NCBI GenBank assembly: GCA_016222825.1
Contig: JACRQF010000005.1
Location: 73,511 to 137,510 of the forward strand
Reading direction: 5' to 3'
Origin: Verrucomicrobiota bacterium
Lineage (GTDB): Bacteria > Verrucomicrobiota > Verrucomicrobiia > CAIQCK01
DNA: 64,000 bases
Positions within the stretch are counted from its first letter, which is position 1. Each line of letters begins with the position of its first letter. Both the position numbers and the translations under genes were made by a program. Of this stretch, positions 1 to 64,000 are shown piece by piece. A model generated the notes under the pieces. That model made no database searches, was not told the origin of the DNA, and saw only the letters and a program-made list of their open reading frames with translations.

Positions 1-173
1 TCTCCGCGGCGCAACTGACCCAAAAGATCCGCGAACTGGTCGGGAGCAATCCGTCCCGAAAGCAACATCGCCCCGCCGTTGATTCCATCTCCCCTGTTCA
101 GCCCGGCTCCACAACCACCCGGATAAGTTCATGGCTGAACAAAATGAAGAAGCTCCTGAGCGGCCAAGGCTGA
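1..173 (+). CDS. Possible 3' end of an upstream gene running off the window start (frame 3 reads ...AAQLTQKIRELVGSNPSRKQHRPAVDSISPVQPGSTTTRISSWLNKMKKLLSGQG*)
   Basis: Manual translation gives an open frame from the window edge to a stop near 171. It has no recognisable family and is shorter than the ORF-track threshold. Confidence 0.2.
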   Translation, partial: SAAQLTQKIRELVGSNPSRKQHRPAVDSISPVQPGSTTTRISSWLNKMKKLLSGQG

Positions 174-269
174 TTTCCCACTGGTGCAGGTTCAGAACAT
201 AGGTAACAGGTCAGGTTCAATACATGGGTAACACTCAACGAGGGCATGGCGAGCGAGTAAGCTGGAGCC

Positions 270-1408
270 ATGCCTTGGAAAACGAGTGGACCTATGGAAC
301 AACGAATGGAGTTTGCGCTGAAGGCGCTGCGAACGCTGAACTTTCGAGAACTATGCCGGGAGTATGGGATCAGCACCAAGACCGGTTACAAGTGGCGGCA
401 GCGAATGTTGGAGCACGGCCTGTCGGGCATGAACGAGGTGAGCCGGCGGCCCCATGAACATCCGCACGAGTTGGCCGAAGCGGTGGTGTGTGAGATGGTG
501 CGCTTGAAGCAGGCGCATCCGCATTGGGGGCCGCGGAAGATCCGAGTGCTCTACGCCCGTCAACACGGTGTCGAGGCATTGCCCAGCGAGAGCAGTTTCA
601 AGCGGGTGCTCTTGCGGGCGGGGTTGACGGTGCCGCGGCGGCTGCGCCGCTCGTCGGAGAGCGGGCGGTTAAGCCAAGGGCTGAAAGCGCAGCAGCCCAA
701 CGAGGTGTGGACGGTGGACTTCAAAGGGTGGTGGAAGGATCGGGAGGGGCTGCGGGTGGAACCGCTGACGGTGCGGGATGAATACAGCCGGATGCTGTTG
801 GAGATGCGGGCGATGGAGAACGGGCGCACGGAGTCGGTGCGGGCCTGTTTTGAGCGGTTATTCGAGCGATACGGGCTGCCCGGGGCCATTCGCAGCGACA
901 ACGGCTCACCGTTTGCCAGTGCCAACGGACTGTTGGGGTTGAGCCGGCTGTCGGCGTGGTGGCTGGCGCTGGGCATCGATCTGGAGCGGAGCCGGCCGGG
1001 CTGTCCACAGGACAACGGGGCGCATGAACGGATGCACCGGGATGTGCGGCGGGAGTTGCAGGCGGGGCGAATCGGGCGCGACCAGACGGCGTTTGATCTC
1101 TGGCGGGAACAATACAACCACGAGCGGCCGCATGAAGCGTTGGGGATGCGGGTGCCGGCGGAAGTTTACCGGCCCTCAGCGCGAGCGTATGAAGGCACGC
1201 CGGAGGACTTGGACTACGGCGGGATGGAAAAATGCGTCGGGTCAAACGCAAGAGCGGGGCAATCTTCTATCGGAATGAAAAGATCCTCATCTCGGCAGCC
1301 TTGGCCGATTGGTCGGTGGGACTGAGCACGCGTGAAGATGGTTGGGTGGAGGTGTGGTTCGGGGCCGGCATCTTCGTGATCCGCCAAGACGACTTAATGA
1401 CCCGTTAA
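270..1408 (+). mobile_element. IS481-family (rve integrase-core, DDE) transposase, apparently disrupted by a -1 indel in an A5 run near 1227-1231
   Basis: The 351-aa ORF has an N-terminal HTH and an rve-core region typical of IS481 (HEALGMRVPAEVY, LDYGG). The expected C-terminus (MRRVKRKSGAIFYRNEKILISAALADWSVGLSTREDGWVEVWFGAGIFVI) continues in another frame starting at about 1232. Imperfect direct repeats (CCAAGACGACTTAATGA / GCAAAGACGACTTAGCG / GCCAAGACATCTTAACGA) at 1383-1465 look like subterminal transposase-binding repeats. I could not define the terminal IRs. Confidence 0.75.
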
Positions 1409-1496
1409 GGGACTAAACGCTCCGCAAAGACGACTTAGCGCATTGCCAAGACATCTTAACGATCCTGAAAGATGCCGCCCCGCCCGCCCATCCCCA

Positions 1497-1610
1497 AAAC
1501 GATGTCCAAGGCCCTACTTCCTCTTCGCGGGCTTCTTCTGGGCGGGCTTCTTGGTGCTCTTGTTGCGTTTGGCGCTGGGGGCGAAGGCTTTGCGCGGGCG
1601 GCTTGTCACT
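1497..1610 (-). repeat. Orphan, diverged duplicate of the lysine-rich 3' tail-coding region of sucD (encodes ...RPRKAFAPSAKRNKSTKKPAQKKPAKRK*)
   Basis: By eye it is roughly 85% identical at the DNA level to 2359-2470. The terminal codons and stop (AKRK*) are identical, and there is no gene body upstream of it. Confidence 0.6.
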
Positions 1611-1614
1611 TCCG

Positions 1615-1957
1615 TCACACCGGCGGCAGGATTCTTTCCAATTCAGCAATGAGCGGCGGCAAGTCCTCGCGGACGGTGCTCCACACAATGTCGTGGTCCA
1701 CAATATCGTAACCGTGGATGAGGCGGTTGCGCATGGCAACGATCTGCGGCCACGGAATGGCCGGATATTGTTGCCGGACTTCCTCGGGCAGCCGCGCCGC
1801 CGCTTCGCCCACAATCTCCAGACAACGGGCCACGGCCAACCCAATGGCGCGGTCGTTGTCGAGATCCGCGCGAGAACGGCCCCCCGGTCAGCGCGACGGC
1901 TTCCCGCGCGTATTCCAGCATGTGGCGCAACCGGACTTGTGGATCATGCCGCGACAT
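1615..1957 (-). pseudogene. hepT: HepT-like HEPN toxin (DUF86) of a HepT/MntA pair, split across two frames by one extra G in a G6 homopolymer (C6 on plus strand at 1881-1886)
   Basis: The N-terminal part (ORF 1643..1957) reads MSRHDPQVRLRHMLEYAREAVALTGG. The C-terminal part (ORF 1615..1839) reads ...RCLEIVGEAAARLPEEVRQQYPAIPWPQIVAMRNRLIHGYDIVDHDIVW, with the RNxLIHGY HEPN motif. Manual translation shows the two frames join if the G-run is one base shorter. The start overlaps mntA by 14 nt. Confidence 0.7.
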
Positions 1958-2258
1958 AAACCGGCTCGGCTTCGGCCAGGACCTCGTCGCGGAAGAATCG
2001 GCTCAGGCAGAGCGGCGTGTTGAGGTCCACCTTGCGCCCGCCGAGAAGTCTGGACAGCTCCAGTTCCATCCCCGCCAGGCGGATCAAACCGGGCGTGTGT
2101 CCCGGCTCGAATTCCACCAGCACGTCCAAGTCGCTGTCGGCGCGGAAATCCTTGCGCAGCGCGGAGCCGAACACCGACAGCTTGCGGATGTGGTGCTGCC
2201 GGCAAAACTCCGCCGTCGCCTCCCGCGGCAAACTCACTTGAAGATGGCTCATCTTCAT
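1944..2258 (-). CDS. mntA: MntA-like minimal nucleotidyltransferase (antitoxin/AMPylase partner of HepT)
   Basis: The 104-aa ORF carries the NTase motif FGSALRKDFRADSDLDVLVEF (GS...D.D). It lies immediately upstream of hepT and overlaps it, a canonical MNT-HEPN operon arrangement. Confidence 0.75.
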   Translation of the reverse strand: MKMSHLQVSLPREATAEFCRQHHIRKLSVFGSALRKDFRADSDLDVLVEFEPGHTPGLIRLAGMELELSRLLGGRKVDLNTPLCLSRFFRDEVLAEAEPVYVAA

Positions 2259-2358
2259 CGCCTCCAGATTCTCCTAGGAATGCCCGGAGAAGTCAAACCG
2301 GCAGCCGGCGCTTCTTTCGGGCGTTCCAAAACGTCCGCCCCGTCACTCATCACTTGCT

Positions 2359-3339
2359 CTACTTCCTCTTCGCTGGCTTCTTGGCGGCGGGCTTCTTGAC
2401 GCTCTTGGCGCGCTTGGCGCTGGGGGCGGAGGCTTTGCGCGGGCGGGCGCGCTGGCGGCTCTTCAGGAGTGCGACGAGCGTCTCACCGATGACGGCGGGG
2501 GTCTCGGCCACGGCAATGCCCGCGGCGCGCAGGGCCTCGATCTTCGCCGCGGCGGTGCCTTTGCCGCCGCTGATGACGGCGCCGGCGTGGCCCATGCGGC
2601 GGCCCGGAGGCGCGGTCATGCCCGCGATGTAGGCGACGACGGGCTTTTTGCAATGCTCGCCGATCCACGCGGCGGCTTCTTCCTCGGCGCTGCCGCCGAT
2701 CTCGCCGATGAGGACGATGGCGTCGGTGGCGGGGTCGTTGTTGAAGAGCCGCACGGCTTCGAGATGGCTGGTGCCATTGACGGGGTCGCCGCCGATGCCG
2801 ATGCAGGTGCTCTGGCCGACGCCGCGGGTGGTGAGCTGCCAGACGGCCTCGTAGGTGAGCGTGCCGCTGCGGCTGACGACGCCGACGCTGCCGGGCTTGT
2901 GGATGTAGCCGGGCATGATGCCGATCTTGCACTGGCCGGGCGTGATGATGCCGGGGCAGTTCGGGCCGATGAGCCGCGTGCTCTTCTTCCCGGCGAGGAC
3001 GCGCTTGACCCTCACCATGTCGTTGACCGGGATGCCCTCGGTGATGCAGACGATGAGGGGGATGCCGGCGTCCGCCGCTTCGAGAATGGCGTCCGCCGCG
3101 AACGGCGCGGGCACGAAGATGCAGGTGGCGTTGGCGCCGGTCTGCCGCACGGCCTCGGCGCAGGTGTCGAAGACGGGCATCTTGACGCCGTCGAGGTCCA
3201 CCTCGCCCGCGCGGCCGGGCGTGACGCCGCCGACGACGTTGCCGGCGTATTTGTGGCAATGGGTGGCGTGAAACTTGCCGGCCGAGCCGGTGATGCCTTG
3301 GAAGATGACGCGGGTGTTTTTGTCAACGAGGATGCTCAT
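2359..3339 (-). CDS. sucD: Succinyl-CoA synthetase alpha subunit with an unusual ~35-aa lysine/alanine/proline-rich (histone H1-like) C-terminal extension
   Basis: Full-length SucD similarity ([25 protein letters not shown]...[21 protein letters not shown]). The tail is [34 protein letters not shown]. Confidence 0.92.
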
Positions 3340-3497
3340 GGGTGATGAATGGAAATTGGTGATTGGTAATCGGTGATTGGTGACTGGTGTCTGGTGGATG
3401 GTGACTCATAAACTGCTGGCGAGTAATTGGCAGCTTGTTCTTCTCGATACGTTCCATTCCAGATTACCAATTACCAATCACCAGTTACCAATCACAC
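3340..3497. repeat. Heptad-array hairpin element, copy 1: about 10 tandem heptamers (consensus NNYTGGT/GGTRAYY) followed by a ~50-nt spacer and the inverted heptamer array
   Basis: Left arm 3340-3409 (GGGTGAT GAATGGA AATTGGT GATTGGT AATCGGT GATTGGT GACTGGT GTCTGGT GGATGGT). Right arm 3459-3495 (AGATTACC AATTACC AATCACC AGTTACC AATCAC). It fills the sucD/sucC intergenic space and overlaps the sucC stop codon. Confidence 0.7.
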
Positions 3498-4685
3498 GCC
3501 CCGCGCCGCGCGGACGACTTTCTCCGCCGCGTCGGCCATGCCGGTGGCGGTGATGATCGGCAGGCCGCTCTCCTGCAACATCTTCTTGCCGAGTTCGACG
3601 TTGGTGCCTTCGAGCCGCACCACGAGCGGCACGGGGATGTGCACGGCCTTCGCGGCGGCGATGATGCCCGCGGCGAGCACGTCGCACTTCATGATGCCCC
3701 CGAAGATGTTCACGAGCAGCGCCTTCACGTTCTTGTCACTGCACAGGAGCTTGAACGCCGCCGTCACCTGCTCCACGCTCGCGCCGCCGCCGACATCGAG
3801 GAAGTTCGCCGGGCTGCCCCCGTAATGCTTGATGATGTCCATCGTCGCCATCGCGAGCCCCGCGCCGTTGACCATGCAGCCGATGTCGCCGTCGAGGCCG
3901 ATGTAGTTCAGGTCGTGCTTGCTCGCCTCCACGTCGCGCGGGTCTTCCTCGTTCGGGTCGCGCATCGCGGCGATGTCGGGATGCCGGAAGAGCGCGTTGT
4001 CGTCGAAGTTGAACTTCGCGTCCAGCGGGAAGACGGAGACCTTGCCGGCCGGGTCCGCCGCGACCGCCAGCGGGTTGATCTCCACCAGCGAGCAATCGCA
4101 CTCCCAGAAGATGCGGTAGATGTTCAGCATCAACTTCGTGCCCGCAGTGGCGAGGTCGCCACTGAGGCCGAGCGCCTTGCAGAGTTTGCGCGCCTGGAAC
4201 GGCATCATGCCGAGCGCGGGATCAATGATCTCCCTCACGATCTTCTCCGGCGTCTTCGCCGCCACCGTCTCGATATCCATGCCGCCTTCGGTGCTCGCGA
4301 TGACCACCGGCCGCGACACCGTGCGGTCCAGCAGCACCGCGAAATACAGCTCCCGCTGCACCTTCATGACGCTGGTGACGAGCACGCTGCGCACGACGCG
4401 GCCCTGCGGCCCCGTCTGGTGCGTCACGAGCGTCTTGCCGATCAGCTCGCGCGTGACGGCGGCGCATTCCTCGCGGGACTTGGCGAACTTCACGCCGCCG
4501 GCCTTCCCGCGACCGCCCGCGTGGATCTGCGCCTTGATGACGACCTGCGTGTCGGGTCCGTGCGCCGCGACGATCTCGTCGTAACGCGCCACCGCTTCGT
4601 CGGGCGTGCGGGCCACGCCGCCTGTCTCGACCGGGACGCCAAATCGCTTGAACAACTCCTTAGCCTGATATTCGTGGATATTCAT
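3492..4685 (-). CDS. sucC: Succinyl-CoA synthetase beta subunit
   Basis: [19 protein letters not shown]... ATP-grasp SucC. The ATG lies 3 codons inside the ORF-track start, which begins with TTG. Confidence 0.93.
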
Positions 4686-4777
4686 CGGTTCCAAAAACGC
4701 AACTGCGCGGCGTCTTCAAGCGTCGCGCAGAACGCAGCGAATGTAACACAGCGCGCCAAAGCCGCAACCCAAGGTTG

Positions 4778-4810
4778 AAAAAAGGCCCGCGCATTGCTGC
4801 GCGGGCCTTC
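4778..4810 (-). terminator. Rho-independent terminator downstream of the class I aldolase gene
   Basis: The minus strand reads GGCCCGCGCAGCAATGCGCGGGCC followed by TTTTTT, a GC-rich 10-bp stem plus U-tract about 35 nt after the stop at 4843. Confidence 0.6.
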
Positions 4811-4842
4811 TCGTTTGCGAATGGTTCGCTGGCGACGACCGG

Positions 4843-5721
4843 TTACTTCTTGTTCTTGATCGTCTGGTAGAGGTCGAACGCTTCCTTCGGCTTCATGTTG
4901 TCGTGCACGACGCCGCGCACGGCCTGGATCATCGCCACGGGATGTTCGGCCTGGAAGACGTTGCGGCCCATGTCCATGCCCGCCGCGCCTTGGTCAATCG
5001 CCTCGTAAGCCATCTGGAGCGCTTCGAGTTCGGGCAGTTTCTTGCCGCCGGCGACAACGATCGGCACGGGGCACGCCGCGGCGACTTTCTCGAAGCCGGG
5101 GCTGCAATAGTAGGTCTTCACGACATGCGCGCCGTTCTCCGCCACCACGCGCGTCGCGAGGCCGAGGTAACGCGCGTCGCGCACCAGTTCCTTGCCGACG
5201 GCGTTCACGCCGAGCGTCGGGATGCCCATGCGGTTGCCGGCGTCAATCAGTTGCGTGAGGTTGCGCATCGTCAGCGCCTCGAACTTCCCGCCGATGGCCA
5301 CCATCGCGGCCATGAGGCAGGCGTTGAGCCGCACCGATTCCTCGATGTCCATGACGCACTCGTCGTTGAGGTCGGTCAGGATGGTCGAGCCGGCCGACAC
5401 GCGCAGGGCGATCGGCTTGTTCGACGTCGGCGGCACGATCTGCCGCAACGCGCCGCGCGTGCACATGAGGCAGTCGGCGTAGGGGATCAACGGCGTGATG
5501 GTCAGGTCCATCCGCTCCAGGCCGGAGGTCGGGCCCATGATGTAGCCGTGATCGAACGCCAGCATGACGGTGCGGCCGCTCTTGGGGTTGAAGACGCGCG
5601 AGAGGCGGTCTTTCATGCCCCAATCGAGATGTCCGAGGCCCTTGAGGAAAAATCCTTCCGTCTTTTGCGGCACGCCAATGCCGTAGTCCTTGGCTTCCTG
5701 ATTTCCTGCTGCTTCTGCCAT
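4843..5721 (-). CDS. Class I (Schiff-base, DhnA/FbaB/DeoC-fold) fructose-bisphosphate aldolase family protein
   Basis: 293 aa from MAEAAGNQEAKDYGIGVPQKTEGFFLKGLGHLDWGMKDRLSRVF...; similarity to DhnA-type aldolases. The ORF track extends upstream through the repeat element, but the real start is M32. Confidence 0.75.
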   Translation of the reverse strand: MAEAAGNQEAKDYGIGVPQKTEGFFLKGLGHLDWGMKDRLSRVFNPKSGRTVMLAFDHGYIMGPTSGLERMDLTITPLIPYADCLMCTRGALRQIVPPTSNKPIALRVSAGSTILTDLNDECVMDIEESVRLNACLMAAMVAIGGKFEALTMRNLTQLIDAGNRMGIPTLGVNAVGKELVRDARYLGLATRVVAENGAHVVKTYYCSPGFEKVAAACPVPIVVAGGKKLPELEALQMAYEAIDQGAAGMDMGRNVFQAEHPVAMIQAVRGVVHDNMKPKEAFDLYQTIKNKK

Positions 5722-5732
5722 GATGTTTGTTC

Positions 5733-5873
5733 CTTTCGTGATTGGTGATTTGAAAATTGGTGACTGGTAATTGGTAATCGGTGATTCGTAACCCGTCAGA
5801 CTATTCGTTTGCAACGCATATCGGCCGACGCATCACGAATCACCAATCACCAGTTACCACTTACGAACCCACT
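5733..5873. repeat. Heptad-array hairpin element, copy 2 (GGTGATT/GGTAATC units)
   Basis: Left arm 5736-5795 (TCGTGATTGGTGATTTGAAAATTGGTGACTGGTAATTGGTAATCGGTGATTCGTAACCCG). Right arm 5829-5870 (CATCACGAATCACCAATCACCAGTTACCACTTACGAACCC). It sits between dhaL and the aldolase gene. Confidence 0.7.
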
Positions 5874-6496
5874 GCTTCTGCGAACGCCGTGAAAATGTGC
5901 GAGATGGATGTCGCGCCGGGATCGGCGTGGCCGCGCGTGCGGTCGCCGAGATTGCGGGCGCGGCCGAACTTCGCGACCATCTCCTTCGTTGCCTGTGCGC
6001 CGCGTGTCGCCGCGTCCGCGGCCTGCCGCAACGCCGCCGTGACATCCGCGCCGCCGTTGGCCGCCGCGCGCAACGCCTCCACCGCCGGCACGAGCGCGTC
6101 AATCATCGTCTTGTCGCCCGGCTGCGCCTTCGTCTGCTGCCGCAAGCCCGCGACGCCGGCCTCGAACATCGCCGCCGTCGCCTTTGCGTCCAGTTCTGCC
6201 GAGCTGCCCGCGCCTTCGCTCAAGCCGATGAAGAACGAGCCGAGCAACGGGCTGGTGGAACCGCCGTCCACGCTCATCACGTCCCAGCCGACCTTGTTGA
6301 GCAACTCCGTGATCTTGCCGCTCGTGTCGCCTTTCGCGGCGGTTTCGGCGGCGTCCATGACGCGGCAGATGGTCGTGCCGTGGTCTCCGTCGCCGGTGGC
6401 GGAATCGAGCGCCGAGAGGTCCTTCTCGTTCGCACGGATTCGCGCCGCCGCGGCGGCGATCATCTTAACAACGGTGTTGGTGCCGATAGTCTGCAT
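5861..6496 (-). CDS. dhaL: Dihydroxyacetone kinase subunit L (ADP-binding)
   Basis: ...DSATGDGDHGTTICRVM... DhaL signature. It lies downstream of dhaK. Confidence 0.85.
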   Translation of the reverse strand: MQTIGTNTVVKMIAAAAARIRANEKDLSALDSATGDGDHGTTICRVMDAAETAAKGDTSGKITELLNKVGWDVMSVDGGSTSPLLGSFFIGLSEGAGSSAELDAKATAAMFEAGVAGLRQQTKAQPGDKTMIDALVPAVEALRAAANGGADVTAALRQAADAATRGAQATKEMVAKFGRARNLGDRTRGHADPGATSISHIFTAFAEAVGS

Positions 6497-6595
6497 GGTT
6501 CGTGGCTCGTGATTCGTGATTTGTGACTCGTGATTCGTGGCTCGGATTACGGATTACGAATCACGAGTTACGAGTTACGGATTACGCATTACCTG
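6497..6595. repeat. Heptad-array hairpin element, copy 3 (CGTGATT/CGTGACT variant, essentially no loop)
   Basis: GGTTCGTGGCTCGTGATTCGTGATTTGTGACTCGTGATTCGTGGCTCGG followed directly by ATTACGGATTACGAATCACGAGTTACGAGTTACGGATTACGCATTACC. It occupies the 92-bp dhaK/dhaL gap and overlaps the dhaK stop. Confidence 0.7.
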
Positions 6596-7590
6596 ACCGT
6601 CATATACGGCGTATCGCACGGCGCGTCCCAATACTTCAGCAGCTCGTCGTCCATCTTCGCGACGAACATCTGGAAGCCGCCCATCTCCTGCACCGTCAGG
6701 AACTCGCCGACGCGGGCGCGCGCCAACACGATGCCCTTCTGCGCCAGCACCTTCCCGACGCCGCGCATGATGATGAACTGCTCCATCAGCGTCGTCGCGC
6801 CGGCGCCGTTGATGATCACCAGCACCTTGTCGCCCGCCTTGGCCTTCACCGCTTCGAGCAACTGCGTCACCATGATCGCCGCCGTCTCGTCGGCGCTCTT
6901 CATCTTCGAGCGGCCCGTGCCGGCCTCGCCGTGCTGGCCCATGCCGATCTCCATCTCGTCGTCCGCCAGCGCAAAAATGGACTGCCCGCTGGCCGGATGC
7001 GTCGCCGTCGTCAACGCCACCGCCAGCGTCGCCATGTTGTTGTTGAACCGCTCCGCCAGCGCGAGCACCTCGTCGAGACTCTTGCCGGCTTCGGCGGCGG
7101 CGCCGGCGATCTTGTAAAGCGGGATGCAGCCCACCAGACCGCGGCGGTTCTCGGCGGGAGCGTTCGCGCCGGGCGCAATGTCCTCGTGCGTGAGGATGCT
7201 CTTCACGTTCAGGCCGGCCTTCGTGGCCATCTGCATGGCGATGTTCGAGCTCATCACGTCGCCCGCGTGGTTGAGCACCACCAGCAACGTCCCCGCCGGG
7301 CGGTTGGTCAGCTTCAGCGCGTCGAACACCTTCGGCGCGGCCGGCGCGGCGAAAATGTCGCCGACGACGCTGATGTCGAGCATGCCCTCGCCGACAAACC
7401 CGCTGAGCGCCGGCTCGTGGCCCGCGCCGCCGAGCGTGACCAGCGCCACCTTCGACGGGTCCTTCGGGCGGGCGCGGCAGACGAGCTTCTCGTTCTTCAG
7501 CGCCACCTTGTCGGAGTAGGCGAGGGCAAAGCCCTCCAGCAACTCCGGCGTCAGGTTCTTCGGGTCGTTGATAAATTTCTTCATAACCAT
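6589..7590 (-). CDS. dhaK: Dihydroxyacetone kinase subunit K
   Basis: MKKFINDPKNLTPELLEGFALAYSDKVAL...LVTLGGAGHEPA... DhaK family. Confidence 0.88.
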   Translation of the reverse strand: MVMKKFINDPKNLTPELLEGFALAYSDKVALKNEKLVCRARPKDPSKVALVTLGGAGHEPALSGFVGEGMLDISVVGDIFAAPAAPKVFDALKLTNRPAGTLLVVLNHAGDVMSSNIAMQMATKAGLNVKSILTHEDIAPGANAPAENRRGLVGCIPLYKIAGAAAEAGKSLDEVLALAERFNNNMATLAVALTTATHPASGQSIFALADDEMEIGMGQHGEAGTGRSKMKSADETAAIMVTQLLEAVKAKAGDKVLVIINGAGATTLMEQFIIMRGVGKVLAQKGIVLARARVGEFLTVQEMGGFQMFVAKMDDELLKYWDAPCDTPYMTVR

Positions 7591-7685
7591 GGCTCTTGTT
7601 CTCCTGTGCTAATCGTCTTCCGCGTTGGAAAAATCGCCCGTGTTCTTACAGGGTTCTCCCGCCGATGCCAAGCGCAGTTTCACTA

Positions 7686-7790
7686 GGCGAGTTAAGAGTT
7701 CAGAATTAAGAGTGAAGAATTACGGACGCGGAAAGAGCGCCCTTGGAAGTTTCCGAAACTCTTAACTCTTAACTTTTCACTCTTAACGTC
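7686..7790. repeat. Heptad-array hairpin element, copy 4 (TTAAGAG/TGAAGAA units; same architecture, unrelated heptamer sequence)
   Basis: Left arm 7689-7725 (GAG TTAAGAG TTCAGAA TTAAGAG TGAAGAA TTACGG). Right arm 7753-7787 (CCGAAACTC TTAACTC TTAACTT TTCACTC TTAAC). It lies between the propeller gene stop (7799) and the dhaK start. Confidence 0.55.
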
Positions 7791-7798
7791 CCCTCCCC

Positions 7799-8680
7799 CT
7801 ACCTCTCCCCCGCCATCGCCTTCCCGCTGGCGTCCAGCTTCTGCACGGCCATCATCGTGCCGGCGAGTTTGGGATTCGCCAGACGCCAGACCAGCTTCTT
7901 CTCGCGCGTGATCTCCAGCAGGCCGGTGCCTTCGCCCTTGTCGTAGGCGCGATAACAGCCCGTCACGATGTTCCCGTTCGCCAGCAAGTGCAGGCCGGTC
8001 ATGTTCGTGATCTTCACGCCGGGGATGTCCGTGTTCGCAAACTCCCACACCACCTTCCCCGCCGCGCCGAACTCCAGCAGCTTGCCCAGCGACGAGACCA
8101 GCGTCGTCCCCTTCCCCGTGCGGACGGCGGCAAAGGCCAGATTCGGCGTCTTGAGCTCCAGCACCACGTCGCCCTTCGGCGTGTATTCCTTCACCACGTG
8201 CGCGCCGGAATGGCAGACGAGGTAGTGGCCGCTCTTGAGCTTGCGGACCATGCGCATGTTGTGATGCCCGCCGACCGTGGCCGGCTGGGTCTGCAACTCA
8301 AACACCACCTTCCCCGCCGCATCCACCTCCAACACGCGGCCCGTGGAGTTCTCGCCGATGAGCGTGCGGCCGTTGTCGAGCCGCTGGCAGGAAAAAGCGC
8401 CGCCGCCCTTCTGCTCGGCCGACTTGTATTGGAAGACGACCTTGTGGTCGGGCGTCACCTCCGTCACCGTCGCGCCGTCGGCAAAGAGCACGTTCCCGTT
8501 GGCGAGTCTCCAGGCATCGTGAGTGAGCGCTGTCGGATGCTCCCACTCCACCGCGCCGGCCGCTGACAGAATCATCACCCTCCGGTCGCCCGCCGCGAGC
8601 AACTTCCCGCCAACCTCACCCGTGATGTCCGTCGCGCTGCAAAACGCCGCCGCCCACAAGAACGCCAGAAGTTGTTTCAT
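7799..8680 (-). CDS. Secreted hypothetical protein, probable beta-propeller, with internal AAGKVVWE-type repeats and a C-terminal NPKLAGT motif; paralog of 25483..26424
   Basis: Signal peptide MKQLLAFLWAAAFCSA. Repeated AAGAVEWEH / AAGKVVFEL / AAGKVVWEF. It shares ...WRLANPKLAGT... with the 25483 ORF. Confidence 0.6.
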   Translation of the reverse strand: MKQLLAFLWAAAFCSATDITGEVGGKLLAAGDRRVMILSAAGAVEWEHPTALTHDAWRLANGNVLFADGATVTEVTPDHKVVFQYKSAEQKGGGAFSCQRLDNGRTLIGENSTGRVLEVDAAGKVVFELQTQPATVGGHHNMRMVRKLKSGHYLVCHSGAHVVKEYTPKGDVVLELKTPNLAFAAVRTGKGTTLVSSLGKLLEFGAAGKVVWEFANTDIPGVKITNMTGLHLLANGNIVTGCYRAYDKGEGTGLLEITREKKLVWRLANPKLAGTMMAVQKLDASGKAMAGER

Positions 8681-8706
8681 GATGGCCAGAACTATTCGCT
8701 CTTACC

Positions 8707-9453
8707 TTACGCAAACTTGGCGAATATGTTCAAAACGAGCACCTCGATGTGCGCCGATGCCCTACTCTCACCAATCTTGAGCGAATTGGGATGACCGCAC
8801 CCATTTCGTAACTGGAGACAGTTGTTCTTCAACTCCTCCTTCACGTTCTTGCCGATGATGCTAAGAGGTGGGCTGCCGATGATATCAAGGAAGTCGGATT
8901 CCTTCATCCTCGATAGGTCATCTTTCGCCTTTGCTGCTCTCCAATCGGCATCGCGCCTTTGTGCCTCGGCGTTGAAGGCGTGAAGATGCCGACCGAAAAC
9001 TTCGTCTTGTAATAACGACATAGCTCCCACCCAGGAGAGAACTACGGCGGCCCTGTAAAGACCAGCTTCGAAAGACTTGATCGCTTCGTCTAGAAAGGCC
9101 GATGTGTCTTGGTCAGTAATGCGTTTGGCGTGCTGCCGCAGGGAAGATGCAATATGCACAACCTTAACGCTCTTCTTCTCCGGAACCACTCCGAGTTTCT
9201 GCACATGGTCTTTCCCCTGTGATGTTATTGACCATCCATCCGGCAATCTGACCGCCAAGCTCTTGCCGCGCTTAAGAATGTCCGAGACGTTCCAGCTATG
9301 GATTTCTGTAAGGCCCGCGTTACGCCCCAGCTTCTTAATCTCATTCACCTCCTTTGGTTTGCTTGGGTCAACGCAGAGTATAATCAACAACGCATCCAGT
9401 CTAGGTAAGCGCTGTTTGTTTAGACTTTCTACAAGATCAGTTTCGCTAAGCAA
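8707..9453 (-). CDS. Hypothetical two-domain protein: unknown N-terminal domain plus C-terminal all-alpha region with an R-x4-H motif (LQLRNGCGHPN) resembling Abi_C/Swt1-type HEPN RNase domains; second gene of a low-GC cassette
   Basis: 248-aa ORF with G+C clearly below the flanks. The R-x4-H motif sits about 30 residues from the C-terminus, as in Abi_C HEPN proteins. Its start overlaps the upstream ORF stop by 8 nt. Confidence 0.5.
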   Translation of the reverse strand: MLSETDLVESLNKQRLPRLDALLIILCVDPSKPKEVNEIKKLGRNAGLTEIHSWNVSDILKRGKSLAVRLPDGWSITSQGKDHVQKLGVVPEKKSVKVVHIASSLRQHAKRITDQDTSAFLDEAIKSFEAGLYRAAVVLSWVGAMSLLQDEVFGRHLHAFNAEAQRRDADWRAAKAKDDLSRMKESDFLDIIGSPPLSIIGKNVKEELKNNCLQLRNGCGHPNSLKIGESRASAHIEVLVLNIFAKFA

Positions 9454-9928
9454 TCCGCCTCCTTATCTCATCAAGTTTCTTTGCCGATAGCGAAAAGTTG
9501 CCACCTGTAGCCTCTGTTATCGAACCATCGCCAAGCACTGTTTTGAGATATTTTGATAAGTTTTTTGAGTAGCTGGATTTGTAATAACCAGTTGCCGATT
9601 GCATCTCTTTAAGCAATTGCTTACGAGAAAACTCGCCATTCCCTTGAACCATTTCCAAGTTGGCTGCCGCTGCGAGGACAAGGTCAGGACCGCTTAAGCA
9701 AGTGAGCTTAGCGGCAATGGACTTTGTTGATAGTTGCAACTCCTTTCCTGTTGCGGCACCACCAGATTTTCCAGAGCCTGCATCGTCGAGCTTGATGTTC
9801 AGCGACCGTGACATTTCCGTCACGGTTTTAATCAGAACCGGAAGCTCCTGTTTGAGGAACGATTCCGATCCTTCATAATCCACTTCAATAGGGCCAAGTT
9901 TGATTCTGATCTTGCTTTCCATGTTCAT
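9446..9928 (-). CDS. Hypothetical 160-aa protein with no recognisable family; first gene of the low-GC cassette and candidate partner/antitoxin/sensor of the HEPN-like protein
   Basis: Clean ORF MNMESKIRIKLGPIEVDYEGSESFLKQELPVLIKTV..., translationally coupled to the downstream gene and with the same low G+C. Confidence 0.5.
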   Translation of the reverse strand: MNMESKIRIKLGPIEVDYEGSESFLKQELPVLIKTVTEMSRSLNIKLDDAGSGKSGGAATGKELQLSTKSIAAKLTCLSGPDLVLAAAANLEMVQGNGEFSRKQLLKEMQSATGYYKSSYSKNLSKYLKTVLGDGSITEATGGNFSLSAKKLDEIRRRIA

Positions 9929-10367
9929 CTCCTAGGTTTGCACCCTGGCAAGCCTGCAATCCAGCCGGGCGCGTTGTTGTTTGGTTCCAGTTCATCCGTT
10001 TGCGTCGTTCGTGGGGACGGCGTCTATAACCTCGCCGTTAAGGGGTTGGCTTGGATCGAAGATTGGCATGTCTCGGCCCTTTCCTCATGGGCGGTTTCTA
10101 CCGCAGCCGGCGAGGAAATGGAATCAAATTCTTTGCCCGCGAAACATGCGAAAAAACGCGAAAGGGAAGGCGGCCAGGCTGCAACCAGACAGGAGGAACA
10201 GAGGGGGCAAAATCATGGCTGACAAAATCATCATTTTGCCCTCAATGATTTTGCCCAAGAACTGTCCTCGGGAATCGTGGCACACTGCGGGAAATTTGAC
10301 GGATAGCGATACGGAAGGACGCGAAAGTGGAGAAGAAGGCGAAACTGTCAGTTGTCGGCTTTGAATG

Positions 10368-10485
10368 GTAGGGCGAGGCGTCCCGCCGAGCCGGTTCGCT
10401 GCCTGATATCTATACCGGCTCAGCGGGATGCCTCGCCCTACCTTGGTGCACGGCCTGCGGCTCGGCGGGACGCCTCGCCCTACCA
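10368..10485. repeat. Triple inverted-repeat structure: one 28-nt arm able to pair with either of two downstream complementary arms
   Basis: Arm 1 is GGTAGGGCGAGGCGTCCCGCCGAGCCGG (10368-10395). Arm 2 is CCGGCTCAGCGGGATGCCTCGCCCTACC (10416-10443, 2 mismatches). Arm 3 is GCTCGGCGGGACGCCTCGCCCTACC (10461-10485, essentially perfect). Confidence 0.6.
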
Positions 10486-10697
10486 AGCACAACCATCGTC
10501 GCCACGTGTGGGCACGCGGCCGACAACGATCAGCGGTCAGAGGCCGCTGCTACAGGGGGGCTTTTGGGGTGTGGATGTGGAAAAGCCATCCCGGAGGCCT
10601 CCGGAAGGGGTTTGGGAGGCTTCCCGGGCATGAAAATGATGATTTTTGTCAAAAAAGTTCCTTTTTCCGCTTCGGACGGGGTTTCCGGAGACTTGGA

Positions 10698-10965
10698 AGA
10701 TGTTTCCTCGTCGAGGGAAGATGTTTTGTCAGGCCATCAGTTAACATCTTTCCTCGATAAAGATGCTTCCTTCCTCAAGAAAGATGTTTTGTCACGCCGT
10801 CAGTTAACATCTTACCTCAACGAAGATGTTTCTTTGTTCAATAAAGATGTTTCCTTGTTGCACCAGTTAACATCTTTGTTCGACGAAGATGTTTTGTCGC
10901 GCCATCAGTTAACATCTTTGCTCAACAAGGATGTTTCCTCCCTCAACAAGGATGTTTCCTCAGAG
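10698..10965. repeat. AT-rich phased array of nine AAGATGTTT motifs at 21/42-bp spacing; four extended into 33-bp palindromes AAGATGTT-N17-AACATCTT containing a GTTAAC core
   Basis: Motif starts at about 10698, 10718, 10759, 10781, 10822, 10843, 10886, 10928 and 10949. The full palindromes are at 10718-10750, 10781-10813, 10843-10876 and 10886-10918. The array overlaps the dubious ORF 10564..11058. Confidence 0.65.
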
Positions 10966-11044
10966 GCCGGGAATGGCTTCGCTGAGCCGCTGGAACTGGT
11001 CAAAAAAAGCCAGAAACCCACGCCGCCGCGCCGACCTTGTTCCC

Positions 11045-14000
11045 CTACTCCTCGATGATGACGCGGAAGCCGACGTTGTAGGGGCGCTGCCAATCGGGGA
11101 CGGCCAAGCGGAAGGCGGAGCGGGCGAACTTGGGGCGCTCATACCAGGAACCGCCGCGGACGACTTTGGGGCCGGTGAGGCTGGCGTCGCTGGCGCCGGC
11201 GGCGGCGCTGTAGGGATAGGGGCGGAAGTTGGTGAGGGTCCACTCGCGGGCGTTGCCGTGCATGTTCTTCAGGCCCCAACGATTGGCGGCGAAGGCGTCC
11301 ACGTCGGCGAGCATGAGAACGCCGTCGTTGAAGCGGGGTTCCTTGGGGATGTAGTCCCAGAATTTGTCGGCGTTCTTGATCGGCTTCGGGTCCACGCCGC
11401 TGACGGCCATCTCGCTGAGGGTCTTGTCGCCGAGGTTTTCGCGCGCGGAGAAATCGGTATCGAGGTCGCCGTAGTTCATGGCGGTGTCGGTGCCGGCGCG
11501 GCAGGCCCATTCCCACTGGGCCTCGGTGGGCAACGTGACGCGCTTGCCGGTCTTCTGGGAGAGCCACTTGCAGAACTGCATGGCGCCGTCCCATGAGACG
11601 CGGATGGCGGGGAACTTCGGGTCGTCCATCGGGTAGCCGGGGTTGACCTGGTCCTTGTAGTGGCGGTCGTAGTGGGCGTTCTTGTGGGCGGGGTTGAAGG
11701 TCTGGTATTGGCCGAGGGAAACTTCGGTGACGCCCATCCAGAACGGTTTGGCGACGCGCACGACAGCGGTGGGCGATTCGTCGGAGAAGCCGTTGGCGTC
11801 GCCCATGACGAACGTGCCGGCGGGGATGCGCTTGAACTTCATGAGGAGACCGTTGCCGAGGTCTATGGCCAGGTCGGTGTTGCCGAGCGCGGACTGCATC
11901 TGCGCGGCTTTGGCGGCGTCGAAGGGCCAGCCGGGGAGATTTTGGATTTTGGATTTTGGATTTTGGATTTTTTCCAGCTCCGGTGCAATGAACGCGAGGC
12001 GCTGGGTGTAGTTGACCGGGATGGCTTCGATGTCTTCGTCCACGTTGGAGTAGAGCTTCCGCATCTCGTAGCGGCGCTTCTCGAAGTTCTTCGGAATCTC
12101 GCGCGCCTCGTGCCAGGTGCCGTAGCACGGGACGTTGAGGTCAATCCACGTGATGAGCCGGTCCCAGGCCTCGGCGTCGAGTTTGACGTTGTGGTGGCCC
12201 TTCTGGAGGATCTGGACCAACTCGCTGGTGTCGGCGTGGAACTCCAGTGGCGTCAGGAGATGGTAGTCGCCCTCGGGACCGTTGCGGCGCACGAACGGAT
12301 GCAGCGCCAGATACGACGCAGGCAACGGCGAGCCGGTGCTGGTGCGGACGATGTTGGTGTCGGCGAAATTCGGCTGAGTGGGAATCTTCCCGTCGTGGCA
12401 GCCGACGCAATACTTGTCGAGCACGGGCTGCACCTCGCGCGCGAAGGAGAAGCCGCGCTTCGGCCCGCGCCACGGCTTCGGGATGGAGGCTTCCCCGCGG
12501 GCGGCATCGCTATGGTTGAGGGTGAGCGAGTAGTGCTGCGGCTCGTGACAACCGGTGCAGGAAACGCGCTCGCCCGGCACGCCGACGAACCAGCTCCGCA
12601 TGTGTTGGAGCGCCTTGCCCTCCGCGTCGAGCGGCTGGATGGCGACAGGGGTGTTCGCGGGAATCTCGAAGTAAGCGGAGCCGTCGGGCTGAACCGGCAC
12701 GGTGCCGATGATGCGGCGCACGTCCCACGGGCCTTCCATGCCGACGAAGTAGTGCCCGCCCATGTTCCGGTAGGAATACTCATACTGGAAGATGCGCAGC
12801 GACTTGACCGTGCCCGGAGGCACACCCGCGAGGCCGGGGCCGGCGTAGATGTTCTGCACGGAAACGCTGGCGGTGGTCTTCGAGAGGTCCACGCGGTCGG
12901 GGATGACCGGCGGCGGCGTGGTCTTGCGCAGCGGGATCGGCTCGAACATCGCCTGGCCCGGCTGCTCCTTCAGGAGGATCATGTTGTCGAAGATGTCCAC
13001 GAGATAGAGGCCCCAGTTCGCGCGTCCGTCGAGTTTGCAGGAGACGAGGAATTGTTTGTCGCTCAGCGGGAACGGATGGAGGAACTTTGGCCATGAGTCG
13101 TTAACGAGGCCGTCCTTGATGATCGGCTCGACTTTCTTGCCATAGCCGGGAATGCGCTGCACCGCGCCGGAGCCTTCATGGCGGCCCTTGCTGGCGTCGA
13201 AGAGGACCAGTTCGCCCGCGCGCGCGACGCCGTGATGGCCGGTGACGATGGCGCAGAACATGGAGGGCTTGCCCGGCAGCGGCTTCGCGTAGAACATCGA
13301 GTTCGGCCAGTAGCTGTTGCTGCCGTAGAACTCCTGCTGGGCGGTGCCATCGGGGTTCATGTGCATCATCACGCGGCTGAAGTAGTGCGCGGAGTCGGTG
13401 TATTCCCAGCGCAGATACATCACGCGACCATCCTCCATCATGGTGGGATACCAGTCGTTGTCCTGGTCGTAACAGAGGCGGCGGACGTTCTTGCCGTCGG
13501 CGTCCATGATGTGGAGGTTCGCGACGTAGTCGCTGCCGCCGACGCACGGCACGCCCTGAAACGTGCTGCTGCAATCGAAGATGATGCGGCCGTCGGGCAG
13601 ATACGTGCCGTCGTAGTTGTCCACGTCGTCATATTCGCCGCGCGATACCTGGCGGAAGCCGCTGCCGTCGAGCTTCGCCTCGAAGACCTGCCAGCGGTCG
13701 TTGGAGCCGATGGACGAGAACAGGATGCGCTCGCCGTCGAAGTGGAGACGCATGTCACCGACGAACACGTCGCGCTGCGGCTTGAAGACGCGCTGGAGCG
13801 GGGCGTTCTTCTCGCGGAGGGAGAGCGTGGCGATTTCGTTGACCGTGGCGGGCTTGACGCTGGAGTTGCCCTGCCAGTTGGCCGGCAGGCAGAGCCGGTT
13901 GCCGTCGCGCTTGACGAAGAGGATCTTGTCGAAGTTGATGACCGGGTTGTTGAGGATCAACGCCTCGCGCTGGAGGTTGTCGCAACGCGCGCCGAACTCC

Positions 14001-15019
14001 ATGATGGCCTTGTCGTCGCCGTCCGCGAGCGCCTTCTGGATGGCGGGCATCTCCTTCTCGATGGCCTCGAGCCGCGCAAGGAAATCGGCACTCTTCGTGT
14101 ATTTGTCCGGATAAGTCTTGGCCAGGTCCTCGATGGCAAGCCGCAGCGCCTTCGTGTTCACCGATTTGAGCAGCGCCGTGGTCTCTTCGAGCGCCTTCAC
14201 CTTCCGCGCGACCATGAGGAACAGGTCGAGCCAAGCGGCGTCGGAAGACACGGCCTTGCTCTTGACCATCTCGTCGAGCTTCGCGCTCTCGGCTGTGGCG
14301 CTCTTGAGTTTGCGCAGCATCGAGCCGATCACGCCGCGCTCCTGCCCAACATTCGAGTCGTCAATGAACCACCGCGGGTAACCGGAGAAATACGTCACGA
14401 AGAGCTGGTTCTCGTCGCCGAACTTGGCATCGAGCTTCGCTAATTCCGTCGAAACAACCGGGCCGCTGGAGTAGAAGAAGCTGCTAACCTCTTTGCTGCA
14501 ATGGATGCGGATGAGCAACTCGTTCTTTCCCTTCGCGAGATCGAGCGTGAGCTTCTCCCGCGCGCCCGGCTTCTCCTGCGCGAGCACCTGCTTCTGGTTC
14601 AGCCAAACCGTGAGGCTGTCCGCCGCGCCCAGTTCCACGACGAGCTTCGCCGGCTCCTTGGCGGTAATCGCGCGATACGCATAGACCGCGGTATCCGGCG
14701 TGGCACGGACCTCGGTGTTCTGGCCGTCGGTCCAGTTCATCCGGTTCCAAAGCGACCTCCGCCCGCCGGCAACCTTCGCCTTCAGGTCAACGCTCACCTC
14801 CGGCTCGACCTTGGCGCTGCGGTTCTTCTTGTTGACGCGCTGCGGCTCCGTGGAATGCCAGTCGCCTTCCTCGATGCCCTTGCGCACGGCCATCACCTGT
14901 TGGCGAATGCCGTGGATGGCCTTGTTCCATTCCGCCGACGCCGCGGCGTCGTCCGATGGCCAGCACATCACTGTTATCGCTGCCGCAAATGTCGCCTGTA
15001 AGTAAACAGATACCTTCAT
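11045..15019 (-). CDS. Giant secreted multidomain protein: signal peptide, galactose-binding-like N-terminal domain, TolB-like beta-propeller, CxxCH-containing PSCyt-like region, C-terminal FGE-sulfatase (SUMF1/formylglycine-generating-enzyme-family) domain
   Basis: 1324 aa. CxxCH motifs (SCTGCHEPQ, VQPVLDKYCVGCHDGK). C-terminal FGE motifs (RVSWDGAMQFCKWLS, GNAREWT, VVRGGSW). The central region is paralogous to ORFs 26421 and 29227. Confidence 0.8.
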   Translation of the reverse strand: MKVSVYLQATFAAAITVMCWPSDDAAASAEWNKAIHGIRQQVMAVRKGIEEGDWHSTEPQRVNKKNRSAKVEPEVSVDLKAKVAGGRRSLWNRMNWTDGQNTEVRATPDTAVYAYRAITAKEPAKLVVELGAADSLTVWLNQKQVLAQEKPGAREKLTLDLAKGKNELLIRIHCSKEVSSFFYSSGPVVSTELAKLDAKFGDENQLFVTYFSGYPRWFIDDSNVGQERGVIGSMLRKLKSATAESAKLDEMVKSKAVSSDAAWLDLFLMVARKVKALEETTALLKSVNTKALRLAIEDLAKTYPDKYTKSADFLARLEAIEKEMPAIQKALADGDDKAIMEFGARCDNLQREALILNNPVINFDKILFVKRDGNRLCLPANWQGNSSVKPATVNEIATLSLREKNAPLQRVFKPQRDVFVGDMRLHFDGERILFSSIGSNDRWQVFEAKLDGSGFRQVSRGEYDDVDNYDGTYLPDGRIIFDCSSTFQGVPCVGGSDYVANLHIMDADGKNVRRLCYDQDNDWYPTMMEDGRVMYLRWEYTDSAHYFSRVMMHMNPDGTAQQEFYGSNSYWPNSMFYAKPLPGKPSMFCAIVTGHHGVARAGELVLFDASKGRHEGSGAVQRIPGYGKKVEPIIKDGLVNDSWPKFLHPFPLSDKQFLVSCKLDGRANWGLYLVDIFDNMILLKEQPGQAMFEPIPLRKTTPPPVIPDRVDLSKTTASVSVQNIYAGPGLAGVPPGTVKSLRIFQYEYSYRNMGGHYFVGMEGPWDVRRIIGTVPVQPDGSAYFEIPANTPVAIQPLDAEGKALQHMRSWFVGVPGERVSCTGCHEPQHYSLTLNHSDAARGEASIPKPWRGPKRGFSFAREVQPVLDKYCVGCHDGKIPTQPNFADTNIVRTSTGSPLPASYLALHPFVRRNGPEGDYHLLTPLEFHADTSELVQILQKGHHNVKLDAEAWDRLITWIDLNVPCYGTWHEAREIPKNFEKRRYEMRKLYSNVDEDIEAIPVNYTQRLAFIAPELEKIQNPKSKIQNLPGWPFDAAKAAQMQSALGNTDLAIDLGNGLLMKFKRIPAGTFVMGDANGFSDESPTAVVRVAKPFWMGVTEVSLGQYQTFNPAHKNAHYDRHYKDQVNPGYPMDDPKFPAIRVSWDGAMQFCKWLSQKTGKRVTLPTEAQWEWACRAGTDTAMNYGDLDTDFSARENLGDKTLSEMAVSGVDPKPIKNADKFWDYIPKEPRFNDGVLMLADVDAFAANRWGLKNMHGNAREWTLTNFRPYPYSAAAGASDASLTGPKVVRGGSWYERPKFARSAFRLAVPDWQRPYNVGFRVIIEE
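11937..11972. repeat. Heptanucleotide microsatellite (GGATTTT)x~5 (AAAATCC on the coding strand) inside the 1324-aa ORF, encoding KIQNPKSKIQN
   Basis: Direct reading of 11937-11972; the unit length is not a multiple of 3. Confidence 0.7.
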
Positions 15020-15120
15020 AGCTCAATTCCTCTACAGAAAAAGTCGCAGCCATGATTTCCAAGAAACCGCCGTCAAGGCGAGAGAAAACCACTGCGACCT
15101 TGGTAGGAATGAAGGTGCGA

Positions 15121-16131
15121 CTACTCCAGCATCTGCGAGCCAACCTTCGCAATCCACTGCCGCGCGAACTCCGCACTGGGAACGCCCACGTCGAGAACGG
15201 TGTTGGCGAGGAAGATCATCTCGTGGATGCGGCCGGCCCTGAGCCACTTCAGGCCGAGTTCGCACTGGTGCTGCATCAACTCCTGCGGCACGGGCCGGGA
15301 ATTGTGGTAGTCCCAGATATACAGGCCCAGCGCAATGCGTGCCTTCTTCGGAGCAATCTTCTCCAACGCATTCATATTCCCCTCCAGCGCCGCCAGCTCA
15401 TCGGAGTTCCACGTCCAGAGCGCCAGCACGTCAAAGAGATCCAAAAACTCCGCCAGCGGCGGCTCGCAGCCGCGAAACGCCGGCGACTTCGTCTTGCGCG
15501 GCGGCGTGATCTCGTGCGTGTAGAGCGTGATCCAGATGTCCATCGGCCGGCCAACGGACTTCAACGACTCGCGCGCCTTCTTCAACTCATCCGGTTGCAG
15601 CGCCGGCCGCCCCGCGACAATGCCGTCGGGCCGTTTCTTCGCGTCAATGATGAAGTCGTCGAGGTAGATGCCGTTGATGTTCGGGAACTTTTTGGCGAGT
15701 TGGATGACGGGATACAACTCCCCCAACCCACCCTTGCCGCCGCTGCCGACAACCGACCAGCAAACGCGGTCGAGCGGTTGGAACGAGGTGGCGTATTGCT
15801 CGAAGGAGGTCTTCGCGCGCCATGACTGGCCACTGGGCAACGCGGGCTGCTCGTGACTGCGAATAAGCAGAAGGTTCGGCACACCGAGCCAGAACGCGCC
15901 CTCCGCCGGCGTCATGCGCGAGCCGCCGCGGACGCCGCCTCGTTCGAGGTAATCGTTGTCGCCGCCCGCATAGACGGTGAAAATCCAGAGCCGGTCGCGC
16001 ACCGTGTTGCGCCTGGGTTTTCCTGGCAGCTCTGCCGTCGCAACTCCGCCAGCTATTCCTGTCAATCCCATCACCGCCGCGCCGAACAGCGCACGCCGCG
16101 TGAGCATCGCCTGTGGTTGGCTCTTGTGCAT
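15121..16131 (-). CDS. Tat-signal secreted hypothetical protein (possible TIM-barrel/glycoside-hydrolase-like fold)
   Basis: Twin-arginine leader MLTRRALFGAAVMGLTGIAGG; 336 aa; no confident family. Confidence 0.55.
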   Translation of the reverse strand: MHKSQPQAMLTRRALFGAAVMGLTGIAGGVATAELPGKPRRNTVRDRLWIFTVYAGGDNDYLERGGVRGGSRMTPAEGAFWLGVPNLLLIRSHEQPALPSGQSWRAKTSFEQYATSFQPLDRVCWSVVGSGGKGGLGELYPVIQLAKKFPNINGIYLDDFIIDAKKRPDGIVAGRPALQPDELKKARESLKSVGRPMDIWITLYTHEITPPRKTKSPAFRGCEPPLAEFLDLFDVLALWTWNSDELAALEGNMNALEKIAPKKARIALGLYIWDYHNSRPVPQELMQHQCELGLKWLRAGRIHEMIFLANTVLDVGVPSAEFARQWIAKVGSQMLE

Positions 16132-16296
16132 CTTATTCCTCCTGACTCAGTCGCCGCGCCATACGCAGCCTTCGTCTTCAGCCCGTGAGTCTATTGCCAG
16201 ACTGGCCGCAGTCGAGCCGGAAGTTTGTTTGTTTGTTTGCTTCGGTTGCGCCGTCCGCCTGGAGAAGCTCCGAGCCGCACGACGCAGACGGACGGT

Positions 16297-17406
16297 TCAG
16301 AACCAGTGATTCTTCTTCATCCACCAAGCCGCCGCCAACGCGGAAATCGCTACGATTCCGAGAGCCATGAAGGCACCGTAGTGGGAGCGCGACTCCGATT
16401 TCTGCTCCGCCGGTTTCGTTTCCACCGTGGTTCTCGCAGACGGCTGCGCCGTGCCGATGGGTTCGGGTTTGGGCGTGGCAGGCGCTGCAACCGCGACAGG
16501 CTCCGCAGGGAGCGCAAGGAAACCCTTGGAGAGCAACTCCGCGGCTTTGGCGTCGCGCACTTTGCGGTCGGCACTGCCAAGCACAACAGCGATGACGCGC
16601 CGGCCTTTGCGTTGCGCGGTGACGGCGATGGAGTAACCCGCCTCGGTGATGTAGCCGGTCTTCAACCCGTCGCAACCTTCCACGGAACCGAGCAGGTGGT
16701 TGTGGGTGCGCATGATGACGGTCTTCTTGCCTTGGTCGGGGCGGAACGGCCGCTCGCGCATGGAAGTGTAGCGCAACGTCTCCTTGTGCTTGAGCAACTC
16801 GCGGCAGAGCACGGACAGGTCGCGCGCGGTCGTGACGTCGTGCTCCTGCCCCCCGGAGGGCGGCAAACCGTGGACGGAGGCGAAACGCGTGCTGGTCATG
16901 CCGAGTTGCTGCGCGCGCTGGTTCATCAGGTCAATAAATGCCTCGGTGCTGCCGGCAACTTTTTCGGCCAGCGCGACGGCCGCGTCGTTAGCCGACTGCA
17001 CCATCAGCGCGTAGAGCATTTCGTCCAGCGTGAATGATTCCTTTTCTGCAAGCCACACCTGGCTGCCGCCTGTCTTGGAGGCTTTGGCGCTGGCGGGAAC
17101 CTGGTCGTTGAGGTTGAGTTGGCCTTGCTGGATCTTCTCCAAGATGATCAGAAGGTCCATGAGCTTGAGCACGCTGGCGGGGTAGCCCTTCGCGTCGGCC
17201 TTGTCCTCGAAGAGCACGCTGCCAGTGGCGGCGTCCACGGCGATGGCTCCGCGATACGGGTTTTCCGCGATGCCGCGTTTTTTTGCGGCCGTCGCCGCGG
17301 TCGGTTTCTTGGTGGACGGTTTGGAGGCCGCGAAAGCGTCTGGCTGCGCGGCAGCAATCCATCCCGCCAGTCCAATGAGCAAACACGTTTGCGCAATTCG
17401 GTTCAT
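16297..17406 (-). CDS. D-alanyl-D-alanine carboxypeptidase (serine peptidase S11, PBP5/6-like) with C-terminal membrane anchor
   Basis: SVLKLM...SANDAAVALAE motifs. Signal peptide MNRIAQTCLLIGLAGWIAAA (start at M52 of the ORF). C-terminal hydrophobic segment. Confidence 0.85.
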   Translation of the reverse strand: MNRIAQTCLLIGLAGWIAAAQPDAFAASKPSTKKPTAATAAKKRGIAENPYRGAIAVDAATGSVLFEDKADAKGYPASVLKLMDLLIILEKIQQGQLNLNDQVPASAKASKTGGSQVWLAEKESFTLDEMLYALMVQSANDAAVALAEKVAGSTEAFIDLMNQRAQQLGMTSTRFASVHGLPPSGGQEHDVTTARDLSVLCRELLKHKETLRYTSMRERPFRPDQGKKTVIMRTHNHLLGSVEGCDGLKTGYITEAGYSIAVTAQRKGRRVIAVVLGSADRKVRDAKAAELLSKGFLALPAEPVAVAAPATPKPEPIGTAQPSARTTVETKPAEQKSESRSHYGAFMALGIVAISALAAAWWMKKNHWF

Positions 17407-17639
17407 GGTTATCCTCAAAAGCCGGATACCTTCTTCGCAACCACCGCGCGGGTCAAGCGCCGCGTGAGCCAAACGCGCAGAAACCACACAAGTCATCGGG
17501 GCCACTCCATGACTCTGGGAGAAGACGAACACCGGCTTTGGAGTCAAAAACACAGGCATTGCCTCGCGACAGGCCCAACGCGCGTGGTTGGCATCTGAGG
17601 AGCCGGGGAGGCGTGTCCGCGAGGCTGCCGCTGGCGCGG

Positions 17640-18206
17640 CTAAACGGTCATGATGTCTTTTTCCTTCAAGCCGAGGTGGCGTTCGATCTCGGCGACGTAT
17701 TGGTCGGTCAGCTTCTGGACTTCCTTCTCAGCCGTAGCCAGTTCGTCCTCGGTGATCTTGCCGTCCTTCTGGGTCTTCTTGACGGCATCGAGGCCCTCGC
17801 GGCGCTCGTTGCGGATGGCGACGCGGCTGTTCTCGGCGATGCGGTGGGCGTTTTTAACATTTTGCCTGCGCCCTTCCTCGCTTGGCTGGGGAAGGAAGAT
17901 ACGAATCACCTTGCCGTCCACGCGTGGTGTGGCGCCGAGGTTGGCTTTCAACAGCGCTTTTTCGATCGGCTGGACGTTACTCGCGTCCCACGGCTGGATA
18001 GAGATGGTCCGGGCGTCGGGCGTGGAGATGCCGGCAACGTCCTTCAGGCGCATCATGGTGCCGTAGGTCTCGATCTGGATGTTCTCCACTTGTGACACGG
18101 AGGCGCGGCCCGTGTGGATGGCGGCCAGTTCACGTTCGAAGACCTCGACGGTCTTGAGCATCTTCTCTTCGGTTTCCAGCAGGATTTCGTCAACGCATTC
18201 TGGCAT
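17640..18206 (-). CDS. frr: Ribosome recycling factor
   Basis: Full-length RRF similarity (...IHTGRASVSQVENIQIETYG...). Confidence 0.93.
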   Translation of the reverse strand: MPECVDEILLETEEKMLKTVEVFERELAAIHTGRASVSQVENIQIETYGTMMRLKDVAGISTPDARTISIQPWDASNVQPIEKALLKANLGATPRVDGKVIRIFLPQPSEEGRRQNVKNAHRIAENSRVAIRNERREGLDAVKKTQKDGKITEDELATAEKEVQKLTDQYVAEIERHLGLKEKDIMTV

Positions 18207-18210
18207 GGCA

Positions 18211-19580
<1,370 letters not shown>

Positions 19581-19634
19581 GGTCTTGCACTTGAATGATT
19601 GTTGATGACGAAAACAGTTTGACGCAGCCAGGCG

Positions 19635-20423
19635 CTAGGCGCTGGCAGCGGGCGCTTCCGGGGCGGGCGTCGCCTCGACGGCGGCGGGGGCTGCGGCAGC
19701 GGGTGCGGGCAGGTTCGCGCCAAGCTCCACGAGCGCTTCAACGACCGGCTCGGTGAGGCTGTGGACGATAAGCTTGATCGCGCGGATGGCGTCGTCGTTG
19801 GACGGAATTGGATACTGGACGCGGTCGGGGTCGCAGTTGGTGTCCACGATAGCCACCACGGGGATGCCGAGGCGGTTGGCCTCATGAATGGCGTTTTCCT
19901 CGCGCTTGATGTCTATGACTACCATCGCGGCCGGATGCTTCTCCATGTTGACGATGCCGTCGAGGTTCTTGTGGAGCCGGGCGGCCTCGCGCCGCATCGA
20001 GGAGACTTCCTTTTTGTGCATCCTGGCCATCTCGCCGCTGGTTTCGAGGCCCACGATGTAAAGGAGCCGTTTCACGCTGCGGCGAATGGTAACGAGATTG
20101 GTGAGAGTGCCGCCGACCCATCGCTCCGTGACGGAGAACATCTGCGTGGAGGTGGCGGCTTCGCGAATGGCCTCCTGGGCCTGTTTCTTTGTGCCGACCC
20201 AGAGAATCTTGCCGCCCTTGAGAGTGGTCTTACGGAGGAACTCACAGGCTTCCTGCAACAACTCCGCGCTCTTGGCGAGATCAATCACATGGATGCCATT
20301 GCGTGCCTCGAAGATGTATTGCTTCATCTTCGGGTTCCAGCGCTTGGTCTGGTGACCAAAATGGCATCCTGCTTCCAACAAGTCTTTAATCGTAGCGGCC
20401 AATGTATCCTCCGACTGTATCAT
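19635..20423 (-). CDS. rpsB: 30S ribosomal protein S2
   Basis: LLEAGCHFGHQTKRWNPKM... S2 signature; begins the rpsB-tsf-pyrH-frr operon. Confidence 0.93.
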   Translation of the reverse strand: MIQSEDTLAATIKDLLEAGCHFGHQTKRWNPKMKQYIFEARNGIHVIDLAKSAELLQEACEFLRKTTLKGGKILWVGTKKQAQEAIREAATSTQMFSVTERWVGGTLTNLVTIRRSVKRLLYIVGLETSGEMARMHKKEVSSMRREAARLHKNLDGIVNMEKHPAAMVVIDIKREENAIHEANRLGIPVVAIVDTNCDPDRVQYPIPSNDDAIRAIKLIVHSLTEPVVEALVELGANLPAPAAAAPAAVEATPAPEAPAASA

Positions 20424-20700
20424 CCCGTCGCGCCGGTCGCGCCGCGGGACACCCGGGCATTATTGCCGAGGTTCTGGTTGTTGTTATTATGTCCCGTAGT
20501 GGCGCACGGCGTCACGCGGGGACGTTCAGAGCGGGCTACTCTAGGCATTCGCGCCGTCCATGCAAGCAGTTTTTCGGGAAAAACAAACCTTCAAATTGCG
20601 CCAAAAGTAGGAGCGATTTGCTCTTGAGTCGGCCTGCCCCGCCGCCTAGCCTCGCGCCCGTCGTTCTTGAGTCATTGAGTTTCAACAGAAGGAAAACAAC

Positions 20701-22053
20701 ATGCAGACCAGTCGCCGGACTTTTCTCAAGCAGATCGCCGCTTCCACCACCGTCGCACCATTCATCCTCCCCTCCCACATCTGGGCAGCGGAAACAAAAC
20801 CGAACTCAAAGCTGACGATGGGCTTCATCGGTATGGGCAAGCAGTCGCGCGGCCTGCTCGGCGGCTTCCTCGGCCAAGACACGCAGGTGCTGGCCGTGTG
20901 CGACGTGGACACCACCCGCCGCGAGAACGCCAAGAAGCGCGTGGACGATTACTATGCCCAGCGGCCGGAACTGAAGGTCACCGGCAGTTGCGCAGCCTAC
21001 AACGATTTCCGCGAGATCATCGCCCGCAAGGACATTGACGCGGTTTGCATTGCGACGCCGGATCATTGGCACGCCATCATCACGATCGCGGCGTTGCGTG
21101 CCGGCAAGGATGTGTATTGCGAGAAGCCGCTAACTCAGAACATCCACGAGGCCATCGAGGTAATGCGCGCAGTGAACAAGAACAGGCGCGTGCTCCAGAC
21201 CGGCTCGATGCAGCGTTCGAGCAAGGAGTTCCGCGTCGCCTGCGAGTTGGTGCAGAACGGCGCCATCGGAAAGTTGACGCATGTGGAGTGTAGTTTCGGC
21301 GACCCGGCCATTCGGTGCGATCTGCCGGAGGAGCCGATGGAGCCGGGTTTGGACTGGAATTTCTGGCTCGGCCCGGCGCAGATACGTCCTTACAATTCCA
21401 TCCTCAGCCCGCGCGGCATGCACGACCATTTCCCGTCGTGGCGCAAATACATCGAATTCGGCGGCGGCATGGTTACCGACTGGGGCGCGCATCATCTGGA
21501 CATCGCCCAATGGGGCCTCGGCATGGACAACAGCGGCCCGGTGGAGGTGTTGCCGCCCGCGACGGCCGGCGCCAAGCGCGGCGCGAAACTGGTCTATGCC
21601 AACGGCGTGACTGTTGAGCACAAGGAAGGTTTCGGCGTCCACTTCTACGGCACCGAGGGTGAGGTGCAGGTCAACCGCGGCAAGTTCACCATGAAGCGCG
21701 GCAGCGAGATGATCGCCTCCTACACCGGCGACAAGAAGAAGGAAGCGGACAAGAAAACCTCCTGCATGGCGCAGGTGCAGATCGCCGAGAAGCAGTTCCT
21801 GAAGGACGCCAAAATCAAGCTCTACGAAAGCAAGAGCCACCTCGGCGACTTCCTGGATTGCGTGAAGTCCCGGAAGAAGCCGATCACCAGCGAGATTGTG
21901 GGCGGACACTCCGTCATCTGCTGCCATCTGATGAACCTGGCCTATCTCAACAGCCAGAAGATCAAATGGGATCCGAAGAAATTCGCGTTTACCGACGGCA
22001 CCGGCGACCCGAAGTGGCTCACGCGCGACTACCGCGGCCCGTGGAAGGTGTAA
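20701..22053 (+). CDS. Gfo/Idh/MocA-family NAD(P)-dependent oxidoreductase with Tat signal
   Basis: MQTSRRTFLKQIAAST twin-arginine leader; Rossmann GFIGMGKQS; family-typical C-terminal domain. Confidence 0.85.
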   Translation: MQTSRRTFLKQIAASTTVAPFILPSHIWAAETKPNSKLTMGFIGMGKQSRGLLGGFLGQDTQVLAVCDVDTTRRENAKKRVDDYYAQRPELKVTGSCAAYNDFREIIARKDIDAVCIATPDHWHAIITIAALRAGKDVYCEKPLTQNIHEAIEVMRAVNKNRRVLQTGSMQRSSKEFRVACELVQNGAIGKLTHVECSFGDPAIRCDLPEEPMEPGLDWNFWLGPAQIRPYNSILSPRGMHDHFPSWRKYIEFGGGMVTDWGAHHLDIAQWGLGMDNSGPVEVLPPATAGAKRGAKLVYANGVTVEHKEGFGVHFYGTEGEVQVNRGKFTMKRGSEMIASYTGDKKKEADKKTSCMAQVQIAEKQFLKDAKIKLYESKSHLGDFLDCVKSRKKPITSEIVGGHSVICCHLMNLAYLNSQKIKWDPKKFAFTDGTGDPKWLTRDYRGPWKV

Positions 22054-22066
22054 ACCTTCCCGCAAA

Positions 22067-23602
22067 TCATTTCTTCGCAGGGCACTGCCAAACCCAATCG
22101 CCTTGGGCATTGTCGCCTTTCGCGTCGGGCACGCCTCCGTCGTCTTTCTCGTTCCAACCGATGGAATAGAGGACGTAACCATCACCAGCGCGCCGATACT
22201 TCAGCGGCTCGCCAGTGATGACGTCATGCGGCAGCTTCGCGACAAACCGCGGCACGAGCGCGTCAAGCGAATCGGGGAACTTCCCGTTCGTAAGCCGGCA
22301 TCGCTCCAACGCGCAGGCCAGCACGGCCTCATCCATCGTCGTTTGTGCTTGGGCGCTCCTCTTGGTAATCGGGACGATGGCTGGCAACAACAAGCGGACG
22401 AGAACCTGGTGCTTCCAGATGGCTGAGAGTCCGTCTTTCTCAAATTCTCTTTCGCTTTGGCTGACGCGCTGCGGATAAACCCGTCGAGCGACCATATCAA
22501 GAACCAGCAGGAGTGATTCATCAAAAATGCGGTGGTAGCTGAGTTGCTCAAAGTCGAGCCAGCCGGTGGGAATCATGGCAGAGATGAGACTGCCTGTGGT
22601 TGATGCCGGCGACGACCATTCGCCCAAGTTCTGTAACATGGCGAGCAGTCTTGTGCGTGGCAGTTTCTTCAAATAGTCGAACATCGCGTTGCCGAAGCCG
22701 GCGCGCTCCGCTTGAAGCGCGTCCCATGCGCCAGCCAGGCAGTCTGCATTTTGAAACCGTCTTTGGAGCGACTGGAGTTGGGCGTCGGACCATTGATGGT
22801 TTGCCAAACCTTCCCAAGCAACTTGTGTTGCCATATCCAGTATATTTGCCGCAACCAGATGGCCGATCAGAAAGTCTTTCTTCGTGGTGCCGGCCATGTA
22901 GAACAGCAATTCCAAGTCCGCCATCGCCTGTTCAGCATGGCCGGCCGCAAGTTCCGCAGACGCCCGAAGCGCCAGAACCCGGCAAACGTTCCTGAGCGGC
23001 GTGATGTGTGGAAGTATTATTGCAGCCGGGTTCTCGGTCGCGTAGTTCAGGTTGAAGCGGCAATAGGGCCGGCGACTCGCCGTGCGCAGTTCTTCGATAA
23101 CCGGCTCGTATGATTTCAGCGCAGTCAGCACGACAGGCGCGGCCGCGGCCCGTTCCGGAGCGGAGCGTGGTTGTGCTTTCGCCGCGACTTGATCATTGCC
23201 CGGCGGTTTCTGCATCGCGTCGCGCCATGCCACCAGATCAATGCATTCACCCTTGATCCTACCGCTGAACTTCATAGAAGGCAGCGACTTCGCGAAGTCC
23301 TGCGCACGCTTGAGTGCATCCGTCTCGCGCAGCTTGCCGGTGGCCGGGTCGAAGTCCTGCAACGGCGCAAGGAACGGCGTCATGGCAAAGTTTTGGTCGT
23401 CGGGCACGCGCGGCGGAATGAACGCGGCCCAATCCAACTTTACTCCTTTGGCTTCCAACTCGCGCTTGTAGGCGTTCCACGCCCGCTCGCCGCGCCAGTT
23501 CTCCTCGACATGGAAGAGGACGAACAACGTCACGACGCAAGCGAGCGCAAACAGGAATCGGCCGAGCCATTTCGTAGGCTTGGATCTTGCGGGGGTGTTC
23601 AT
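22067..23602 (-). CDS. Membrane-anchored hypothetical protein (511 aa) downstream of the ECF sigma/anti-sigma pair
   Basis: N-terminal TM (WLGRFLFALACVVTLFVLF); no recognisable family; operonic with 23632 and 24030. Confidence 0.5.
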   Translation of the reverse strand: MNTPARSKPTKWLGRFLFALACVVTLFVLFHVEENWRGERAWNAYKRELEAKGVKLDWAAFIPPRVPDDQNFAMTPFLAPLQDFDPATGKLRETDALKRAQDFAKSLPSMKFSGRIKGECIDLVAWRDAMQKPPGNDQVAAKAQPRSAPERAAAAPVVLTALKSYEPVIEELRTASRRPYCRFNLNYATENPAAIILPHITPLRNVCRVLALRASAELAAGHAEQAMADLELLFYMAGTTKKDFLIGHLVAANILDMATQVAWEGLANHQWSDAQLQSLQRRFQNADCLAGAWDALQAERAGFGNAMFDYLKKLPRTRLLAMLQNLGEWSSPASTTGSLISAMIPTGWLDFEQLSYHRIFDESLLLVLDMVARRVYPQRVSQSEREFEKDGLSAIWKHQVLVRLLLPAIVPITKRSAQAQTTMDEAVLACALERCRLTNGKFPDSLDALVPRFVAKLPHDVITGEPLKYRRAGDGYVLYSIGWNEKDDGGVPDAKGDNAQGDWVWQCPAKK

Positions 23603-23631
23603 GGGGTTTTCCTTTTGGTTTGGCGGTGCTG

Positions 23632-24033
23632 TTACGCGCTGGCTGGCGACATTAGGAGTTCACTGCGTGGTCCCGCAGACTTTGACTTCTGTGGAGCGGT
23701 TGTTTCGGCGGAGAGGTTGAGGAGCGCAGCCAACTCCCGGCGCTGCTCGGCGAAACGCAGCATCGTCTCGCGCGGCGAAGGTGTTTGCTGAGCAACGAGC
23801 GATGGCACGGCAGGCGTTAGCGTGTGAAGGATGGCGATAATCACCCATGCCGCGGCGAGGCTGGCCCATGCTATCGGGCGTGGCCAGAGTAGTTTCCGCC
23901 ACCACGCCAACCTTGGCATCGGTTCCGGCGCCGCGGCGAGCCGCGCTTCCCGCAGCATCTGCGCCCGCCACTCCGCAGGGATGGCGCGCATCGGCTGCCG
24001 CTTCAGTTTCTTCTCAAAGTCGTCGCTGTTCAT
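23632..24033 (-). CDS. Putative anti-sigma factor (single TM)
   Basis: 133 aa; central TM (WASLAAAWVIIAILHTL); 4-nt overlap with the ECF sigma gene. Confidence 0.5.
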   Translation of the reverse strand: MNSDDFEKKLKRQPMRAIPAEWRAQMLREARLAAAPEPMPRLAWWRKLLWPRPIAWASLAAAWVIIAILHTLTPAVPSLVAQQTPSPRETMLRFAEQRRELAALLNLSAETTAPQKSKSAGPRSELLMSPASA

Positions 24034-24542
24034 TTCAGTTCCTCGTAGATAGGACGCAGCCGGTCACGCAATTTGTCTATCGCGTAGCGGTAGCGGCTGG
24101 CGGCAGTGTTGGGTGGGATGCCAAGCTGAGTGGCGATTTCCTCGAACGTCAGCCCCTCCCAGAGCTTCAAGTGCGCCACGGCGCGCTGCTCCGGCGGCAG
24201 TTCACCGAGTGCAGCCGTCAGCGCGTCACGAAATGCCTGCTCGTCCGGCGACGCGGCCGGCTCGAAGAGATGAAGCGACTCGGCGGCAAGCTGGTCGTAG
24301 TTCCTCTGGCGCGTCCCACGCCGGCGCATCAGGTCAATCGCCGCGTTGTGCGCGAGCCGGATCAGGAACGCTCGCTCATCGCGCACGCCGTCGAGCAGCG
24401 CCGGCTGCCGCGCCAGTTTCACGAACACCTCCTGCAACACATCCCGCGTGTCGGCTTCGTTGCGGGTGAAGTTCAGCAGGAAGCCGAACAATGCCTGCGC
24501 GTGGTCGTCGTAGAGGTGGGCCAAATGGTCATCCGGCGGCAT
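24030..24542 (-). CDS. ECF-type RNA polymerase sigma-70 factor
   Basis: Region 2 and region 4 motifs (LIRLAHNAAIDLMRRR; LPPEQRAVAHLKLWEGLTFEEIATQLGIPPNTAASRYRYA). The ATG is at M11 of the ORF track. Confidence 0.85.
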   Translation of the reverse strand: MPPDDHLAHLYDDHAQALFGFLLNFTRNEADTRDVLQEVFVKLARQPALLDGVRDERAFLIRLAHNAAIDLMRRRGTRQRNYDQLAAESLHLFEPAASPDEQAFRDALTAALGELPPEQRAVAHLKLWEGLTFEEIATQLGIPPNTAASRYRYAIDKLRDRLRPIYEELK

Positions 24543-24707
24543 GTTCCCAGTAATGACGCCGCAGCCTCGCAACTTTGTCTAGCGAATGTTTGCACAGAAG
24601 AATTTCACGATATCCGCGCTGGCGTGCGGAGGACGGATGCGGTAAATACCAAGCCCGCCGCCGCGGCGAGTCGCGGCGTGACGTGAAGAATGTTGAGGAA
24701 CTCTGAC

Positions 24708-25451
24708 ATGAAACACTACGTCGAAGACAAGGCCATCATCATTACTGGCGGTTCGAGCGGCTTCGGGTTGGAGGCGGCCCGGCTGCTGCTGGAAATGGGA
24801 GCGAAGGTCATCATTACCGGCCGCGACGCGAAGCGGCTCAAGGCGGCTGAAAAGTCGCTCGGCGGCGGGAAGCGGATGCTGGCGGCGCAGGCGGACGCAA
24901 CATCAACAGCGGACTGGAAGCGGTTGATGCAGACGGTCGTGGACCGGTTCGGCGGACTGGACGTGCTCATCAACAACCACGGCGCGGGCGTGAAGATCGC
25001 GCCAGTGCAGGACTTGAGCGACGAGGAAATCCGGGAAGTGCTGGAGGTGAACATCACGTCGGTCATTATCGGTTGCCGCGAGGCGGTGCGGGTGATGCGA
25101 CCGCGCGGACGCGGGTTGATCGTGAACGTCTCCAGCGGTTGCGCGTATCACGCGTGGGGTAACTGGGCGGTCTATACGGCCGCGAAGGACGGAATGGTCG
25201 GCTTCACGCGCTGTCTGCACCGCGAGATGGCCGAGTGGGGCGGCAAGGCGGCGAGCTTCGTGCCGGGCGCGGCGAAGACGAACTTCTGTGCGGCGGCGAA
25301 GATAGACGACAGTTGGCAGGAAGGCTACCCGGACGCGGCGGACTTCGCGCGGACGCTGGTGCATTGCGTGGATGTGCCCGACAATTGCGTGATCGAAGAG
25401 GTCAACATCTGGGGCACGAAGCAGGTAAAGGACATGCTCAATCCGTATTGA
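24708..25451 (+). CDS. Short-chain dehydrogenase/reductase (SDR) family oxidoreductase
   Basis: TGGSSGFG...NNHG...Y...K SDR motifs. Confidence 0.85.
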   Translation: MKHYVEDKAIIITGGSSGFGLEAARLLLEMGAKVIITGRDAKRLKAAEKSLGGGKRMLAAQADATSTADWKRLMQTVVDRFGGLDVLINNHGAGVKIAPVQDLSDEEIREVLEVNITSVIIGCREAVRVMRPRGRGLIVNVSSGCAYHAWGNWAVYTAAKDGMVGFTRCLHREMAEWGGKAASFVPGAAKTNFCAAAKIDDSWQEGYPDAADFARTLVHCVDVPDNCVIEEVNIWGTKQVKDMLNPY

Positions 25452-25482
25452 GCGGCGAGCCTTTGAAGCCGGCGAAAGCGTT

Positions 25483-26424
25483 ATGCATCGGACAATCCTG
25501 ATATGGCTAGCCGCGCTCGCCAGCGTCGTGGCGGTTGCTGGTGAAGCTCGCTCGCACAAGATGCTCCTGATGGACGAGTCGCGCAGCCGCATGCACTACG
25601 TGAACCTCGACGACGCGTCGAAGAACTGGGAGATCGTTTTTCCGAAGCGTTACCGCGATGTGCAACTCATCGGGAACCGGCGGCTGCTCGTCAGCAGCGA
25701 CTCCGGCTTCTGCGAGTATGATTGGGACACGCGCAAGCTGGTGGCAGAGTGCCGCGATGCGCGCATGGCCGGCAGCGAGTCAGTGCGGCGGTTGCCCGAC
25801 GGCCGCACGATCGTTGGCTGCAACAAGCGGAACGCCGACAAGACGACCGCCATCGTCTTCCACGAGCTGGACAAGGCCAACAAGCCGCTCCGCACGGCGA
25901 CGTTTGACGGCTTGAACACGCTGCGGCTCTTCCGGCTTAGCAGCAAAGGCACGCTCCTCTTCGGCGCGAACAAGACCTTCATCTTCGAAGCCGACCTCGA
26001 CGGCAAAATCCTGCGCAAGATTGAGATCAAGGACGGCGGGCATTTCTACCACGTCGCCGAAATGCGCGACGGCCATCTGCTCGCGGCCAGCGGCTACGGC
26101 GGGTTCATTGTGGAACTTGACGCCAAAGGCAAGGAACTCAAGCGCTGGGGCGGCAAGCCCGGCCCGCCGGGGATGGGCTTCTTTTTCTTCGGAGCGACGC
26201 AGGTATTGAAAGACGGCCGGATTGTCGTCGCGAACTGGACCGGCCACGGCGAGCGGGACAGCGAGAAGGGACATCAGGTGTTGATGTTCGCGCCGGACGG
26301 CAAGCTGCTCTGGAGCTGGCACAACCCGAAGCTGGCCGGCACCATTCACCGCGCGACCGTGCTGGATGATCTCGATGTAGCCGCGCCGTTTGAGGAGCGG
26401 CCGGCCGGTTCCAAAGACCCGTGA
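25483..26424 (+). CDS. Secreted hypothetical beta-propeller-like protein, paralog of 7799..8680
   Basis: Signal peptide MHRTILIWLAALASVVAVAG; shared C-terminal WSWHNPKLAGT motif. Confidence 0.6.
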   Translation: MHRTILIWLAALASVVAVAGEARSHKMLLMDESRSRMHYVNLDDASKNWEIVFPKRYRDVQLIGNRRLLVSSDSGFCEYDWDTRKLVAECRDARMAGSESVRRLPDGRTIVGCNKRNADKTTAIVFHELDKANKPLRTATFDGLNTLRLFRLSSKGTLLFGANKTFIFEADLDGKILRKIEIKDGGHFYHVAEMRDGHLLAASGYGGFIVELDAKGKELKRWGGKPGPPGMGFFFFGATQVLKDGRIVVANWTGHGERDSEKGHQVLMFAPDGKLLWSWHNPKLAGTIHRATVLDDLDVAAPFEERPAGSKDP

Positions 26425-29186
26425 GCCTCTTGCACCGCCGACTCGCTATTTGGTTTGGCCTCGCTTGCGCGGCGCTGGCGATTCAGTTCCAAACCGAGGC
26501 GGCGGAGAACATCTCGCGTCCCATTTACACGAAGCAGGCTTCGTGGGCCGAGACGATGGTGGCGTCGAGTCGGGTGTTTGCGGAATTCAGCCGCCAGCCG
26601 GAGTGCAACGAGAAGGCGGTGAGAGACCTGCGCCGAGGTCTGCTGCGCGATTTCCCGGCGGCGACGACGAGCTTCATCAACATCAACGGCCACGACTTCG
26701 CCGCGTGGCTGGCAAAACCAGATACGGTTGCGTTTGCGGTGCGGCTGAAAGCGCGGCTGCGCGGCGCGACGGAAGAACCGTATGCGAGCTTCCTACGCGA
26801 ACTCGACACGCTGGGCTTGCTTTCCGGATCGGACGCGGTGCTGAAAGTGCTCAGCAGCTTCGAGAAACTGGTTCAACAAGTGGAAGCGCGGAACCGGCGC
26901 GGACTGCCGCCCATCGCGTTCGTGAAGCGCAGCGAGCACGGACTTCGCGGGACCAACGCCACGATGTTCTCCCATCGCACGACCCGCGGCTCGATGGTCT
27001 GCATGTTTGATCCAAACGACGCGGCGAAGGGCCACCGGGTGTTGCTGGAGACGAAGGAGGGTTTTGTCTGGGATCTCAGTCCATCCTATGACGGCACGCG
27101 GCTGCTGCTGAGCTACAAGGAGAGGAACGACGATCCGTTCAGCGTCTGGGAGATTGGCGCGAACGGCAGCGGGCTGCGGCGGCTCACCGACGGCAGGTTT
27201 CACGACTTCAACCCGGTTTATTATCCCGACGGGCGTATTGTGTTCTGCTCGTCGCGCGTGGAGTCGTATTCGCTCTGCCAGGATTTCCTGGCGTGCGCGC
27301 TGCACATCATGGATGTCGACGGGTCGAACCTGCGGCGGATTGACTACACGACGTTGTGCAGCAACGTGCCCGCCATCCTGCCCGACGGCTCGATCATCTG
27401 CACGCGATGGGAATATCAGGACAAGAACATCTTCTCGTGGCAGGGCCTCTGGACGATCAATCCTGACGGCCGGCAACTGAAGCTTTACTTCGGCAACACC
27501 ATCACTGTCCCGAATTCGCGCTACGGTGCCAAGCCCGTCCCCGGCACCGGCAAGGTGCTCATCACGATGGCAGCGCATCATCATCCGCCCGTGGGCGACG
27601 TGGCATTGGTGGACCGCAGTCTTGGCGTTGAGAATCCCGCCGCAATGACGCAGATCACGCACGCCACGAGCTACGAGGTCCATCAGGGCCGTGACTGGCA
27701 GGAAATCAATTGGCGTCCCGGTGACATCTTCTTCCCCGAGGCCTGCGCCGACCCGATGCCGCTTGACGACAAGCGATTCCTTGTTTCATTCGCTGGCGAC
27801 CGCGGCATGCGACACCGCATCTACTTGTTCGACTACTACGGCATCGGCGGTGTGTTGATCGAGGACGCGGCGCTTTCTTGTTTCAGCGCTGTGCCGCTGG
27901 AGGTGCGCGTGAAACCGCCGGCTATCGTCGGGCAGGCGCCGGTGGAGAGCTGCGAGGGCACGTTCTTCGTGCAGGACGTCTATCATGGGCTGCTAGAGCA
28001 AGGAGTCCAGCGCGGACAGGTGAAGGAATTGCGCGTCGTGCGCATTCTGCCGAAGAAGTGGAACACCGAAGGCCCACGCTACCACGACCACTACCCCATC
28101 GTCGGCCACGGCAGCTACTACGTGAAGGAGAACCTCGGCAGCGTGCCGGTGTATGACGACGGCTCGGTTTATTTTCGCGCGCCGTCGAACTGCGAACTCT
28201 ACTTCATCGCCCTCGACAAGGACGGCAAGGAAGTGCAGCGGATGGGATCGGTGACGCAGATCACCACCGGCGAGGAAGTCGGCTGCGCGGGCTGCCACGA
28301 CAACCGCCAGTCCGCGCCGCCGTTGCAGCCGCCCAAGGCCGCCCGCTGGCAGCGCGCGCCTGACACAATCCGGCCGCCACCGTGGGGCGCAGGATCGTTT
28401 GATTACGTCCGCCACGTGCAACCAGTCCTCGACCGCTACTGCGCGAAGTGCCACGAAGGTCGAGCTCCCGCTGCCAATCTCGACTTCTCCGGCGACAAGA
28501 CTCGCTTCTTTAACATGTCCTACGAGTCGCTGGTCACGCGCGGTTGGGTGGAACACTACTTCATCAACCCCGGCCCAACCGGCGTCTTTCCCGCGCTCAA
28601 GACCGGCTCGGCGGTGAGCAAGCTCACGCAGTTGATCGAGAGCGGCCACGGCGGGCGCGTGGCGATGGACGACGAGAGCCGGCGGCGCATCTACGCATGG
28701 ATTGATTCCAACGCGCAGTATTACGCGACGTGGGACATGAGCCGGCCACACACGGTGGGCGGGCGCGACCCATGGACGTTCTGCGAGGGCGACAAACGCG
28801 GGCCGTTGCGGCTGGAGCTGTGGATGGAGCGGCTGGAAAAGGCTTTCGCTGAAAGTGGTTGCATCACCTGCCACCGGCCGATTGCCAACGATGGCAGGGA
28901 TAGGATTGGCCATGGCCACGAATACAACGCCAAGATCAACCTCACGCGACCGGAGTTCAGCCGGCTGCTGAACGCGCATCTCAGCAAGGGTGTCGGCGGC
29001 CTCGGCATCACTGGCAAACGCCGCGGACAGGACGCGCCGGAGTTCACAAACACCGACGACCCGCGTTACCGCGCGATGCTGGAGGCCATCGTCGCTGGCA
29101 AAGCCGCGCTTGAAGCCCGACCGCGCATGGACATGCCCGGCGGTAATGCCGTGCCGCAGACGCGCGACTTTGGGAAGGTTTTTTAG
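26421..29186 (+). CDS. Large secreted protein with TolB-like beta-propeller and three CxxCH motifs in a PSCyt-like region; paralog of the central part of 11045..15019
   Basis: 921 aa with GTG start. GCAGCHDNRQ, VQPVLDRYCAKCHEGR, GCITCHRP. DGRIVFCSSR...DGSIICTRWEY propeller repeats. Confidence 0.7.
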   Translation: MSLLHRRLAIWFGLACAALAIQFQTEAAENISRPIYTKQASWAETMVASSRVFAEFSRQPECNEKAVRDLRRGLLRDFPAATTSFININGHDFAAWLAKPDTVAFAVRLKARLRGATEEPYASFLRELDTLGLLSGSDAVLKVLSSFEKLVQQVEARNRRGLPPIAFVKRSEHGLRGTNATMFSHRTTRGSMVCMFDPNDAAKGHRVLLETKEGFVWDLSPSYDGTRLLLSYKERNDDPFSVWEIGANGSGLRRLTDGRFHDFNPVYYPDGRIVFCSSRVESYSLCQDFLACALHIMDVDGSNLRRIDYTTLCSNVPAILPDGSIICTRWEYQDKNIFSWQGLWTINPDGRQLKLYFGNTITVPNSRYGAKPVPGTGKVLITMAAHHHPPVGDVALVDRSLGVENPAAMTQITHATSYEVHQGRDWQEINWRPGDIFFPEACADPMPLDDKRFLVSFAGDRGMRHRIYLFDYYGIGGVLIEDAALSCFSAVPLEVRVKPPAIVGQAPVESCEGTFFVQDVYHGLLEQGVQRGQVKELRVVRILPKKWNTEGPRYHDHYPIVGHGSYYVKENLGSVPVYDDGSVYFRAPSNCELYFIALDKDGKEVQRMGSVTQITTGEEVGCAGCHDNRQSAPPLQPPKAARWQRAPDTIRPPPWGAGSFDYVRHVQPVLDRYCAKCHEGRAPAANLDFSGDKTRFFNMSYESLVTRGWVEHYFINPGPTGVFPALKTGSAVSKLTQLIESGHGGRVAMDDESRRRIYAWIDSNAQYYATWDMSRPHTVGGRDPWTFCEGDKRGPLRLELWMERLEKAFAESGCITCHRPIANDGRDRIGHGHEYNAKINLTRPEFSRLLNAHLSKGVGGLGITGKRRGQDAPEFTNTDDPRYRAMLEAIVAGKAALEARPRMDMPGGNAVPQTRDFGKVF

Positions 29187-29226
29187 CGGCAGTTCTGGTA
29201 ACAAGAAGGAGCAAAGGACTGGCTCT

Positions 29227-32200
29227 ATGATGAAGAAGACAATGCTTGTCGCGGCGATGAGTGTGATGGCGTCGAGTCTGCTGGCTGCCGGGCCAACGCA
29301 GCCTTTCGGCTTCGAGGGCGCGAAGTGGATTTGGTTTTCTGCGGAGCCGATGCCGATGACGCAGAGCTTCCCCGGTGGCGCGAATTATTTTCGCAGCACG
29401 TTCATGTTGCCGGAGAAGGCGCAGGTCAAGTCGGCGGAGGTGGTCTGCGCGGCGGACAACCTCTACACGCTCTACATCAACGGCAAGCTTGCCGGCGAAA
29501 GCGGCCCCGACCCGAACGCTTGGCATCAAGGAAAACGGTTCGACATCGCCGACATGCTCGTGCCAGGCCGGAACGTGATTGCGCTGGAGGCGATCAACAC
29601 CGTGGCAGGACCGGCCGGCCTTGTCGTGAAGCTCGTGGCGCAACTTGCCGACGGCAAGCAGGTGGTGTGCGTGAGCGACGAGCCGTGGAAGAGCCTCGAC
29701 AAGGAGTTGCCGAACTGGCAGCAGCCCGGTCTCAACGACCAGAAGTGGCGCGCCGCGCACGTTGTCGGCGACTACGGCATTCCGCCGTGGGGCAAGCGAG
29801 TCACGGCAAACCCGCCTGCGTTGAAAGCGAGCGCGCCGATGGATGACGCGCGGAAACAGGCGCGAGACCGAATTGCGCAGCTCAAGGTCGCCGCGGTTCG
29901 TGGCGGTGCGCCGCCGCCGAAGCCGGTGGTGGAGGTCGTCCCCCCCGCCGACTATCCGTGGCCGGAGGCGGTGGTTTACTTGGGCGAGGATTGCAGCTTG
30001 TATCGGCCGTCGAAGCATAGTGGCACGAGCGCGGATAGCCTGAGCGTCACCATTTTCAATCCACGAAACTCCCGCGCGTTCCCCGAGCACGATCTGCCCG
30101 CGCCGATGAAGGTCGGGCGCAAGCTGTTCGTGCTGAAGCCGGCGCGGCCCGGCGTGAAACCGCAGGTGCTGCTCAACGCCGGCAAAGGCGGCATTGGCTC
30201 CCCAAGCGTGTCGTTCGACGGGCGGTGGGTTTACGTTTCGATGGCGCGCGAAGGCGAGGCGTTCTTCCATATCTACAAAGTGCCGGCGGCGGGCGGCGAA
30301 CCGCAGCGGCTCACTGACGGGCCGTTCCACGACATTGATCCGGTGGAATTGCCGGACGGGCGGATTGCGTTCGTCTCCACGCGCATCGGCACGTTCGAGG
30401 AATACCACAACCCACCGTCGCGCGCGCTCTTCGCGATGAAAGCCGATGGCAGCGAGATCCGGCCGCTCACCAACACCATCATTTTCGACAACGAGCCGGA
30501 GGTGCTCGCCGATGGCCGCATCTTGTTCATCCGTTCCGACAACTTCTTTGACCGCGGCAAGGTCGAGACGCTGCTGCACGCGGTGCATCCCGACGGCACC
30601 GAAGGCTACACGGAGTTCGGGCTGGACAACGGCCCGGAATACGGTGGCCGGCTGCGCGCGTTCAACGTCGGCAGTCCCGCGCCGCTCCCCGACGGACGCG
30701 TGGCGTATCTGTCAAGCGCGGGCATAGACATCGGCCGCCCCGGCTGCGAGGCGAAGCACCTGCAACACATCGGCATCGAGGCGGGCGATGTCGCGGCGTT
30801 GCCCGACGGCCGGCTCCTCTGCACGGTAGCGCGACGAATTCCCGTCGAGAAGGTAGTCAAGAAGCAGAAGAAGATCGTCAATGACTTCAGCTATGAAAAA
30901 CTCGCCATCCTCGACCCGGCTGCGGGCGAGAAAGTGGTGGTGATGTTCAACTCGGAAGAAGCGCCGCTGCACTCGCCGGTCTTCCTCGGCGCGCGGCCCC
31001 GACCGCCCGTGCTTGCGCAGAAGATGGAACCGGCTGAGCACGACAACCCGCGCCCCACCGGCGTGCTGTTCTGCCAGAATGCGCGCTTCACCAAGAACTC
31101 CACCGCCGGCTGGCCGCACGTGCGCGCCATCCGCGTCATCGCCGGCAAGGGTCTCACCGTGCGCTCGTCGCACTCCTACATCGTCCACGCCGGCAACGAG
31201 ACGACAGAGCTTGGCACTGTGCCGCTCGCACCGGACGGGTCGTTCGCGGTGGAAGTGCCGGCGGACACGCCCATCGCGTTCCAGGCGGTGGACGGCGAGG
31301 GACGGTCGGAGTTGAATGAGATGTCGTGGATTTACGTCCGGCCCGGCGAGCGCCGCGGTTGCGTCGGCTGCCATCAGACGCGCCAGGTGTCGCCTCCGCA
31401 CGCAGTCGCCGAGATGCAAGCAATGCGGACGCCGCCGTTGAAACTCCTCGGCCAGGGCCAGCCGCTTCGCTTCCGCGGCAACAATCCCGCCGTCACCGGC
31501 TTGATGGAACTTCAACTCGACCGCTTCCGCGAAATCGCCGGCATCAACCGCCACAGCATCGTCGCCGAGCCGAACGCGACCGGCGCGCAGGAAGTGGCGG
31601 CGCTGGTGGCGCAGATGCGCGGCGGCGATGAGCATCAGAAAGTCACGGCTGCGCAGCGGCTGGCGATCTTCCGCGACCCCGCAGTCGCTCCGGCGCTTGC
31701 GGAGCTTCTGCGCGACGCCCGGCGCGAAGTTCGCGTGGCGGCGGCGACGGCGTTGAGCGGCTGCGGCACGCGAGAGTCCGTGGAGCAGTTACTGGCTGCG
31801 CTCGCCGACCCGGACCCGCTCGTGGCGCAGTCGGCGTCGCTGGCGCTGGAAAACCTCACGGGTCACGCCGAGAGCTTCAACGCCTTTGTCAGCACCGACG
31901 AGCGACCGCGGCAGGTTGCCAAGTGGCGAGATTGGTTCCGCGCGAACAACTGGGACCAGATCGAGCAGGAACTGACGAGGCGGATGGAGAGCAACGACCG
32001 CAACGTCATCCGGCGCGCGGCGGTGGCGCTGGGGCATATCGGCCGCGATGCCGCGCGGGCGGCACTGCGGAAATACGTTGTCGCCGAGCGCGGCAACAAT
32101 CCTTACCCGGAGTGGCGCAAGACCCACCAAGGCGATGGCGCGAGATTCAACTCGCTCGAAGCGGCAAACCCGCGCACGCTGCAAGCCGCAACGCGTGCGC

Positions 32201-33291
32201 TCGGCTGGCTGAAGGACGCCGAGGCCGTGCCGATGCTTGCCGAGACGCTCAACACGCACAGTCGTCCCGCTACCGGCAACCTGTTCCTGGCCGAAGCCGC
32301 GGCGGAAGCGCTTGGCCGCATCGCCACGCCGGCGGCTGAAGCCGCGCTAACCAATGTCTTCGCAAGGTTGGAAGACTATACGCTCTTCACGTATTGGTAT
32401 GGCGACCATCCGGCGTTGATGGCCTGCCACGCGTCGCCGGTGCATTACCTCATTGTCGAAGCGCTCGACGCGATGGGAACGCCACGCGCTGGCGGCATCG
32501 TGACGCACATGATCCGCTCCGTGCCGACGGACTTCGACCGCGCGCTCTTCCCCTACAACGATGACTGCGAGACGCTCTACGGTCGCGTCATCCGGCGTAG
32601 TGGCCTTGAGACGGCCGTGGTGGAGACGTGTCTGTCCATCCTCGGCGACAAGGAAGCCGCGCGCACGAAAGAGATCGAGGACGCAATTGGCAAGACCATT
32701 GGCGCTTGGGGCGGCAAGCCCGACCTGGAGAACCGTGCCGCGCAAATCCTCTCCCTCGTCTGCCGCGACCGGAAATACGAGCCGCGCGTCCGCGCCGTGT
32801 TCGAGGCGTATCGCGCCAAGCCGAATGACATCCCGCGCCTGTTCGATACCGGTATCCCGGTCATCCAGAAACTCCCGGCGAAGCACTGGGTTTGTTTCTT
32901 CACAGCGCGCCTGCTCGGCAACCTCGCCGACCCGCGCTCGGTGGACGCGCTAATCGCCTCGCTGGACCGCGAGCCGCCGGAGAGCGCGCCCGGTTATCCC
33001 GACCCGCTCGGTCCCGGCGTGCTCTTCCTGCACAACGATCTCACGCCTTGCTGGCGCGCTGCCGCCGCGTGGGCGCTTGGCCGGATTGGCGACGCGCGCG
33101 CGACGCCGGTGTTGTTGAAAGTGATCGGCGATATGAAGAACGCCACCGACACGCGCAACGCCGCGGCAGAAGCGATGGAACGCCTTGCTGACGCGACGAG
33201 CGCAACAGCTATCCGCAAACTTGCAGCCGATTACCCGGAGATTTCCACGCGCCGGACGCTCATGCGCATCAGCGCAAGCCTGCAGCAGTGA
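29227..33291 (+). CDS. Large secreted protein (~1355 aa): N-terminal galactose-binding-like domain, TolB-like propeller, CxxCH motif, C-terminal HEAT/PBS-lyase-type repeats
   Basis: Signal peptide MMKKTMLVAAMSVMASSLLAAG at M80 of the ORF track. CVGCHQTRQ. HEAT-like repeats (AVAPALAELLRDARREVRVAAATALSG; CWRAAAAWALGRIGDARATPVLLKVIGD). Confidence 0.7.
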   Translation: MMKKTMLVAAMSVMASSLLAAGPTQPFGFEGAKWIWFSAEPMPMTQSFPGGANYFRSTFMLPEKAQVKSAEVVCAADNLYTLYINGKLAGESGPDPNAWHQGKRFDIADMLVPGRNVIALEAINTVAGPAGLVVKLVAQLADGKQVVCVSDEPWKSLDKELPNWQQPGLNDQKWRAAHVVGDYGIPPWGKRVTANPPALKASAPMDDARKQARDRIAQLKVAAVRGGAPPPKPVVEVVPPADYPWPEAVVYLGEDCSLYRPSKHSGTSADSLSVTIFNPRNSRAFPEHDLPAPMKVGRKLFVLKPARPGVKPQVLLNAGKGGIGSPSVSFDGRWVYVSMAREGEAFFHIYKVPAAGGEPQRLTDGPFHDIDPVELPDGRIAFVSTRIGTFEEYHNPPSRALFAMKADGSEIRPLTNTIIFDNEPEVLADGRILFIRSDNFFDRGKVETLLHAVHPDGTEGYTEFGLDNGPEYGGRLRAFNVGSPAPLPDGRVAYLSSAGIDIGRPGCEAKHLQHIGIEAGDVAALPDGRLLCTVARRIPVEKVVKKQKKIVNDFSYEKLAILDPAAGEKVVVMFNSEEAPLHSPVFLGARPRPPVLAQKMEPAEHDNPRPTGVLFCQNARFTKNSTAGWPHVRAIRVIAGKGLTVRSSHSYIVHAGNETTELGTVPLAPDGSFAVEVPADTPIAFQAVDGEGRSELNEMSWIYVRPGERRGCVGCHQTRQVSPPHAVAEMQAMRTPPLKLLGQGQPLRFRGNNPAVTGLMELQLDRFREIAGINRHSIVAEPNATGAQEVAALVAQMRGGDEHQKVTAAQRLAIFRDPAVAPALAELLRDARREVRVAAATALSGCGTRESVEQLLAALADPDPLVAQSASLALENLTGHAESFNAFVSTDERPRQVAKWRDWFRANNWDQIEQELTRRMESNDRNVIRRAAVALGHIGRDAARAALRKYVVAERGNNPYPEWRKTHQGDGARFNSLEAANPRTLQAATRALGWLKDAEAVPMLAETLNTHSRPATGNLFLAEAAAEALGRIATPAAEAALTNVFARLEDYTLFTYWYGDHPALMACHASPVHYLIVEALDAMGTPRAGGIVTHMIRSVPTDFDRALFPYNDDCETLYGRVIRRSGLETAVVETCLSILGDKEAARTKEIEDAIGKTIGAWGGKPDLENRAAQILSLVCRDRKYEPRVRAVFEAYRAKPNDIPRLFDTGIPVIQKLPAKHWVCFFTARLLGNLADPRSVDALIASLDREPPESAPGYPDPLGPGVLFLHNDLTPCWRAAAAWALGRIGDARATPVLLKVIGDMKNATDTRNAAAEAMERLADATSATAIRKLAADYPEISTRRTLMRISASLQQ

Positions 33292-33343
33292 AGTGCCACT
33301 ATCGTTGTGGACGAGCGCTTCCGCGTCTTTTAGAATCGGCGGC

Positions 33344-36076
33344 ATGAATTCACGGGAGTTGAAGACCAAGGTGGCAGTTGCGTGTGTTCTGGCCCTCTTA
33401 CATGGCGTTGGGCTTGCCGTGGCTGCTCAAGGCGTGTCGTTGAACAACCTGCGTTGCGAATACCTCTCCAATCCGCTCGGCCTCGACGTGGCGCGGCCGC
33501 GGTTGAGTTGGGCGATGGAATCGGCGACGCGCGGCCAGAAGCAGACGGCCTACCGGATTCTCGTCGCCTCGGAGTTCGAGAATCTCGCCAAGGACAAGGG
33601 CGATCTCTGGGACAGCGGCAAGGTGGCGTCGGACGAGAGCGTCCACATTGAGTATGCCGGCAAGCCGCTCACGTCGGGCCTGGAGGTGTTCTGGAAGGTG
33701 CGCGTCTGGGACCGCGACGGCCGCGAATCGGCGTGGAGCCAGCCAGCGATGTGGTCCATGGGCCTGTTGAAGCCGGCGGACTGGAAAGGCAAGTGGATCG
33801 GGTCGCCGACGGACAGGGAGTATGCGGCGAAGAACAAGAAGTATGAACCTGCGCCGATGCTCCGGAAAACGTTCCGCATCGAGAAACCCGTCCGGCGCGC
33901 GACAGCCTACATCTGCGGCCTGGGTTACCACGAACTGCGGCTCAACGGAAGGAAGGTCGGCGACAGCGTGCTCGACCCGGCGTTCACGCGCTACGACCGG
34001 CGCGCGCTCTATGTCACGCATGACGTGACGGCGCAACTGGCGCGCGGCACCAACGCGCTGGGCGTCATCCTCGGCAACGGCTGGTTCAACTATGGCGTCA
34101 AAGCGGCTTGGAACTTCGACGAAGCGGCGTGGCGCGCTTGTCCGAAGGTGCTTCTGCAACTGGTGGTCGAGTTCACCGACAGAACGACCCAGACCCTCGT
34201 GAGCGACGGCACATGGAAGTTCGCCACCGGCCCGATCGTCGCCAACGCGATGCTCAACGGCGAAACCTATGACGCACGCTTGGAGAAGCCGGGCTGGGAC
34301 ACGGCGCGTTACGATGACAACGACTGGGCTGCAGCGAAGGTCGTCGAGCCGCCGCAGGGCGTCCTTTCTGCGCAGATGACTCAGCCAATCCGCGTGACGC
34401 AGGAGTTGAAGACGGTGAAGCTCACACAACCCAAGCCGGGCGTGTTTGTCTTCGACATCGGCCAGAACATCGCGGGCGTGGCACAATTGAAGGTTCGCGG
34501 CCCCGCCGGCACGACCGTGACGCTGAAGTATGGCGAGGCGTTGAACGCCGACGGCACGGTGGACCAGAAGAAGATCAAGGAGCACACCTACGACGGCGAA
34601 TTCCAGGTGGACCGCTACATCCTCAAAGGCGCGAACACAGAGGTGTGGCAGCCGCGGTTTGTCTATAGCGGCTTCCGCTATGTGGAAGTCACCGGGTTTC
34701 CCGGCAAGCCGACACCGGCGAGTCTGCGCGCACTCGTCGTGCATACGGATCTGGAGAGCGCGGGCAGCTTCGAGTGCTCCAACGAATTGCTGAACGACAT
34801 CCAGCGTTGCACGCGATGGTCTTACGTCAATAACTTCCACGGTCATCCAACTGATTGCCCGCAGCGCGAAAAGAACGGCTGGACCGGTGACGCCCACCTC
34901 GCCGCCGAGGCCGGCCTCTACAACTTCGAGCCATCGGCCTCCTACACGAAATGGATGCGCGACTTCCACGATGAGCAGCGCCCCACCGGCGAACTGCCCG
35001 GCATCGTGCCGACCGGCGGCTGGGGCTACAAATGGGGCAACGGCCCCGCATGGGATTCGGCTTATGTGCTGATTCCGTGGTGTCTCTACCAGTATCGCGG
35101 CGACCAGCGGATCTTGGCGGAGCACTACGACCGCCTGAAGCTCTACGTGGACTACCTGACGACCCGCGCCACCAACGGCATCGTCAAGATCGGCCTCGGC
35201 GACTGGTGCCCGGCCAAGACAAAGACGCCTGTCGAGATCACCTCCACCGGGTATTACTACGCCGACGCGGTCATCGTCTCGAAGATCGCCACATTGCTCG
35301 GCAAAAAGGAAGACGCCGCCCGCTACGCCGCACTCGCCGCCGATATCAAGAAGGCGTTCAACCGTGCGTTCTTCAATCCGCAGACCAAGCAATACGGCGC
35401 TGCCAGCCAGACCGCGCTGAGTTGCGCCCTCTACCAAGGGCTGGTGGAGCCGCAGCACGTCGCCGCCGTTACGGGCAATCTGGTAGCGAACGTTACGGAC
35501 CAGCAAGGCCATCTCGATTGCGGCATCCTTGGCACAAAGTATTTGCTCCACGCACTGACCGACAACGGCCATGCTGACGTCGCCTACACTGTCGCCTCGC
35601 AGACGACCGCACCGAGTTGGGGCAACTGGATCAAGCGCGGCGCGACCACGCTCTGGGAGGATTGGGAAGGCAAGTCCTCCCTCAACCACATCATGTTCGG
35701 CGACATCTCCGCGTGGTTCTTTGAGACGCTCGCCGGCATCCAGCCCGACCCCGCTGCGCCCGGCTTCAAGAAGATCATCATCCGCCCCACGGCCGTCGGC
35801 GACCTGAAATGGGCGCGCGCCAACCATGATTCGATGCGTGGCAAGATCGTCAGCGATTGGAAGCGCGAGCGGGAGAAGTTCGTCCTCGACGTGGCGATTC
35901 CTCCAAACACCACCGCCACGGTTTTCATCCCCGCCAAGAGCGGCGGCGACATCACTGAGGGTGGTCGGCCGCTCGACAAGGCGACCGGCGTGAAATTTCT
36001 CCGCACCGAAAGCGACTGCGCTGTTCTGGCGGTCGAATCCGGCATTTACCGGTTTACCGCAAAGATGGCCAAGTAG
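33344..36076 (+). CDS. Alpha-L-rhamnosidase (glycoside hydrolase family 78)
   Basis: N-terminal LRCEYLSNPLGLDVARPRLSW...QTAYRILVAS... is typical of GH78, with signal peptide and about 911 aa. Confidence 0.8.
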   Translation: MNSRELKTKVAVACVLALLHGVGLAVAAQGVSLNNLRCEYLSNPLGLDVARPRLSWAMESATRGQKQTAYRILVASEFENLAKDKGDLWDSGKVASDESVHIEYAGKPLTSGLEVFWKVRVWDRDGRESAWSQPAMWSMGLLKPADWKGKWIGSPTDREYAAKNKKYEPAPMLRKTFRIEKPVRRATAYICGLGYHELRLNGRKVGDSVLDPAFTRYDRRALYVTHDVTAQLARGTNALGVILGNGWFNYGVKAAWNFDEAAWRACPKVLLQLVVEFTDRTTQTLVSDGTWKFATGPIVANAMLNGETYDARLEKPGWDTARYDDNDWAAAKVVEPPQGVLSAQMTQPIRVTQELKTVKLTQPKPGVFVFDIGQNIAGVAQLKVRGPAGTTVTLKYGEALNADGTVDQKKIKEHTYDGEFQVDRYILKGANTEVWQPRFVYSGFRYVEVTGFPGKPTPASLRALVVHTDLESAGSFECSNELLNDIQRCTRWSYVNNFHGHPTDCPQREKNGWTGDAHLAAEAGLYNFEPSASYTKWMRDFHDEQRPTGELPGIVPTGGWGYKWGNGPAWDSAYVLIPWCLYQYRGDQRILAEHYDRLKLYVDYLTTRATNGIVKIGLGDWCPAKTKTPVEITSTGYYYADAVIVSKIATLLGKKEDAARYAALAADIKKAFNRAFFNPQTKQYGAASQTALSCALYQGLVEPQHVAAVTGNLVANVTDQQGHLDCGILGTKYLLHALTDNGHADVAYTVASQTTAPSWGNWIKRGATTLWEDWEGKSSLNHIMFGDISAWFFETLAGIQPDPAAPGFKKIIIRPTAVGDLKWARANHDSMRGKIVSDWKREREKFVLDVAIPPNTTATVFIPAKSGGDITEGGRPLDKATGVKFLRTESDCAVLAVESGIYRFTAKMAK

Positions 36077-36110
36077 ATGATGCCGGCCGCGCCCTCCTGT
36101 GGAGGTTTGC

Positions 36111-38087
36111 ATGACAAGAATATCACGATGGGTTCTACTGTCGGTTTGTGTGGCTGCAGCAACAGCTCACGCCGTAACGCTGGTGGAGAACGGCCAGCCG
36201 CGAGCCGTTATCATTCTACCGGATGCACCCTCGCCAGCGGCAAAGCTCGGAGCGCAAATCCTTCGTGACCATCTCAAGCAGATCTCAGGCGCAACGCTGC
36301 TGATAAAGAAGGAAAGCAGCATTTCCGGCAACGCCACGCCAGAGCAGCCGTGGGTGCTGGTTGGCGAAGGCAAGCTGGCCGGGCAACTGGGGCTTTCCAC
36401 CGCCTCGCTCGGCCCTGGCGGCATGGTGTTGTGCGCCAAAGCCAACGTGCTGGCGCTGTTCGGCACGGATGATCACACCGCGACGGATCCAGACGGCACA
36501 CGCTACGCGGTCGTTACGTTTCTGGAAGACAAACTCGGCGTGCGCTGGTTGTGGCCGGGCGAGCTGGGCAAAGTCTTGCCGCGACGGGCAACGATCACGG
36601 TCGGTGATTTCGACCAGAAGTTTACGCCGCGACTGGTCCAGCGCCGCATCCGCGACTCGCACTACAACGACCGGTTGGAAACCGGCCTGAAGAACCTCGG
36701 TTTCACGGCCGCTGATTACAGGCGCCAGCGTGCTGACGCAGAGAAGACGACCTCGGAATCAGGTGGCTGGTTTGACTGGCAGAAGCTTGGCGGCTCTTTC
36801 AACGTCAGCGGCGGCCACGCCTTCGGTCATCTGTGGGAGAAATACGGCAAGGAGCACCCCGACTGGTTTGCGATGCAACCAAACGGCTCGCGCGACCAGT
36901 CGCGGAACGGTGCGCGCTCCCGGCTCTGCAAGTCCAACCCAGAGCTGATCGCCGCCATTGCGCGCGAGAAGATCGAGGAGTTGAACAAGAACCCCAAGCT
37001 GGCGGGTGTGTCGCTTTCCCCCAACGACGGAGGCGCCAACACCTTCTGCACCTGCCCGAAGTGCGAAGCTCTCGACGCGCCCAGCGGACGCAAGGTGAAG
37101 CTCTGGGACAACACCAGCAGCGCGCGGCGCGAATTCGAACACGTCTCACTGACCGACCGCATGATTAGCTTTTGGAACGCTGTCGCGGAGCAGGTCGCGC
37201 GCGTCCACCCAAATGCGCTGTTCACCGTGGACGCCTACAGCGCCTACCGTTCGCCACCGCTGTTGCGCACGCTGCACCCGAACCTCGTCGTGCGGTTCGT
37301 GAACATCTCCTATACTGATGAAACGCTGCGTCAGCAGGGGCTTGCCGACTGGAATGAGTGGGCAAAGGCGGCGAAGAAGATCTACTTCCGGCCGAATCTC
37401 ATGCTCGCCGGCCGTCGCTCTGGCGCACCGATGATCTATGCACACAAGTTCGCACAGGACTTCCGCCATCTCGCAAGTCATGGCATGTGGGGCACTGACT
37501 TCGACTCGTGCATGCACAACTGGTCAACGCAGGGCCTCAACTACTACGTCGTTGCGCGCTTGCACTGGAATCCCGACCAAGATGTGGACGACTTGATCAC
37601 CGATTACTGCCGTGCGGGATTCGGCCCTGCGGCGCAGTCAGTCCGCCGCTATTTCGATGAGCTGGAAGCCATTACCAACCAGATCGCAGCCAGCCGCCAG
37701 GCGCTGAACGAAGACATAGACACAGCCAAGATCGAACCGCTCAACGTGTTCACCCCTGAAGTGATCGCCAAGCTGCGCAATCGGCTTCACGAAGCTCGCC
37801 GGCAGGCGACGGGCGACGAAACCGTGTTGAAACGGCTGGTGTTTCTCGAAACAGGCTTGCGCTGGACGGAGATGGAGGGGCGGGTTCACGCATTCTTCCG
37901 TAAAGACGGCAAGGTGGACAAAGTCGGCGCGCGCAAAGCGTGTGATGAGCGTTATGAAATGATGCAAGCCATCTTCCAGAATAGCTTCCTTGCCGTGAAC
38001 GTTGCCGCCGTGTCTTGGGGCGAGGACGGCTACCTCAGACGCCTGCACTGGAAACACCCAACGGCAGAAACCAGAAACGCGCGATAG
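36111..38087 (+). CDS. Secreted hypothetical protein (possible glycoside-hydrolase-like, DUF4838-type)
   Basis: Signal peptide MTRISRWVLLSVCVAAATAHA; about 658 aa; sits between a rhamnosidase and a TetR gene. Confidence 0.5.
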   Translation: MTRISRWVLLSVCVAAATAHAVTLVENGQPRAVIILPDAPSPAAKLGAQILRDHLKQISGATLLIKKESSISGNATPEQPWVLVGEGKLAGQLGLSTASLGPGGMVLCAKANVLALFGTDDHTATDPDGTRYAVVTFLEDKLGVRWLWPGELGKVLPRRATITVGDFDQKFTPRLVQRRIRDSHYNDRLETGLKNLGFTAADYRRQRADAEKTTSESGGWFDWQKLGGSFNVSGGHAFGHLWEKYGKEHPDWFAMQPNGSRDQSRNGARSRLCKSNPELIAAIAREKIEELNKNPKLAGVSLSPNDGGANTFCTCPKCEALDAPSGRKVKLWDNTSSARREFEHVSLTDRMISFWNAVAEQVARVHPNALFTVDAYSAYRSPPLLRTLHPNLVVRFVNISYTDETLRQQGLADWNEWAKAAKKIYFRPNLMLAGRRSGAPMIYAHKFAQDFRHLASHGMWGTDFDSCMHNWSTQGLNYYVVARLHWNPDQDVDDLITDYCRAGFGPAAQSVRRYFDELEAITNQIAASRQALNEDIDTAKIEPLNVFTPEVIAKLRNRLHEARRQATGDETVLKRLVFLETGLRWTEMEGRVHAFFRKDGKVDKVGARKACDERYEMMQAIFQNSFLAVNVAAVSWGEDGYLRRLHWKHPTAETRNAR

Positions 38088-38171
38088 AATAGCCGGCGCG
38101 TCCTCTGCAAAATGATAGGTTGACATTTCCATACTGGCCGGTATGGTTCGCGCCCAACAGGAAACATTGGC

Positions 38172-38825
38172 ATGGCGAGAACTTCACCTCAAATGCCGGT
38201 TCGGTTGGCGCAAAGCGCATTCGCGCTTTTCTCACGCCGCGGCATCGCCAACGTCAGCCTCGACCAGGTTGCTTCCCACGCGGGTGTCACCAAAGGCTGC
38301 GTCTATTGGCACTTCCAGTCGAAGGACGAACTCATCAAGGCCGCCTGCGCCCACTACTACCGTGATTTCCACCGCCGGATGAATGCCGAGATCGCGCCGG
38401 TGCGCGACCCGTTGAAACGGCTGGAGCGCGCCCTGCGACGATCCGTGAGAATCTGTCTTCTGGACGCGGAAAACCGTGTTTTTACAATGGACATCTGGAG
38501 CCTGTCGCTCCGTGACACTGAGGTGCGGCGCGGCTGGCAGCAGTTCTATGACAGCGTGCGGGAGTTTTACATCGGCCTCGTGCGCGCCGCGGTGCTTTCC
38601 GGGCAAATGGAGGTGGACAACCCGGAGCGCGCAGTGAACCTGATGCTGGAGGCTATCGAAGGAATCAAGCTTCGTGCCATGTTCGAGCCGCAGATCTGCT
38701 CACCAGCCGAGGAGAACGAAATCGTAAAGAGTCTGTTGGAGATCCTGGGCTGCGGGAAACGCGCAGCCAAAGCCGCCCGGTTTGGTTTCAATCAACAACA
38801 TACCGGAGAGTATAGAACGCCATGA
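38172..38825 (+). CDS. TetR/AcrR-family transcriptional regulator
   Basis: N-terminal HTH LDQVASHAGVTKGCVYWHFQSKDELI. Confidence 0.85.
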   Translation: MARTSPQMPVRLAQSAFALFSRRGIANVSLDQVASHAGVTKGCVYWHFQSKDELIKAACAHYYRDFHRRMNAEIAPVRDPLKRLERALRRSVRICLLDAENRVFTMDIWSLSLRDTEVRRGWQQFYDSVREFYIGLVRAAVLSGQMEVDNPERAVNLMLEAIEGIKLRAMFEPQICSPAEENEIVKSLLEILGCGKRAAKAARFGFNQQHTGEYRTP

Positions 38826-40120
38826 AATGTCAGCCAGAACCAACCCGCCGCCAGTTTCTCAGAACGTCCGCAGCCGCTGTTGTGGCTGCCAGCAGTTTAT
38901 CCGTCGAGCGCGCGGCGCACGCCGCCGGCAGTGGCGTCTTTAAGATCGGTATGATCGGCGCGGGCGGGCGCTGCGCGGGCGCAGCTTTGGACGCCATGAA
39001 CGCCGACTCCGACGCGCGACTTGTGGCGATCCACGACGTCTTTATGGACCGCGTTAAAGGCAAGCTGGAGGCCCTCAAGAAAAAAAAGCCTGAGCAGGTG
39101 CAGGTCAAGGACTCGAATTGCTTCAACGGACTCGACGGCTACAAGGGCGTCATCGAGGCCAGCGACGTGGTGCTCATCGCCAACGCCGCGAAGTTCCATC
39201 CGTTCCACACGATGGCCGCGATCCAGGCCGGCAAGCATGTCTTCGTCGAGAAGCCCCACGGTATTGACCCCTATGGTTTGAAAATGATGGCCAGCGCTTG
39301 CGAACTGGCCAAACAGAAGAAGCTCTGCGTCGTCTCGGGCCTTCACAGCCGCTACCATCTCGGTTACCAGGAAGCCATCGAGCGCATCCGCGACGGCGCG
39401 ATCGGCGATATCGTCGCCATCGAGGAGAACTTCCTGCGCCAGCCCTACGGCGTCTATCGCCGGCAGGAGGGCTGGACGGAGCTCCAGAGCCAGCTTGGCA
39501 ATCAGTATCACTTTGTTTGGCTCTGCGGTGACGACGTCACGCAGTCGCTCGTCCACAACATGGACCGTGCTTCGTGGGCTTTGAACGAGCAGGCCCCGCT
39601 CAAATGCCACGGCATTGGCGGTCGCTCCGCGTCGTTTGGCGAGGAATACGGTGATGTCTTCGACCATCACTCCGTCATCTACCACTTCCCCAACGGCGTG
39701 CGGGTTTACGCGTTCTGCCGGACGCAGGTCCGTTGCTACAACGAATACTCCAGCCTCATTCTCGGCTCCAAAGGCCGCTGCGACCTCATGCGCTGCGTGA
39801 TCGAGGGTGAGAAGAAGTGGAAGTATGAAGGCCACGCACCGGAACCTCACGGCCACGAGCACGTGAAGCTCTTCGAGGCGTTGCGCAAAGGTCAGATCAT
39901 CAACAATGGCGACTACATGGTCCGCAGCACACTAATGACTGTGATGGGCCAGATCAGTTGCTACACCGGCGCGGAAATCACGTGGGACCAGATCAGCAAG
40001 TCCGACTTCCATTTCCCCGTCAAACCGGAGGACTGTCGCATGGATATGGAGCCGCCCGTTAAGAAAGGTCCCGACGGCCTCTATCCTGTTTATGTCCCCG
40101 GCGTCACCAAACTCATCTAA
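38822..40120 (+). CDS. Gfo/Idh/MocA-family oxidoreductase with Tat signal (tandem copy 1)
   Basis: RRQFLRTSAAAVVAASSLSVERAAHAAG; GMIGAGGRCAG Rossmann motif. Confidence 0.85.
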   Translation: MKCQPEPTRRQFLRTSAAAVVAASSLSVERAAHAAGSGVFKIGMIGAGGRCAGAALDAMNADSDARLVAIHDVFMDRVKGKLEALKKKKPEQVQVKDSNCFNGLDGYKGVIEASDVVLIANAAKFHPFHTMAAIQAGKHVFVEKPHGIDPYGLKMMASACELAKQKKLCVVSGLHSRYHLGYQEAIERIRDGAIGDIVAIEENFLRQPYGVYRRQEGWTELQSQLGNQYHFVWLCGDDVTQSLVHNMDRASWALNEQAPLKCHGIGGRSASFGEEYGDVFDHHSVIYHFPNGVRVYAFCRTQVRCYNEYSSLILGSKGRCDLMRCVIEGEKKWKYEGHAPEPHGHEHVKLFEALRKGQIINNGDYMVRSTLMTVMGQISCYTGAEITWDQISKSDFHFPVKPEDCRMDMEPPVKKGPDGLYPVYVPGVTKLI

Positions 40121-40131
40121 AGGAGTATTCC

Positions 40132-41430
40132 ATGAGCACTGAGAACCAACAAACCCGTCGTCAATTCCTTCGAACGTCCGCAGCCGCCGCCGTGGCTGCC
40201 AGCAGCCTGTCTGTCGAGCGCGCCGCACACGCGGCTGGCAGCGGTGTCATCAAGATCGGCATGATCGGTGCTGGCGGTCGGTGCGCGGGCGCCGCCGCGA
40301 ATGCCATGAACTCTGGCCGCGATGTCCGCCTTGTGGCCATTCACGACGTCTTCATGGATCGCGTGAAAGGCAAGCTGGAGGCGCTCAAGAAGCAGAAGCC
40401 CGATCAAGTGCAAGTGGACGACACGCATTGCTTTGATGGGCTGGAAGGCTACAAAGGCGTTATTGAGGCCAGCGACGTGGTGCTCATCGCCAACGCAGCC
40501 AAGTTTCACCCCTTCTACACGATGGCCGCCGTGAAGGCCGGCAAGCACGTCTTTTGTGAGAAGCCGCATGGCATTGACCCGCACGGCATCAAAACGCTCA
40601 AAGCAGCGTGTGAACTGGCCAAGCAGAAGAAGCTCTCCGTTGTTTCCGGTCTCCAAAGCCGCTACGACAACGCCTACCAAGAAACGATGAAGCGCATCCA
40701 CGACGGCGCAATCGGCGACATCGTAGCGATTGAGGAGAACTTCCTGCGCCAACCATACGGCATTTATCGCCGTCAGGAAGGCTGGACCGAAGTGCAAAGC
40801 CAGTTCGGCAACCAGTATCACTTCGTCTGGCTCAGCGGCGATGACGTGCCGCAGTCGCTCGTCCACAACATGGACCGTGCGACGTGGGCCATGAGGGAAA
40901 CGCCACCGCTGAAATGCCACGGCCTCGGCGGCCGCGCCTCGTCGTTCAGTCCGGAACACGGCAACGTCTTCGACCATCACTCGGTCATCTATCACTACGC
41001 GAACGGCGTGCGGGCTTACGCGTTTTGCAGGACCGAGGTGCGCTGCTACAACGAGACTTCCAGCATCATCCTCGGCAGCAAGGGCCGCTGCTTTCTGTTG
41101 CAGTGCCGCATCGAAGGCGAGACGAACTGGAAGTTTGAAGGCAAGCGCAACATCGCCACCGACGCCGAACATCAGGTGTTGTTCGATTCCATCCGCAACG
41201 GCAAGCCGGTCAACAACGGCGACTACATGGCGCGCAGCACGCTCATCACCATCATGGGCCAGATCAGTTGCTACACCGGTGCGGAAGTGACGTGGGACCA
41301 GATCAACAAGTCCGACTTCTTCTTTGCGCCGAAGTGCGAGGACTGCCGCATGGACATGGAGCCGCCCGTCAAGCTCGGCCCCGACGGCACCTACCCGGTC
41401 TATGTGCCGGGCGTGACGAAGCTGATTTAG
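40132..41430 (+). CDS. Gfo/Idh/MocA-family oxidoreductase with Tat signal (tandem copy 2, very similar to 38822..40120)
   Basis: Near-identical N-terminus and motifs throughout; 432 aa, as in copy 1. Confidence 0.85.
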   Translation: MSTENQQTRRQFLRTSAAAAVAASSLSVERAAHAAGSGVIKIGMIGAGGRCAGAAANAMNSGRDVRLVAIHDVFMDRVKGKLEALKKQKPDQVQVDDTHCFDGLEGYKGVIEASDVVLIANAAKFHPFYTMAAVKAGKHVFCEKPHGIDPHGIKTLKAACELAKQKKLSVVSGLQSRYDNAYQETMKRIHDGAIGDIVAIEENFLRQPYGIYRRQEGWTEVQSQFGNQYHFVWLSGDDVPQSLVHNMDRATWAMRETPPLKCHGLGGRASSFSPEHGNVFDHHSVIYHYANGVRAYAFCRTEVRCYNETSSIILGSKGRCFLLQCRIEGETNWKFEGKRNIATDAEHQVLFDSIRNGKPVNNGDYMARSTLITIMGQISCYTGAEVTWDQINKSDFFFAPKCEDCRMDMEPPVKLGPDGTYPVYVPGVTKLI

Positions 41431-41536
41431 AGAGAAAGGAAACAAGCAACCACGGAATGCACCAAGCGCACGAAAAGAACTGACGACCTCGTCGCTGTCT
41501 TCCGTGCATTTCGTGCATTCCGTGGTTCCCATAATC

Positions 41537-42322
41537 ATGAACGCATTCTTGAAAGCGGGCTTCTGTGTGCTACTCGCCTCTGCAATCTCAACCGCCACTG
41601 CCGCGGAGCAGAAACAACCTGATGGTTATCCCTATGCCGGCCCGCCCGCCGCGCCGGCGAAACCGTTGCAGGTGCTGGTCGTCACCGGTTGCGATTATCC
41701 CGGTCACAAATGGCCGCTGACGACGCCGGCACTGGCGCAGGGCTTGCGTGAAGACCCGCGCGCCGATGTGCGCGTCGTCGAGGACGCGAACTTCCTCGAT
41801 TCGGCGGCACTGAGCCGCTACCACGTCGTCGTCCTGAACTACATGAACTGGAAGACGCCGGGGCCGGGCGAGACCGCGCGCGCGAACCTCAAGCGGTTCG
41901 TCGAGAACGGCAGCGGCTTGGTGCTGGTCCACTTCACTTGCGGCGCGTGGATGGAATGGCCGGAGTTTGTGAACCTCGCCGGCCGCGTCTGGAACCCGAA
42001 ACTACGCGGCCACGACCCGCGCGGGCCGTTCAAGGTTGAGATCGTCCAGCCGGAGCATCCGATCATGAAGGGCTTGCAGCCTTTCGAGACCGAGGACGAA
42101 CTTTACACATGTCTCGACGGCAACGTGCCCATCGAGGTGCTCGCGAAGGCGGTGTCGAAGGTGGACAAAAAGGATTACCCAATGGCGTTCGTGCTGAACG
42201 TCGGCAAGGGGCGCGTCTTCCATTCGCCGCTCGGTCACGACGTGAAAGCATTCAGCCCGCCCGTGCTCGGACTTTTCCGTCGCGGCACGGCGTGGGCCGC
42301 GGGCAAAACACCGACGCCGTGA
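41537..42322 (+). CDS. ThuA-like (trehalose-utilisation/class-I glutamine-amidotransferase-like) secreted protein
   Basis: LQVLVVTGCDYPGHKW...HVVVLNYMNW...GSGLVLVHF pattern typical of ThuA (PF06283); signal peptide. Confidence 0.7.
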   Translation: MNAFLKAGFCVLLASAISTATAAEQKQPDGYPYAGPPAAPAKPLQVLVVTGCDYPGHKWPLTTPALAQGLREDPRADVRVVEDANFLDSAALSRYHVVVLNYMNWKTPGPGETARANLKRFVENGSGLVLVHFTCGAWMEWPEFVNLAGRVWNPKLRGHDPRGPFKVEIVQPEHPIMKGLQPFETEDELYTCLDGNVPIEVLAKAVSKVDKKDYPMAFVLNVGKGRVFHSPLGHDVKAFSPPVLGLFRRGTAWAAGKTPTP

Positions 42323-42331
42323 TGATTAGCG

Positions 42332-42592
42332 ATGGACGCACACCAAACAGCCGAGGCTACTGTTCTTTACGTTCAGCTTCTGGACGAAGGGACCAGTGTA
42401 TACCGACCAACGGCAGCAAAGCCGCTCGGCAATGGTCTTTACGAATTGCTTCCCACTCCTGACTACGATCCCGAAAATGAGAAGTGGGAATTCACACCAG
42501 GATCCATAGTCCAGATTGTTCAAAGGGACTTAGCTGAAGGACGTGTTCTGGTTGCTGTCGCACGTCAGATTGATAGAAAGGATCGACCATGA
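42332..42592 (+). CDS. Small hypothetical protein (86 aa) in a locally low-GC stretch
   Basis: Clean ORF MDAHQTAEATVLYVQLLDEG...; composition differs from its neighbours; 4-nt overlap with the next gene. Confidence 0.35.
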   Translation: MDAHQTAEATVLYVQLLDEGTSVYRPTAAKPLGNGLYELLPTPDYDPENEKWEFTPGSIVQIVQRDLAEGRVLVAVARQIDRKDRP

Positions 42593-43797
42593 ACGAACAT
42601 CATTTTTTCTCCCGCCGCCAATTCCTCGGCGGCGCGCTGGCGACAGCGGCGGCGTTACCGTTGGGCGCACTGGCACAGGAAGCGAAGCCGAAGGAATTCG
42701 CGCGCAAAATCAAGCTCGGCCTCATCGGCTGCGGCGGGCGCGGCTCGTGGCTGGGCGGCCTTTTCAAGCAACACGGCGGCTACGAAATTTGCGCCGTGGC
42801 GGATTATTTCCCAGAGCGAGCCGAGAAAGCCGGCGAGAAGTTCGGCGTGGACAAGTCGCGCCGGTTCTCCGGGCTGAGCGCTCACAAACGATTGCTCGAA
42901 AGCGGCGTCGAAGCCGTGACGGTGGTGAATGTCCCTCACTTCCATCCCGACCACGGCTACGCGGCGGTGGAAGCGGGTTGCCACGTGTTCGGGGCGAAGC
43001 CGGCGGCTGTTGACGTGCCAGGCGCGCTCAAGGTCCAAGCCGCGGGTAAAATCGCGACACAGAAGAAGCTCTGCTACCTCGTGGACTACCAGATTTGGAC
43101 TGACCCGGTCAACATCGAGGTCGTCAAACGCATCCACGAGGGCGGCCTCGGCAAGCTCGGCCACATTGACAGCGTCGGCTTCTCGATCCCGTGGGGCGAA
43201 CCGCCAATCAAGACCGCCGAAGACCGCTTGCGCTGGTGGCTGGCGACCACGGCGCTGTCGGGCGATGTCATCAATGAACTCAGCATCCACTCCATCAACG
43301 CGGTGCTGTGGACAGTCGGGAAGCGGCCCGCGAGCGCCATCGGCCGCACGCGCGTCGTCCGGTCCAACCCGCGCTTCGAGTTCCGCGAGATCTATCTCGT
43401 CACCTACGAGTTCGACGACGGCCTGCTCTGGACCCACCGCGTCCAGTCGCTGCGGAATGATCTGGATTGGGCGCTGAAACTCGACGCTTACGGCGACAAA
43501 GCCACCGCGCTCGTCAGCTACCGCGGCAAGTCCTTCCTGCGCAGCGGGCCGAAGCATTACGGCGGCGGCGAGGTTGTGAGCCTCTACGACCAGGGCGCCA
43601 TCCGCAACATCGCCACCTTCTACGACAACATCGTCCAGGGACGCTGCGACAACGCAACTGCACAGCAGGCCGGCGACGACGTGCTTACCGCCGTGCTCGG
43701 TCGCGAAGCCTGCGCACGCCGTTGCTGCCTGACGATGGACGAGCTGATCAAGGAGAACAAGAAGCTGGAGTATGACCTGACCGGACTGAAAGTTTGA
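42589..43797 (+). CDS. Gfo/Idh/MocA-family oxidoreductase with Tat signal
   Basis: FSRRQFLGGALATAAALPLGALA; KLGLIGCGGRG. Confidence 0.85.
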   Translation: MNEHHFFSRRQFLGGALATAAALPLGALAQEAKPKEFARKIKLGLIGCGGRGSWLGGLFKQHGGYEICAVADYFPERAEKAGEKFGVDKSRRFSGLSAHKRLLESGVEAVTVVNVPHFHPDHGYAAVEAGCHVFGAKPAAVDVPGALKVQAAGKIATQKKLCYLVDYQIWTDPVNIEVVKRIHEGGLGKLGHIDSVGFSIPWGEPPIKTAEDRLRWWLATTALSGDVINELSIHSINAVLWTVGKRPASAIGRTRVVRSNPRFEFREIYLVTYEFDDGLLWTHRVQSLRNDLDWALKLDAYGDKATALVSYRGKSFLRSGPKHYGGGEVVSLYDQGAIRNIATFYDNIVQGRCDNATAQQAGDDVLTAVLGREACARRCCLTMDELIKENKKLEYDLTGLKV

Positions 43798-43838
43798 GAA
43801 GCAGGATTGAACCAAACCCGAACCAAAGGAGAACGAAC

Positions 43839-44699
43839 ATGATCGAATTGGGACTTCACACTGACAATTGGCGGCCGCTGAGCATGAGCTTCGAGGCCGC
43901 GTGCGACAAGATCGCCGCCGTCGGCATCAAACACCTTGAGTTCGCCGTCATCCACGGCCAGAACTTCATCCAGGCGCTCGGCTACGACCCCGGCATCTCC
44001 CTCCAGGCCAACCCGCTCGCCCTGCGCCGCTACCTCGACAAGAAGGGCCTCAAGGTCACGCAGATTGACGGCTCCTACCCGATGATGGGGCCAAACGGCT
44101 CCTCCTTCGGCGTCCAATACGTCCAGCAGAGCATCCGCTTCGCCGCCGACATCGGCTGCCCGATGGTGGACACCGTGGACGGCGCGTTCGAGACGCCGGG
44201 CATGACGCGCAAGGAAGTCTTCCGCGTCACCTGCGAGAACTACGCCCAGTGCCTGCCGTGGGCCGAGGACTACGGCATCGTCATCAACGTCGAGCCGCAC
44301 GGCCCCTACACCAACGACCCCGAGTTCATGCTCAAGCTCTTCAAGCACTTCGACTCCGAGTTCCTGCGCTGCAACTTCGACACCGGCAACAGCTTCATCG
44401 CCGGCCACACCCCGCAGGATTACCTGAAGACCCTGCGCCCCTACCTCTCGCACCTCCACATCAAGGACGTCAGCCCCGATCTGGCGGCGGCCGTGCGCGG
44501 CGAAGAGACCGGCATCGGCAGCTCCGTCGTCCCTGTTGGCGGCGGCGTCAACGCCGACAACATCAAGAAGTGCATGGAGTATCTCCACAAGACCAAGTGG
44601 AGCGGCTCCGTCTCCATCGAGTGCCACGGCTCCGACGAGAACACCAAGGCCAGCGTCGCGTGGATGCGCGGCGTGCTGAAGGGGCTGAAGAAGAAGTGA
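43839..44699 (+). CDS. Sugar phosphate isomerase/epimerase (xylose-isomerase-like TIM barrel)
   Basis: MIELGLHTDNW...IKHLEF...NVEPHGPYTN...HIKD pattern; RBS AAGGAG upstream of the ATG. Confidence 0.8.
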   Translation: MIELGLHTDNWRPLSMSFEAACDKIAAVGIKHLEFAVIHGQNFIQALGYDPGISLQANPLALRRYLDKKGLKVTQIDGSYPMMGPNGSSFGVQYVQQSIRFAADIGCPMVDTVDGAFETPGMTRKEVFRVTCENYAQCLPWAEDYGIVINVEPHGPYTNDPEFMLKLFKHFDSEFLRCNFDTGNSFIAGHTPQDYLKTLRPYLSHLHIKDVSPDLAAAVRGEETGIGSSVVPVGGGVNADNIKKCMEYLHKTKWSGSVSIECHGSDENTKASVAWMRGVLKGLKKK

Positions 44700-44835
44700 G
44701 TGGTGATTGGTAACTGGTGATTCGTAATTCGTAACTCGTGATTGGTGATTCGTGGTTCGTGGTTCGGTGCGACGCAGTGCGTTCCCCGAATCACCAATTA
44801 CCAATCACGAGTCCACGAGCCACGGATTACGGACG
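44700..44835. repeat. Heptad-array hairpin element, copy 5 (about 9 heptamers per arm, GGTGATT/TCGTAAT/TCGTGGT units)
   Basis: Left arm 44700-44767 (GTGGTGA TTGGTAA CTGGTGA TTCGTAA TTCGTAA CTCGTGA TTGGTGA TTCGTGG TTCGTGG). Right arm 44786-44832 (CCGAATCACC AATTACC AATCACG AGTCCAC GAGCCAC GGATTACGG). It starts 1 nt after the isomerase stop. Confidence 0.7.
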
Positions 44836-44842
44836 CCGCCCC

Positions 44843-45163
44843 TCACTCCAGCGGCGTATCGAGCTGCAGCAGACAGTGGCCGAGGTTCAGCGTCGTCGAG
44901 CCTGCGGCCGGCAGGAACGCGGGCGTCATCGCGAAAAACCCGCGATAGCGCTGCACCGCGATCCCCATCCGCGTCAAGACGACCAGATGCTTGTATGCCG
45001 AATCGGGAGTCGTCCCCGTGCGCTTGGCCAGATCCGCCGTCGGCAACATCTCCCCCTTGCTCATCTCCCGCAACAGCCTCCATCGCGTCTCATCGCTCAA
45101 CAACTTGCTGACCTGCCTCAGCGACAGCGGCAGCGTTCCCGTCGGAGTGTTTGTCGTGCTCAT
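44843..45163 (-). CDS. Small winged-helix (ArsR-like) putative transcriptional regulator
   Basis: About 107 aa; WRLLREMSKGEMLPTADLAKRTGTTPDSAYKHLVVLTRMGIA resembles an HTH. Confidence 0.4.
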   Translation of the reverse strand: MSTTNTPTGTLPLSLRQVSKLLSDETRWRLLREMSKGEMLPTADLAKRTGTTPDSAYKHLVVLTRMGIAVQRYRGFFAMTPAFLPAAGSTTLNLGHCLLQLDTPLE

Positions 45164-45260
45164 AGAATGCTCCAGTGGTTCGCGCCCTTGTAACTCCGCC
45201 CCTCCCGGCAAGGCAAGCGTATTTCCCGACCGTCAGACATAGCCCGGGGAGGCGGTAGGA

Positions 45261-45575
45261 AAGAACGCCGAGGCTGCGATCCAGAACCCACAGCCTGCGG
45301 CCAAGAATGCCCAAGCGTCGGCACGGATTCCCCACGCTCCGATACAGATGCCCCAAGAGCCGGCACAGAATCCCCAATCGCCCGGACAGACTGCCAAAGA
45401 GTCCGGACAGAACCCCTACGCTCCGATAATGAATGTCCAGGCGGCAATATATAACCCCCAAGCGGCGGCAAAGAACCCCCAATCGTAGGCACAGAACCCC
45501 TGAGCGGTGGCGAAGAATCACCCGGCGGTGATACATATCCACTCGACGGCCGGAATACTGCCCCAACACCCCAGA
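45261..45575. repeat. Degenerate tandem array, about 15 x 21 bp (consensus CAGAAYCCCCAANCGNCGGCA)
   Basis: Units read directly; in-frame translation gives heptad-like QNPQSPA repeats interrupted by stops; not covered by a credible ORF. Confidence 0.65.
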
Positions 45576-45899
45576 AGCATGCAGAAACGTGTGGAAAACA
45601 AGGCGAAACGCTCCGAGAGGTTCGTTACACCCTCCGCCTGCGAGCCACACCCCTCCGAGAGCGCGGGCATCCTGCTCGTCTTCGACGACAACTTGCCGGA
45701 CTGCAATATGAAGGATGCCCATCACGGTTTGCGTGCCCCGGCGGGCAGGATGCCCGCGCTCCCAGATCGCAGACGCGCGCGATACAGCCATGATCTTCTG
45801 AACAAGCTGCGATCCTTCATCAAAAAGGAATGGTGCAGCCAAGCACAGTGATCAAGCGTCGAGCTGCGCTGCTTGTGTTTGTGCGCCATCTCCGGCATT

Positions 45900-47888
45900 A
45901 TGCGCGTCGGCGTGAGCATCAAGCCTGTCATCTTCATCTCCGCTGTCAGTCGCGAACTTCGTTCCGCGCGCGACGTGGTCGCCAAGAAGCTAGCCTTCCT
46001 CGGCTACGATGCCGAGTGGCAGGACGTCTTCGGCACCGAACAGGGCGACATCAAAGAGATGCTCCGTCGCCGTATTGATGCTGCCGCCGGGGTCGTTCAA
46101 CTGGTTGGGCAATGTCATGGTTGCGAGCCTCTAAAACCTGATAGCGACTTTGGTCGCATCAGCTACACTCAATACGAAGCCCTCTATGCCATCCAGCGCG
46201 GCAAGAAAGTTTGGTTCATTCTCCTCGACGAGAATTTTCCGACCGATCCCCACGACCCCGAGGCTGACGAGCATCGGCAACTCCAGAGCGCCTACCGCCA
46301 GCGCATCCGCAGTGGATCCTACCTCTGGCACAGCGCCGCCACTAACATCGAAATCGAGAACCACATTTTCGGTTTGAAAAACGATCTCGCTGGTTTGCGC
46401 CACCGTGTCAAACAATGGGCTATCCTCGTCCTTGTGCTCCTGATTGCGCTGACTGCAGGCGGCGCGTGGCTTGTCTGTGGTCAAGCCGGGCAAACCAACA
46501 GCATCACTGAAATTAAGAATCAGAACGAGAAACTTCACGCCGCCGTTCGCGAACTTTCGCAGACGGTCGCCAAAGTTAGCCAGACAGGAGACAAAGAAGA
46601 TCAGCAGTCCCGGCTCGCTCGTGCATATGCGGTCCTTGAAACCAAACTACAATTACCACCAGGCACGTTGGAGAAAGAGCTTCCTCGGTTTGCCGAACAA
46701 CTTCTCCAGCGCAGTGACACCAGCGCGATAGACCGCGCCAACGCGCTGTTCGCCGTAAAGAAGTTTGCGGAAGCCGAGGCCGCTGCGTTGAAGGCCAAGG
46801 ACAAAGCATTGGCGGCCGCCGGCCAAACGGTGAAAGACACGATCGCCGCGTTGGAATTGGCCGGCAGTGCCGCAGAGGAGCAGATTCATTACGTGTGCGC
46901 ACTCGACCACTACCGGGCTGCCGCAGCCCTGACCAGCCAGCAGCGCGATCCTATTGAGTGGGCGCGCGTGCAGCACGGGATTACCCGCCTACTTTATGAC
47001 CAAGGGGACTATCGCCAAGCTGTAGAAGTTCTTCGCCCCATAATCAACATCCGGCAGCGCTTGTTGGGGCCGGAACATCCAGACACGCTGACCAGCCGTA
47101 GCAACTTGGCCGCAGCGCTAATTGCTCAAGGCAGTAACGCCGAGGCAATGCGGGAGTTCCGTGCTGTGCTGGTCACCCGTCAGCGGGTGCTGGGGCCGGA
47201 GCATTCGGACACGCTGACCAGCCGCAGCAACTTAGCCGCTGCGTTTATCTATCAGGGCAAATACGCCGAGGCGGAAGCGGAGAGCCGCGCCGTGTTGGCC
47301 ATCCGCCAGCGGGTGCTGGGACCTGAGCATGTGGACACGCTAACCAGCCGTATGAATGTCGCCAATGCGCTTCTTGTCCAAGGCAAGCACCCGGAAGCCG
47401 AGACGGAACACCGCGTTGTGTTGGCCATCCGTCAGCGGGTGCTTGGGCCAGAACACCCGGACACACTAGACAGCCGCATGAATTTCGCTAATGCACTGAA
47501 TGCCCAAGCCAAACACGCGGAGGCCGAGAAGGAACATCGCGACGTGCTGGCCATCCGCCAACGCATGCTGGGGCCGGAGCATCCCGATACGTTGAACAGC
47601 CGCAGCAACTTGGCTGCTGCGCTCGTTTCCCAAGGCAAATACGCCGACGCGGAGGTGGAAAGCCGCGCTGTGCTGGCTGTCCGCCAACGCGTGCTGGGGC
47701 CGGAGCATCCCGATGTTTTTCAGTCATACTACAACTTGGCAGCAGTCTTGGCGGCACCGTGGAAGATAACGGAGTCGCTTACCTTTGCTCGGCAGGCGTT
47801 TGATGGCTGGCGAAAAACACTGGGTGAAACACACACATGGACACAACAGGCTAAGAAGCTGGTCGAAAGACTCGAGAAAGCACCCTGA
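45900..47888 (+). CDS. DUF4062-like N-terminal domain, single TM, coiled coil, and at least seven kinesin-light-chain-type TPR (TPR_10/12) repeats
   Basis: N-terminus VIFISAVSRELRSARDVVAKKLAFLGYDAEW...YTQYEALYAIQRGKKVWFILLDE matches the DUF4062 pattern. TM WAILVLVLLIALTAGGAWLV. Repeated RQRVLGPEHPDTLTSRSNLAAAL modules. G+C of the 5' half looks lower than surrounding genes. Confidence 0.65.
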   Translation: MRVGVSIKPVIFISAVSRELRSARDVVAKKLAFLGYDAEWQDVFGTEQGDIKEMLRRRIDAAAGVVQLVGQCHGCEPLKPDSDFGRISYTQYEALYAIQRGKKVWFILLDENFPTDPHDPEADEHRQLQSAYRQRIRSGSYLWHSAATNIEIENHIFGLKNDLAGLRHRVKQWAILVLVLLIALTAGGAWLVCGQAGQTNSITEIKNQNEKLHAAVRELSQTVAKVSQTGDKEDQQSRLARAYAVLETKLQLPPGTLEKELPRFAEQLLQRSDTSAIDRANALFAVKKFAEAEAAALKAKDKALAAAGQTVKDTIAALELAGSAAEEQIHYVCALDHYRAAAALTSQQRDPIEWARVQHGITRLLYDQGDYRQAVEVLRPIINIRQRLLGPEHPDTLTSRSNLAAALIAQGSNAEAMREFRAVLVTRQRVLGPEHSDTLTSRSNLAAAFIYQGKYAEAEAESRAVLAIRQRVLGPEHVDTLTSRMNVANALLVQGKHPEAETEHRVVLAIRQRVLGPEHPDTLDSRMNFANALNAQAKHAEAEKEHRDVLAIRQRMLGPEHPDTLNSRSNLAAALVSQGKYADAEVESRAVLAVRQRVLGPEHPDVFQSYYNLAAVLAAPWKITESLTFARQAFDGWRKTLGETHTWTQQAKKLVERLEKAP

Positions 47889-47911
47889 CCACACCAGAGG
47901 AGACAAATTAG

Positions 47912-48823
47912 ATGAAACAAACAAATGGATGTTCCCGCAGGCAATTCATCGGCGGCGCACTCGCTGCCACGGCGTCAGGCGCGGTGATGCGCGCGATGGC
48001 GGCGGAAAACAAACTCGGCTTCGTCGCCGCAGGTAAGGAGTTCGCCTTCGACACGGGTGCGCTGCGCGGCACGTTGCGCGGCGGGGGGCAGTCGAAGGGA
48101 TTGATCCCGGCGTTCGATTGCGCGAGCGGCGCGGCGCTGACGAAATCGCTCGGCTTGTTCTCGCACTACCGGCTGTTCGAAGAGAACAAGCGTTTCGGCA
48201 AAGCAGCGTGGGATTGGGCCAGCGAGGCGAAGCTGGTGGGCAACGGCGCGCTGGAGGTGCGCTGGACGGCGGACGACGCGCATCCGTTTGACATGATGGC
48301 GGTCTATCGCTGGTCGGCGCCGAACGCGCTGGACCTGACGACGCGCGTGACGGCGCGAAAGGAACTGAAGCGGTTCGAGGTGTTCCTGGCGTCGTATTTC
48401 GAGGGCTTCCCGACCACGGTGGTTTGGGCGGGCGACAAGCCGGCGTTCGTCAGCGCATCGAAGGAGGCGGGCAAATGGCACATGTTCCCGCGCGACGAGG
48501 CGGCGGTGAAGATGATTCAGGACGGCCGCTGGAAGTATCCGCCGAGTCCCGTGGAGTGGACCATCCGGCCGAAGCTGGCCGCGCCGCTGGCCATCCGCCG
48601 CGACGCGGAGCGCAAGCTGGCGGCGGTGTTGATGACGCGTGCGGAGGATGCCTATGCCATCGCCTGCCCGCAGGATGAGGAAGGTCATCGCTCGCTCTAT
48701 TTCTCACTGTTCGGCCGCGACCTGAAGAACGGCGAGTCGGTGGAGGCGAAGTCGCGACTGATGATTTGCCACGAGATCACGAACGAGAAGGCGCTGGAAC
48801 TTTACAACGAGTTCCGAAAGTAG
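47912..48823 (+). CDS. Tat-signal hypothetical protein
   Basis: CSRRQFIGGALAATASGAVMRAMA leader; no family recognised. Confidence 0.55.
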   Translation: MKQTNGCSRRQFIGGALAATASGAVMRAMAAENKLGFVAAGKEFAFDTGALRGTLRGGGQSKGLIPAFDCASGAALTKSLGLFSHYRLFEENKRFGKAAWDWASEAKLVGNGALEVRWTADDAHPFDMMAVYRWSAPNALDLTTRVTARKELKRFEVFLASYFEGFPTTVVWAGDKPAFVSASKEAGKWHMFPRDEAAVKMIQDGRWKYPPSPVEWTIRPKLAAPLAIRRDAERKLAAVLMTRAEDAYAIACPQDEEGHRSLYFSLFGRDLKNGESVEAKSRLMICHEITNEKALELYNEFRK

Positions 48824-48886
48824 TCGTCTTGCTCCGCGAGACGATTTGATATGATTATCTCCACTCGCAGAGCGAGCAGGACTACT

Positions 48887-50248
48887 ATGAAACGACGAGA
48901 CTTCTTGAAACTGGGCGGATGGGGCGCGGCGATGTCGCTTGCCCCGGGCGAACTTCCCGCGGCAACCAAGAGCGGCACTGTGCAGGAGCCGGCGCGCGAT
49001 GTGCCCATTGTGGGCGCGGCAGACGTGGTGGTTTGCGGCGCGGGGCCGGCGGGCGTGGCGGCGGCGGTCGCAGCAGCTCGCAAAGGCGCAAGGGCGCGGC
49101 TGATCGAGTTGCACGGCTGTCTCGGCGGCATCTGGACGGCGGGATTGCTGAGCTGGATTCTCGACTACAAGAACAAGAGCGGCTTGATGGCGGAGATCTG
49201 GCAGCGGATCGAGAAGCGCGGCAGCCGGGCGTTCACCAAGAGCGGCAACGCGACCAATGGTTACGATCCGGAGATGATGAAGCTCGTGCTGGAGGAGATG
49301 TGCGCCGAGGCGAAGGTCGAGGTTCATCTGCACACACGCGTTTGCGCCGCCATCAACAACGATGAGAAGCGGCTGACGCACGTCATCACGGAGTCGAAGT
49401 CCGGGCGCGAGGCGTTTGCGGGCAAGGTCTTCGTGGATTGCACCGGCGACGGTGACCTGGCGGCGCGGGCCGGTTGCGGGTTCGACATGGGCCACCCGGA
49501 GACAGGCAACACGCAGCCGTTCTCGCTGATGGCGCTCATCACTGGCGTCACGCCGGAAGGCATCGCGGGGTTCTTCCGCGATGATGACTCGAAGGATTGG
49601 GCGAATCCTAAAGAAAAGCTCAAGGCTGAGATGGAGAAGGGCGGCCATTCGCCATCGTATGCGAAGCCGACGATCTTCCGGCTGCGCGACGATTTGTTTG
49701 CGATGATGGCCAACCACGAATACGGCGTGAAGGGCACGAACGCCCGCGATCTGACGGCGGCGACGTTGCGCGCCCGCAAGGAACTGCATGCGCTGGTGGA
49801 CGGCCTGCGCTCGCTCGGCGGCGCGTGGAAGAACGTCCGCATCGTCGCCACGGCCGAGCAGATCGGCGTGCGCGAGGGACGGCGCATCCACGGGCTTTGC
49901 ACGCTGTCCACGGATGACTTGCGGGAGGGGCGAACACAAAAGGACGCCATCTGCCGCACGACGTTTGGGATTGATGTCCACTCGACCGATCCGAAGAAAG
50001 AGAAGGGCATCGAGAAGACCGGATTCCGCGCGAAGCCCTACGACATCCCGCTGCGGGCACTTATCGCGAAGGACGTGAAGGGGCTGATGATGGCGGGCCG
50101 CTGCATCAGCGGCGATTTCATCGCGCACTCCAGCTACCGCGTGACGGGCAACTCCGTGGCGATGGGCGAAGCCGCCGGCAAGACCGCAGCCGTCGCGGCG
50201 AAGAGCGGCCGGCTGCCTTCGGCGGTGGATATTTCGGAGATTTCGTAG
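48887..50248 (+). CDS. FAD-dependent oxidoreductase (FAD_oxidored-type) with Tat signal
   Basis: MKRRDFLKLGGWGAAMSLA; dinucleotide-binding VVVCGAGPAGVAAAVAAARKG. Confidence 0.8.
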   Translation: MKRRDFLKLGGWGAAMSLAPGELPAATKSGTVQEPARDVPIVGAADVVVCGAGPAGVAAAVAAARKGARARLIELHGCLGGIWTAGLLSWILDYKNKSGLMAEIWQRIEKRGSRAFTKSGNATNGYDPEMMKLVLEEMCAEAKVEVHLHTRVCAAINNDEKRLTHVITESKSGREAFAGKVFVDCTGDGDLAARAGCGFDMGHPETGNTQPFSLMALITGVTPEGIAGFFRDDDSKDWANPKEKLKAEMEKGGHSPSYAKPTIFRLRDDLFAMMANHEYGVKGTNARDLTAATLRARKELHALVDGLRSLGGAWKNVRIVATAEQIGVREGRRIHGLCTLSTDDLREGRTQKDAICRTTFGIDVHSTDPKKEKGIEKTGFRAKPYDIPLRALIAKDVKGLMMAGRCISGDFIAHSSYRVTGNSVAMGEAAGKTAAVAAKSGRLPSAVDISEIS

Positions 50249-50299
50249 TAGAAACGGCCCGTCCGAGAGCAGACGTGCGACGCAAAGAAAAGGCTAGTC

Positions 50300-51298
50300 A
50301 TGAATCAGGACATGAGCAGGCGGCATTTTGTGAAGGGATCAGTGCTGGCAACAACCGGCGCCGTGCTGGCGGCAAACTCATCCAGCGTCGCCGTAGGCGC
50401 TGAAGCGGTCGCGAAGACGCCCGACGCGCCACGTCCGGCCGCAGCGGCGGGCGCACTGCCCAAGGGCAAGATTTGCGGCATGGAGGTCAGCCGCATCCTG
50501 CTCGGCGGCAACCTGCTCACGCACTTCACCCACAGCCGCGAACTGAAATACGTTTACGCGCTGACCCGGCACTACAACACCGATGCGAAGATTCTCGAGA
50601 CGCTCGCCGTGGCCGAGCAGAACGGCGTCAACACGCTCGTCATCCATACCGTGCCGGCTGCGCTGAAGGTCCTCCAGCAGCATCGCAAGGAGCGCGGCGG
50701 CAAGATGCAGTGGATCATCTGCACCACCGCGCCCATCAAGCCGGGTTTGAAGGAGTATCGCGAGTCCGTCCAGAAGATGGTGGACGACGGCACCGACGCC
50801 ATCTACGTGTGGGGCGTCCAGACCGACGCGTTGGTGAAGCAAGGCAAGGCGGAACTGATCGGCGAGGCCGTGCAGGTCATCAAGCAACACGGTGTTCCCA
50901 CCGGCGTCGGCGCGCATGACCTCGAAGTCATCAAAGCCAGCGAGAAGGGCAAGTTCGGAGCGGACTTCTACATCAAGACCTTCCACCACCACAACTACCG
51001 CACCGGCCCGAAGCCCGACGAGATCAAGACGCCGAACGCGGAAATTCCCGGCTACTGGTGCAGCCACCCGCAGGAGACGGCCGACTTCATGAAGACGGTG
51101 GAGAAACCGTGGATCGCCTTCAAGGTGATGGCGGCCGGCGCGATTCCACCGCGCAACGCGTTCCGCTACGTCTTCGAGAACGGCGCGGATTTCTCCCTCG
51201 CCGGCATGTTCGACTTCGAAATCGCCGAGGACGTGAAGATCGCCAGCGAAGTGCTCGCCAGCCTGCCGAAGCAGCGCGCGCGGCCGTGGCGGGGATAA
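50300..51298 (+). CDS. Tat-signal hypothetical protein
   Basis: MSRRHFVKGSVLATTGAVLAA leader; no family recognised. Confidence 0.5.
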   Translation: MNQDMSRRHFVKGSVLATTGAVLAANSSSVAVGAEAVAKTPDAPRPAAAAGALPKGKICGMEVSRILLGGNLLTHFTHSRELKYVYALTRHYNTDAKILETLAVAEQNGVNTLVIHTVPAALKVLQQHRKERGGKMQWIICTTAPIKPGLKEYRESVQKMVDDGTDAIYVWGVQTDALVKQGKAELIGEAVQVIKQHGVPTGVGAHDLEVIKASEKGKFGADFYIKTFHHHNYRTGPKPDEIKTPNAEIPGYWCSHPQETADFMKTVEKPWIAFKVMAAGAIPPRNAFRYVFENGADFSLAGMFDFEIAEDVKIASEVLASLPKQRARPWRG

Positions 51299-51547
51299 AA
51301 GAGAACGCATGCGGGACGGGAAACAGGTTTGCTGAAAGCGGCGGCGAACACGCCGCCGCTCCCAGTCAGGACCTTATCTGGTGAAGGCTCGCGGGCGGAT
51401 ACGATCCGTCCGTTCTCCTGGCTTGCTCCCTTGCGGCAACATCGCCGGTTGACAAGAGGCCTTAGGCTAATAAATTAAGCGCAACGGTTTGGAGCGAAAG
51501 CTCGTTTGGGATGGAGGCAGACGTTCAACGACAACAGGAGAACCCAG

Positions 51548-53743
51548 ATGAGCATCACAGGACTGCGCAACTCAGCCATTGTGTCTTTTGTCGTCAGCAT
51601 GACGATCCTGCTGGCAGGCGGATATTTCGCACAGCAAAAGGTGCCGCCCATCCCCGCCAAGGTCGTCAGTGGCGACAAGGTTCTGACCGAGCGCGACGCA
51701 ATCCTGCGCGGGCAAGACGTGTATCAGCGATACGGCCTGATGGACCACGGCAGCGTGTGGGGACACGGCGCGTTGCGTGGAATGGACTTCGCGGCGGAAA
51801 CACTGCACTTGATCGGCGAGACGGCGCGCGCGGCGGGCGTAACGGTGGAGGAGTTGCGCGCAAACCGGTTTAATCCGGCCACTGACACACTCACGCTACT
51901 GCCTGCGCAGGCGGCAGCGCTGGAGCAGGCGCGTGCGCACTGGGAGAAAATGTTTGGCGAGGGCAACGCGCACTACGGCTTCCTGAAAGACACCGTGCCG
52001 ACGGCGGCAGAACGGCGCGACGTGGCGGACTTCTTCTTCTGGACAGCGTGGGCGGCGGGCACGCACCGGCCGGGGGAGACTTACACCTACACGAATAACT
52101 GGCCGCCGGACACGACCGTTGGCAACAAGGCTTCGACGGAAGCGTTGGTGTGGAGTTTGATTTCGATTATCACGTTGCTGGTGGTGCTGGGGATCGTTGT
52201 GTATATCGTGCACCGCTACGGGTTTTTCTATGGTGAGTCGCAGAGTGTGCAGGCTGCGCAGAAGCTGCTCGCAGCGCCGGTGACGCCGAGCCAGCGGGCG
52301 AGTGCGTTATACTTCCTCGTCGCAGGGTTGTTGTTCATCCTTCAAATCTTCAACGGCGGTTTGCTGGCGCACTACACGGTGCATCCGGGGCAGTTTTACA
52401 TCGAGTTGGTCGGCAAACAATATCCGTTCAGTTGGGCGGCGACATGGCACCGGCAACTGGCGGTGTTGTGGATCGCGCTCTCGTGGATGGGCACCGCGGT
52501 CTATCTGGCGCCGTTGGTCGGCCGGCGCGAGCCGAAGGGGCAGCGCGCGATGGTCAACATCCTGCTGGCGGCAGCGGTGTTTGTCGCGCTCGGCAGTCTG
52601 ACGGGCGAGGTGCTCGGCATCAAGGGCATGCTGGGCGAGCTGTGGTTCTGGCTCGGCCATCAAGGCTGGGAATACCTGGAGTTGGGCCGGCTCTGGCAGA
52701 TTCTGCTCTTCGGCGGTCTGCTGTTCTGGCTCGTGGTGGTGTATCGCGGCATGGCCCCGGCGCTACAAGCGAAACCGAACAGCGAAACGGGCGCGCACAC
52801 GAAGGCGTTGCTCTGGTTTTACGTATTCAGCGCGGTGTTTGTGGTGCTCTTCTTCGGCTTCGGTCTGGTCTATGGACGCCACACGCACCTGACCATCGCC
52901 GATTACTGGCGCTGGTTCGTCGTGCATATCTGGGTGGAGAGCATCTTCGAGTTCTTCGGCTTGGCGGTCATCGCGATGTTCCTGGTGACCCTTGGTTTGG
53001 TGTCCGTGGACTCGGCGCTGCGGGCGGCGTATTTATCGGCCATCCTCACCTTCCTCAGCAGCATCCCCGGCACTGCGCATCATTACTTCTGGTATGGCGG
53101 TCCGAGTTTCTGGCTGGCGGTCGGCGGCGTCTTCAGTTCGATGGAACCGATTCCGCTAATCCTGCTCGTGGTGCGCGCGTGGATGGAATACAAGGAAATC
53201 CACGGCCAGGGCCGCGAGTTCCCGTATCGGTGGCCGTTGTTCTTCCTGATCGCGAGCAGTTTCTGGAACTTCCTCGGCGCGGGCGTCTTCGGTTTTATGA
53301 TCAACTTGCCGATCATCAATTATTACGAGCACGCGACCTACCTCACGAGCAACCACGGCCATACCGCGCTCTTCGGCGTGTATGGGATGCTGGCCATCGC
53401 GCTGATTCTCTTCTCGTGGCGCGGGCTGGTGGAGGACAAGCACTGGAACAACTCCATCCTGAAGCTGAGTTTCTGGGGATTGAATGGCGGCTTGTTTCTG
53501 ATGTTCTCGACCGGCTTGCTGCCGATCGGTCTGGCGCAAGTGTGGGAATGCTACGACAAGGGATTCTGGTTTGCGCGCAGCGCGGCGTTCTACGACCAGC
53601 CGGTGATTCAAACGCTCGGCAACTGGCGCGCGGTGCCGGATACGATCATCATCGTCCTCGGCGCAGCGCCTTTGCTGTGGTTCCTGATCAGCACCTTCCC
53701 GCGACTGCGGCGTGTCGGCGAAGGCAAGCGTGAGTTGCGTTAG
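51548..53743 (+). CDS. norZ: Quinol-dependent nitric-oxide reductase (qNOR, single-subunit NorB/NorZ type)
   Basis: About 730 aa; N-terminal periplasmic extension plus 12-TM heme-copper-oxidase-like core with conserved His/Glu patterns. Confidence 0.88.
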   Translation: MSITGLRNSAIVSFVVSMTILLAGGYFAQQKVPPIPAKVVSGDKVLTERDAILRGQDVYQRYGLMDHGSVWGHGALRGMDFAAETLHLIGETARAAGVTVEELRANRFNPATDTLTLLPAQAAALEQARAHWEKMFGEGNAHYGFLKDTVPTAAERRDVADFFFWTAWAAGTHRPGETYTYTNNWPPDTTVGNKASTEALVWSLISIITLLVVLGIVVYIVHRYGFFYGESQSVQAAQKLLAAPVTPSQRASALYFLVAGLLFILQIFNGGLLAHYTVHPGQFYIELVGKQYPFSWAATWHRQLAVLWIALSWMGTAVYLAPLVGRREPKGQRAMVNILLAAAVFVALGSLTGEVLGIKGMLGELWFWLGHQGWEYLELGRLWQILLFGGLLFWLVVVYRGMAPALQAKPNSETGAHTKALLWFYVFSAVFVVLFFGFGLVYGRHTHLTIADYWRWFVVHIWVESIFEFFGLAVIAMFLVTLGLVSVDSALRAAYLSAILTFLSSIPGTAHHYFWYGGPSFWLAVGGVFSSMEPIPLILLVVRAWMEYKEIHGQGREFPYRWPLFFLIASSFWNFLGAGVFGFMINLPIINYYEHATYLTSNHGHTALFGVYGMLAIALILFSWRGLVEDKHWNNSILKLSFWGLNGGLFLMFSTGLLPIGLAQVWECYDKGFWFARSAAFYDQPVIQTLGNWRAVPDTIIIVLGAAPLLWFLISTFPRLRRVGEGKRELR

Positions 53744-53820
53744 CTCGGACAGCCCCGCTCCTGGCAACAACAGCACACGTCCACGCTGTAGCGACGACGC
53801 GGCGCCTCTTCGTGTGTCTG

Positions 53821-53834
53821 TTGACGCGCGTCAA
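53821..53834. promoter_or_regulatory. Perfect 14-bp palindrome TTGACGCGCGTCAA (TTGAC-N4-GTCAA, FNR/Dnr/NnrR-type box) about 110 bp upstream of hcp
   Basis: Direct reading. It matches the half-site architecture of CRP/FNR-family NO/anaerobic regulators, and its position fits a class II activator site. Confidence 0.45.
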
Positions 53835-53938
53835 TTCGCTTTTAGGGGCAACTTGTCATAGTGTCCGCAGTCGCGGGGCCGCATGGTTGCGGCAGGCGCG
53901 CGTAAGAGTCATCAACCGAGTGAAAGGCAAACTAAATC

Positions 53939-55228
53939 ATGTTCTGCAATCAATGTGAGCAATCGTTCCGATGTGTGGGCTGCAGCACCAGCCCCGGTGT
54001 GTGCGGCAAGGATGAAGATGTGCAGTCGCTGCAAGAGATCATCCTGTATGGGCTGAAAGGCATGGCGGCCTACGCGCACCACGCGCGCCGGCTTGGCAAG
54101 ACCGACGAATCGGTCAACGCCTTCATGGAGGAGGCGCTCTTCTCGACCATGACCAACGTCAACTTCGACCTCGGCAGTCTTTTCGACATCGCGATGGAAC
54201 TCGGCCAGAAGAACCTCCGCGTCATGGAAATGCTCGACGCGGGCCACGTTGAGACGTTTGGCAAGCCCTCCCCCACCACCGTCACCGAAGGCACTCACGC
54301 CGGCCCCGGCATTCTCATCACAGGTCACGACATGGTGGACCTGGCCGACCTGCTCAAGCAGTGCGAAGGCACGAACGTGAAGGTTTATACCCACGGCGAG
54401 ATGCTGCCGGCGCACATGTATCCGAAACTGCGCAGCCACCCGAACCTCGGCGGCCACTACGGCGGCGCGTGGCAGGAGCAAAAGGACGAGTTTGCGAAGT
54501 TCAGCGGCCCCGTTGTCGCGACCACTAATTGCATCACGATACCCAAGGCAACCTATGCCGACCGTGTGTTCACGACGCGCGCGACGGCCGTGCCGGGCGG
54601 CGTGCGCATCAAGGACAATGACTTCAGCCCACTCATCGCCAAGGCGCTCAAGTGCCCGCCACTACAGGAGAAGATCGTCCGCACCTCCACCATCGGCTTC
54701 CACCGCCAGGTCATCCTGGACGCCGCGCCCACCATAGTGCAGGCGGTCAAGGATGGGAAGATCAGCCGCTTCTTCGTCATCGGCGGCTGCGACGGCGCCG
54801 AGCCGGGCCGCAACTACTTCTCCGATTACGCGCAGGCGACGCCGAAGGATTCGTTCATCCTCACGCTCGGTTGCGGCAAGTATCGCATCCGCGACTTCAA
54901 CTATGGCGAACACCTCGGTCTGCCGCGGCTCATGGACATGGGCCAGTGCAACGACGCCTACGGCGCCATCGCCGTGGCCGTCGCGCTGGCGAACGCGTTC
55001 AAGTGCGGTGTGAACGACCTGCCGTTGACCCTTGTTATCAGTTGGTTCGAGCAGAAAGCCGTCGCCGTGCTGCTGACGCTGCTCTCGCTTGACGTGAAGA
55101 ACATCACCATCGGGCCGAACCCGCCGTCGTTCGTCACGCCGGGTGTCTTCAAGATCCTGCAACAGAAGTTCGGCTTGCGTCTGACCGGCGACGCGAAGGC
55201 CGACCTCGCGGCGGTCCTGAAGAACTGA
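53939..55228 (+). CDS. hcp: Hybrid-cluster protein / hydroxylamine reductase (short, class-III-like form)
   Basis: MFCNQCEQSFRCVGCSTSPGVCGK N-terminal Cys cluster; prismane-family similarity throughout; 429 aa. Confidence 0.85.
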   Translation: MFCNQCEQSFRCVGCSTSPGVCGKDEDVQSLQEIILYGLKGMAAYAHHARRLGKTDESVNAFMEEALFSTMTNVNFDLGSLFDIAMELGQKNLRVMEMLDAGHVETFGKPSPTTVTEGTHAGPGILITGHDMVDLADLLKQCEGTNVKVYTHGEMLPAHMYPKLRSHPNLGGHYGGAWQEQKDEFAKFSGPVVATTNCITIPKATYADRVFTTRATAVPGGVRIKDNDFSPLIAKALKCPPLQEKIVRTSTIGFHRQVILDAAPTIVQAVKDGKISRFFVIGGCDGAEPGRNYFSDYAQATPKDSFILTLGCGKYRIRDFNYGEHLGLPRLMDMGQCNDAYGAIAVAVALANAFKCGVNDLPLTLVISWFEQKAVAVLLTLLSLDVKNITIGPNPPSFVTPGVFKILQQKFGLRLTGDAKADLAAVLKN

Positions 55229-55446
55229 CCGCTGGAGCGGAACTGACAGGCAGTCTGCGCACCGCGCTCGAGGCGATTCCCGCCGCGGGCGCGGTGTTGC
55301 TTTTGAGCAGGTGACCACTTGGATACTCTACACCGCGGCAAGGATACAGCCAGAGACCTGACGCCAAGACACAAGGAAAAGCACGCCGAACCTGCCACCA
55401 GTCCTCCAACCAAGAGGCGGAAGCTGCGGAAGCAACAATCCGCGAG

Positions 55447-55890
55447 CTAGCGATTTGCGCCGGCGTCGCCCGGCGTTGGCGGCTTCGAAGGGGGAGGAGG
55501 TGCCTGGCCTTCAGCGGCGATTTCACCGAGGAAGGTCTGGAAACCCTTGCCAACGGCGAACTGTTCCTCCACGAGCCGGATTGCAGTGCCGAAGCCAGCG
55601 GTGACAGCGCATTCGGCCACAAAAGTGAACGGGCCGACTTCCAGTTTGTCGCCATTCTGGAGCATGGCGCTCGTAACCTGCCGACTGTTGATGCGCGTGC
55701 CCGTGGCGGAAGCAAGGTCCTGAACGTGAATGCCGTTGGGAGAAACGGCGACGGTGCAGTGATAACGGCTGACGGCCGCGTCCTCAAGAATGATATCGGC
55801 GTCTTCGTCACTGCCGATCACTTTGGGACGCGATCCGAGAGCTATCTTTCGCGTTGTTCCATCGGGTAGCTTGATATGCAGGCAGTTCAT
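55447..55890 (-). CDS. FHA-domain protein
   Basis: ...SRYHCTVAVSPNGIHVQDLASATGTRINSRQV...GDKLEVGPF is an FHA signature; 4-nt overlap with the upstream kinase gene. Confidence 0.75.
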   Translation of the reverse strand: MNCLHIKLPDGTTRKIALGSRPKVIGSDEDADIILEDAAVSRYHCTVAVSPNGIHVQDLASATGTRINSRQVTSAMLQNGDKLEVGPFTFVAECAVTAGFGTAIRLVEEQFAVGKGFQTFLGEIAAEGQAPPPPSKPPTPGDAGANR

Positions 55891-56828
55891 AAAGGCTGGG
55901 CTGCGCCAGGTCCGTTCCCCCCGGCCGTCGAGAACCGGACCTGCGTAGTGTTTTTTTCCACGTTCAGCTTCTGGTAAATATCAAAAAGCGCGTCATAAAC
56001 AACACACCAGTCCGCCGGCCGGCGGGCTGGATCAAGATCCAACATCTGGAGGAGCAGCGCCGCAAACTCATGATTAAGGCCGGGCATGGCATCGCGGGGG
56101 TCGCGGACGGGCTCTGTCGCCTGTTTCATGAGCAAGCTGAATTCGTTCTCGGCGGTATGAATCGTCTGGCCTGTGACTGCGTGAAAGAGCGTGGCACCCA
56201 GCGAATAGATGTCCACCCGGCAATCGAGTTCCTTCGCGCCCTTCAACTGCTCCGGCGCAATGTAATGAGGCGTGCCGAGCATGTAGCCGGTCCGCGTGAG
56301 CGGAGCGTCACCGGGCTTGCTGGCCATGCGTTTGGCGATCCCGAGGTCGCACAGTTTCAGGCGCCCATCCTGGGCCACGAGAAGGTTTTCCGGCTTCACA
56401 TCGCGATGGATCAACCGCACCGTTTCCCAAGCGTAGTGAAGGGCGGAAGCGACACACATGCCGATCGCGGCCACGGTAGGCTCGCTGAGGGCACCCTCGC
56501 GCCGGAGCATCTCGCGAAGGTTGATGCCTTCGACGTATTCCATGGCAATGAAATGCGTCAGCGCGCGCTGACCGTAACCGTAAACCCTCACCAGATTCGG
56601 GTGGTTCAGGTGCGTCGCAGCCTCAGCCTCAGCGCGGAACCGCTGCAGGTAGGTAAGGTTGCCGGCAAGAATCGGGTAAAGAACCTTCAGCGCAACAATC
56701 TGATCTGTGAAAAGATGGCGGGCGCGAAAGACAACGCCCATGGTCCCCTCCCCCAGGCGTTCGTAAAGCTCAAAACCCTGGACGTCCACCAATTCCTGGC
56801 GGTTTTTCGTTTGTTCAGCGGCCCCCAT
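55887..56828 (-). CDS. Hanks-type serine/threonine protein kinase
   Basis: GEGTMGVVF...ALK (VAIK), HRDVKPEN, DLGIA and APE motifs. Confidence 0.88.
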   Translation of the reverse strand: MGAAEQTKNRQELVDVQGFELYERLGEGTMGVVFRARHLFTDQIVALKVLYPILAGNLTYLQRFRAEAEAATHLNHPNLVRVYGYGQRALTHFIAMEYVEGINLREMLRREGALSEPTVAAIGMCVASALHYAWETVRLIHRDVKPENLLVAQDGRLKLCDLGIAKRMASKPGDAPLTRTGYMLGTPHYIAPEQLKGAKELDCRVDIYSLGATLFHAVTGQTIHTAENEFSLLMKQATEPVRDPRDAMPGLNHEFAALLLQMLDLDPARRPADWCVVYDALFDIYQKLNVEKNTTQVRFSTAGGNGPGAAQPL

Positions 56829-57040
56829 ATCGCGCTTGCTCTCTGGTTTTGACGCTCATCAGACCTGTTCGAAAACCTCACCTCGGAAGCCGAGATTCCA
56901 CGCTCTCTGTTGAGTCACCGCGCGGAGCGACCGCGCTCGGGTCATCAGCAGGAGGCTCAAATTCACACGCGCAGCCTAAACTCGCCTTTGCAAGCCGTCC
57001 AGCCCAATTCCTGCGGTTATTGACCCGTGTGGCGGCAGGA

Positions 57041-60000
57041 CTAGCAGCGCGCAGCCTTCTTGCGCCGCCGCGAACCCGCCAAGGCCGCGAGGCCCAAGCC
57101 GATCAACACACCCGTCGAAGGCTCCGGCACGAACACGATCTGGCCACCCGCATCGAGGAACACATTCGCCAAGCCCAAGCTGTCCTTGTTCGCCGCTGTG
57201 ATTGCGTCGCCCGCGCCGCCGTTAAACACCTTCATGCCGTTGCTATCCTCGTAGATAAACTGCGTTCCGACATAGATCGTCAAGGCGCTCAGTTTCATCG
57301 TGGCACCGCTGAAGAGATGCAGCACATCCACATACTGTGCCGGATCACCGCTCAGGCCGTTGCCCACGAAGCTGGTGTGGTTCGTGATGTTCAACGTGCC
57401 AATCGCGAAGTTGGTGTTGAATCCGGCGTAAACCGCACCCATGTCGTTGCCTGCCACCTCAAACGTGTTCGTCGCCGCACCCAGACCCGTCAACGGCGTG
57501 GTGCCGCCAACAACCACCGTGCCGTTGCGCGTGTCGGAGGCCTGGTTGTTCGTGCTGCGATTGAGGAAGTCGCCCTGGACCACCAGCGTGTTGTTCGTCA
57601 GGCTGCCCATCGTGATAACGCCATTCTGGCCAATCAGCAGCGTGCCCGTAATGATCGCCGTGGACGGACTCACCGTCGGGCCAAACGCCAGCGTGCCGTT
57701 GTTGGTCAGGCCAGCAGTGAACCTCAGCGTGCTCTGGCCTTGGACGTTGATGGTGCCGTTGTTGGTCACTGCGCCGCCGAACGTCGCCGTCCCAGCGTCC
57801 CGCACCGTAATCGAACCGGCGTTGGCCACGGCGTTGCTGAACCAGAAGCTGCCACCGTTCTGAGCCGTCATTGTTCCGACCGCCTGGTTGTTCACCGACT
57901 GGCTGAACGTCAGGGTCTGGCCGCTGTTGCCGCTCGTCACCGTCCCCGCATTGTCCAGGGCGCTGTTGAACGTGCCGTGGCCGGAGATGGCGCCCGCATT
58001 GTTTACGCTCGGCGCCGTGAAGACCGCTGTCGCGTTGTTCAACTGGATGCTGCCCACATTCGTGATCGCCTGGTTCAGCACCAGTTCACTGTTGACGCCC
58101 AGCGCCGCCAGCAAGCCGGCGTTCACCGGCGTGCCCGCCACGCCGTTTGTGAACCCTGCGGTCAGGTTCAGCACGCCGCCCGTGGCAACAACCGTGCCGT
58201 CAGCCTCCGTGCCAATCACCGCCGCCACTGTGCCGAAGCCGGCCACCGAGCCGTGGTTGACGACGTTGCTGCCCGCGCCCACCATGGTGAACGTGCCGCC
58301 AGCCAGGCCGATCGTGGCCCCGCTGGCGTTCGTCAGCAACGCGTTGTTCACGCTCAGCGTGCTGCCGCTATTCGTCGCTGCCAGCATCCCGTAGTTGACG
58401 TTGTCGGCAATGCCGCCGCTCAACAGCAGGTGGCCTGTGACCGCCGCCACAACACCGCCCACGCCGTTGGAAATCGCCGGCGCCACCAGGCCATCCCCAT
58501 AGATCGTGCCCGAGTTGGTCAACACGCCACCCGTCGCGAAGTTCGTCAGCACGCCGCCATTGAACAGCGCGATGTTGGCCGTCGAGCCGTTTAAGAAGGC
58601 GTTGGACATCTGCAACACCGTGCCGTTGCCAATCTCCATGAGGCCCCGGTTCGTGAACGTATTCACCACATCCAGCCGGACGACCGTGCCGTCGGGATTC
58701 CCCGCGTTGGTCCACAGCATCGTGCCGGCATTGCTGAGGTTGTAGGCAAAGCCACTGCGGTTGTTCCAATCCACGGTCGAACTGGTCCAGATGAGCAGGT
58801 TGCTTGCCGCCAGAATCTCACTCGACGGCAGCACCGCGTCCGCGGGAGCGTTTACGCGATTATCCACCAACTGAACATAGGTCTTGTTGCCGGTGGCCGG
58901 GTCGCCGACCACGAACGAGCCGATGAAGAAGTTCGTCGTCGCCATGCTGGCTTCCTCCGTGCGGATGCTGGCGACCTCCACCTGCTGCGTGCCTTCAGCG
59001 CCGGCGGACGGAGCATTGGTGAAGAGGAACGTGCCCTGGAAGCCATACCACGTTGGCGCCAGCGTGCTGCCTTCAGCCACCCGGTTGGTCAACTGGTTGT
59101 CCATGTTGCCGCTGAGGTGCATGGCCGAGCCGGCATCCACGATCGTGTAGTGGTCGTTATCAAGCACCACGTTGCCGAAGTAGCCGGTGGACGGATCCAG
59201 GAAGATGCCGCCGTAGAGATTGCCGGCGCGAACGATGCCATTGACCACGTTCAGGTTGCCACTCGCGGTGTTCGTGATGCTGCCGCTGACTGTCAGCGAG
59301 CCGCCCGTCACAAAGATGCTGCCGGAGTTGGTGACCGCGCCCGCGGCGATGCTGCCGGTATTCGTGATGATGCCGCTGGTGACCTGCAACACGCCTGCCG
59401 TGATCGCACCGGCGTTTTCCAGCGTCGAGCCGCCCTGGTTGACGATGGCGCCCGCAACAGTCAGCACGCCGTAGTTGGTCAGCGCGCGATCCGTCGTGTC
59501 GCCATTGACAAAGCGATTGGCGTTCACCACCGCGTTGCTGATGGTCATCGTCATCCGGTTGCTCACCGTGCTCGACACGTTCAAAGCGCCGTTGGTGATC
59601 CACAGCGAGCCACCGCCGCCCGCCGCGTAGCCGAACAGGTTGGCCATGTTGACCGTGCTGCCGCTGAGATTCCACACTGGCGAGGCGCTGTTGTTAACCA
59701 GCAAGCTGCCCAGCGACGTGTTGCCCGCAAAACCGTTGGTGACCGTCCAGATCGCGCTGCCGCGGAAGTCCATCTCACCGCTGCTGACGTCGCCGCGGGC
59801 GAAGTTGATGATCGCGCCATTGCCGAAGGCCATCGTCCCAAACGCGTGGTTGGTGCCGTCGAAGTTCACGGTCGCATTGGTCACGCCGAGCGAGACGCTG
59901 TTCACCACAGAGCCGGCGAGGATCAGCGTGCCGTTGGTCACGATCGTCGCGCCGCTGTAGCTGTTGCTGCCGGCCAGCGTGAAGAGGCCGGCGTTGGTCT

Positions 60001-63000
60001 TGAAGATCGTGCCGCCCGCGTTGAACTCGCCGAGGTTCTGAAGCGTGCCACTGATCAGGTTAAGGTTGTCAACCAAGCCGCCGCTGACGCCGATCTGGTG
60101 GCCGCTCATGTCCACCGTGCCGCCGTTGATGTTGATGGTGGCGACGCGGGTGGTGGCGCCGGCGCCGTCAACGCCAGTGATGATGTTGCTCAGCATCGTC
60201 AGCGAGGAGCTGCCGAGGACGTTGATCGTGCTATAGACCACGCTGCTGCGGCTGTTCTGGGTCAGCATGACGATGTTGCTCGCAACGGTCACCGCCGCAT
60301 CACCTGTGATGTTCAGGACGGCCATGTTGGTGCCGTAGTTGGTGCCGTAGCTCGTGCCCATCACGATGCCTTTGTCACCGATATTGACGACGCCGCCGCC
60401 CAGGTTGACGATGCCGGCAAAGCCGTTCTCTGTGCGGAACTGCCCGGCCGGACGGTTGCCAATCCGCATGCCGGTCGCGTCCAATGTGCCCATGTCGAAC
60501 GAGAAGATGTTCGTCGAGAGGCCCTGGCGATTCTCCTCACCCACGTTCAGCGTGCTCAAGAACAGGTCCACGGTGTGGCCTGTGAAGTCCACCGTGTTCG
60601 TGCCGCCCGCGGCAGTGCCGACGCTGCCCGCGCCAACGTTGAAGGCGGCCCTGCCGACGCCGTCAGCGGCGCGGACTGTCAGGATGCCCGTCGAGCCGTT
60701 GAACACCATGCTACCGAAGGAACGCCCGCCATTCGGCGAACCGACGTTAATGGTGTTCGCGTTGAGGATATTGGTGCCGCTGCCAAGCCTCATCACTTGC
60801 TGGCCAATCCGGTTGCCGTTGCCGAGGTAGAGGGTGTTCGCCGTAATGGTCGAGTTGCTCGCCAGCAGGACCGTGGAGCTGTCATTCACGTTCGCCTGGA
60901 GCGTTTGCATGTCGCCAACCGTGAACACGCCGGTTGCTCCGAGGTTGATGTTGGCCGTGGCCAGGCCGGACATGTCGAGCAGCGCCTGGATGCCGTTGCT
61001 GGTGTTGTCACCCGCGCTGACACGGAAGGACGTGCCGGTAACAATAAAGCTGCCAGCGCCACTCATGACCAGCTTTGAGAAGCCGCCGTTCGTCGGCGCG
61101 CCGCTGAACGCATCCACACCCAGTTTCACGTTGCCGAGAACGGTGAGTTGCTGGCCGCTGCCGATGGCGATGCTGTTGGTGGCGTAGTAGTTGGTCGTCG
61201 CGACAATCAGACCGCCAATCTGCTGGCTAAAGAGGCTCAAATCGAGCGCGCCAGCCATGTTAGGGCTGTTCGTGTTGTCGCCAAACGTAACGATGCTGTT
61301 GGTCCAGAGGGTGTTGTTGGCGCCGATCTGGAGCGTGCCACCCAGGATATGCATATTCGTGAAAGTGTTCGCGCCAGAGAGGCTCAGCGTGCCCGTGCCG
61401 AGCTTGCTAAGCGCCGGGCCGCTGACGACGCCACTGATCACGCCCGTAGCGGCATGGACGCTGATCGTGCGGTTGAAGCCAGCAAGGTCGAGGCCGTTGG
61501 CGAAGGTCAGGGTATCATTGGCGCTGGCCGCGTTCAGGATGAGATTGGTCGGAGCGAAGAAGGTGCTGCCCCAAACCAGCGTGGTGCCGCCGCCGAGCGT
61601 GACCGTGACCGGCGCGCCATACGCGCTGAAACCTGCCGCGCCCGCGAGCGACACGGCGTTGTTGGTCGCGCCAATGTCGCGGGTGAACGCCGCGCCCATC
61701 TCGATGACGCCGCCGTTGAGCACCAGGTTGCTGGCGGTGCTGAGACCGACTCCGTTGTCAGCGCGCAGGACGCCGTTGCTGACATAGGTGCTGCCGCCGT
61801 AGGTGTTGACGTTGGTCAGCACCGTGACGCCCGTGCCAATCTGGGCAATGTAGCCGGTGCCATTGATGAAGTTGCCGAATGTGTTCGTAAAGGCACTGTT
61901 GAAGAACAACGCCGCGTTGTCGGCAATCATGCCGCTGCCCAAGAGGCCGCCGGCGCTGATCTGCAGGATGCCCTCGCTGATGACAGTCGGGCCGACGTAG
62001 GTGTTCGTCGCGGTAAGGGTCAGCGTGCCCGCGCCGAGCTTGGTCAAGCCACCGTCCACGTTGGTGCCCAACAACGCCGTGCCGGCCACTGCCGCGTAGG
62101 TCGGACCGCCCTGGCCCGCGAAGCCGGGCATGACGAGCTGAATGATCGGCGCGTTGGTGTAACCCGTGCCGGGGCTGGTGACAACGATGTTCGTGACCGA
62201 GCCGCTGACCGGGTCAATCTGCGCATAGGCCGTCGCATTGCTGCCGCCGCCGCCCGTGAACTTCACGATCGGCGGGGCCATATAGCCGGCGCCGCCATAG
62301 GCCACCGGGATGTTGATGATGCCGTAGCCATCCGCGGCAAGCAGCGCCTGGGCGATGGTCATGCTGAGGTTCGTGGTGTCAATGACCGCGCCGCCGTCAT
62401 AGACATAGGCCTGGCCGCCGTTGGTGAAGGTGAAGGTCGAGCCAGCCGCCGCGGCCTTCAGCGTGCCGCCGTCGAAGTTGAACACGTCACCGCTGCCGGC
62501 CCCTTGCTCAACCACCGAGGCGATGATGGTGCCGCCGTCCGACAGGTTCACGACGCCCGCTGCGTTGGCGTTCCAGCCGAGCCTGATGCCGCCACCGGTT
62601 GCGTTGACGACGCCGCTGCCGCCCACATTGAGCACGCCATAGCCACTACCCGCATCGCCAACGATCAGGCGATTGGCCGTCTGATTGAAGGTGCCGCCCA
62701 TGACGTTCAGGACACCCATGTAGCCACCCGCAAAACTTAGCGTGGTGTTCTGGTTGTTGGTGACGATGCCGCCCGTCATGTCCATCTGGCCCCACGTGCC
62801 CGAGCCGATACGGATCGGGTTGTTGCTGTTCACCAACAAGCCGCCGCTGAGGTTGTAGTAGCCGAAGCCGCCGGCTGTCTCGCCGATGGCCCAGTCGCCA
62901 CCACCAGACCGGCTCTGAACCAGGCCGCCAGTCTGGTTAAACACCGCCACCGCGTTGGCGGCCCTGGCCATGCGCAACCTCTGAATCTGCACCAACGCGT

Positions 63001-64000
63001 TGTCCTGCACGTTGACCACCGCCAAGCCGTTGCCGGTATCCATCATGTTGAAGTCGCTCGCGACAGCAATCAACTGGCCGTTGCCGCGCACAGTCAGCGT
63101 GGCAACATCGCCGCCCGTTTGGCCAATGCTAATGCCGGTGGCGAGTCGAAGGACCGCGCCAGTTTCCACGATCGTCGTGCCCTGCCTCAACCGCGGCACC
63201 GCGGTAAGCGTGCTACCCGAGGCGTTGCTGAAGATCAGCGTGCCGGTGCCCCACTTGGTAAGGTCCGGCGTGCCGGCGCTATTGGTCAGATAACCCGCCA
63301 GAACTGCCGTGCCACCCGCGACGTTGATGACGCGCGCGGCATTGGTAACGTCAATCGGGTTCACGAAGGTAATCACACCACTGGTGGTGCTGGTGCCCAG
63401 GACAAGCGCGCTAGGCGCGAAGAAGTTGTTCGTGTTCCACTGGACGAGCGCGCCAGCGCCGCCGAAGTTGATCGTCAGGTTGCCATTGGTGGTGCTGAAC
63501 CCGCTGGCCGCGCCGGCCGCCAACTGAATCTTGCCTGCGCCAATGCCGAGGGCGCTGGTCAGGTTGCCGCCGCCCAGAACCTCGAAGACGCCGCCGGTCA
63601 GCATCAGGTTGGCGGTGTTCGGCATACCGATGTTGGTGGCCGCGCGGAAGGTGCCACCGATGACAGCGAGGCTGCCGGTGAAGGCGTTGTAGTTGGTGAA
63701 CTGGACCACACCGTAGCCGCCGACCGGGCCAATGATCACGTTCGTGTTCCCGCCGATGGTCGGCGCGAAGTCGAGCGTGCCGCTGCCGCCACCCAGCAAC
63801 AGCGTGTTGGTGCCGAGGCCGAGGTTGACCGAGAGGACGCTGTTCGTCCAGGTCTTAAGCTCGCCGGAGTAGGTCCAGGTGCCGTCCGCCGCGCCGAGGA
63901 AGGCGTTGCTGAGCCAGTTGTAGTTGCGGTAAGCGCCGTAGGCGTTTGTGAAGTTGAAGTTCAACGCATTCGTGCTGTGGTTGCCCAGGACGATCGCGCC
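57041..64000 (-). CDS. Giant (over 2300 aa, 5' end beyond window) autotransporter-associated beta-strand-repeat protein with C-terminal PEP-CTERM sorting signal
   Basis: Highly repetitive G/T/N/S-rich beta-strand repeats. C-terminus ...IVFVPEPSTGVLIGLGLAALAGSRRRKKAARC has the VPEP motif, a TM helix and an Arg-rich tail. Confidence 0.8.
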   Translation of the reverse strand, partial: GAIVLGNHSTNALNFNFTNAYGAYRNYNWLSNAFLGAADGTWTYSGELKTWTNSVLSVNLGLGTNTLLLGGGSGTLDFAPTIGGNTNVIIGPVGGYGVVQFTNYNAFTGSLAVIGGTFRAATNIGMPNTANLMLTGGVFEVLGGGNLTSALGIGAGKIQLAAGAASGFSTTNGNLTINFGGAGALVQWNTNNFFAPSALVLGTSTTSGVITFVNPIDVTNAARVINVAGGTAVLAGYLTNSAGTPDLTKWGTGTLIFSNASGSTLTAVPRLRQGTTIVETGAVLRLATGISIGQTGGDVATLTVRGNGQLIAVASDFNMMDTGNGLAVVNVQDNALVQIQRLRMARAANAVAVFNQTGGLVQSRSGGGDWAIGETAGGFGYYNLSGGLLVNSNNPIRIGSGTWGQMDMTGGIVTNNQNTTLSFAGGYMGVLNVMGGTFNQTANRLIVGDAGSGYGVLNVGGSGVVNATGGGIRLGWNANAAGVVNLSDGGTIIASVVEQGAGSGDVFNFDGGTLKAAAAGSTFTFTNGGQAYVYDGGAVIDTTNLSMTIAQALLAADGYGIINIPVAYGGAGYMAPPIVKFTGGGGSNATAYAQIDPVSGSVTNIVVTSPGTGYTNAPIIQLVMPGFAGQGGPTYAAVAGTALLGTNVDGGLTKLGAGTLTLTATNTYVGPTVISEGILQISAGGLLGSGMIADNAALFFNSAFTNTFGNFINGTGYIAQIGTGVTVLTNVNTYGGSTYVSNGVLRADNGVGLSTASNLVLNGGVIEMGAAFTRDIGATNNAVSLAGAAGFSAYGAPVTVTLGGGTTLVWGSTFFAPTNLILNAASANDTLTFANGLDLAGFNRTISVHAATGVISGVVSGPALSKLGTGTLSLSGANTFTNMHILGGTLQIGANNTLWTNSIVTFGDNTNSPNMAGALDLSLFSQQIGGLIVATTNYYATNSIAIGSGQQLTVLGNVKLGVDAFSGAPTNGGFSKLVMSGAGSFIVTGTSFRVSAGDNTSNGIQALLDMSGLATANINLGATGVFTVGDMQTLQANVNDSSTVLLASNSTITANTLYLGNGNRIGQQVMRLGSGTNILNANTINVGSPNGGRSFGSMVFNGSTGILTVRAADGVGRAAFNVGAGSVGTAAGGTNTVDFTGHTVDLFLSTLNVGEENRQGLSTNIFSFDMGTLDATGMRIGNRPAGQFRTENGFAGIVNLGGGVVNIGDKGIVMGTSYGTNYGTNMAVLNITGDAAVTVASNIVMLTQNSRSSVVYSTINVLGSSSLTMLSNIITGVDGAGATTRVATININGGTVDMSGHQIGVSGGLVDNLNLISGTLQNLGEFNAGGTIFKTNAGLFTLAGSNSYSGATIVTNGTLILAGSVVNSVSLGVTNATVNFDGTNHAFGTMAFGNGAIINFARGDVSSGEMDFRGSAIWTVTNGFAGNTSLGSLLVNNSASPVWNLSGSTVNMANLFGYAAGGGGSLWITNGALNVSSTVSNRMTMTISNAVVNANRFVNGDTTDRALTNYGVLTVAGAIVNQGGSTLENAGAITAGVLQVTSGIITNTGSIAAGAVTNSGSIFVTGGSLTVSGSITNTASGNLNVVNGIVRAGNLYGGIFLDPSTGYFGNVVLDNDHYTIVDAGSAMHLSGNMDNQLTNRVAEGSTLAPTWYGFQGTFLFTNAPSAGAEGTQQVEVASIRTEEASMATTNFFIGSFVVGDPATGNKTYVQLVDNRVNAPADAVLPSSEILAASNLLIWTSSTVDWNNRSGFAYNLSNAGTMLWTNAGNPDGTVVRLDVVNTFTNRGLMEIGNGTVLQMSNAFLNGSTANIALFNGGVLTNFATGGVLTNSGTIYGDGLVAPAISNGVGGVVAAVTGHLLLSGGIADNVNYGMLAATNSGSTLSVNNALLTNASGATIGLAGGTFTMVGAGSNVVNHGSVAGFGTVAAVIGTEADGTVVATGGVLNLTAGFTNGVAGTPVNAGLLAALGVNSELVLNQAITNVGSIQLNNATAVFTAPSVNNAGAISGHGTFNSALDNAGTVTSGNSGQTLTFSQSVNNQAVGTMTAQNGGSFWFSNAVANAGSITVRDAGTATFGGAVTNNGTINVQGQSTLRFTAGLTNNGTLAFGPTVSPSTAIITGTLLIGQNGVITMGSLTNNTLVVQGDFLNRSTNNQASDTRNGTVVVGGTTPLTGLGAATNTFEVAGNDMGAVYAGFNTNFAIGTLNITNHTSFVGNGLSGDPAQYVDVLHLFSGATMKLSALTIYVGTQFIYEDSNGMKVFNGGAGDAITAANKDSLGLANVFLDAGGQIVFVPEPSTGVLIGLGLAALAGSRRRKKAARC

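Follow-up and report, generated by a model that had tools for sequence, protein, structure and literature searches.

Tandem heptanucleotide repeats of cyanobacteria reportedly received the name STRR from Mazel and colleagues in 1990. These repeats, and a bacterial excess of 7-nt simple sequence repeats (Mrazek et al. 2007, as cited in PMC4692102 and PMC4679880), resemble those found in the DNA analysed here, a window of 64,000 nt, in that the short 7-nt tandems lie between genes, come with several unit sequences in a single genome and are in excess over other periods. As far as those citing papers describe them they are direct arrays, not defined by gene polarity or hairpin pairing. The initial annotation of the window had regarded a 7-bp period as unusual for REP/BIME-type elements, but heptanucleotides are the best-known over-represented class of long simple sequence repeats in bacteria, inverted pairs in Xanthomonas included (PMC4692102).

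The closest precedent is the GGGAATC heptamer of Xanthomonas, which forms 70-75 convergent inverted pairs per genome, near or overlapping stop codons (Rehm et al. 2015, PMC4692102). In X. campestris and X. axonopodis these repeats are transcribed; the species keep the repeats and their kind (one array or an inverted pair), while length varies between species (PMC4692102). The window elements are likewise intergenic 7-nt tandems in convergent pairs, G-rich strand first, capable of forming stem-loops and strongly biased toward stop codons. They differ in unit, GGGAATC being G-rich and forming G-quadruplexes whereas the window units are of GTRAT type, contain a stop triplet and are more degenerate (67-93% matches), and in host, a probable verrucomicrobium rather than Xanthomonas. 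Turnover also looks faster here: at 86-91% identity in DhaL, arrays are already missing or replaced, compared with 83% conservation for Xcc and Xac.

TAACTGA arrays of marine Beggiatoaceae, cyanobacteria and Bacteroidetes are mostly intergenic, end a few nucleotides from start codons, replace the Shine-Dalgarno (SD) sequence, overlap upstream stops, carry stop triplets in every reading frame and show 7-nt indels between strains (MacGregor 2015, PMC4679880). The A/C arms of the window elements similarly reach up to SD-less start codons; TAACTGA arrays, however, are nearly always direct, with one exact unit in one orientation and a single inverted case, whereas in the window inverted pairs dominate and units are degenerate. 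REP elements have one conserved palindromic sequence per family and are mobilised by a RAYT transposase. The window elements share with REP/BIME an intergenic, often intra-operon position, hairpin formation and, presumably, transcription, but their conserved sequence is limited to the 7-nt unit, their interior is tandemly periodic, and they lengthen or shorten in situ. Finally, in plasmid pSM19035 the ribbon-helix-helix (RHH) ParB protein omega binds parS/operator heptads (consensus WATCACW), 7-bp units that adjoin one another in direct or inverted orientation; 7-10 of them lie over three promoters of a partition/copy-control module that also carries the cognate RHH and ParA genes (PMC9499535). 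A literature search found no paper joining heptamer repeats with the PVC phyla.

Inverted heptamer arrays in the window

The window contains five intergenic elements, E1 to E5, each a pair of oppositely oriented arrays whose 7-nt units are degenerate. All five had been proposed in the initial annotation and were confirmed by Tandem Repeats Finder, inverted-repeat search, period scans and folding, with the units it gave: TGGTGAT/TGGTAAT in E1, E2 and E5, CGTGATT/CGTAATC in E3, and TTAAGAG/TGAAGAA in E4. Tandem Repeats Finder placed period-7 arrays of 3-10 copies with 67-93% matches at 3355-3404 and 3463-3492 (E1), 5738-5786 and 5832-5852 (E2), 6499-6539 and 6546-6592 (E3), 7689-7722 and 7757-7787 (E4), and 44696-44766 and 44789-44808 (E5), its period-14 and period-21 rows being these same arrays. 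Each left array pairs with its own right array (arms 27-48 nt, 75-89% complementary, loops 15-90 nt). At a threshold of at least 22/28 self-matches, scanning the window gave 95 positions for period 7 and none for the other periods from 4 to 12; a shorter-window scan gave seven arrays of period 7, one of period 12 and none of other periods. At 185-245, where a decayed copy had been suspected, period-7 self-match (0.24) equals background, and the stretch is just a weak 25-nt repeat. The elements are not an assembly artefact, since the independent Logan assemblies L001 and L082 both contain identical sequences, E2 among them. Exact stretches of 15-20 nt are common to E1, E2 and E5, and the loops, including those of E1 and E2, are unique in all DNA compared. 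An IS481-family transposase gene lies at 270-1325.

E1 to E4 are on the minus strand. E1 (about 3346-3497) lies in the sucC-sucD gap; its 5' G/U-rich arm (3463-3497; units GGUGAUU/GGUAAUU/GGUAACU) includes the sucC stop TGA (3492-3494) in the first unit, then comes a unique loop (3405-3462, about 55 nt), and the 3' A/C-rich arm (3346-3404) overhangs the stem, leaving an unpaired SD-less leader of about 20 nt before the sucD ATG at 3339. E2 (5733-5873, arrays 5738-5868) lies between dhaL and the gene for a DeoC/LacD-family aldolase ('fba'): the dhaL stop TAA (5861-5863) is inside the 5' G/U arm (5832-5868), and after a unique loop the 3' A/C arm (5738-5786) leads into a conserved AAAGGAAC leader and the ATG at 5721. 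E3 (6497-6595) occupies the entire dhaK-dhaL gap, with seven units of CGUAAUC/CGUGAUU type from the dhaK stop TAA (6589-6591), separated by a loop of some 5 nt from six units of CACGAAU type that reach the dhaL ATG (6496). E4 (7686-7790, arrays about 7689-7788) lies upstream of the conserved dhaK leader, and ORF 7799-8680 ends 11 nt before it, with its stop at 7799-7801; on the mRNA a purine/G-containing arm (7787-7757; units GUUAAGA/GUGAAAA) precedes a C-containing one (7722-7689; units such as UUCUUCA/CUCUUAA), and on the plus strand the arms read TTAAGAG/TGAAGAA and AACTCTT. E5 (44696-44835), to which no strand is assigned, separates the convergent genes 43794-44699 (plus) and 44843-45211 (minus); about ten units GGTGATT/CGTAATT/CGTGGTT run from the TGA at 44697-44699 and, after a short loop, about six units AATCACC/AATTACC/CACGAG follow, the G/U arm coming first on either transcript.

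The overlap with stop codons that had been reported thus holds for four of the five (E1, E2, E3 and E5), where the upstream stop is within the first unit; the E4 stop is 11 nt away. The filling of operon gaps likewise holds for four of the five gaps from ORF 7799-8680 to sucD. The fifth, fba-sucC, contains a classical intrinsic terminator (4778-4812, minus strand), a 15-bp GC-rich stem followed by UUUUUU (-38.6 kcal/mol), which is outside the repeat family, is conserved in the relatives L002, L206 and L208, and serves as an internal control for the form that terminators take in this genome. A U tract is absent from all five elements.

Folding and turnover at orthologous gaps

As RNA, all five elements are much more stable than dinucleotide shuffles, whichever strand is folded (z -2.7 to -9.3). 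Sense folds reach -58.2 kcal/mol for E1 (z -8.3), -58.0 for E2 (z -6.4) and -39.9 for E4 (z -6.4), and the two strands of E5 give -61.7 and -52.4 kcal/mol (z about -5.1 for each); E3 gives -27.0 kcal/mol in sense (z -3.6) and -56.3 in antisense (z -9.3). A G-U wobble test showed no consistent advantage of the mRNA strand: in E1 and, more markedly, in E3 the antisense folds better, which argues against strong selection on a sense-strand hairpin. Leader positions -20 to -1 are predicted to be unpaired at 0.82 (E1), 0.73 (E2) and 0.58 (E3). No SD-like motif precedes sucD or dhaL; about half of the other window genes have one.

The dhaK-dhaL gap holds 7+6 units in the window, 4+2 in L203/L204 (91% DhaL identity), 3+4 in L205 (89%) and 2+2 in L002 (87%), all with a common unit xCGTAAx beginning at the stop codon; L206 (88%) has no array, and in L003 the two genes overlap. 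This graded series, from overlap through 2+2, 4+2 and 3+4 to 7+6 units, points to growth and shrinkage in place. E2 has a shorter homologous copy in L203/L204, differing in L203 by 14 nt in the loop and about 15 nt in an arm. E1 is specific to the window lineage (152 nt versus 31-33 nt in relatives), and L206, L207 and L002, which have a different upstream gene, lack E4. Because the start-proximal leaders ATTTCCATT and GAAAGGAACAAACATC are conserved, the arrays are located between the stop and the old leader.

The comparison of orthologous gaps that the initial annotation had suggested bears out its view that the 7-nt period and the inverted layout persist while the sequence changes: unit number at one site varies among close relatives, and in the Thermoguttaceae L038 and L039 entire unit types are swapped in the same gap despite flanks about 95% identical, faster than simple slippage and point mutation would predict. 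Three assemblies of the same population showed no length polymorphism. Unrelated GC-rich REP-like palindromes (CTGTAGCGGCGGTCT...) are found in the same gaps in L208, L205 and L002, so that heptamer arrays and REP-like palindromes share a niche.

Period and polarity in a wider survey

The first 80 of 120 metagenome loci with TGGTRAT arrays contained 185 period-7 arrays versus at most 19 for any other period, and all 120 contained 270 period-7 arrays. Period 7 was also the sole enriched period in 80 DhaK-anchored loci, where array density was 4.1 per 100 kb in PVC-labelled loci versus 0.6 in others.

Of 20 inverted pairs that could be scored in about 2 Mb of retrieved DNA, 18 began with the G-rich arm (p = 4e-4), and a GT-type arm preceded an AC-type arm in 15 cases versus 1. 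With genes called by a crude ORF heuristic, on which the orientation and stop-phase statistics rest, C exceeded G in 57 arrays adjoining starts and G exceeded C in 24; among arrays after stops G exceeded C in 70 and C exceeded G in 37; solitary arrays showed the same trend (22 vs 8 and 19 vs 9); and in 32 of 106 cases, versus 10 expected, the real stop codon shared the phase of the array. Statistically, then, arrays are polar relative to transcription, with the G/U-rich, stop-bearing orientation after stops and the C/A-rich, G-poor orientation, which lacks start and stop triplets, before starts. This polarity relative to stops and starts explains why the inverted pair almost always has its G-rich arm first.

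Origin of the arrays and consequences on the mRNA

The elements are real and oddly regular, and belong to a fast-evolving class of repeats known from Xanthomonas, cyanobacteria and sulfur bacteria. Our preferred reading, to which we give a probability of about 0.5, is that they are palindromic heptanucleotide microsatellites, self-expanding and shaped by mRNA constraints, and members of the intergenic 7-nt simple-sequence-repeat class rather than a mobile element. Counting against it are the purity of the arrays (67-93%), odd for an actively slipping microsatellite, the constant length among the same-population assemblies, the L038/L039 unit swap and the wobble test; the stretches common to E1, E2 and E5 could also reflect inter-locus copying rather than independent growth.

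A good deal less probable is neutral or selfish palindromic DNA with no RNA-level effect, in which the replisome would slip preferentially in 7-nt steps, inverted partners would arise by fold-back or template switching, and arrays would accumulate wherever intergenic DNA tolerates them. Quick gain, loss and replacement among close relatives fit this, as do the unrelated palindromes in the same gaps (with nothing in L206), the lack of a sense-strand folding advantage, and the slippage hypothesis of Mrazek (2007) in the form quoted in PMC4679880 and PMC4692102. However, a process acting on DNA alone predicts neither arrays that start exactly on stop codons nor the polarity to genes seen above, since a C-rich-first palindrome would give the same DNA hairpin.

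In E. coli operons, upstream mRNA gains stability from REP/BIME hairpins. The initial annotation had seen the elements as transcript punctuation; they would then be either U-tract-less terminators and attenuators or dedicated RNase III/RNase E processing or stability elements tuning expression along the operon. We consider this unlikely, even though the hairpins are long and stable, E5 (in a convergent gap) and E4 (just past a stop, upstream of the dhaK leader) have terminator-like positions, and five of seven related lineages have some hairpin in the dhaK-dhaL gap despite replaced sequence. The missing U tracts and the canonical, conserved terminator after fba in the same operon speak against termination or attenuation inside sucC-sucD and dhaK-dhaL, where ending the transcript would part the subunit genes of one enzyme; moreover, L206 and L003 have no hairpin and E3 is weak on the sense strand.

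More doubtful still is that the arrays serve as binding sites for some protein whose footprint is 7 nt or 7 bp, for instance a cold-shock-domain or S1-like protein on RNA, or an RHH protein such as omega/ParB of pSM19035 on DNA. The period is strictly 7 regardless of sequence, the commonest unit AATCAC[C/G] is very close to WATCACW (6/7 positions, with AATCACA at 3490-3496 an exact match; PMC9499535), and one CspB per heptamer has been discussed for TAACTGA arrays (PMC4679880). Yet units vary among sites of one genome and among close relatives at one site, so that a sequence-specific binder fits poorly, and heptamer-array contigs span 33-67% GC. The elements also lie in gaps of a chromosomal metabolic operon, none of seven scanned neighbouring proteins is RHH or ParA, and their arms are split by loops, whereas omega requires at least 4 contiguous heptads (PMC9499535). 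Last, a diversifying MITE/REP-like family spread by transposition, one option in the initial annotation, is largely refuted and highly improbable: several copies in the window, the IS481-family transposase, the stretches common to E1, E2 and E5 and the absence of E1 from relatives would suit it, but the loops are unique, conserved core, terminal (inverted) repeats, target duplications and matches to Rfam or other families are all lacking, the common stretches are repeat units alone, and the orthologous gaps are graded in unit number with a common first unit rather than filled or empty.

For self-expanding microsatellites under mRNA constraints, comparison among relatives suggests that a 7-nt unit, usually with the upstream stop triplet (T[GA]A within GTRAT), was duplicated by slipped-strand events, and that units were then gained and lost in place in both arms. 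On the mRNA the two arms would pair over 30-40 bp into a hairpin whose base holds the upstream stop codon, and the longer 3' arm would provide an unpaired, SD-less, A/C-rich leader of about 20-30 nt ahead of the next start. The hairpin would bury 60-120 inserted bases and hold the single-stranded stop-to-start distance near that of array-free relatives, which may be why insertions are tolerable between genes for subunits of one complex (SucC/SucD, DhaK/DhaL). As a by-product, it would probably act as a barrier to 3' exonucleases or as a processing site, not as a terminator. Judged from sequence, a function of these repeats in mRNA stability, processing or translation is plausible.

Opposed heptad arrays in the gaps of the sucCD and dhaKL cluster

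Five intergenic elements (E1-E5) each consist of two opposed arrays of degenerate 7-nt units (heptads). Four of them punctuate a minus-strand gene cluster whose members were identified from the ORF list and from Pfam domains. In mRNA order, the ORF at 7799-8680 is followed by E4 (7686-7790), a conserved leader, dhaK (6589-7590), E3 (6497-6595), dhaL (5861-6496), E2 (5733-5873), a DeoC/LacD-family aldolase gene (4843-5721; fba in the initial annotation), a terminator, sucC (3492-4685), E1 (3346-3497) and, last in the cluster, sucD (2359-3339). E5 (44696-44835) lies outside the cluster, between two convergent genes. All five paired elements are intergenic, and three lie between genes of one operon. 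The evidence from the source genome itself comes from the 64-kb window, the domain scan covering seven of its proteins.

Each side of every element was listed by Tandem Repeats Finder as a period-7 array (and also under periods 14 and 21), with 3-10 copies per arm, and an inverted-repeat search paired the left and right arrays, giving arms of 27-48 nt with 75-89% complementarity. Period 7 alone was enriched among periods 4-12 in a scan of the 64-kb window, and on both strands all five elements folded as RNA far below dinucleotide shuffles (z -2.7 to -9.3). These four analyses agree with the initial annotation, which had described inverted heptamer arrays in the gaps of the cluster. The E1-E5 sequences also recur in two independent assemblies, which together with the period-7 signal and the folding scores shows that the elements are real and not due to chance. 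On the other hand, the stretch at 185-245 that had been taken for a possible decayed copy gave no period-7 signal, and holds a weak 25-nt direct repeat (CAGGTTCA.(A/T)ACAT.GGTAACA). An IS481-family transposase ORF with rve, HTH_32 and LZ_Tnp_IS481 domains occupies 270-1325.

The arrays are imperfect: unit matches within arrays were 67-93%, the variants being mainly transitions (Tandem Repeats Finder). Some metagenome arrays are perfect, for example AATTACC x13 at locus L103. Several pairing registers of the arms fit equally well (80-87% complementarity), so there is no register-specific covariation. A strand test based on G-U wobble pairs favored the sense strand in E2 and E4 but the antisense strand in E1 and E3, and the predicted fold of E3 was -27 kcal/mol for sense versus -56 kcal/mol for antisense. 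No length polymorphism was seen among identical arrays in the source population, where the exact matches to DhaL and the aldolase were short contigs from one study; a look-up of the exact SucD protein returned no record.

Every element, read on either strand, runs from a G/U-rich arm through a loop to an A/C-rich arm. The reported overlap with stop codons was confirmed, the stop codon of the upstream gene lying within the first G/U unit in four of the five elements. The G/U-arm units (GGUGAUU, GGUAAUU, CGUAAUC) contain UGA or UAA and, since 7 is not divisible by 3, a run of three such units places a stop in each reading frame. The A/C-arm units (AAUCACC, AAUUACC, CACGAAU) have no start or stop triplets and nearly no G, and extend to the next start codon. 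Neither sucD nor dhaL has a Shine-Dalgarno (SD)-like motif; among the remaining genes of the window, roughly half show a weak one. The 3' arm exceeds the 5' arm in length in E1 and E2, and with flanks included the 20 nt 5' of the start codon were predicted unpaired at 0.82 (E1) and 0.73 (E2), the upstream stop codon being placed in the stem base.

Other repeats occur nearby. A perfect GATTTTG x5 array (11938-11971) lies inside a 1324-aa minus-strand ORF (11045-15019), where it is translated as a KIQNPKSKIQN linker. A likely orthologue of this ORF in the relative L206 has HZS_alpha and FGE-sulfatase domains, and that in L002 carries a degenerate version, KISNLKSQIQN, in the same place; GATTTTG-like arrays occur at two sites in L002 (4872-4913 and 17758-17796). 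Since 3 x 7 nt make seven codons, heptad arrays can persist in coding linkers. Between the co-directional genes 40132-41430 and 41504-42322, an inverted element at 41448-41527 (fold -43.3 kcal/mol, z -7.3) is similar in architecture to E1-E5 but differs in period and polarity, having ~9-nt units (TTCCGTGCA/TTTCGTGCA) with the C/A-rich arm first. Tandem repeats of 21, 42 and 63 bp at 10696-10961 combine GAAGATGTTTCC and CAGTTAACATCTT motifs in both orientations and resemble an array of iterons or binding sites; they fall within a ~2.3-kb stretch (8681-11044) in which crude gene calling found no gene. Tandem Repeats Finder listed further repeats at 45304-45517 and 47048-47710, of 21/42 bp and 126 bp (5.3 copies); the 126-bp unit, a multiple of 3, may encode a protein repeat.

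Orthologous gaps in relatives

A DhaK-anchored genome scan and DhaL homologues grouped the window among Verrucomicrobiia-labelled MAGs, several lineages of which share its gene order. The dhaK-dhaL gap is 92 nt in the window and holds 7+6 heptads. It has 4+2 heptads (TACGTAA/TGCGTAA; 63 nt) in L203/L204, whose DhaL is 91% identical, 3+4 (69 nt) in L205 (89%) and 2+2 (50 nt) in L002 (87%). In L208 (86%) the gap is filled by an unrelated GC-rich palindrome (65 nt), in L206 (88%) it is 36 nt with no significant hairpin, and in L003, whose DhaL was not aligned, the genes abut or overlap (~0 nt). Copy number thus changes in 7-nt steps among relatives with 87-91% identical DhaL, the heptad-bearing lineages have in common the first unit, which begins on the stop codon, and some hairpin is kept in five of the seven lineages while its sequence is replaced.

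The other two gaps differ likewise. Between dhaL and the aldolase gene, a homologous GGTRAT hairpin is common to the window and L203, with differences of about two units in the loop (14 nt) and about two in the arm; the same gap holds a REP-like palindrome in L205, L002 and L208, and only 25 nt with a plain SD in L206. The sucC-sucD gap is 152 nt in the window versus 31-33 nt in relatives, where it consists of a solitary C/T-rich heptad array (CTCTTCA x4 at L208 3575-3607; CTTTTCA CCCTTCA at L206 7956-7986) resembling the C-rich CTCTTAA arm of E4. From this, the usual SD-less leader of sucD in the window's clade seems to be a small G-poor heptad array. In each gap compared, the start-proximal leader is kept and the array sits between the stop codon and the leader. 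In another phylum, two Thermoguttaceae MAGs (L038 and L039) with flanks ~95% identical carry unlike heptad units in the same dhaK-dhaL gap.

The comparison of orthologous gaps that the initial annotation had proposed gave graded unit numbers and turnover of unit sequence. The graded gaps and the unit swap between L038 and L039 indicate that the arrays change in place and fast, with no conservation of unit sequence; the recurring property is the 7-nt period, often with a hairpin spanning stop to start. This upholds the earlier suggestion that period and inversion are conserved and sequence is not. The comparison of relatives also shows the arrays arising in place, with the stop codon as their seed, and changing size there.

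Two further features of these gaps were observed. In relatives, operon gaps that carry heptad hairpins in the window are filled by GC-rich REP-like palindromes (CTGTAGCGGCGGTCT...AGACCGCCGCTACAG; GGTAGGGCGAGGCGTCCCGCC...; L002 11700-11780; L205 1715-1795; L208 1205-1330), and inverted repeats of a similar, GC-rich kind are present at 10357-10494 and 45654-45766 of the window. In addition, ~95 nt 5' of dhaK (window 7591-7680; L002 9900-10000; L206 3870-3962) are kept in relatives with otherwise different upstream sequence. This leader has the motif GCGCTTGGCATCGG..GAACC.TGTAAGAACACGGGCG.TTTT.CC..CGCGGAA and a stretch in which a T run comes after a small hairpin (7637-7652, minus strand), and might regulate the dhaKL-aldolase operon as a leader or attenuator.

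Arrays are oriented relative to transcription

Among 80 DhaK-anchored loci, period-7 arrays numbered 4.1 per 100 kb in PVC-labelled contigs versus 0.6 in others, and arrays of non-7 periods were nearly absent. A metagenome scan for three TGGTRAT units retrieved at least 120 loci with GC contents of 33-67%, which also hold many heptad arrays of other units; the first 80 of these array-bearing loci contained 185 period-7 arrays versus at most 19 for any other period. L103 has the arrangement seen in the window, TAA-(GGTGACA)n...(AATTACC)13-ATG, and the style of L191 is almost that of E2.

Array orientation is constrained relative to transcription. Across the loci retrieved, the G-rich arm came first in 18 of 20 scorable inverted pairs (p = 4e-4), including pairs of unrelated units such as TGGTAGG, GTGGAAA and TTCAGAG; for GTRAT-type pairs the ratio of G-first to C-first was 15 to 1. 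With neighboring genes defined crudely, as ORFs of at least 100 codons, arrays beside start codons were rich in C on the sense strand (57 to 24) and those after stop codons rich in G (70 to 37), solitary arrays following the same trend as pairs. Under the same crude definition, the true stop codon shared the phase of the array at three times the expected frequency. A telomere-like "end-healing" origin of the G-first polarity was considered and set aside as less economical than the graded in-place series.

E1-E5 match the class of intergenic heptanucleotide repeats already known (cyanobacterial heptamers, TAACTGA, GGGAATC): their units lie head to tail, 3-10 copies per arm, in intergenic positions, and period 7 is over-represented across the loci retrieved. 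Heptamers are the over-represented class of long simple sequence repeats in many bacteria, possibly via polymerase slippage (Mrazek 2007, as quoted in PMC4679880 and PMC4692102), so the 7-bp period is not unusual, contrary to the initial annotation. The closest match is the GGGAATC arrays of Xanthomonas, which form 70-75 convergent inverted pairs per genome adjoining or overlapping stop codons, are transcribed, and differ in length between species (PMC4692102); all five elements likewise have close, opposed arrays with the G-rich strand first, next to a stop codon. TAACTGA arrays adjoin start codons, stand in for the SD and vary by 7-nt indels, limited SD use (25% of genes) being reported for Beggiatoaceae (PMC4679880). 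Literature searches on heptamer repeats with Planctomycetes, Verrucomicrobia and Rhodopirellula found no paper on the topic. Given the fit and the lack of a report found, we file the elements as members of the heptamer class in a phylum for which these searches gave no account of it: nothing new in kind, but a finding that carries the class into Verrucomicrobiota and the PVC group at large.

A proposed constraint on mRNA and its rivals

The recurrence of the same polarity across unit types and contigs points to a constraint acting on mRNA. As an overall mechanism, we give about even odds (roughly 0.5) to heptad arrays that form in place, with their orientation constrained at the mRNA level. 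The stop-bearing G/U strand would be harmless after an ORF, and the almost G-free strand lacking start and stop triplets would make an unstructured SD-less leader. With both arms present, the 60-120 inserted bases would be folded away, leaving a single-stranded stop-to-start distance of ~20 nt in E1 versus 31-33 nt in relatives, and ~30 nt in E2 versus 25 nt in L206. Ribosomes can re-initiate near a stop codon, and an insertion hidden in this way would keep the translation of SucC/SucD and of DhaK/DhaL coupled. REP hairpins serve as an exonuclease barrier or processing site and, by analogy, a similar side effect of the heptad hairpins is plausible. Against the mRNA-level constraint stand the inconsistent folding advantage of the sense strand, the degenerate units, the lack of population polymorphism seen, and the replacement of whole units at one site between L038 and L039.

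The strongest competitor, that the arrays are purely neutral palindromic DNA, is nonetheless improbable, being contradicted by the polarity. Somewhat less probable is the proposal of the initial annotation that they are terminators or processing elements. A terminator-consensus scan did pick out two short stems in loop regions, each with a weak T-containing tail, within elements (E1 3413-3433, plus strand; E4 7742-7724, minus strand), but its total of six matches equals the shuffle expectation, and no T run follows any whole heptad hairpin in E1-E5. A textbook terminator, with a 15-bp GC stem and U6, sits 3' of the aldolase gene and is kept in relatives. E1-E5 are not terminators of the classical kind and, with the scan at shuffle level and a genuine terminator after fba, the terminator reading was rejected for the intra-operon copies.

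Less probable again, and doubtful, is a more ambitious possibility: that heptad arrays are a shared, phylum-spanning translational punctuation, not slippage debris, and that their reader is the ribosome or an RNA-binding protein of 7-nt footprint, which could be of cold-shock-domain or S1-like type. A G/U-rich stop-bearing array after the stop and a G-free, A/C-rich array before the start would then drive SD-independent re-initiation across the hairpin base, and the G-rich-first rule would hold because, in the reverse order, a Rho-loading site that is C-rich and G-poor would be exposed before the partner arm is transcribed.

Arrays serving a protein with a 7-nt footprint are unlikelier still. 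The AATCAC[C/G] unit resembles the WATCACW heptads of omega/ParB (pSM19035 parS), which needs at least four contiguous heptads, and units in E1-E5 are contiguous; AATCACC and AATCACG match in six of seven positions and one AATCACA is exact, but many units are ATTACC, GTTACC or CACGAG. Furthermore, omega operators overlap promoters of a partition/copy-control module with RHH and ParA genes, whereas the neighbors of E1-E4 are sucCD, dhaKL and the DeoC-family aldolase gene. This context and the diversity of units argue against membership of the omega/WATCACW system, and the likeness was kept as one of form.

REP/BIME elements share one 20-40-nt imperfect palindrome with a GTAG or CGTC head, whereas unit types differ between copies of E1-E5, across which no common palindrome or tag was readable, the longest shared strings being runs of repeat units. 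MITEs have terminal inverted repeats, target-site duplications and a conserved interior; no second copy of any E1-E5 loop was found in the window or in any locus retrieved, and Rfam 15 gave no match at gathering score on either strand of the whole window. The mobile MITE/REP-like family suggested by the initial annotation is thus very improbable, given these unique loops, the lack of terminal repeats, target duplications and Rfam matches, and orthologous sites that are graded and share the same first unit, rather than filled versus empty alleles.

In practical terms, short-read assemblies break at heptad arrays, and gene callers can be misled because start codons adjoin SD-less repeats. The reason for which bacteria gather repeats of 7 nt in preference to those of 5, 6 or 8 nt has been a question since at least 2007, and we know of no function shown for bacterial 7-nt repeats. 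Cyanobacteria, Bacteroidetes and PVC bacteria may likewise make limited use of SD sequences. The translational punctuation considered here, if true, would account for polarity being conserved while sequence is not, and for the common 7-nt arrays in lineages that include some with limited SD use. One operon junction yields a clean series (overlap, 2+2, 4+2, 3+4 and 7+6 units) in which palindromic arrays resize in place, and this graded orthologous series, together with the polarity rule, makes the heptamer puzzle more testable.
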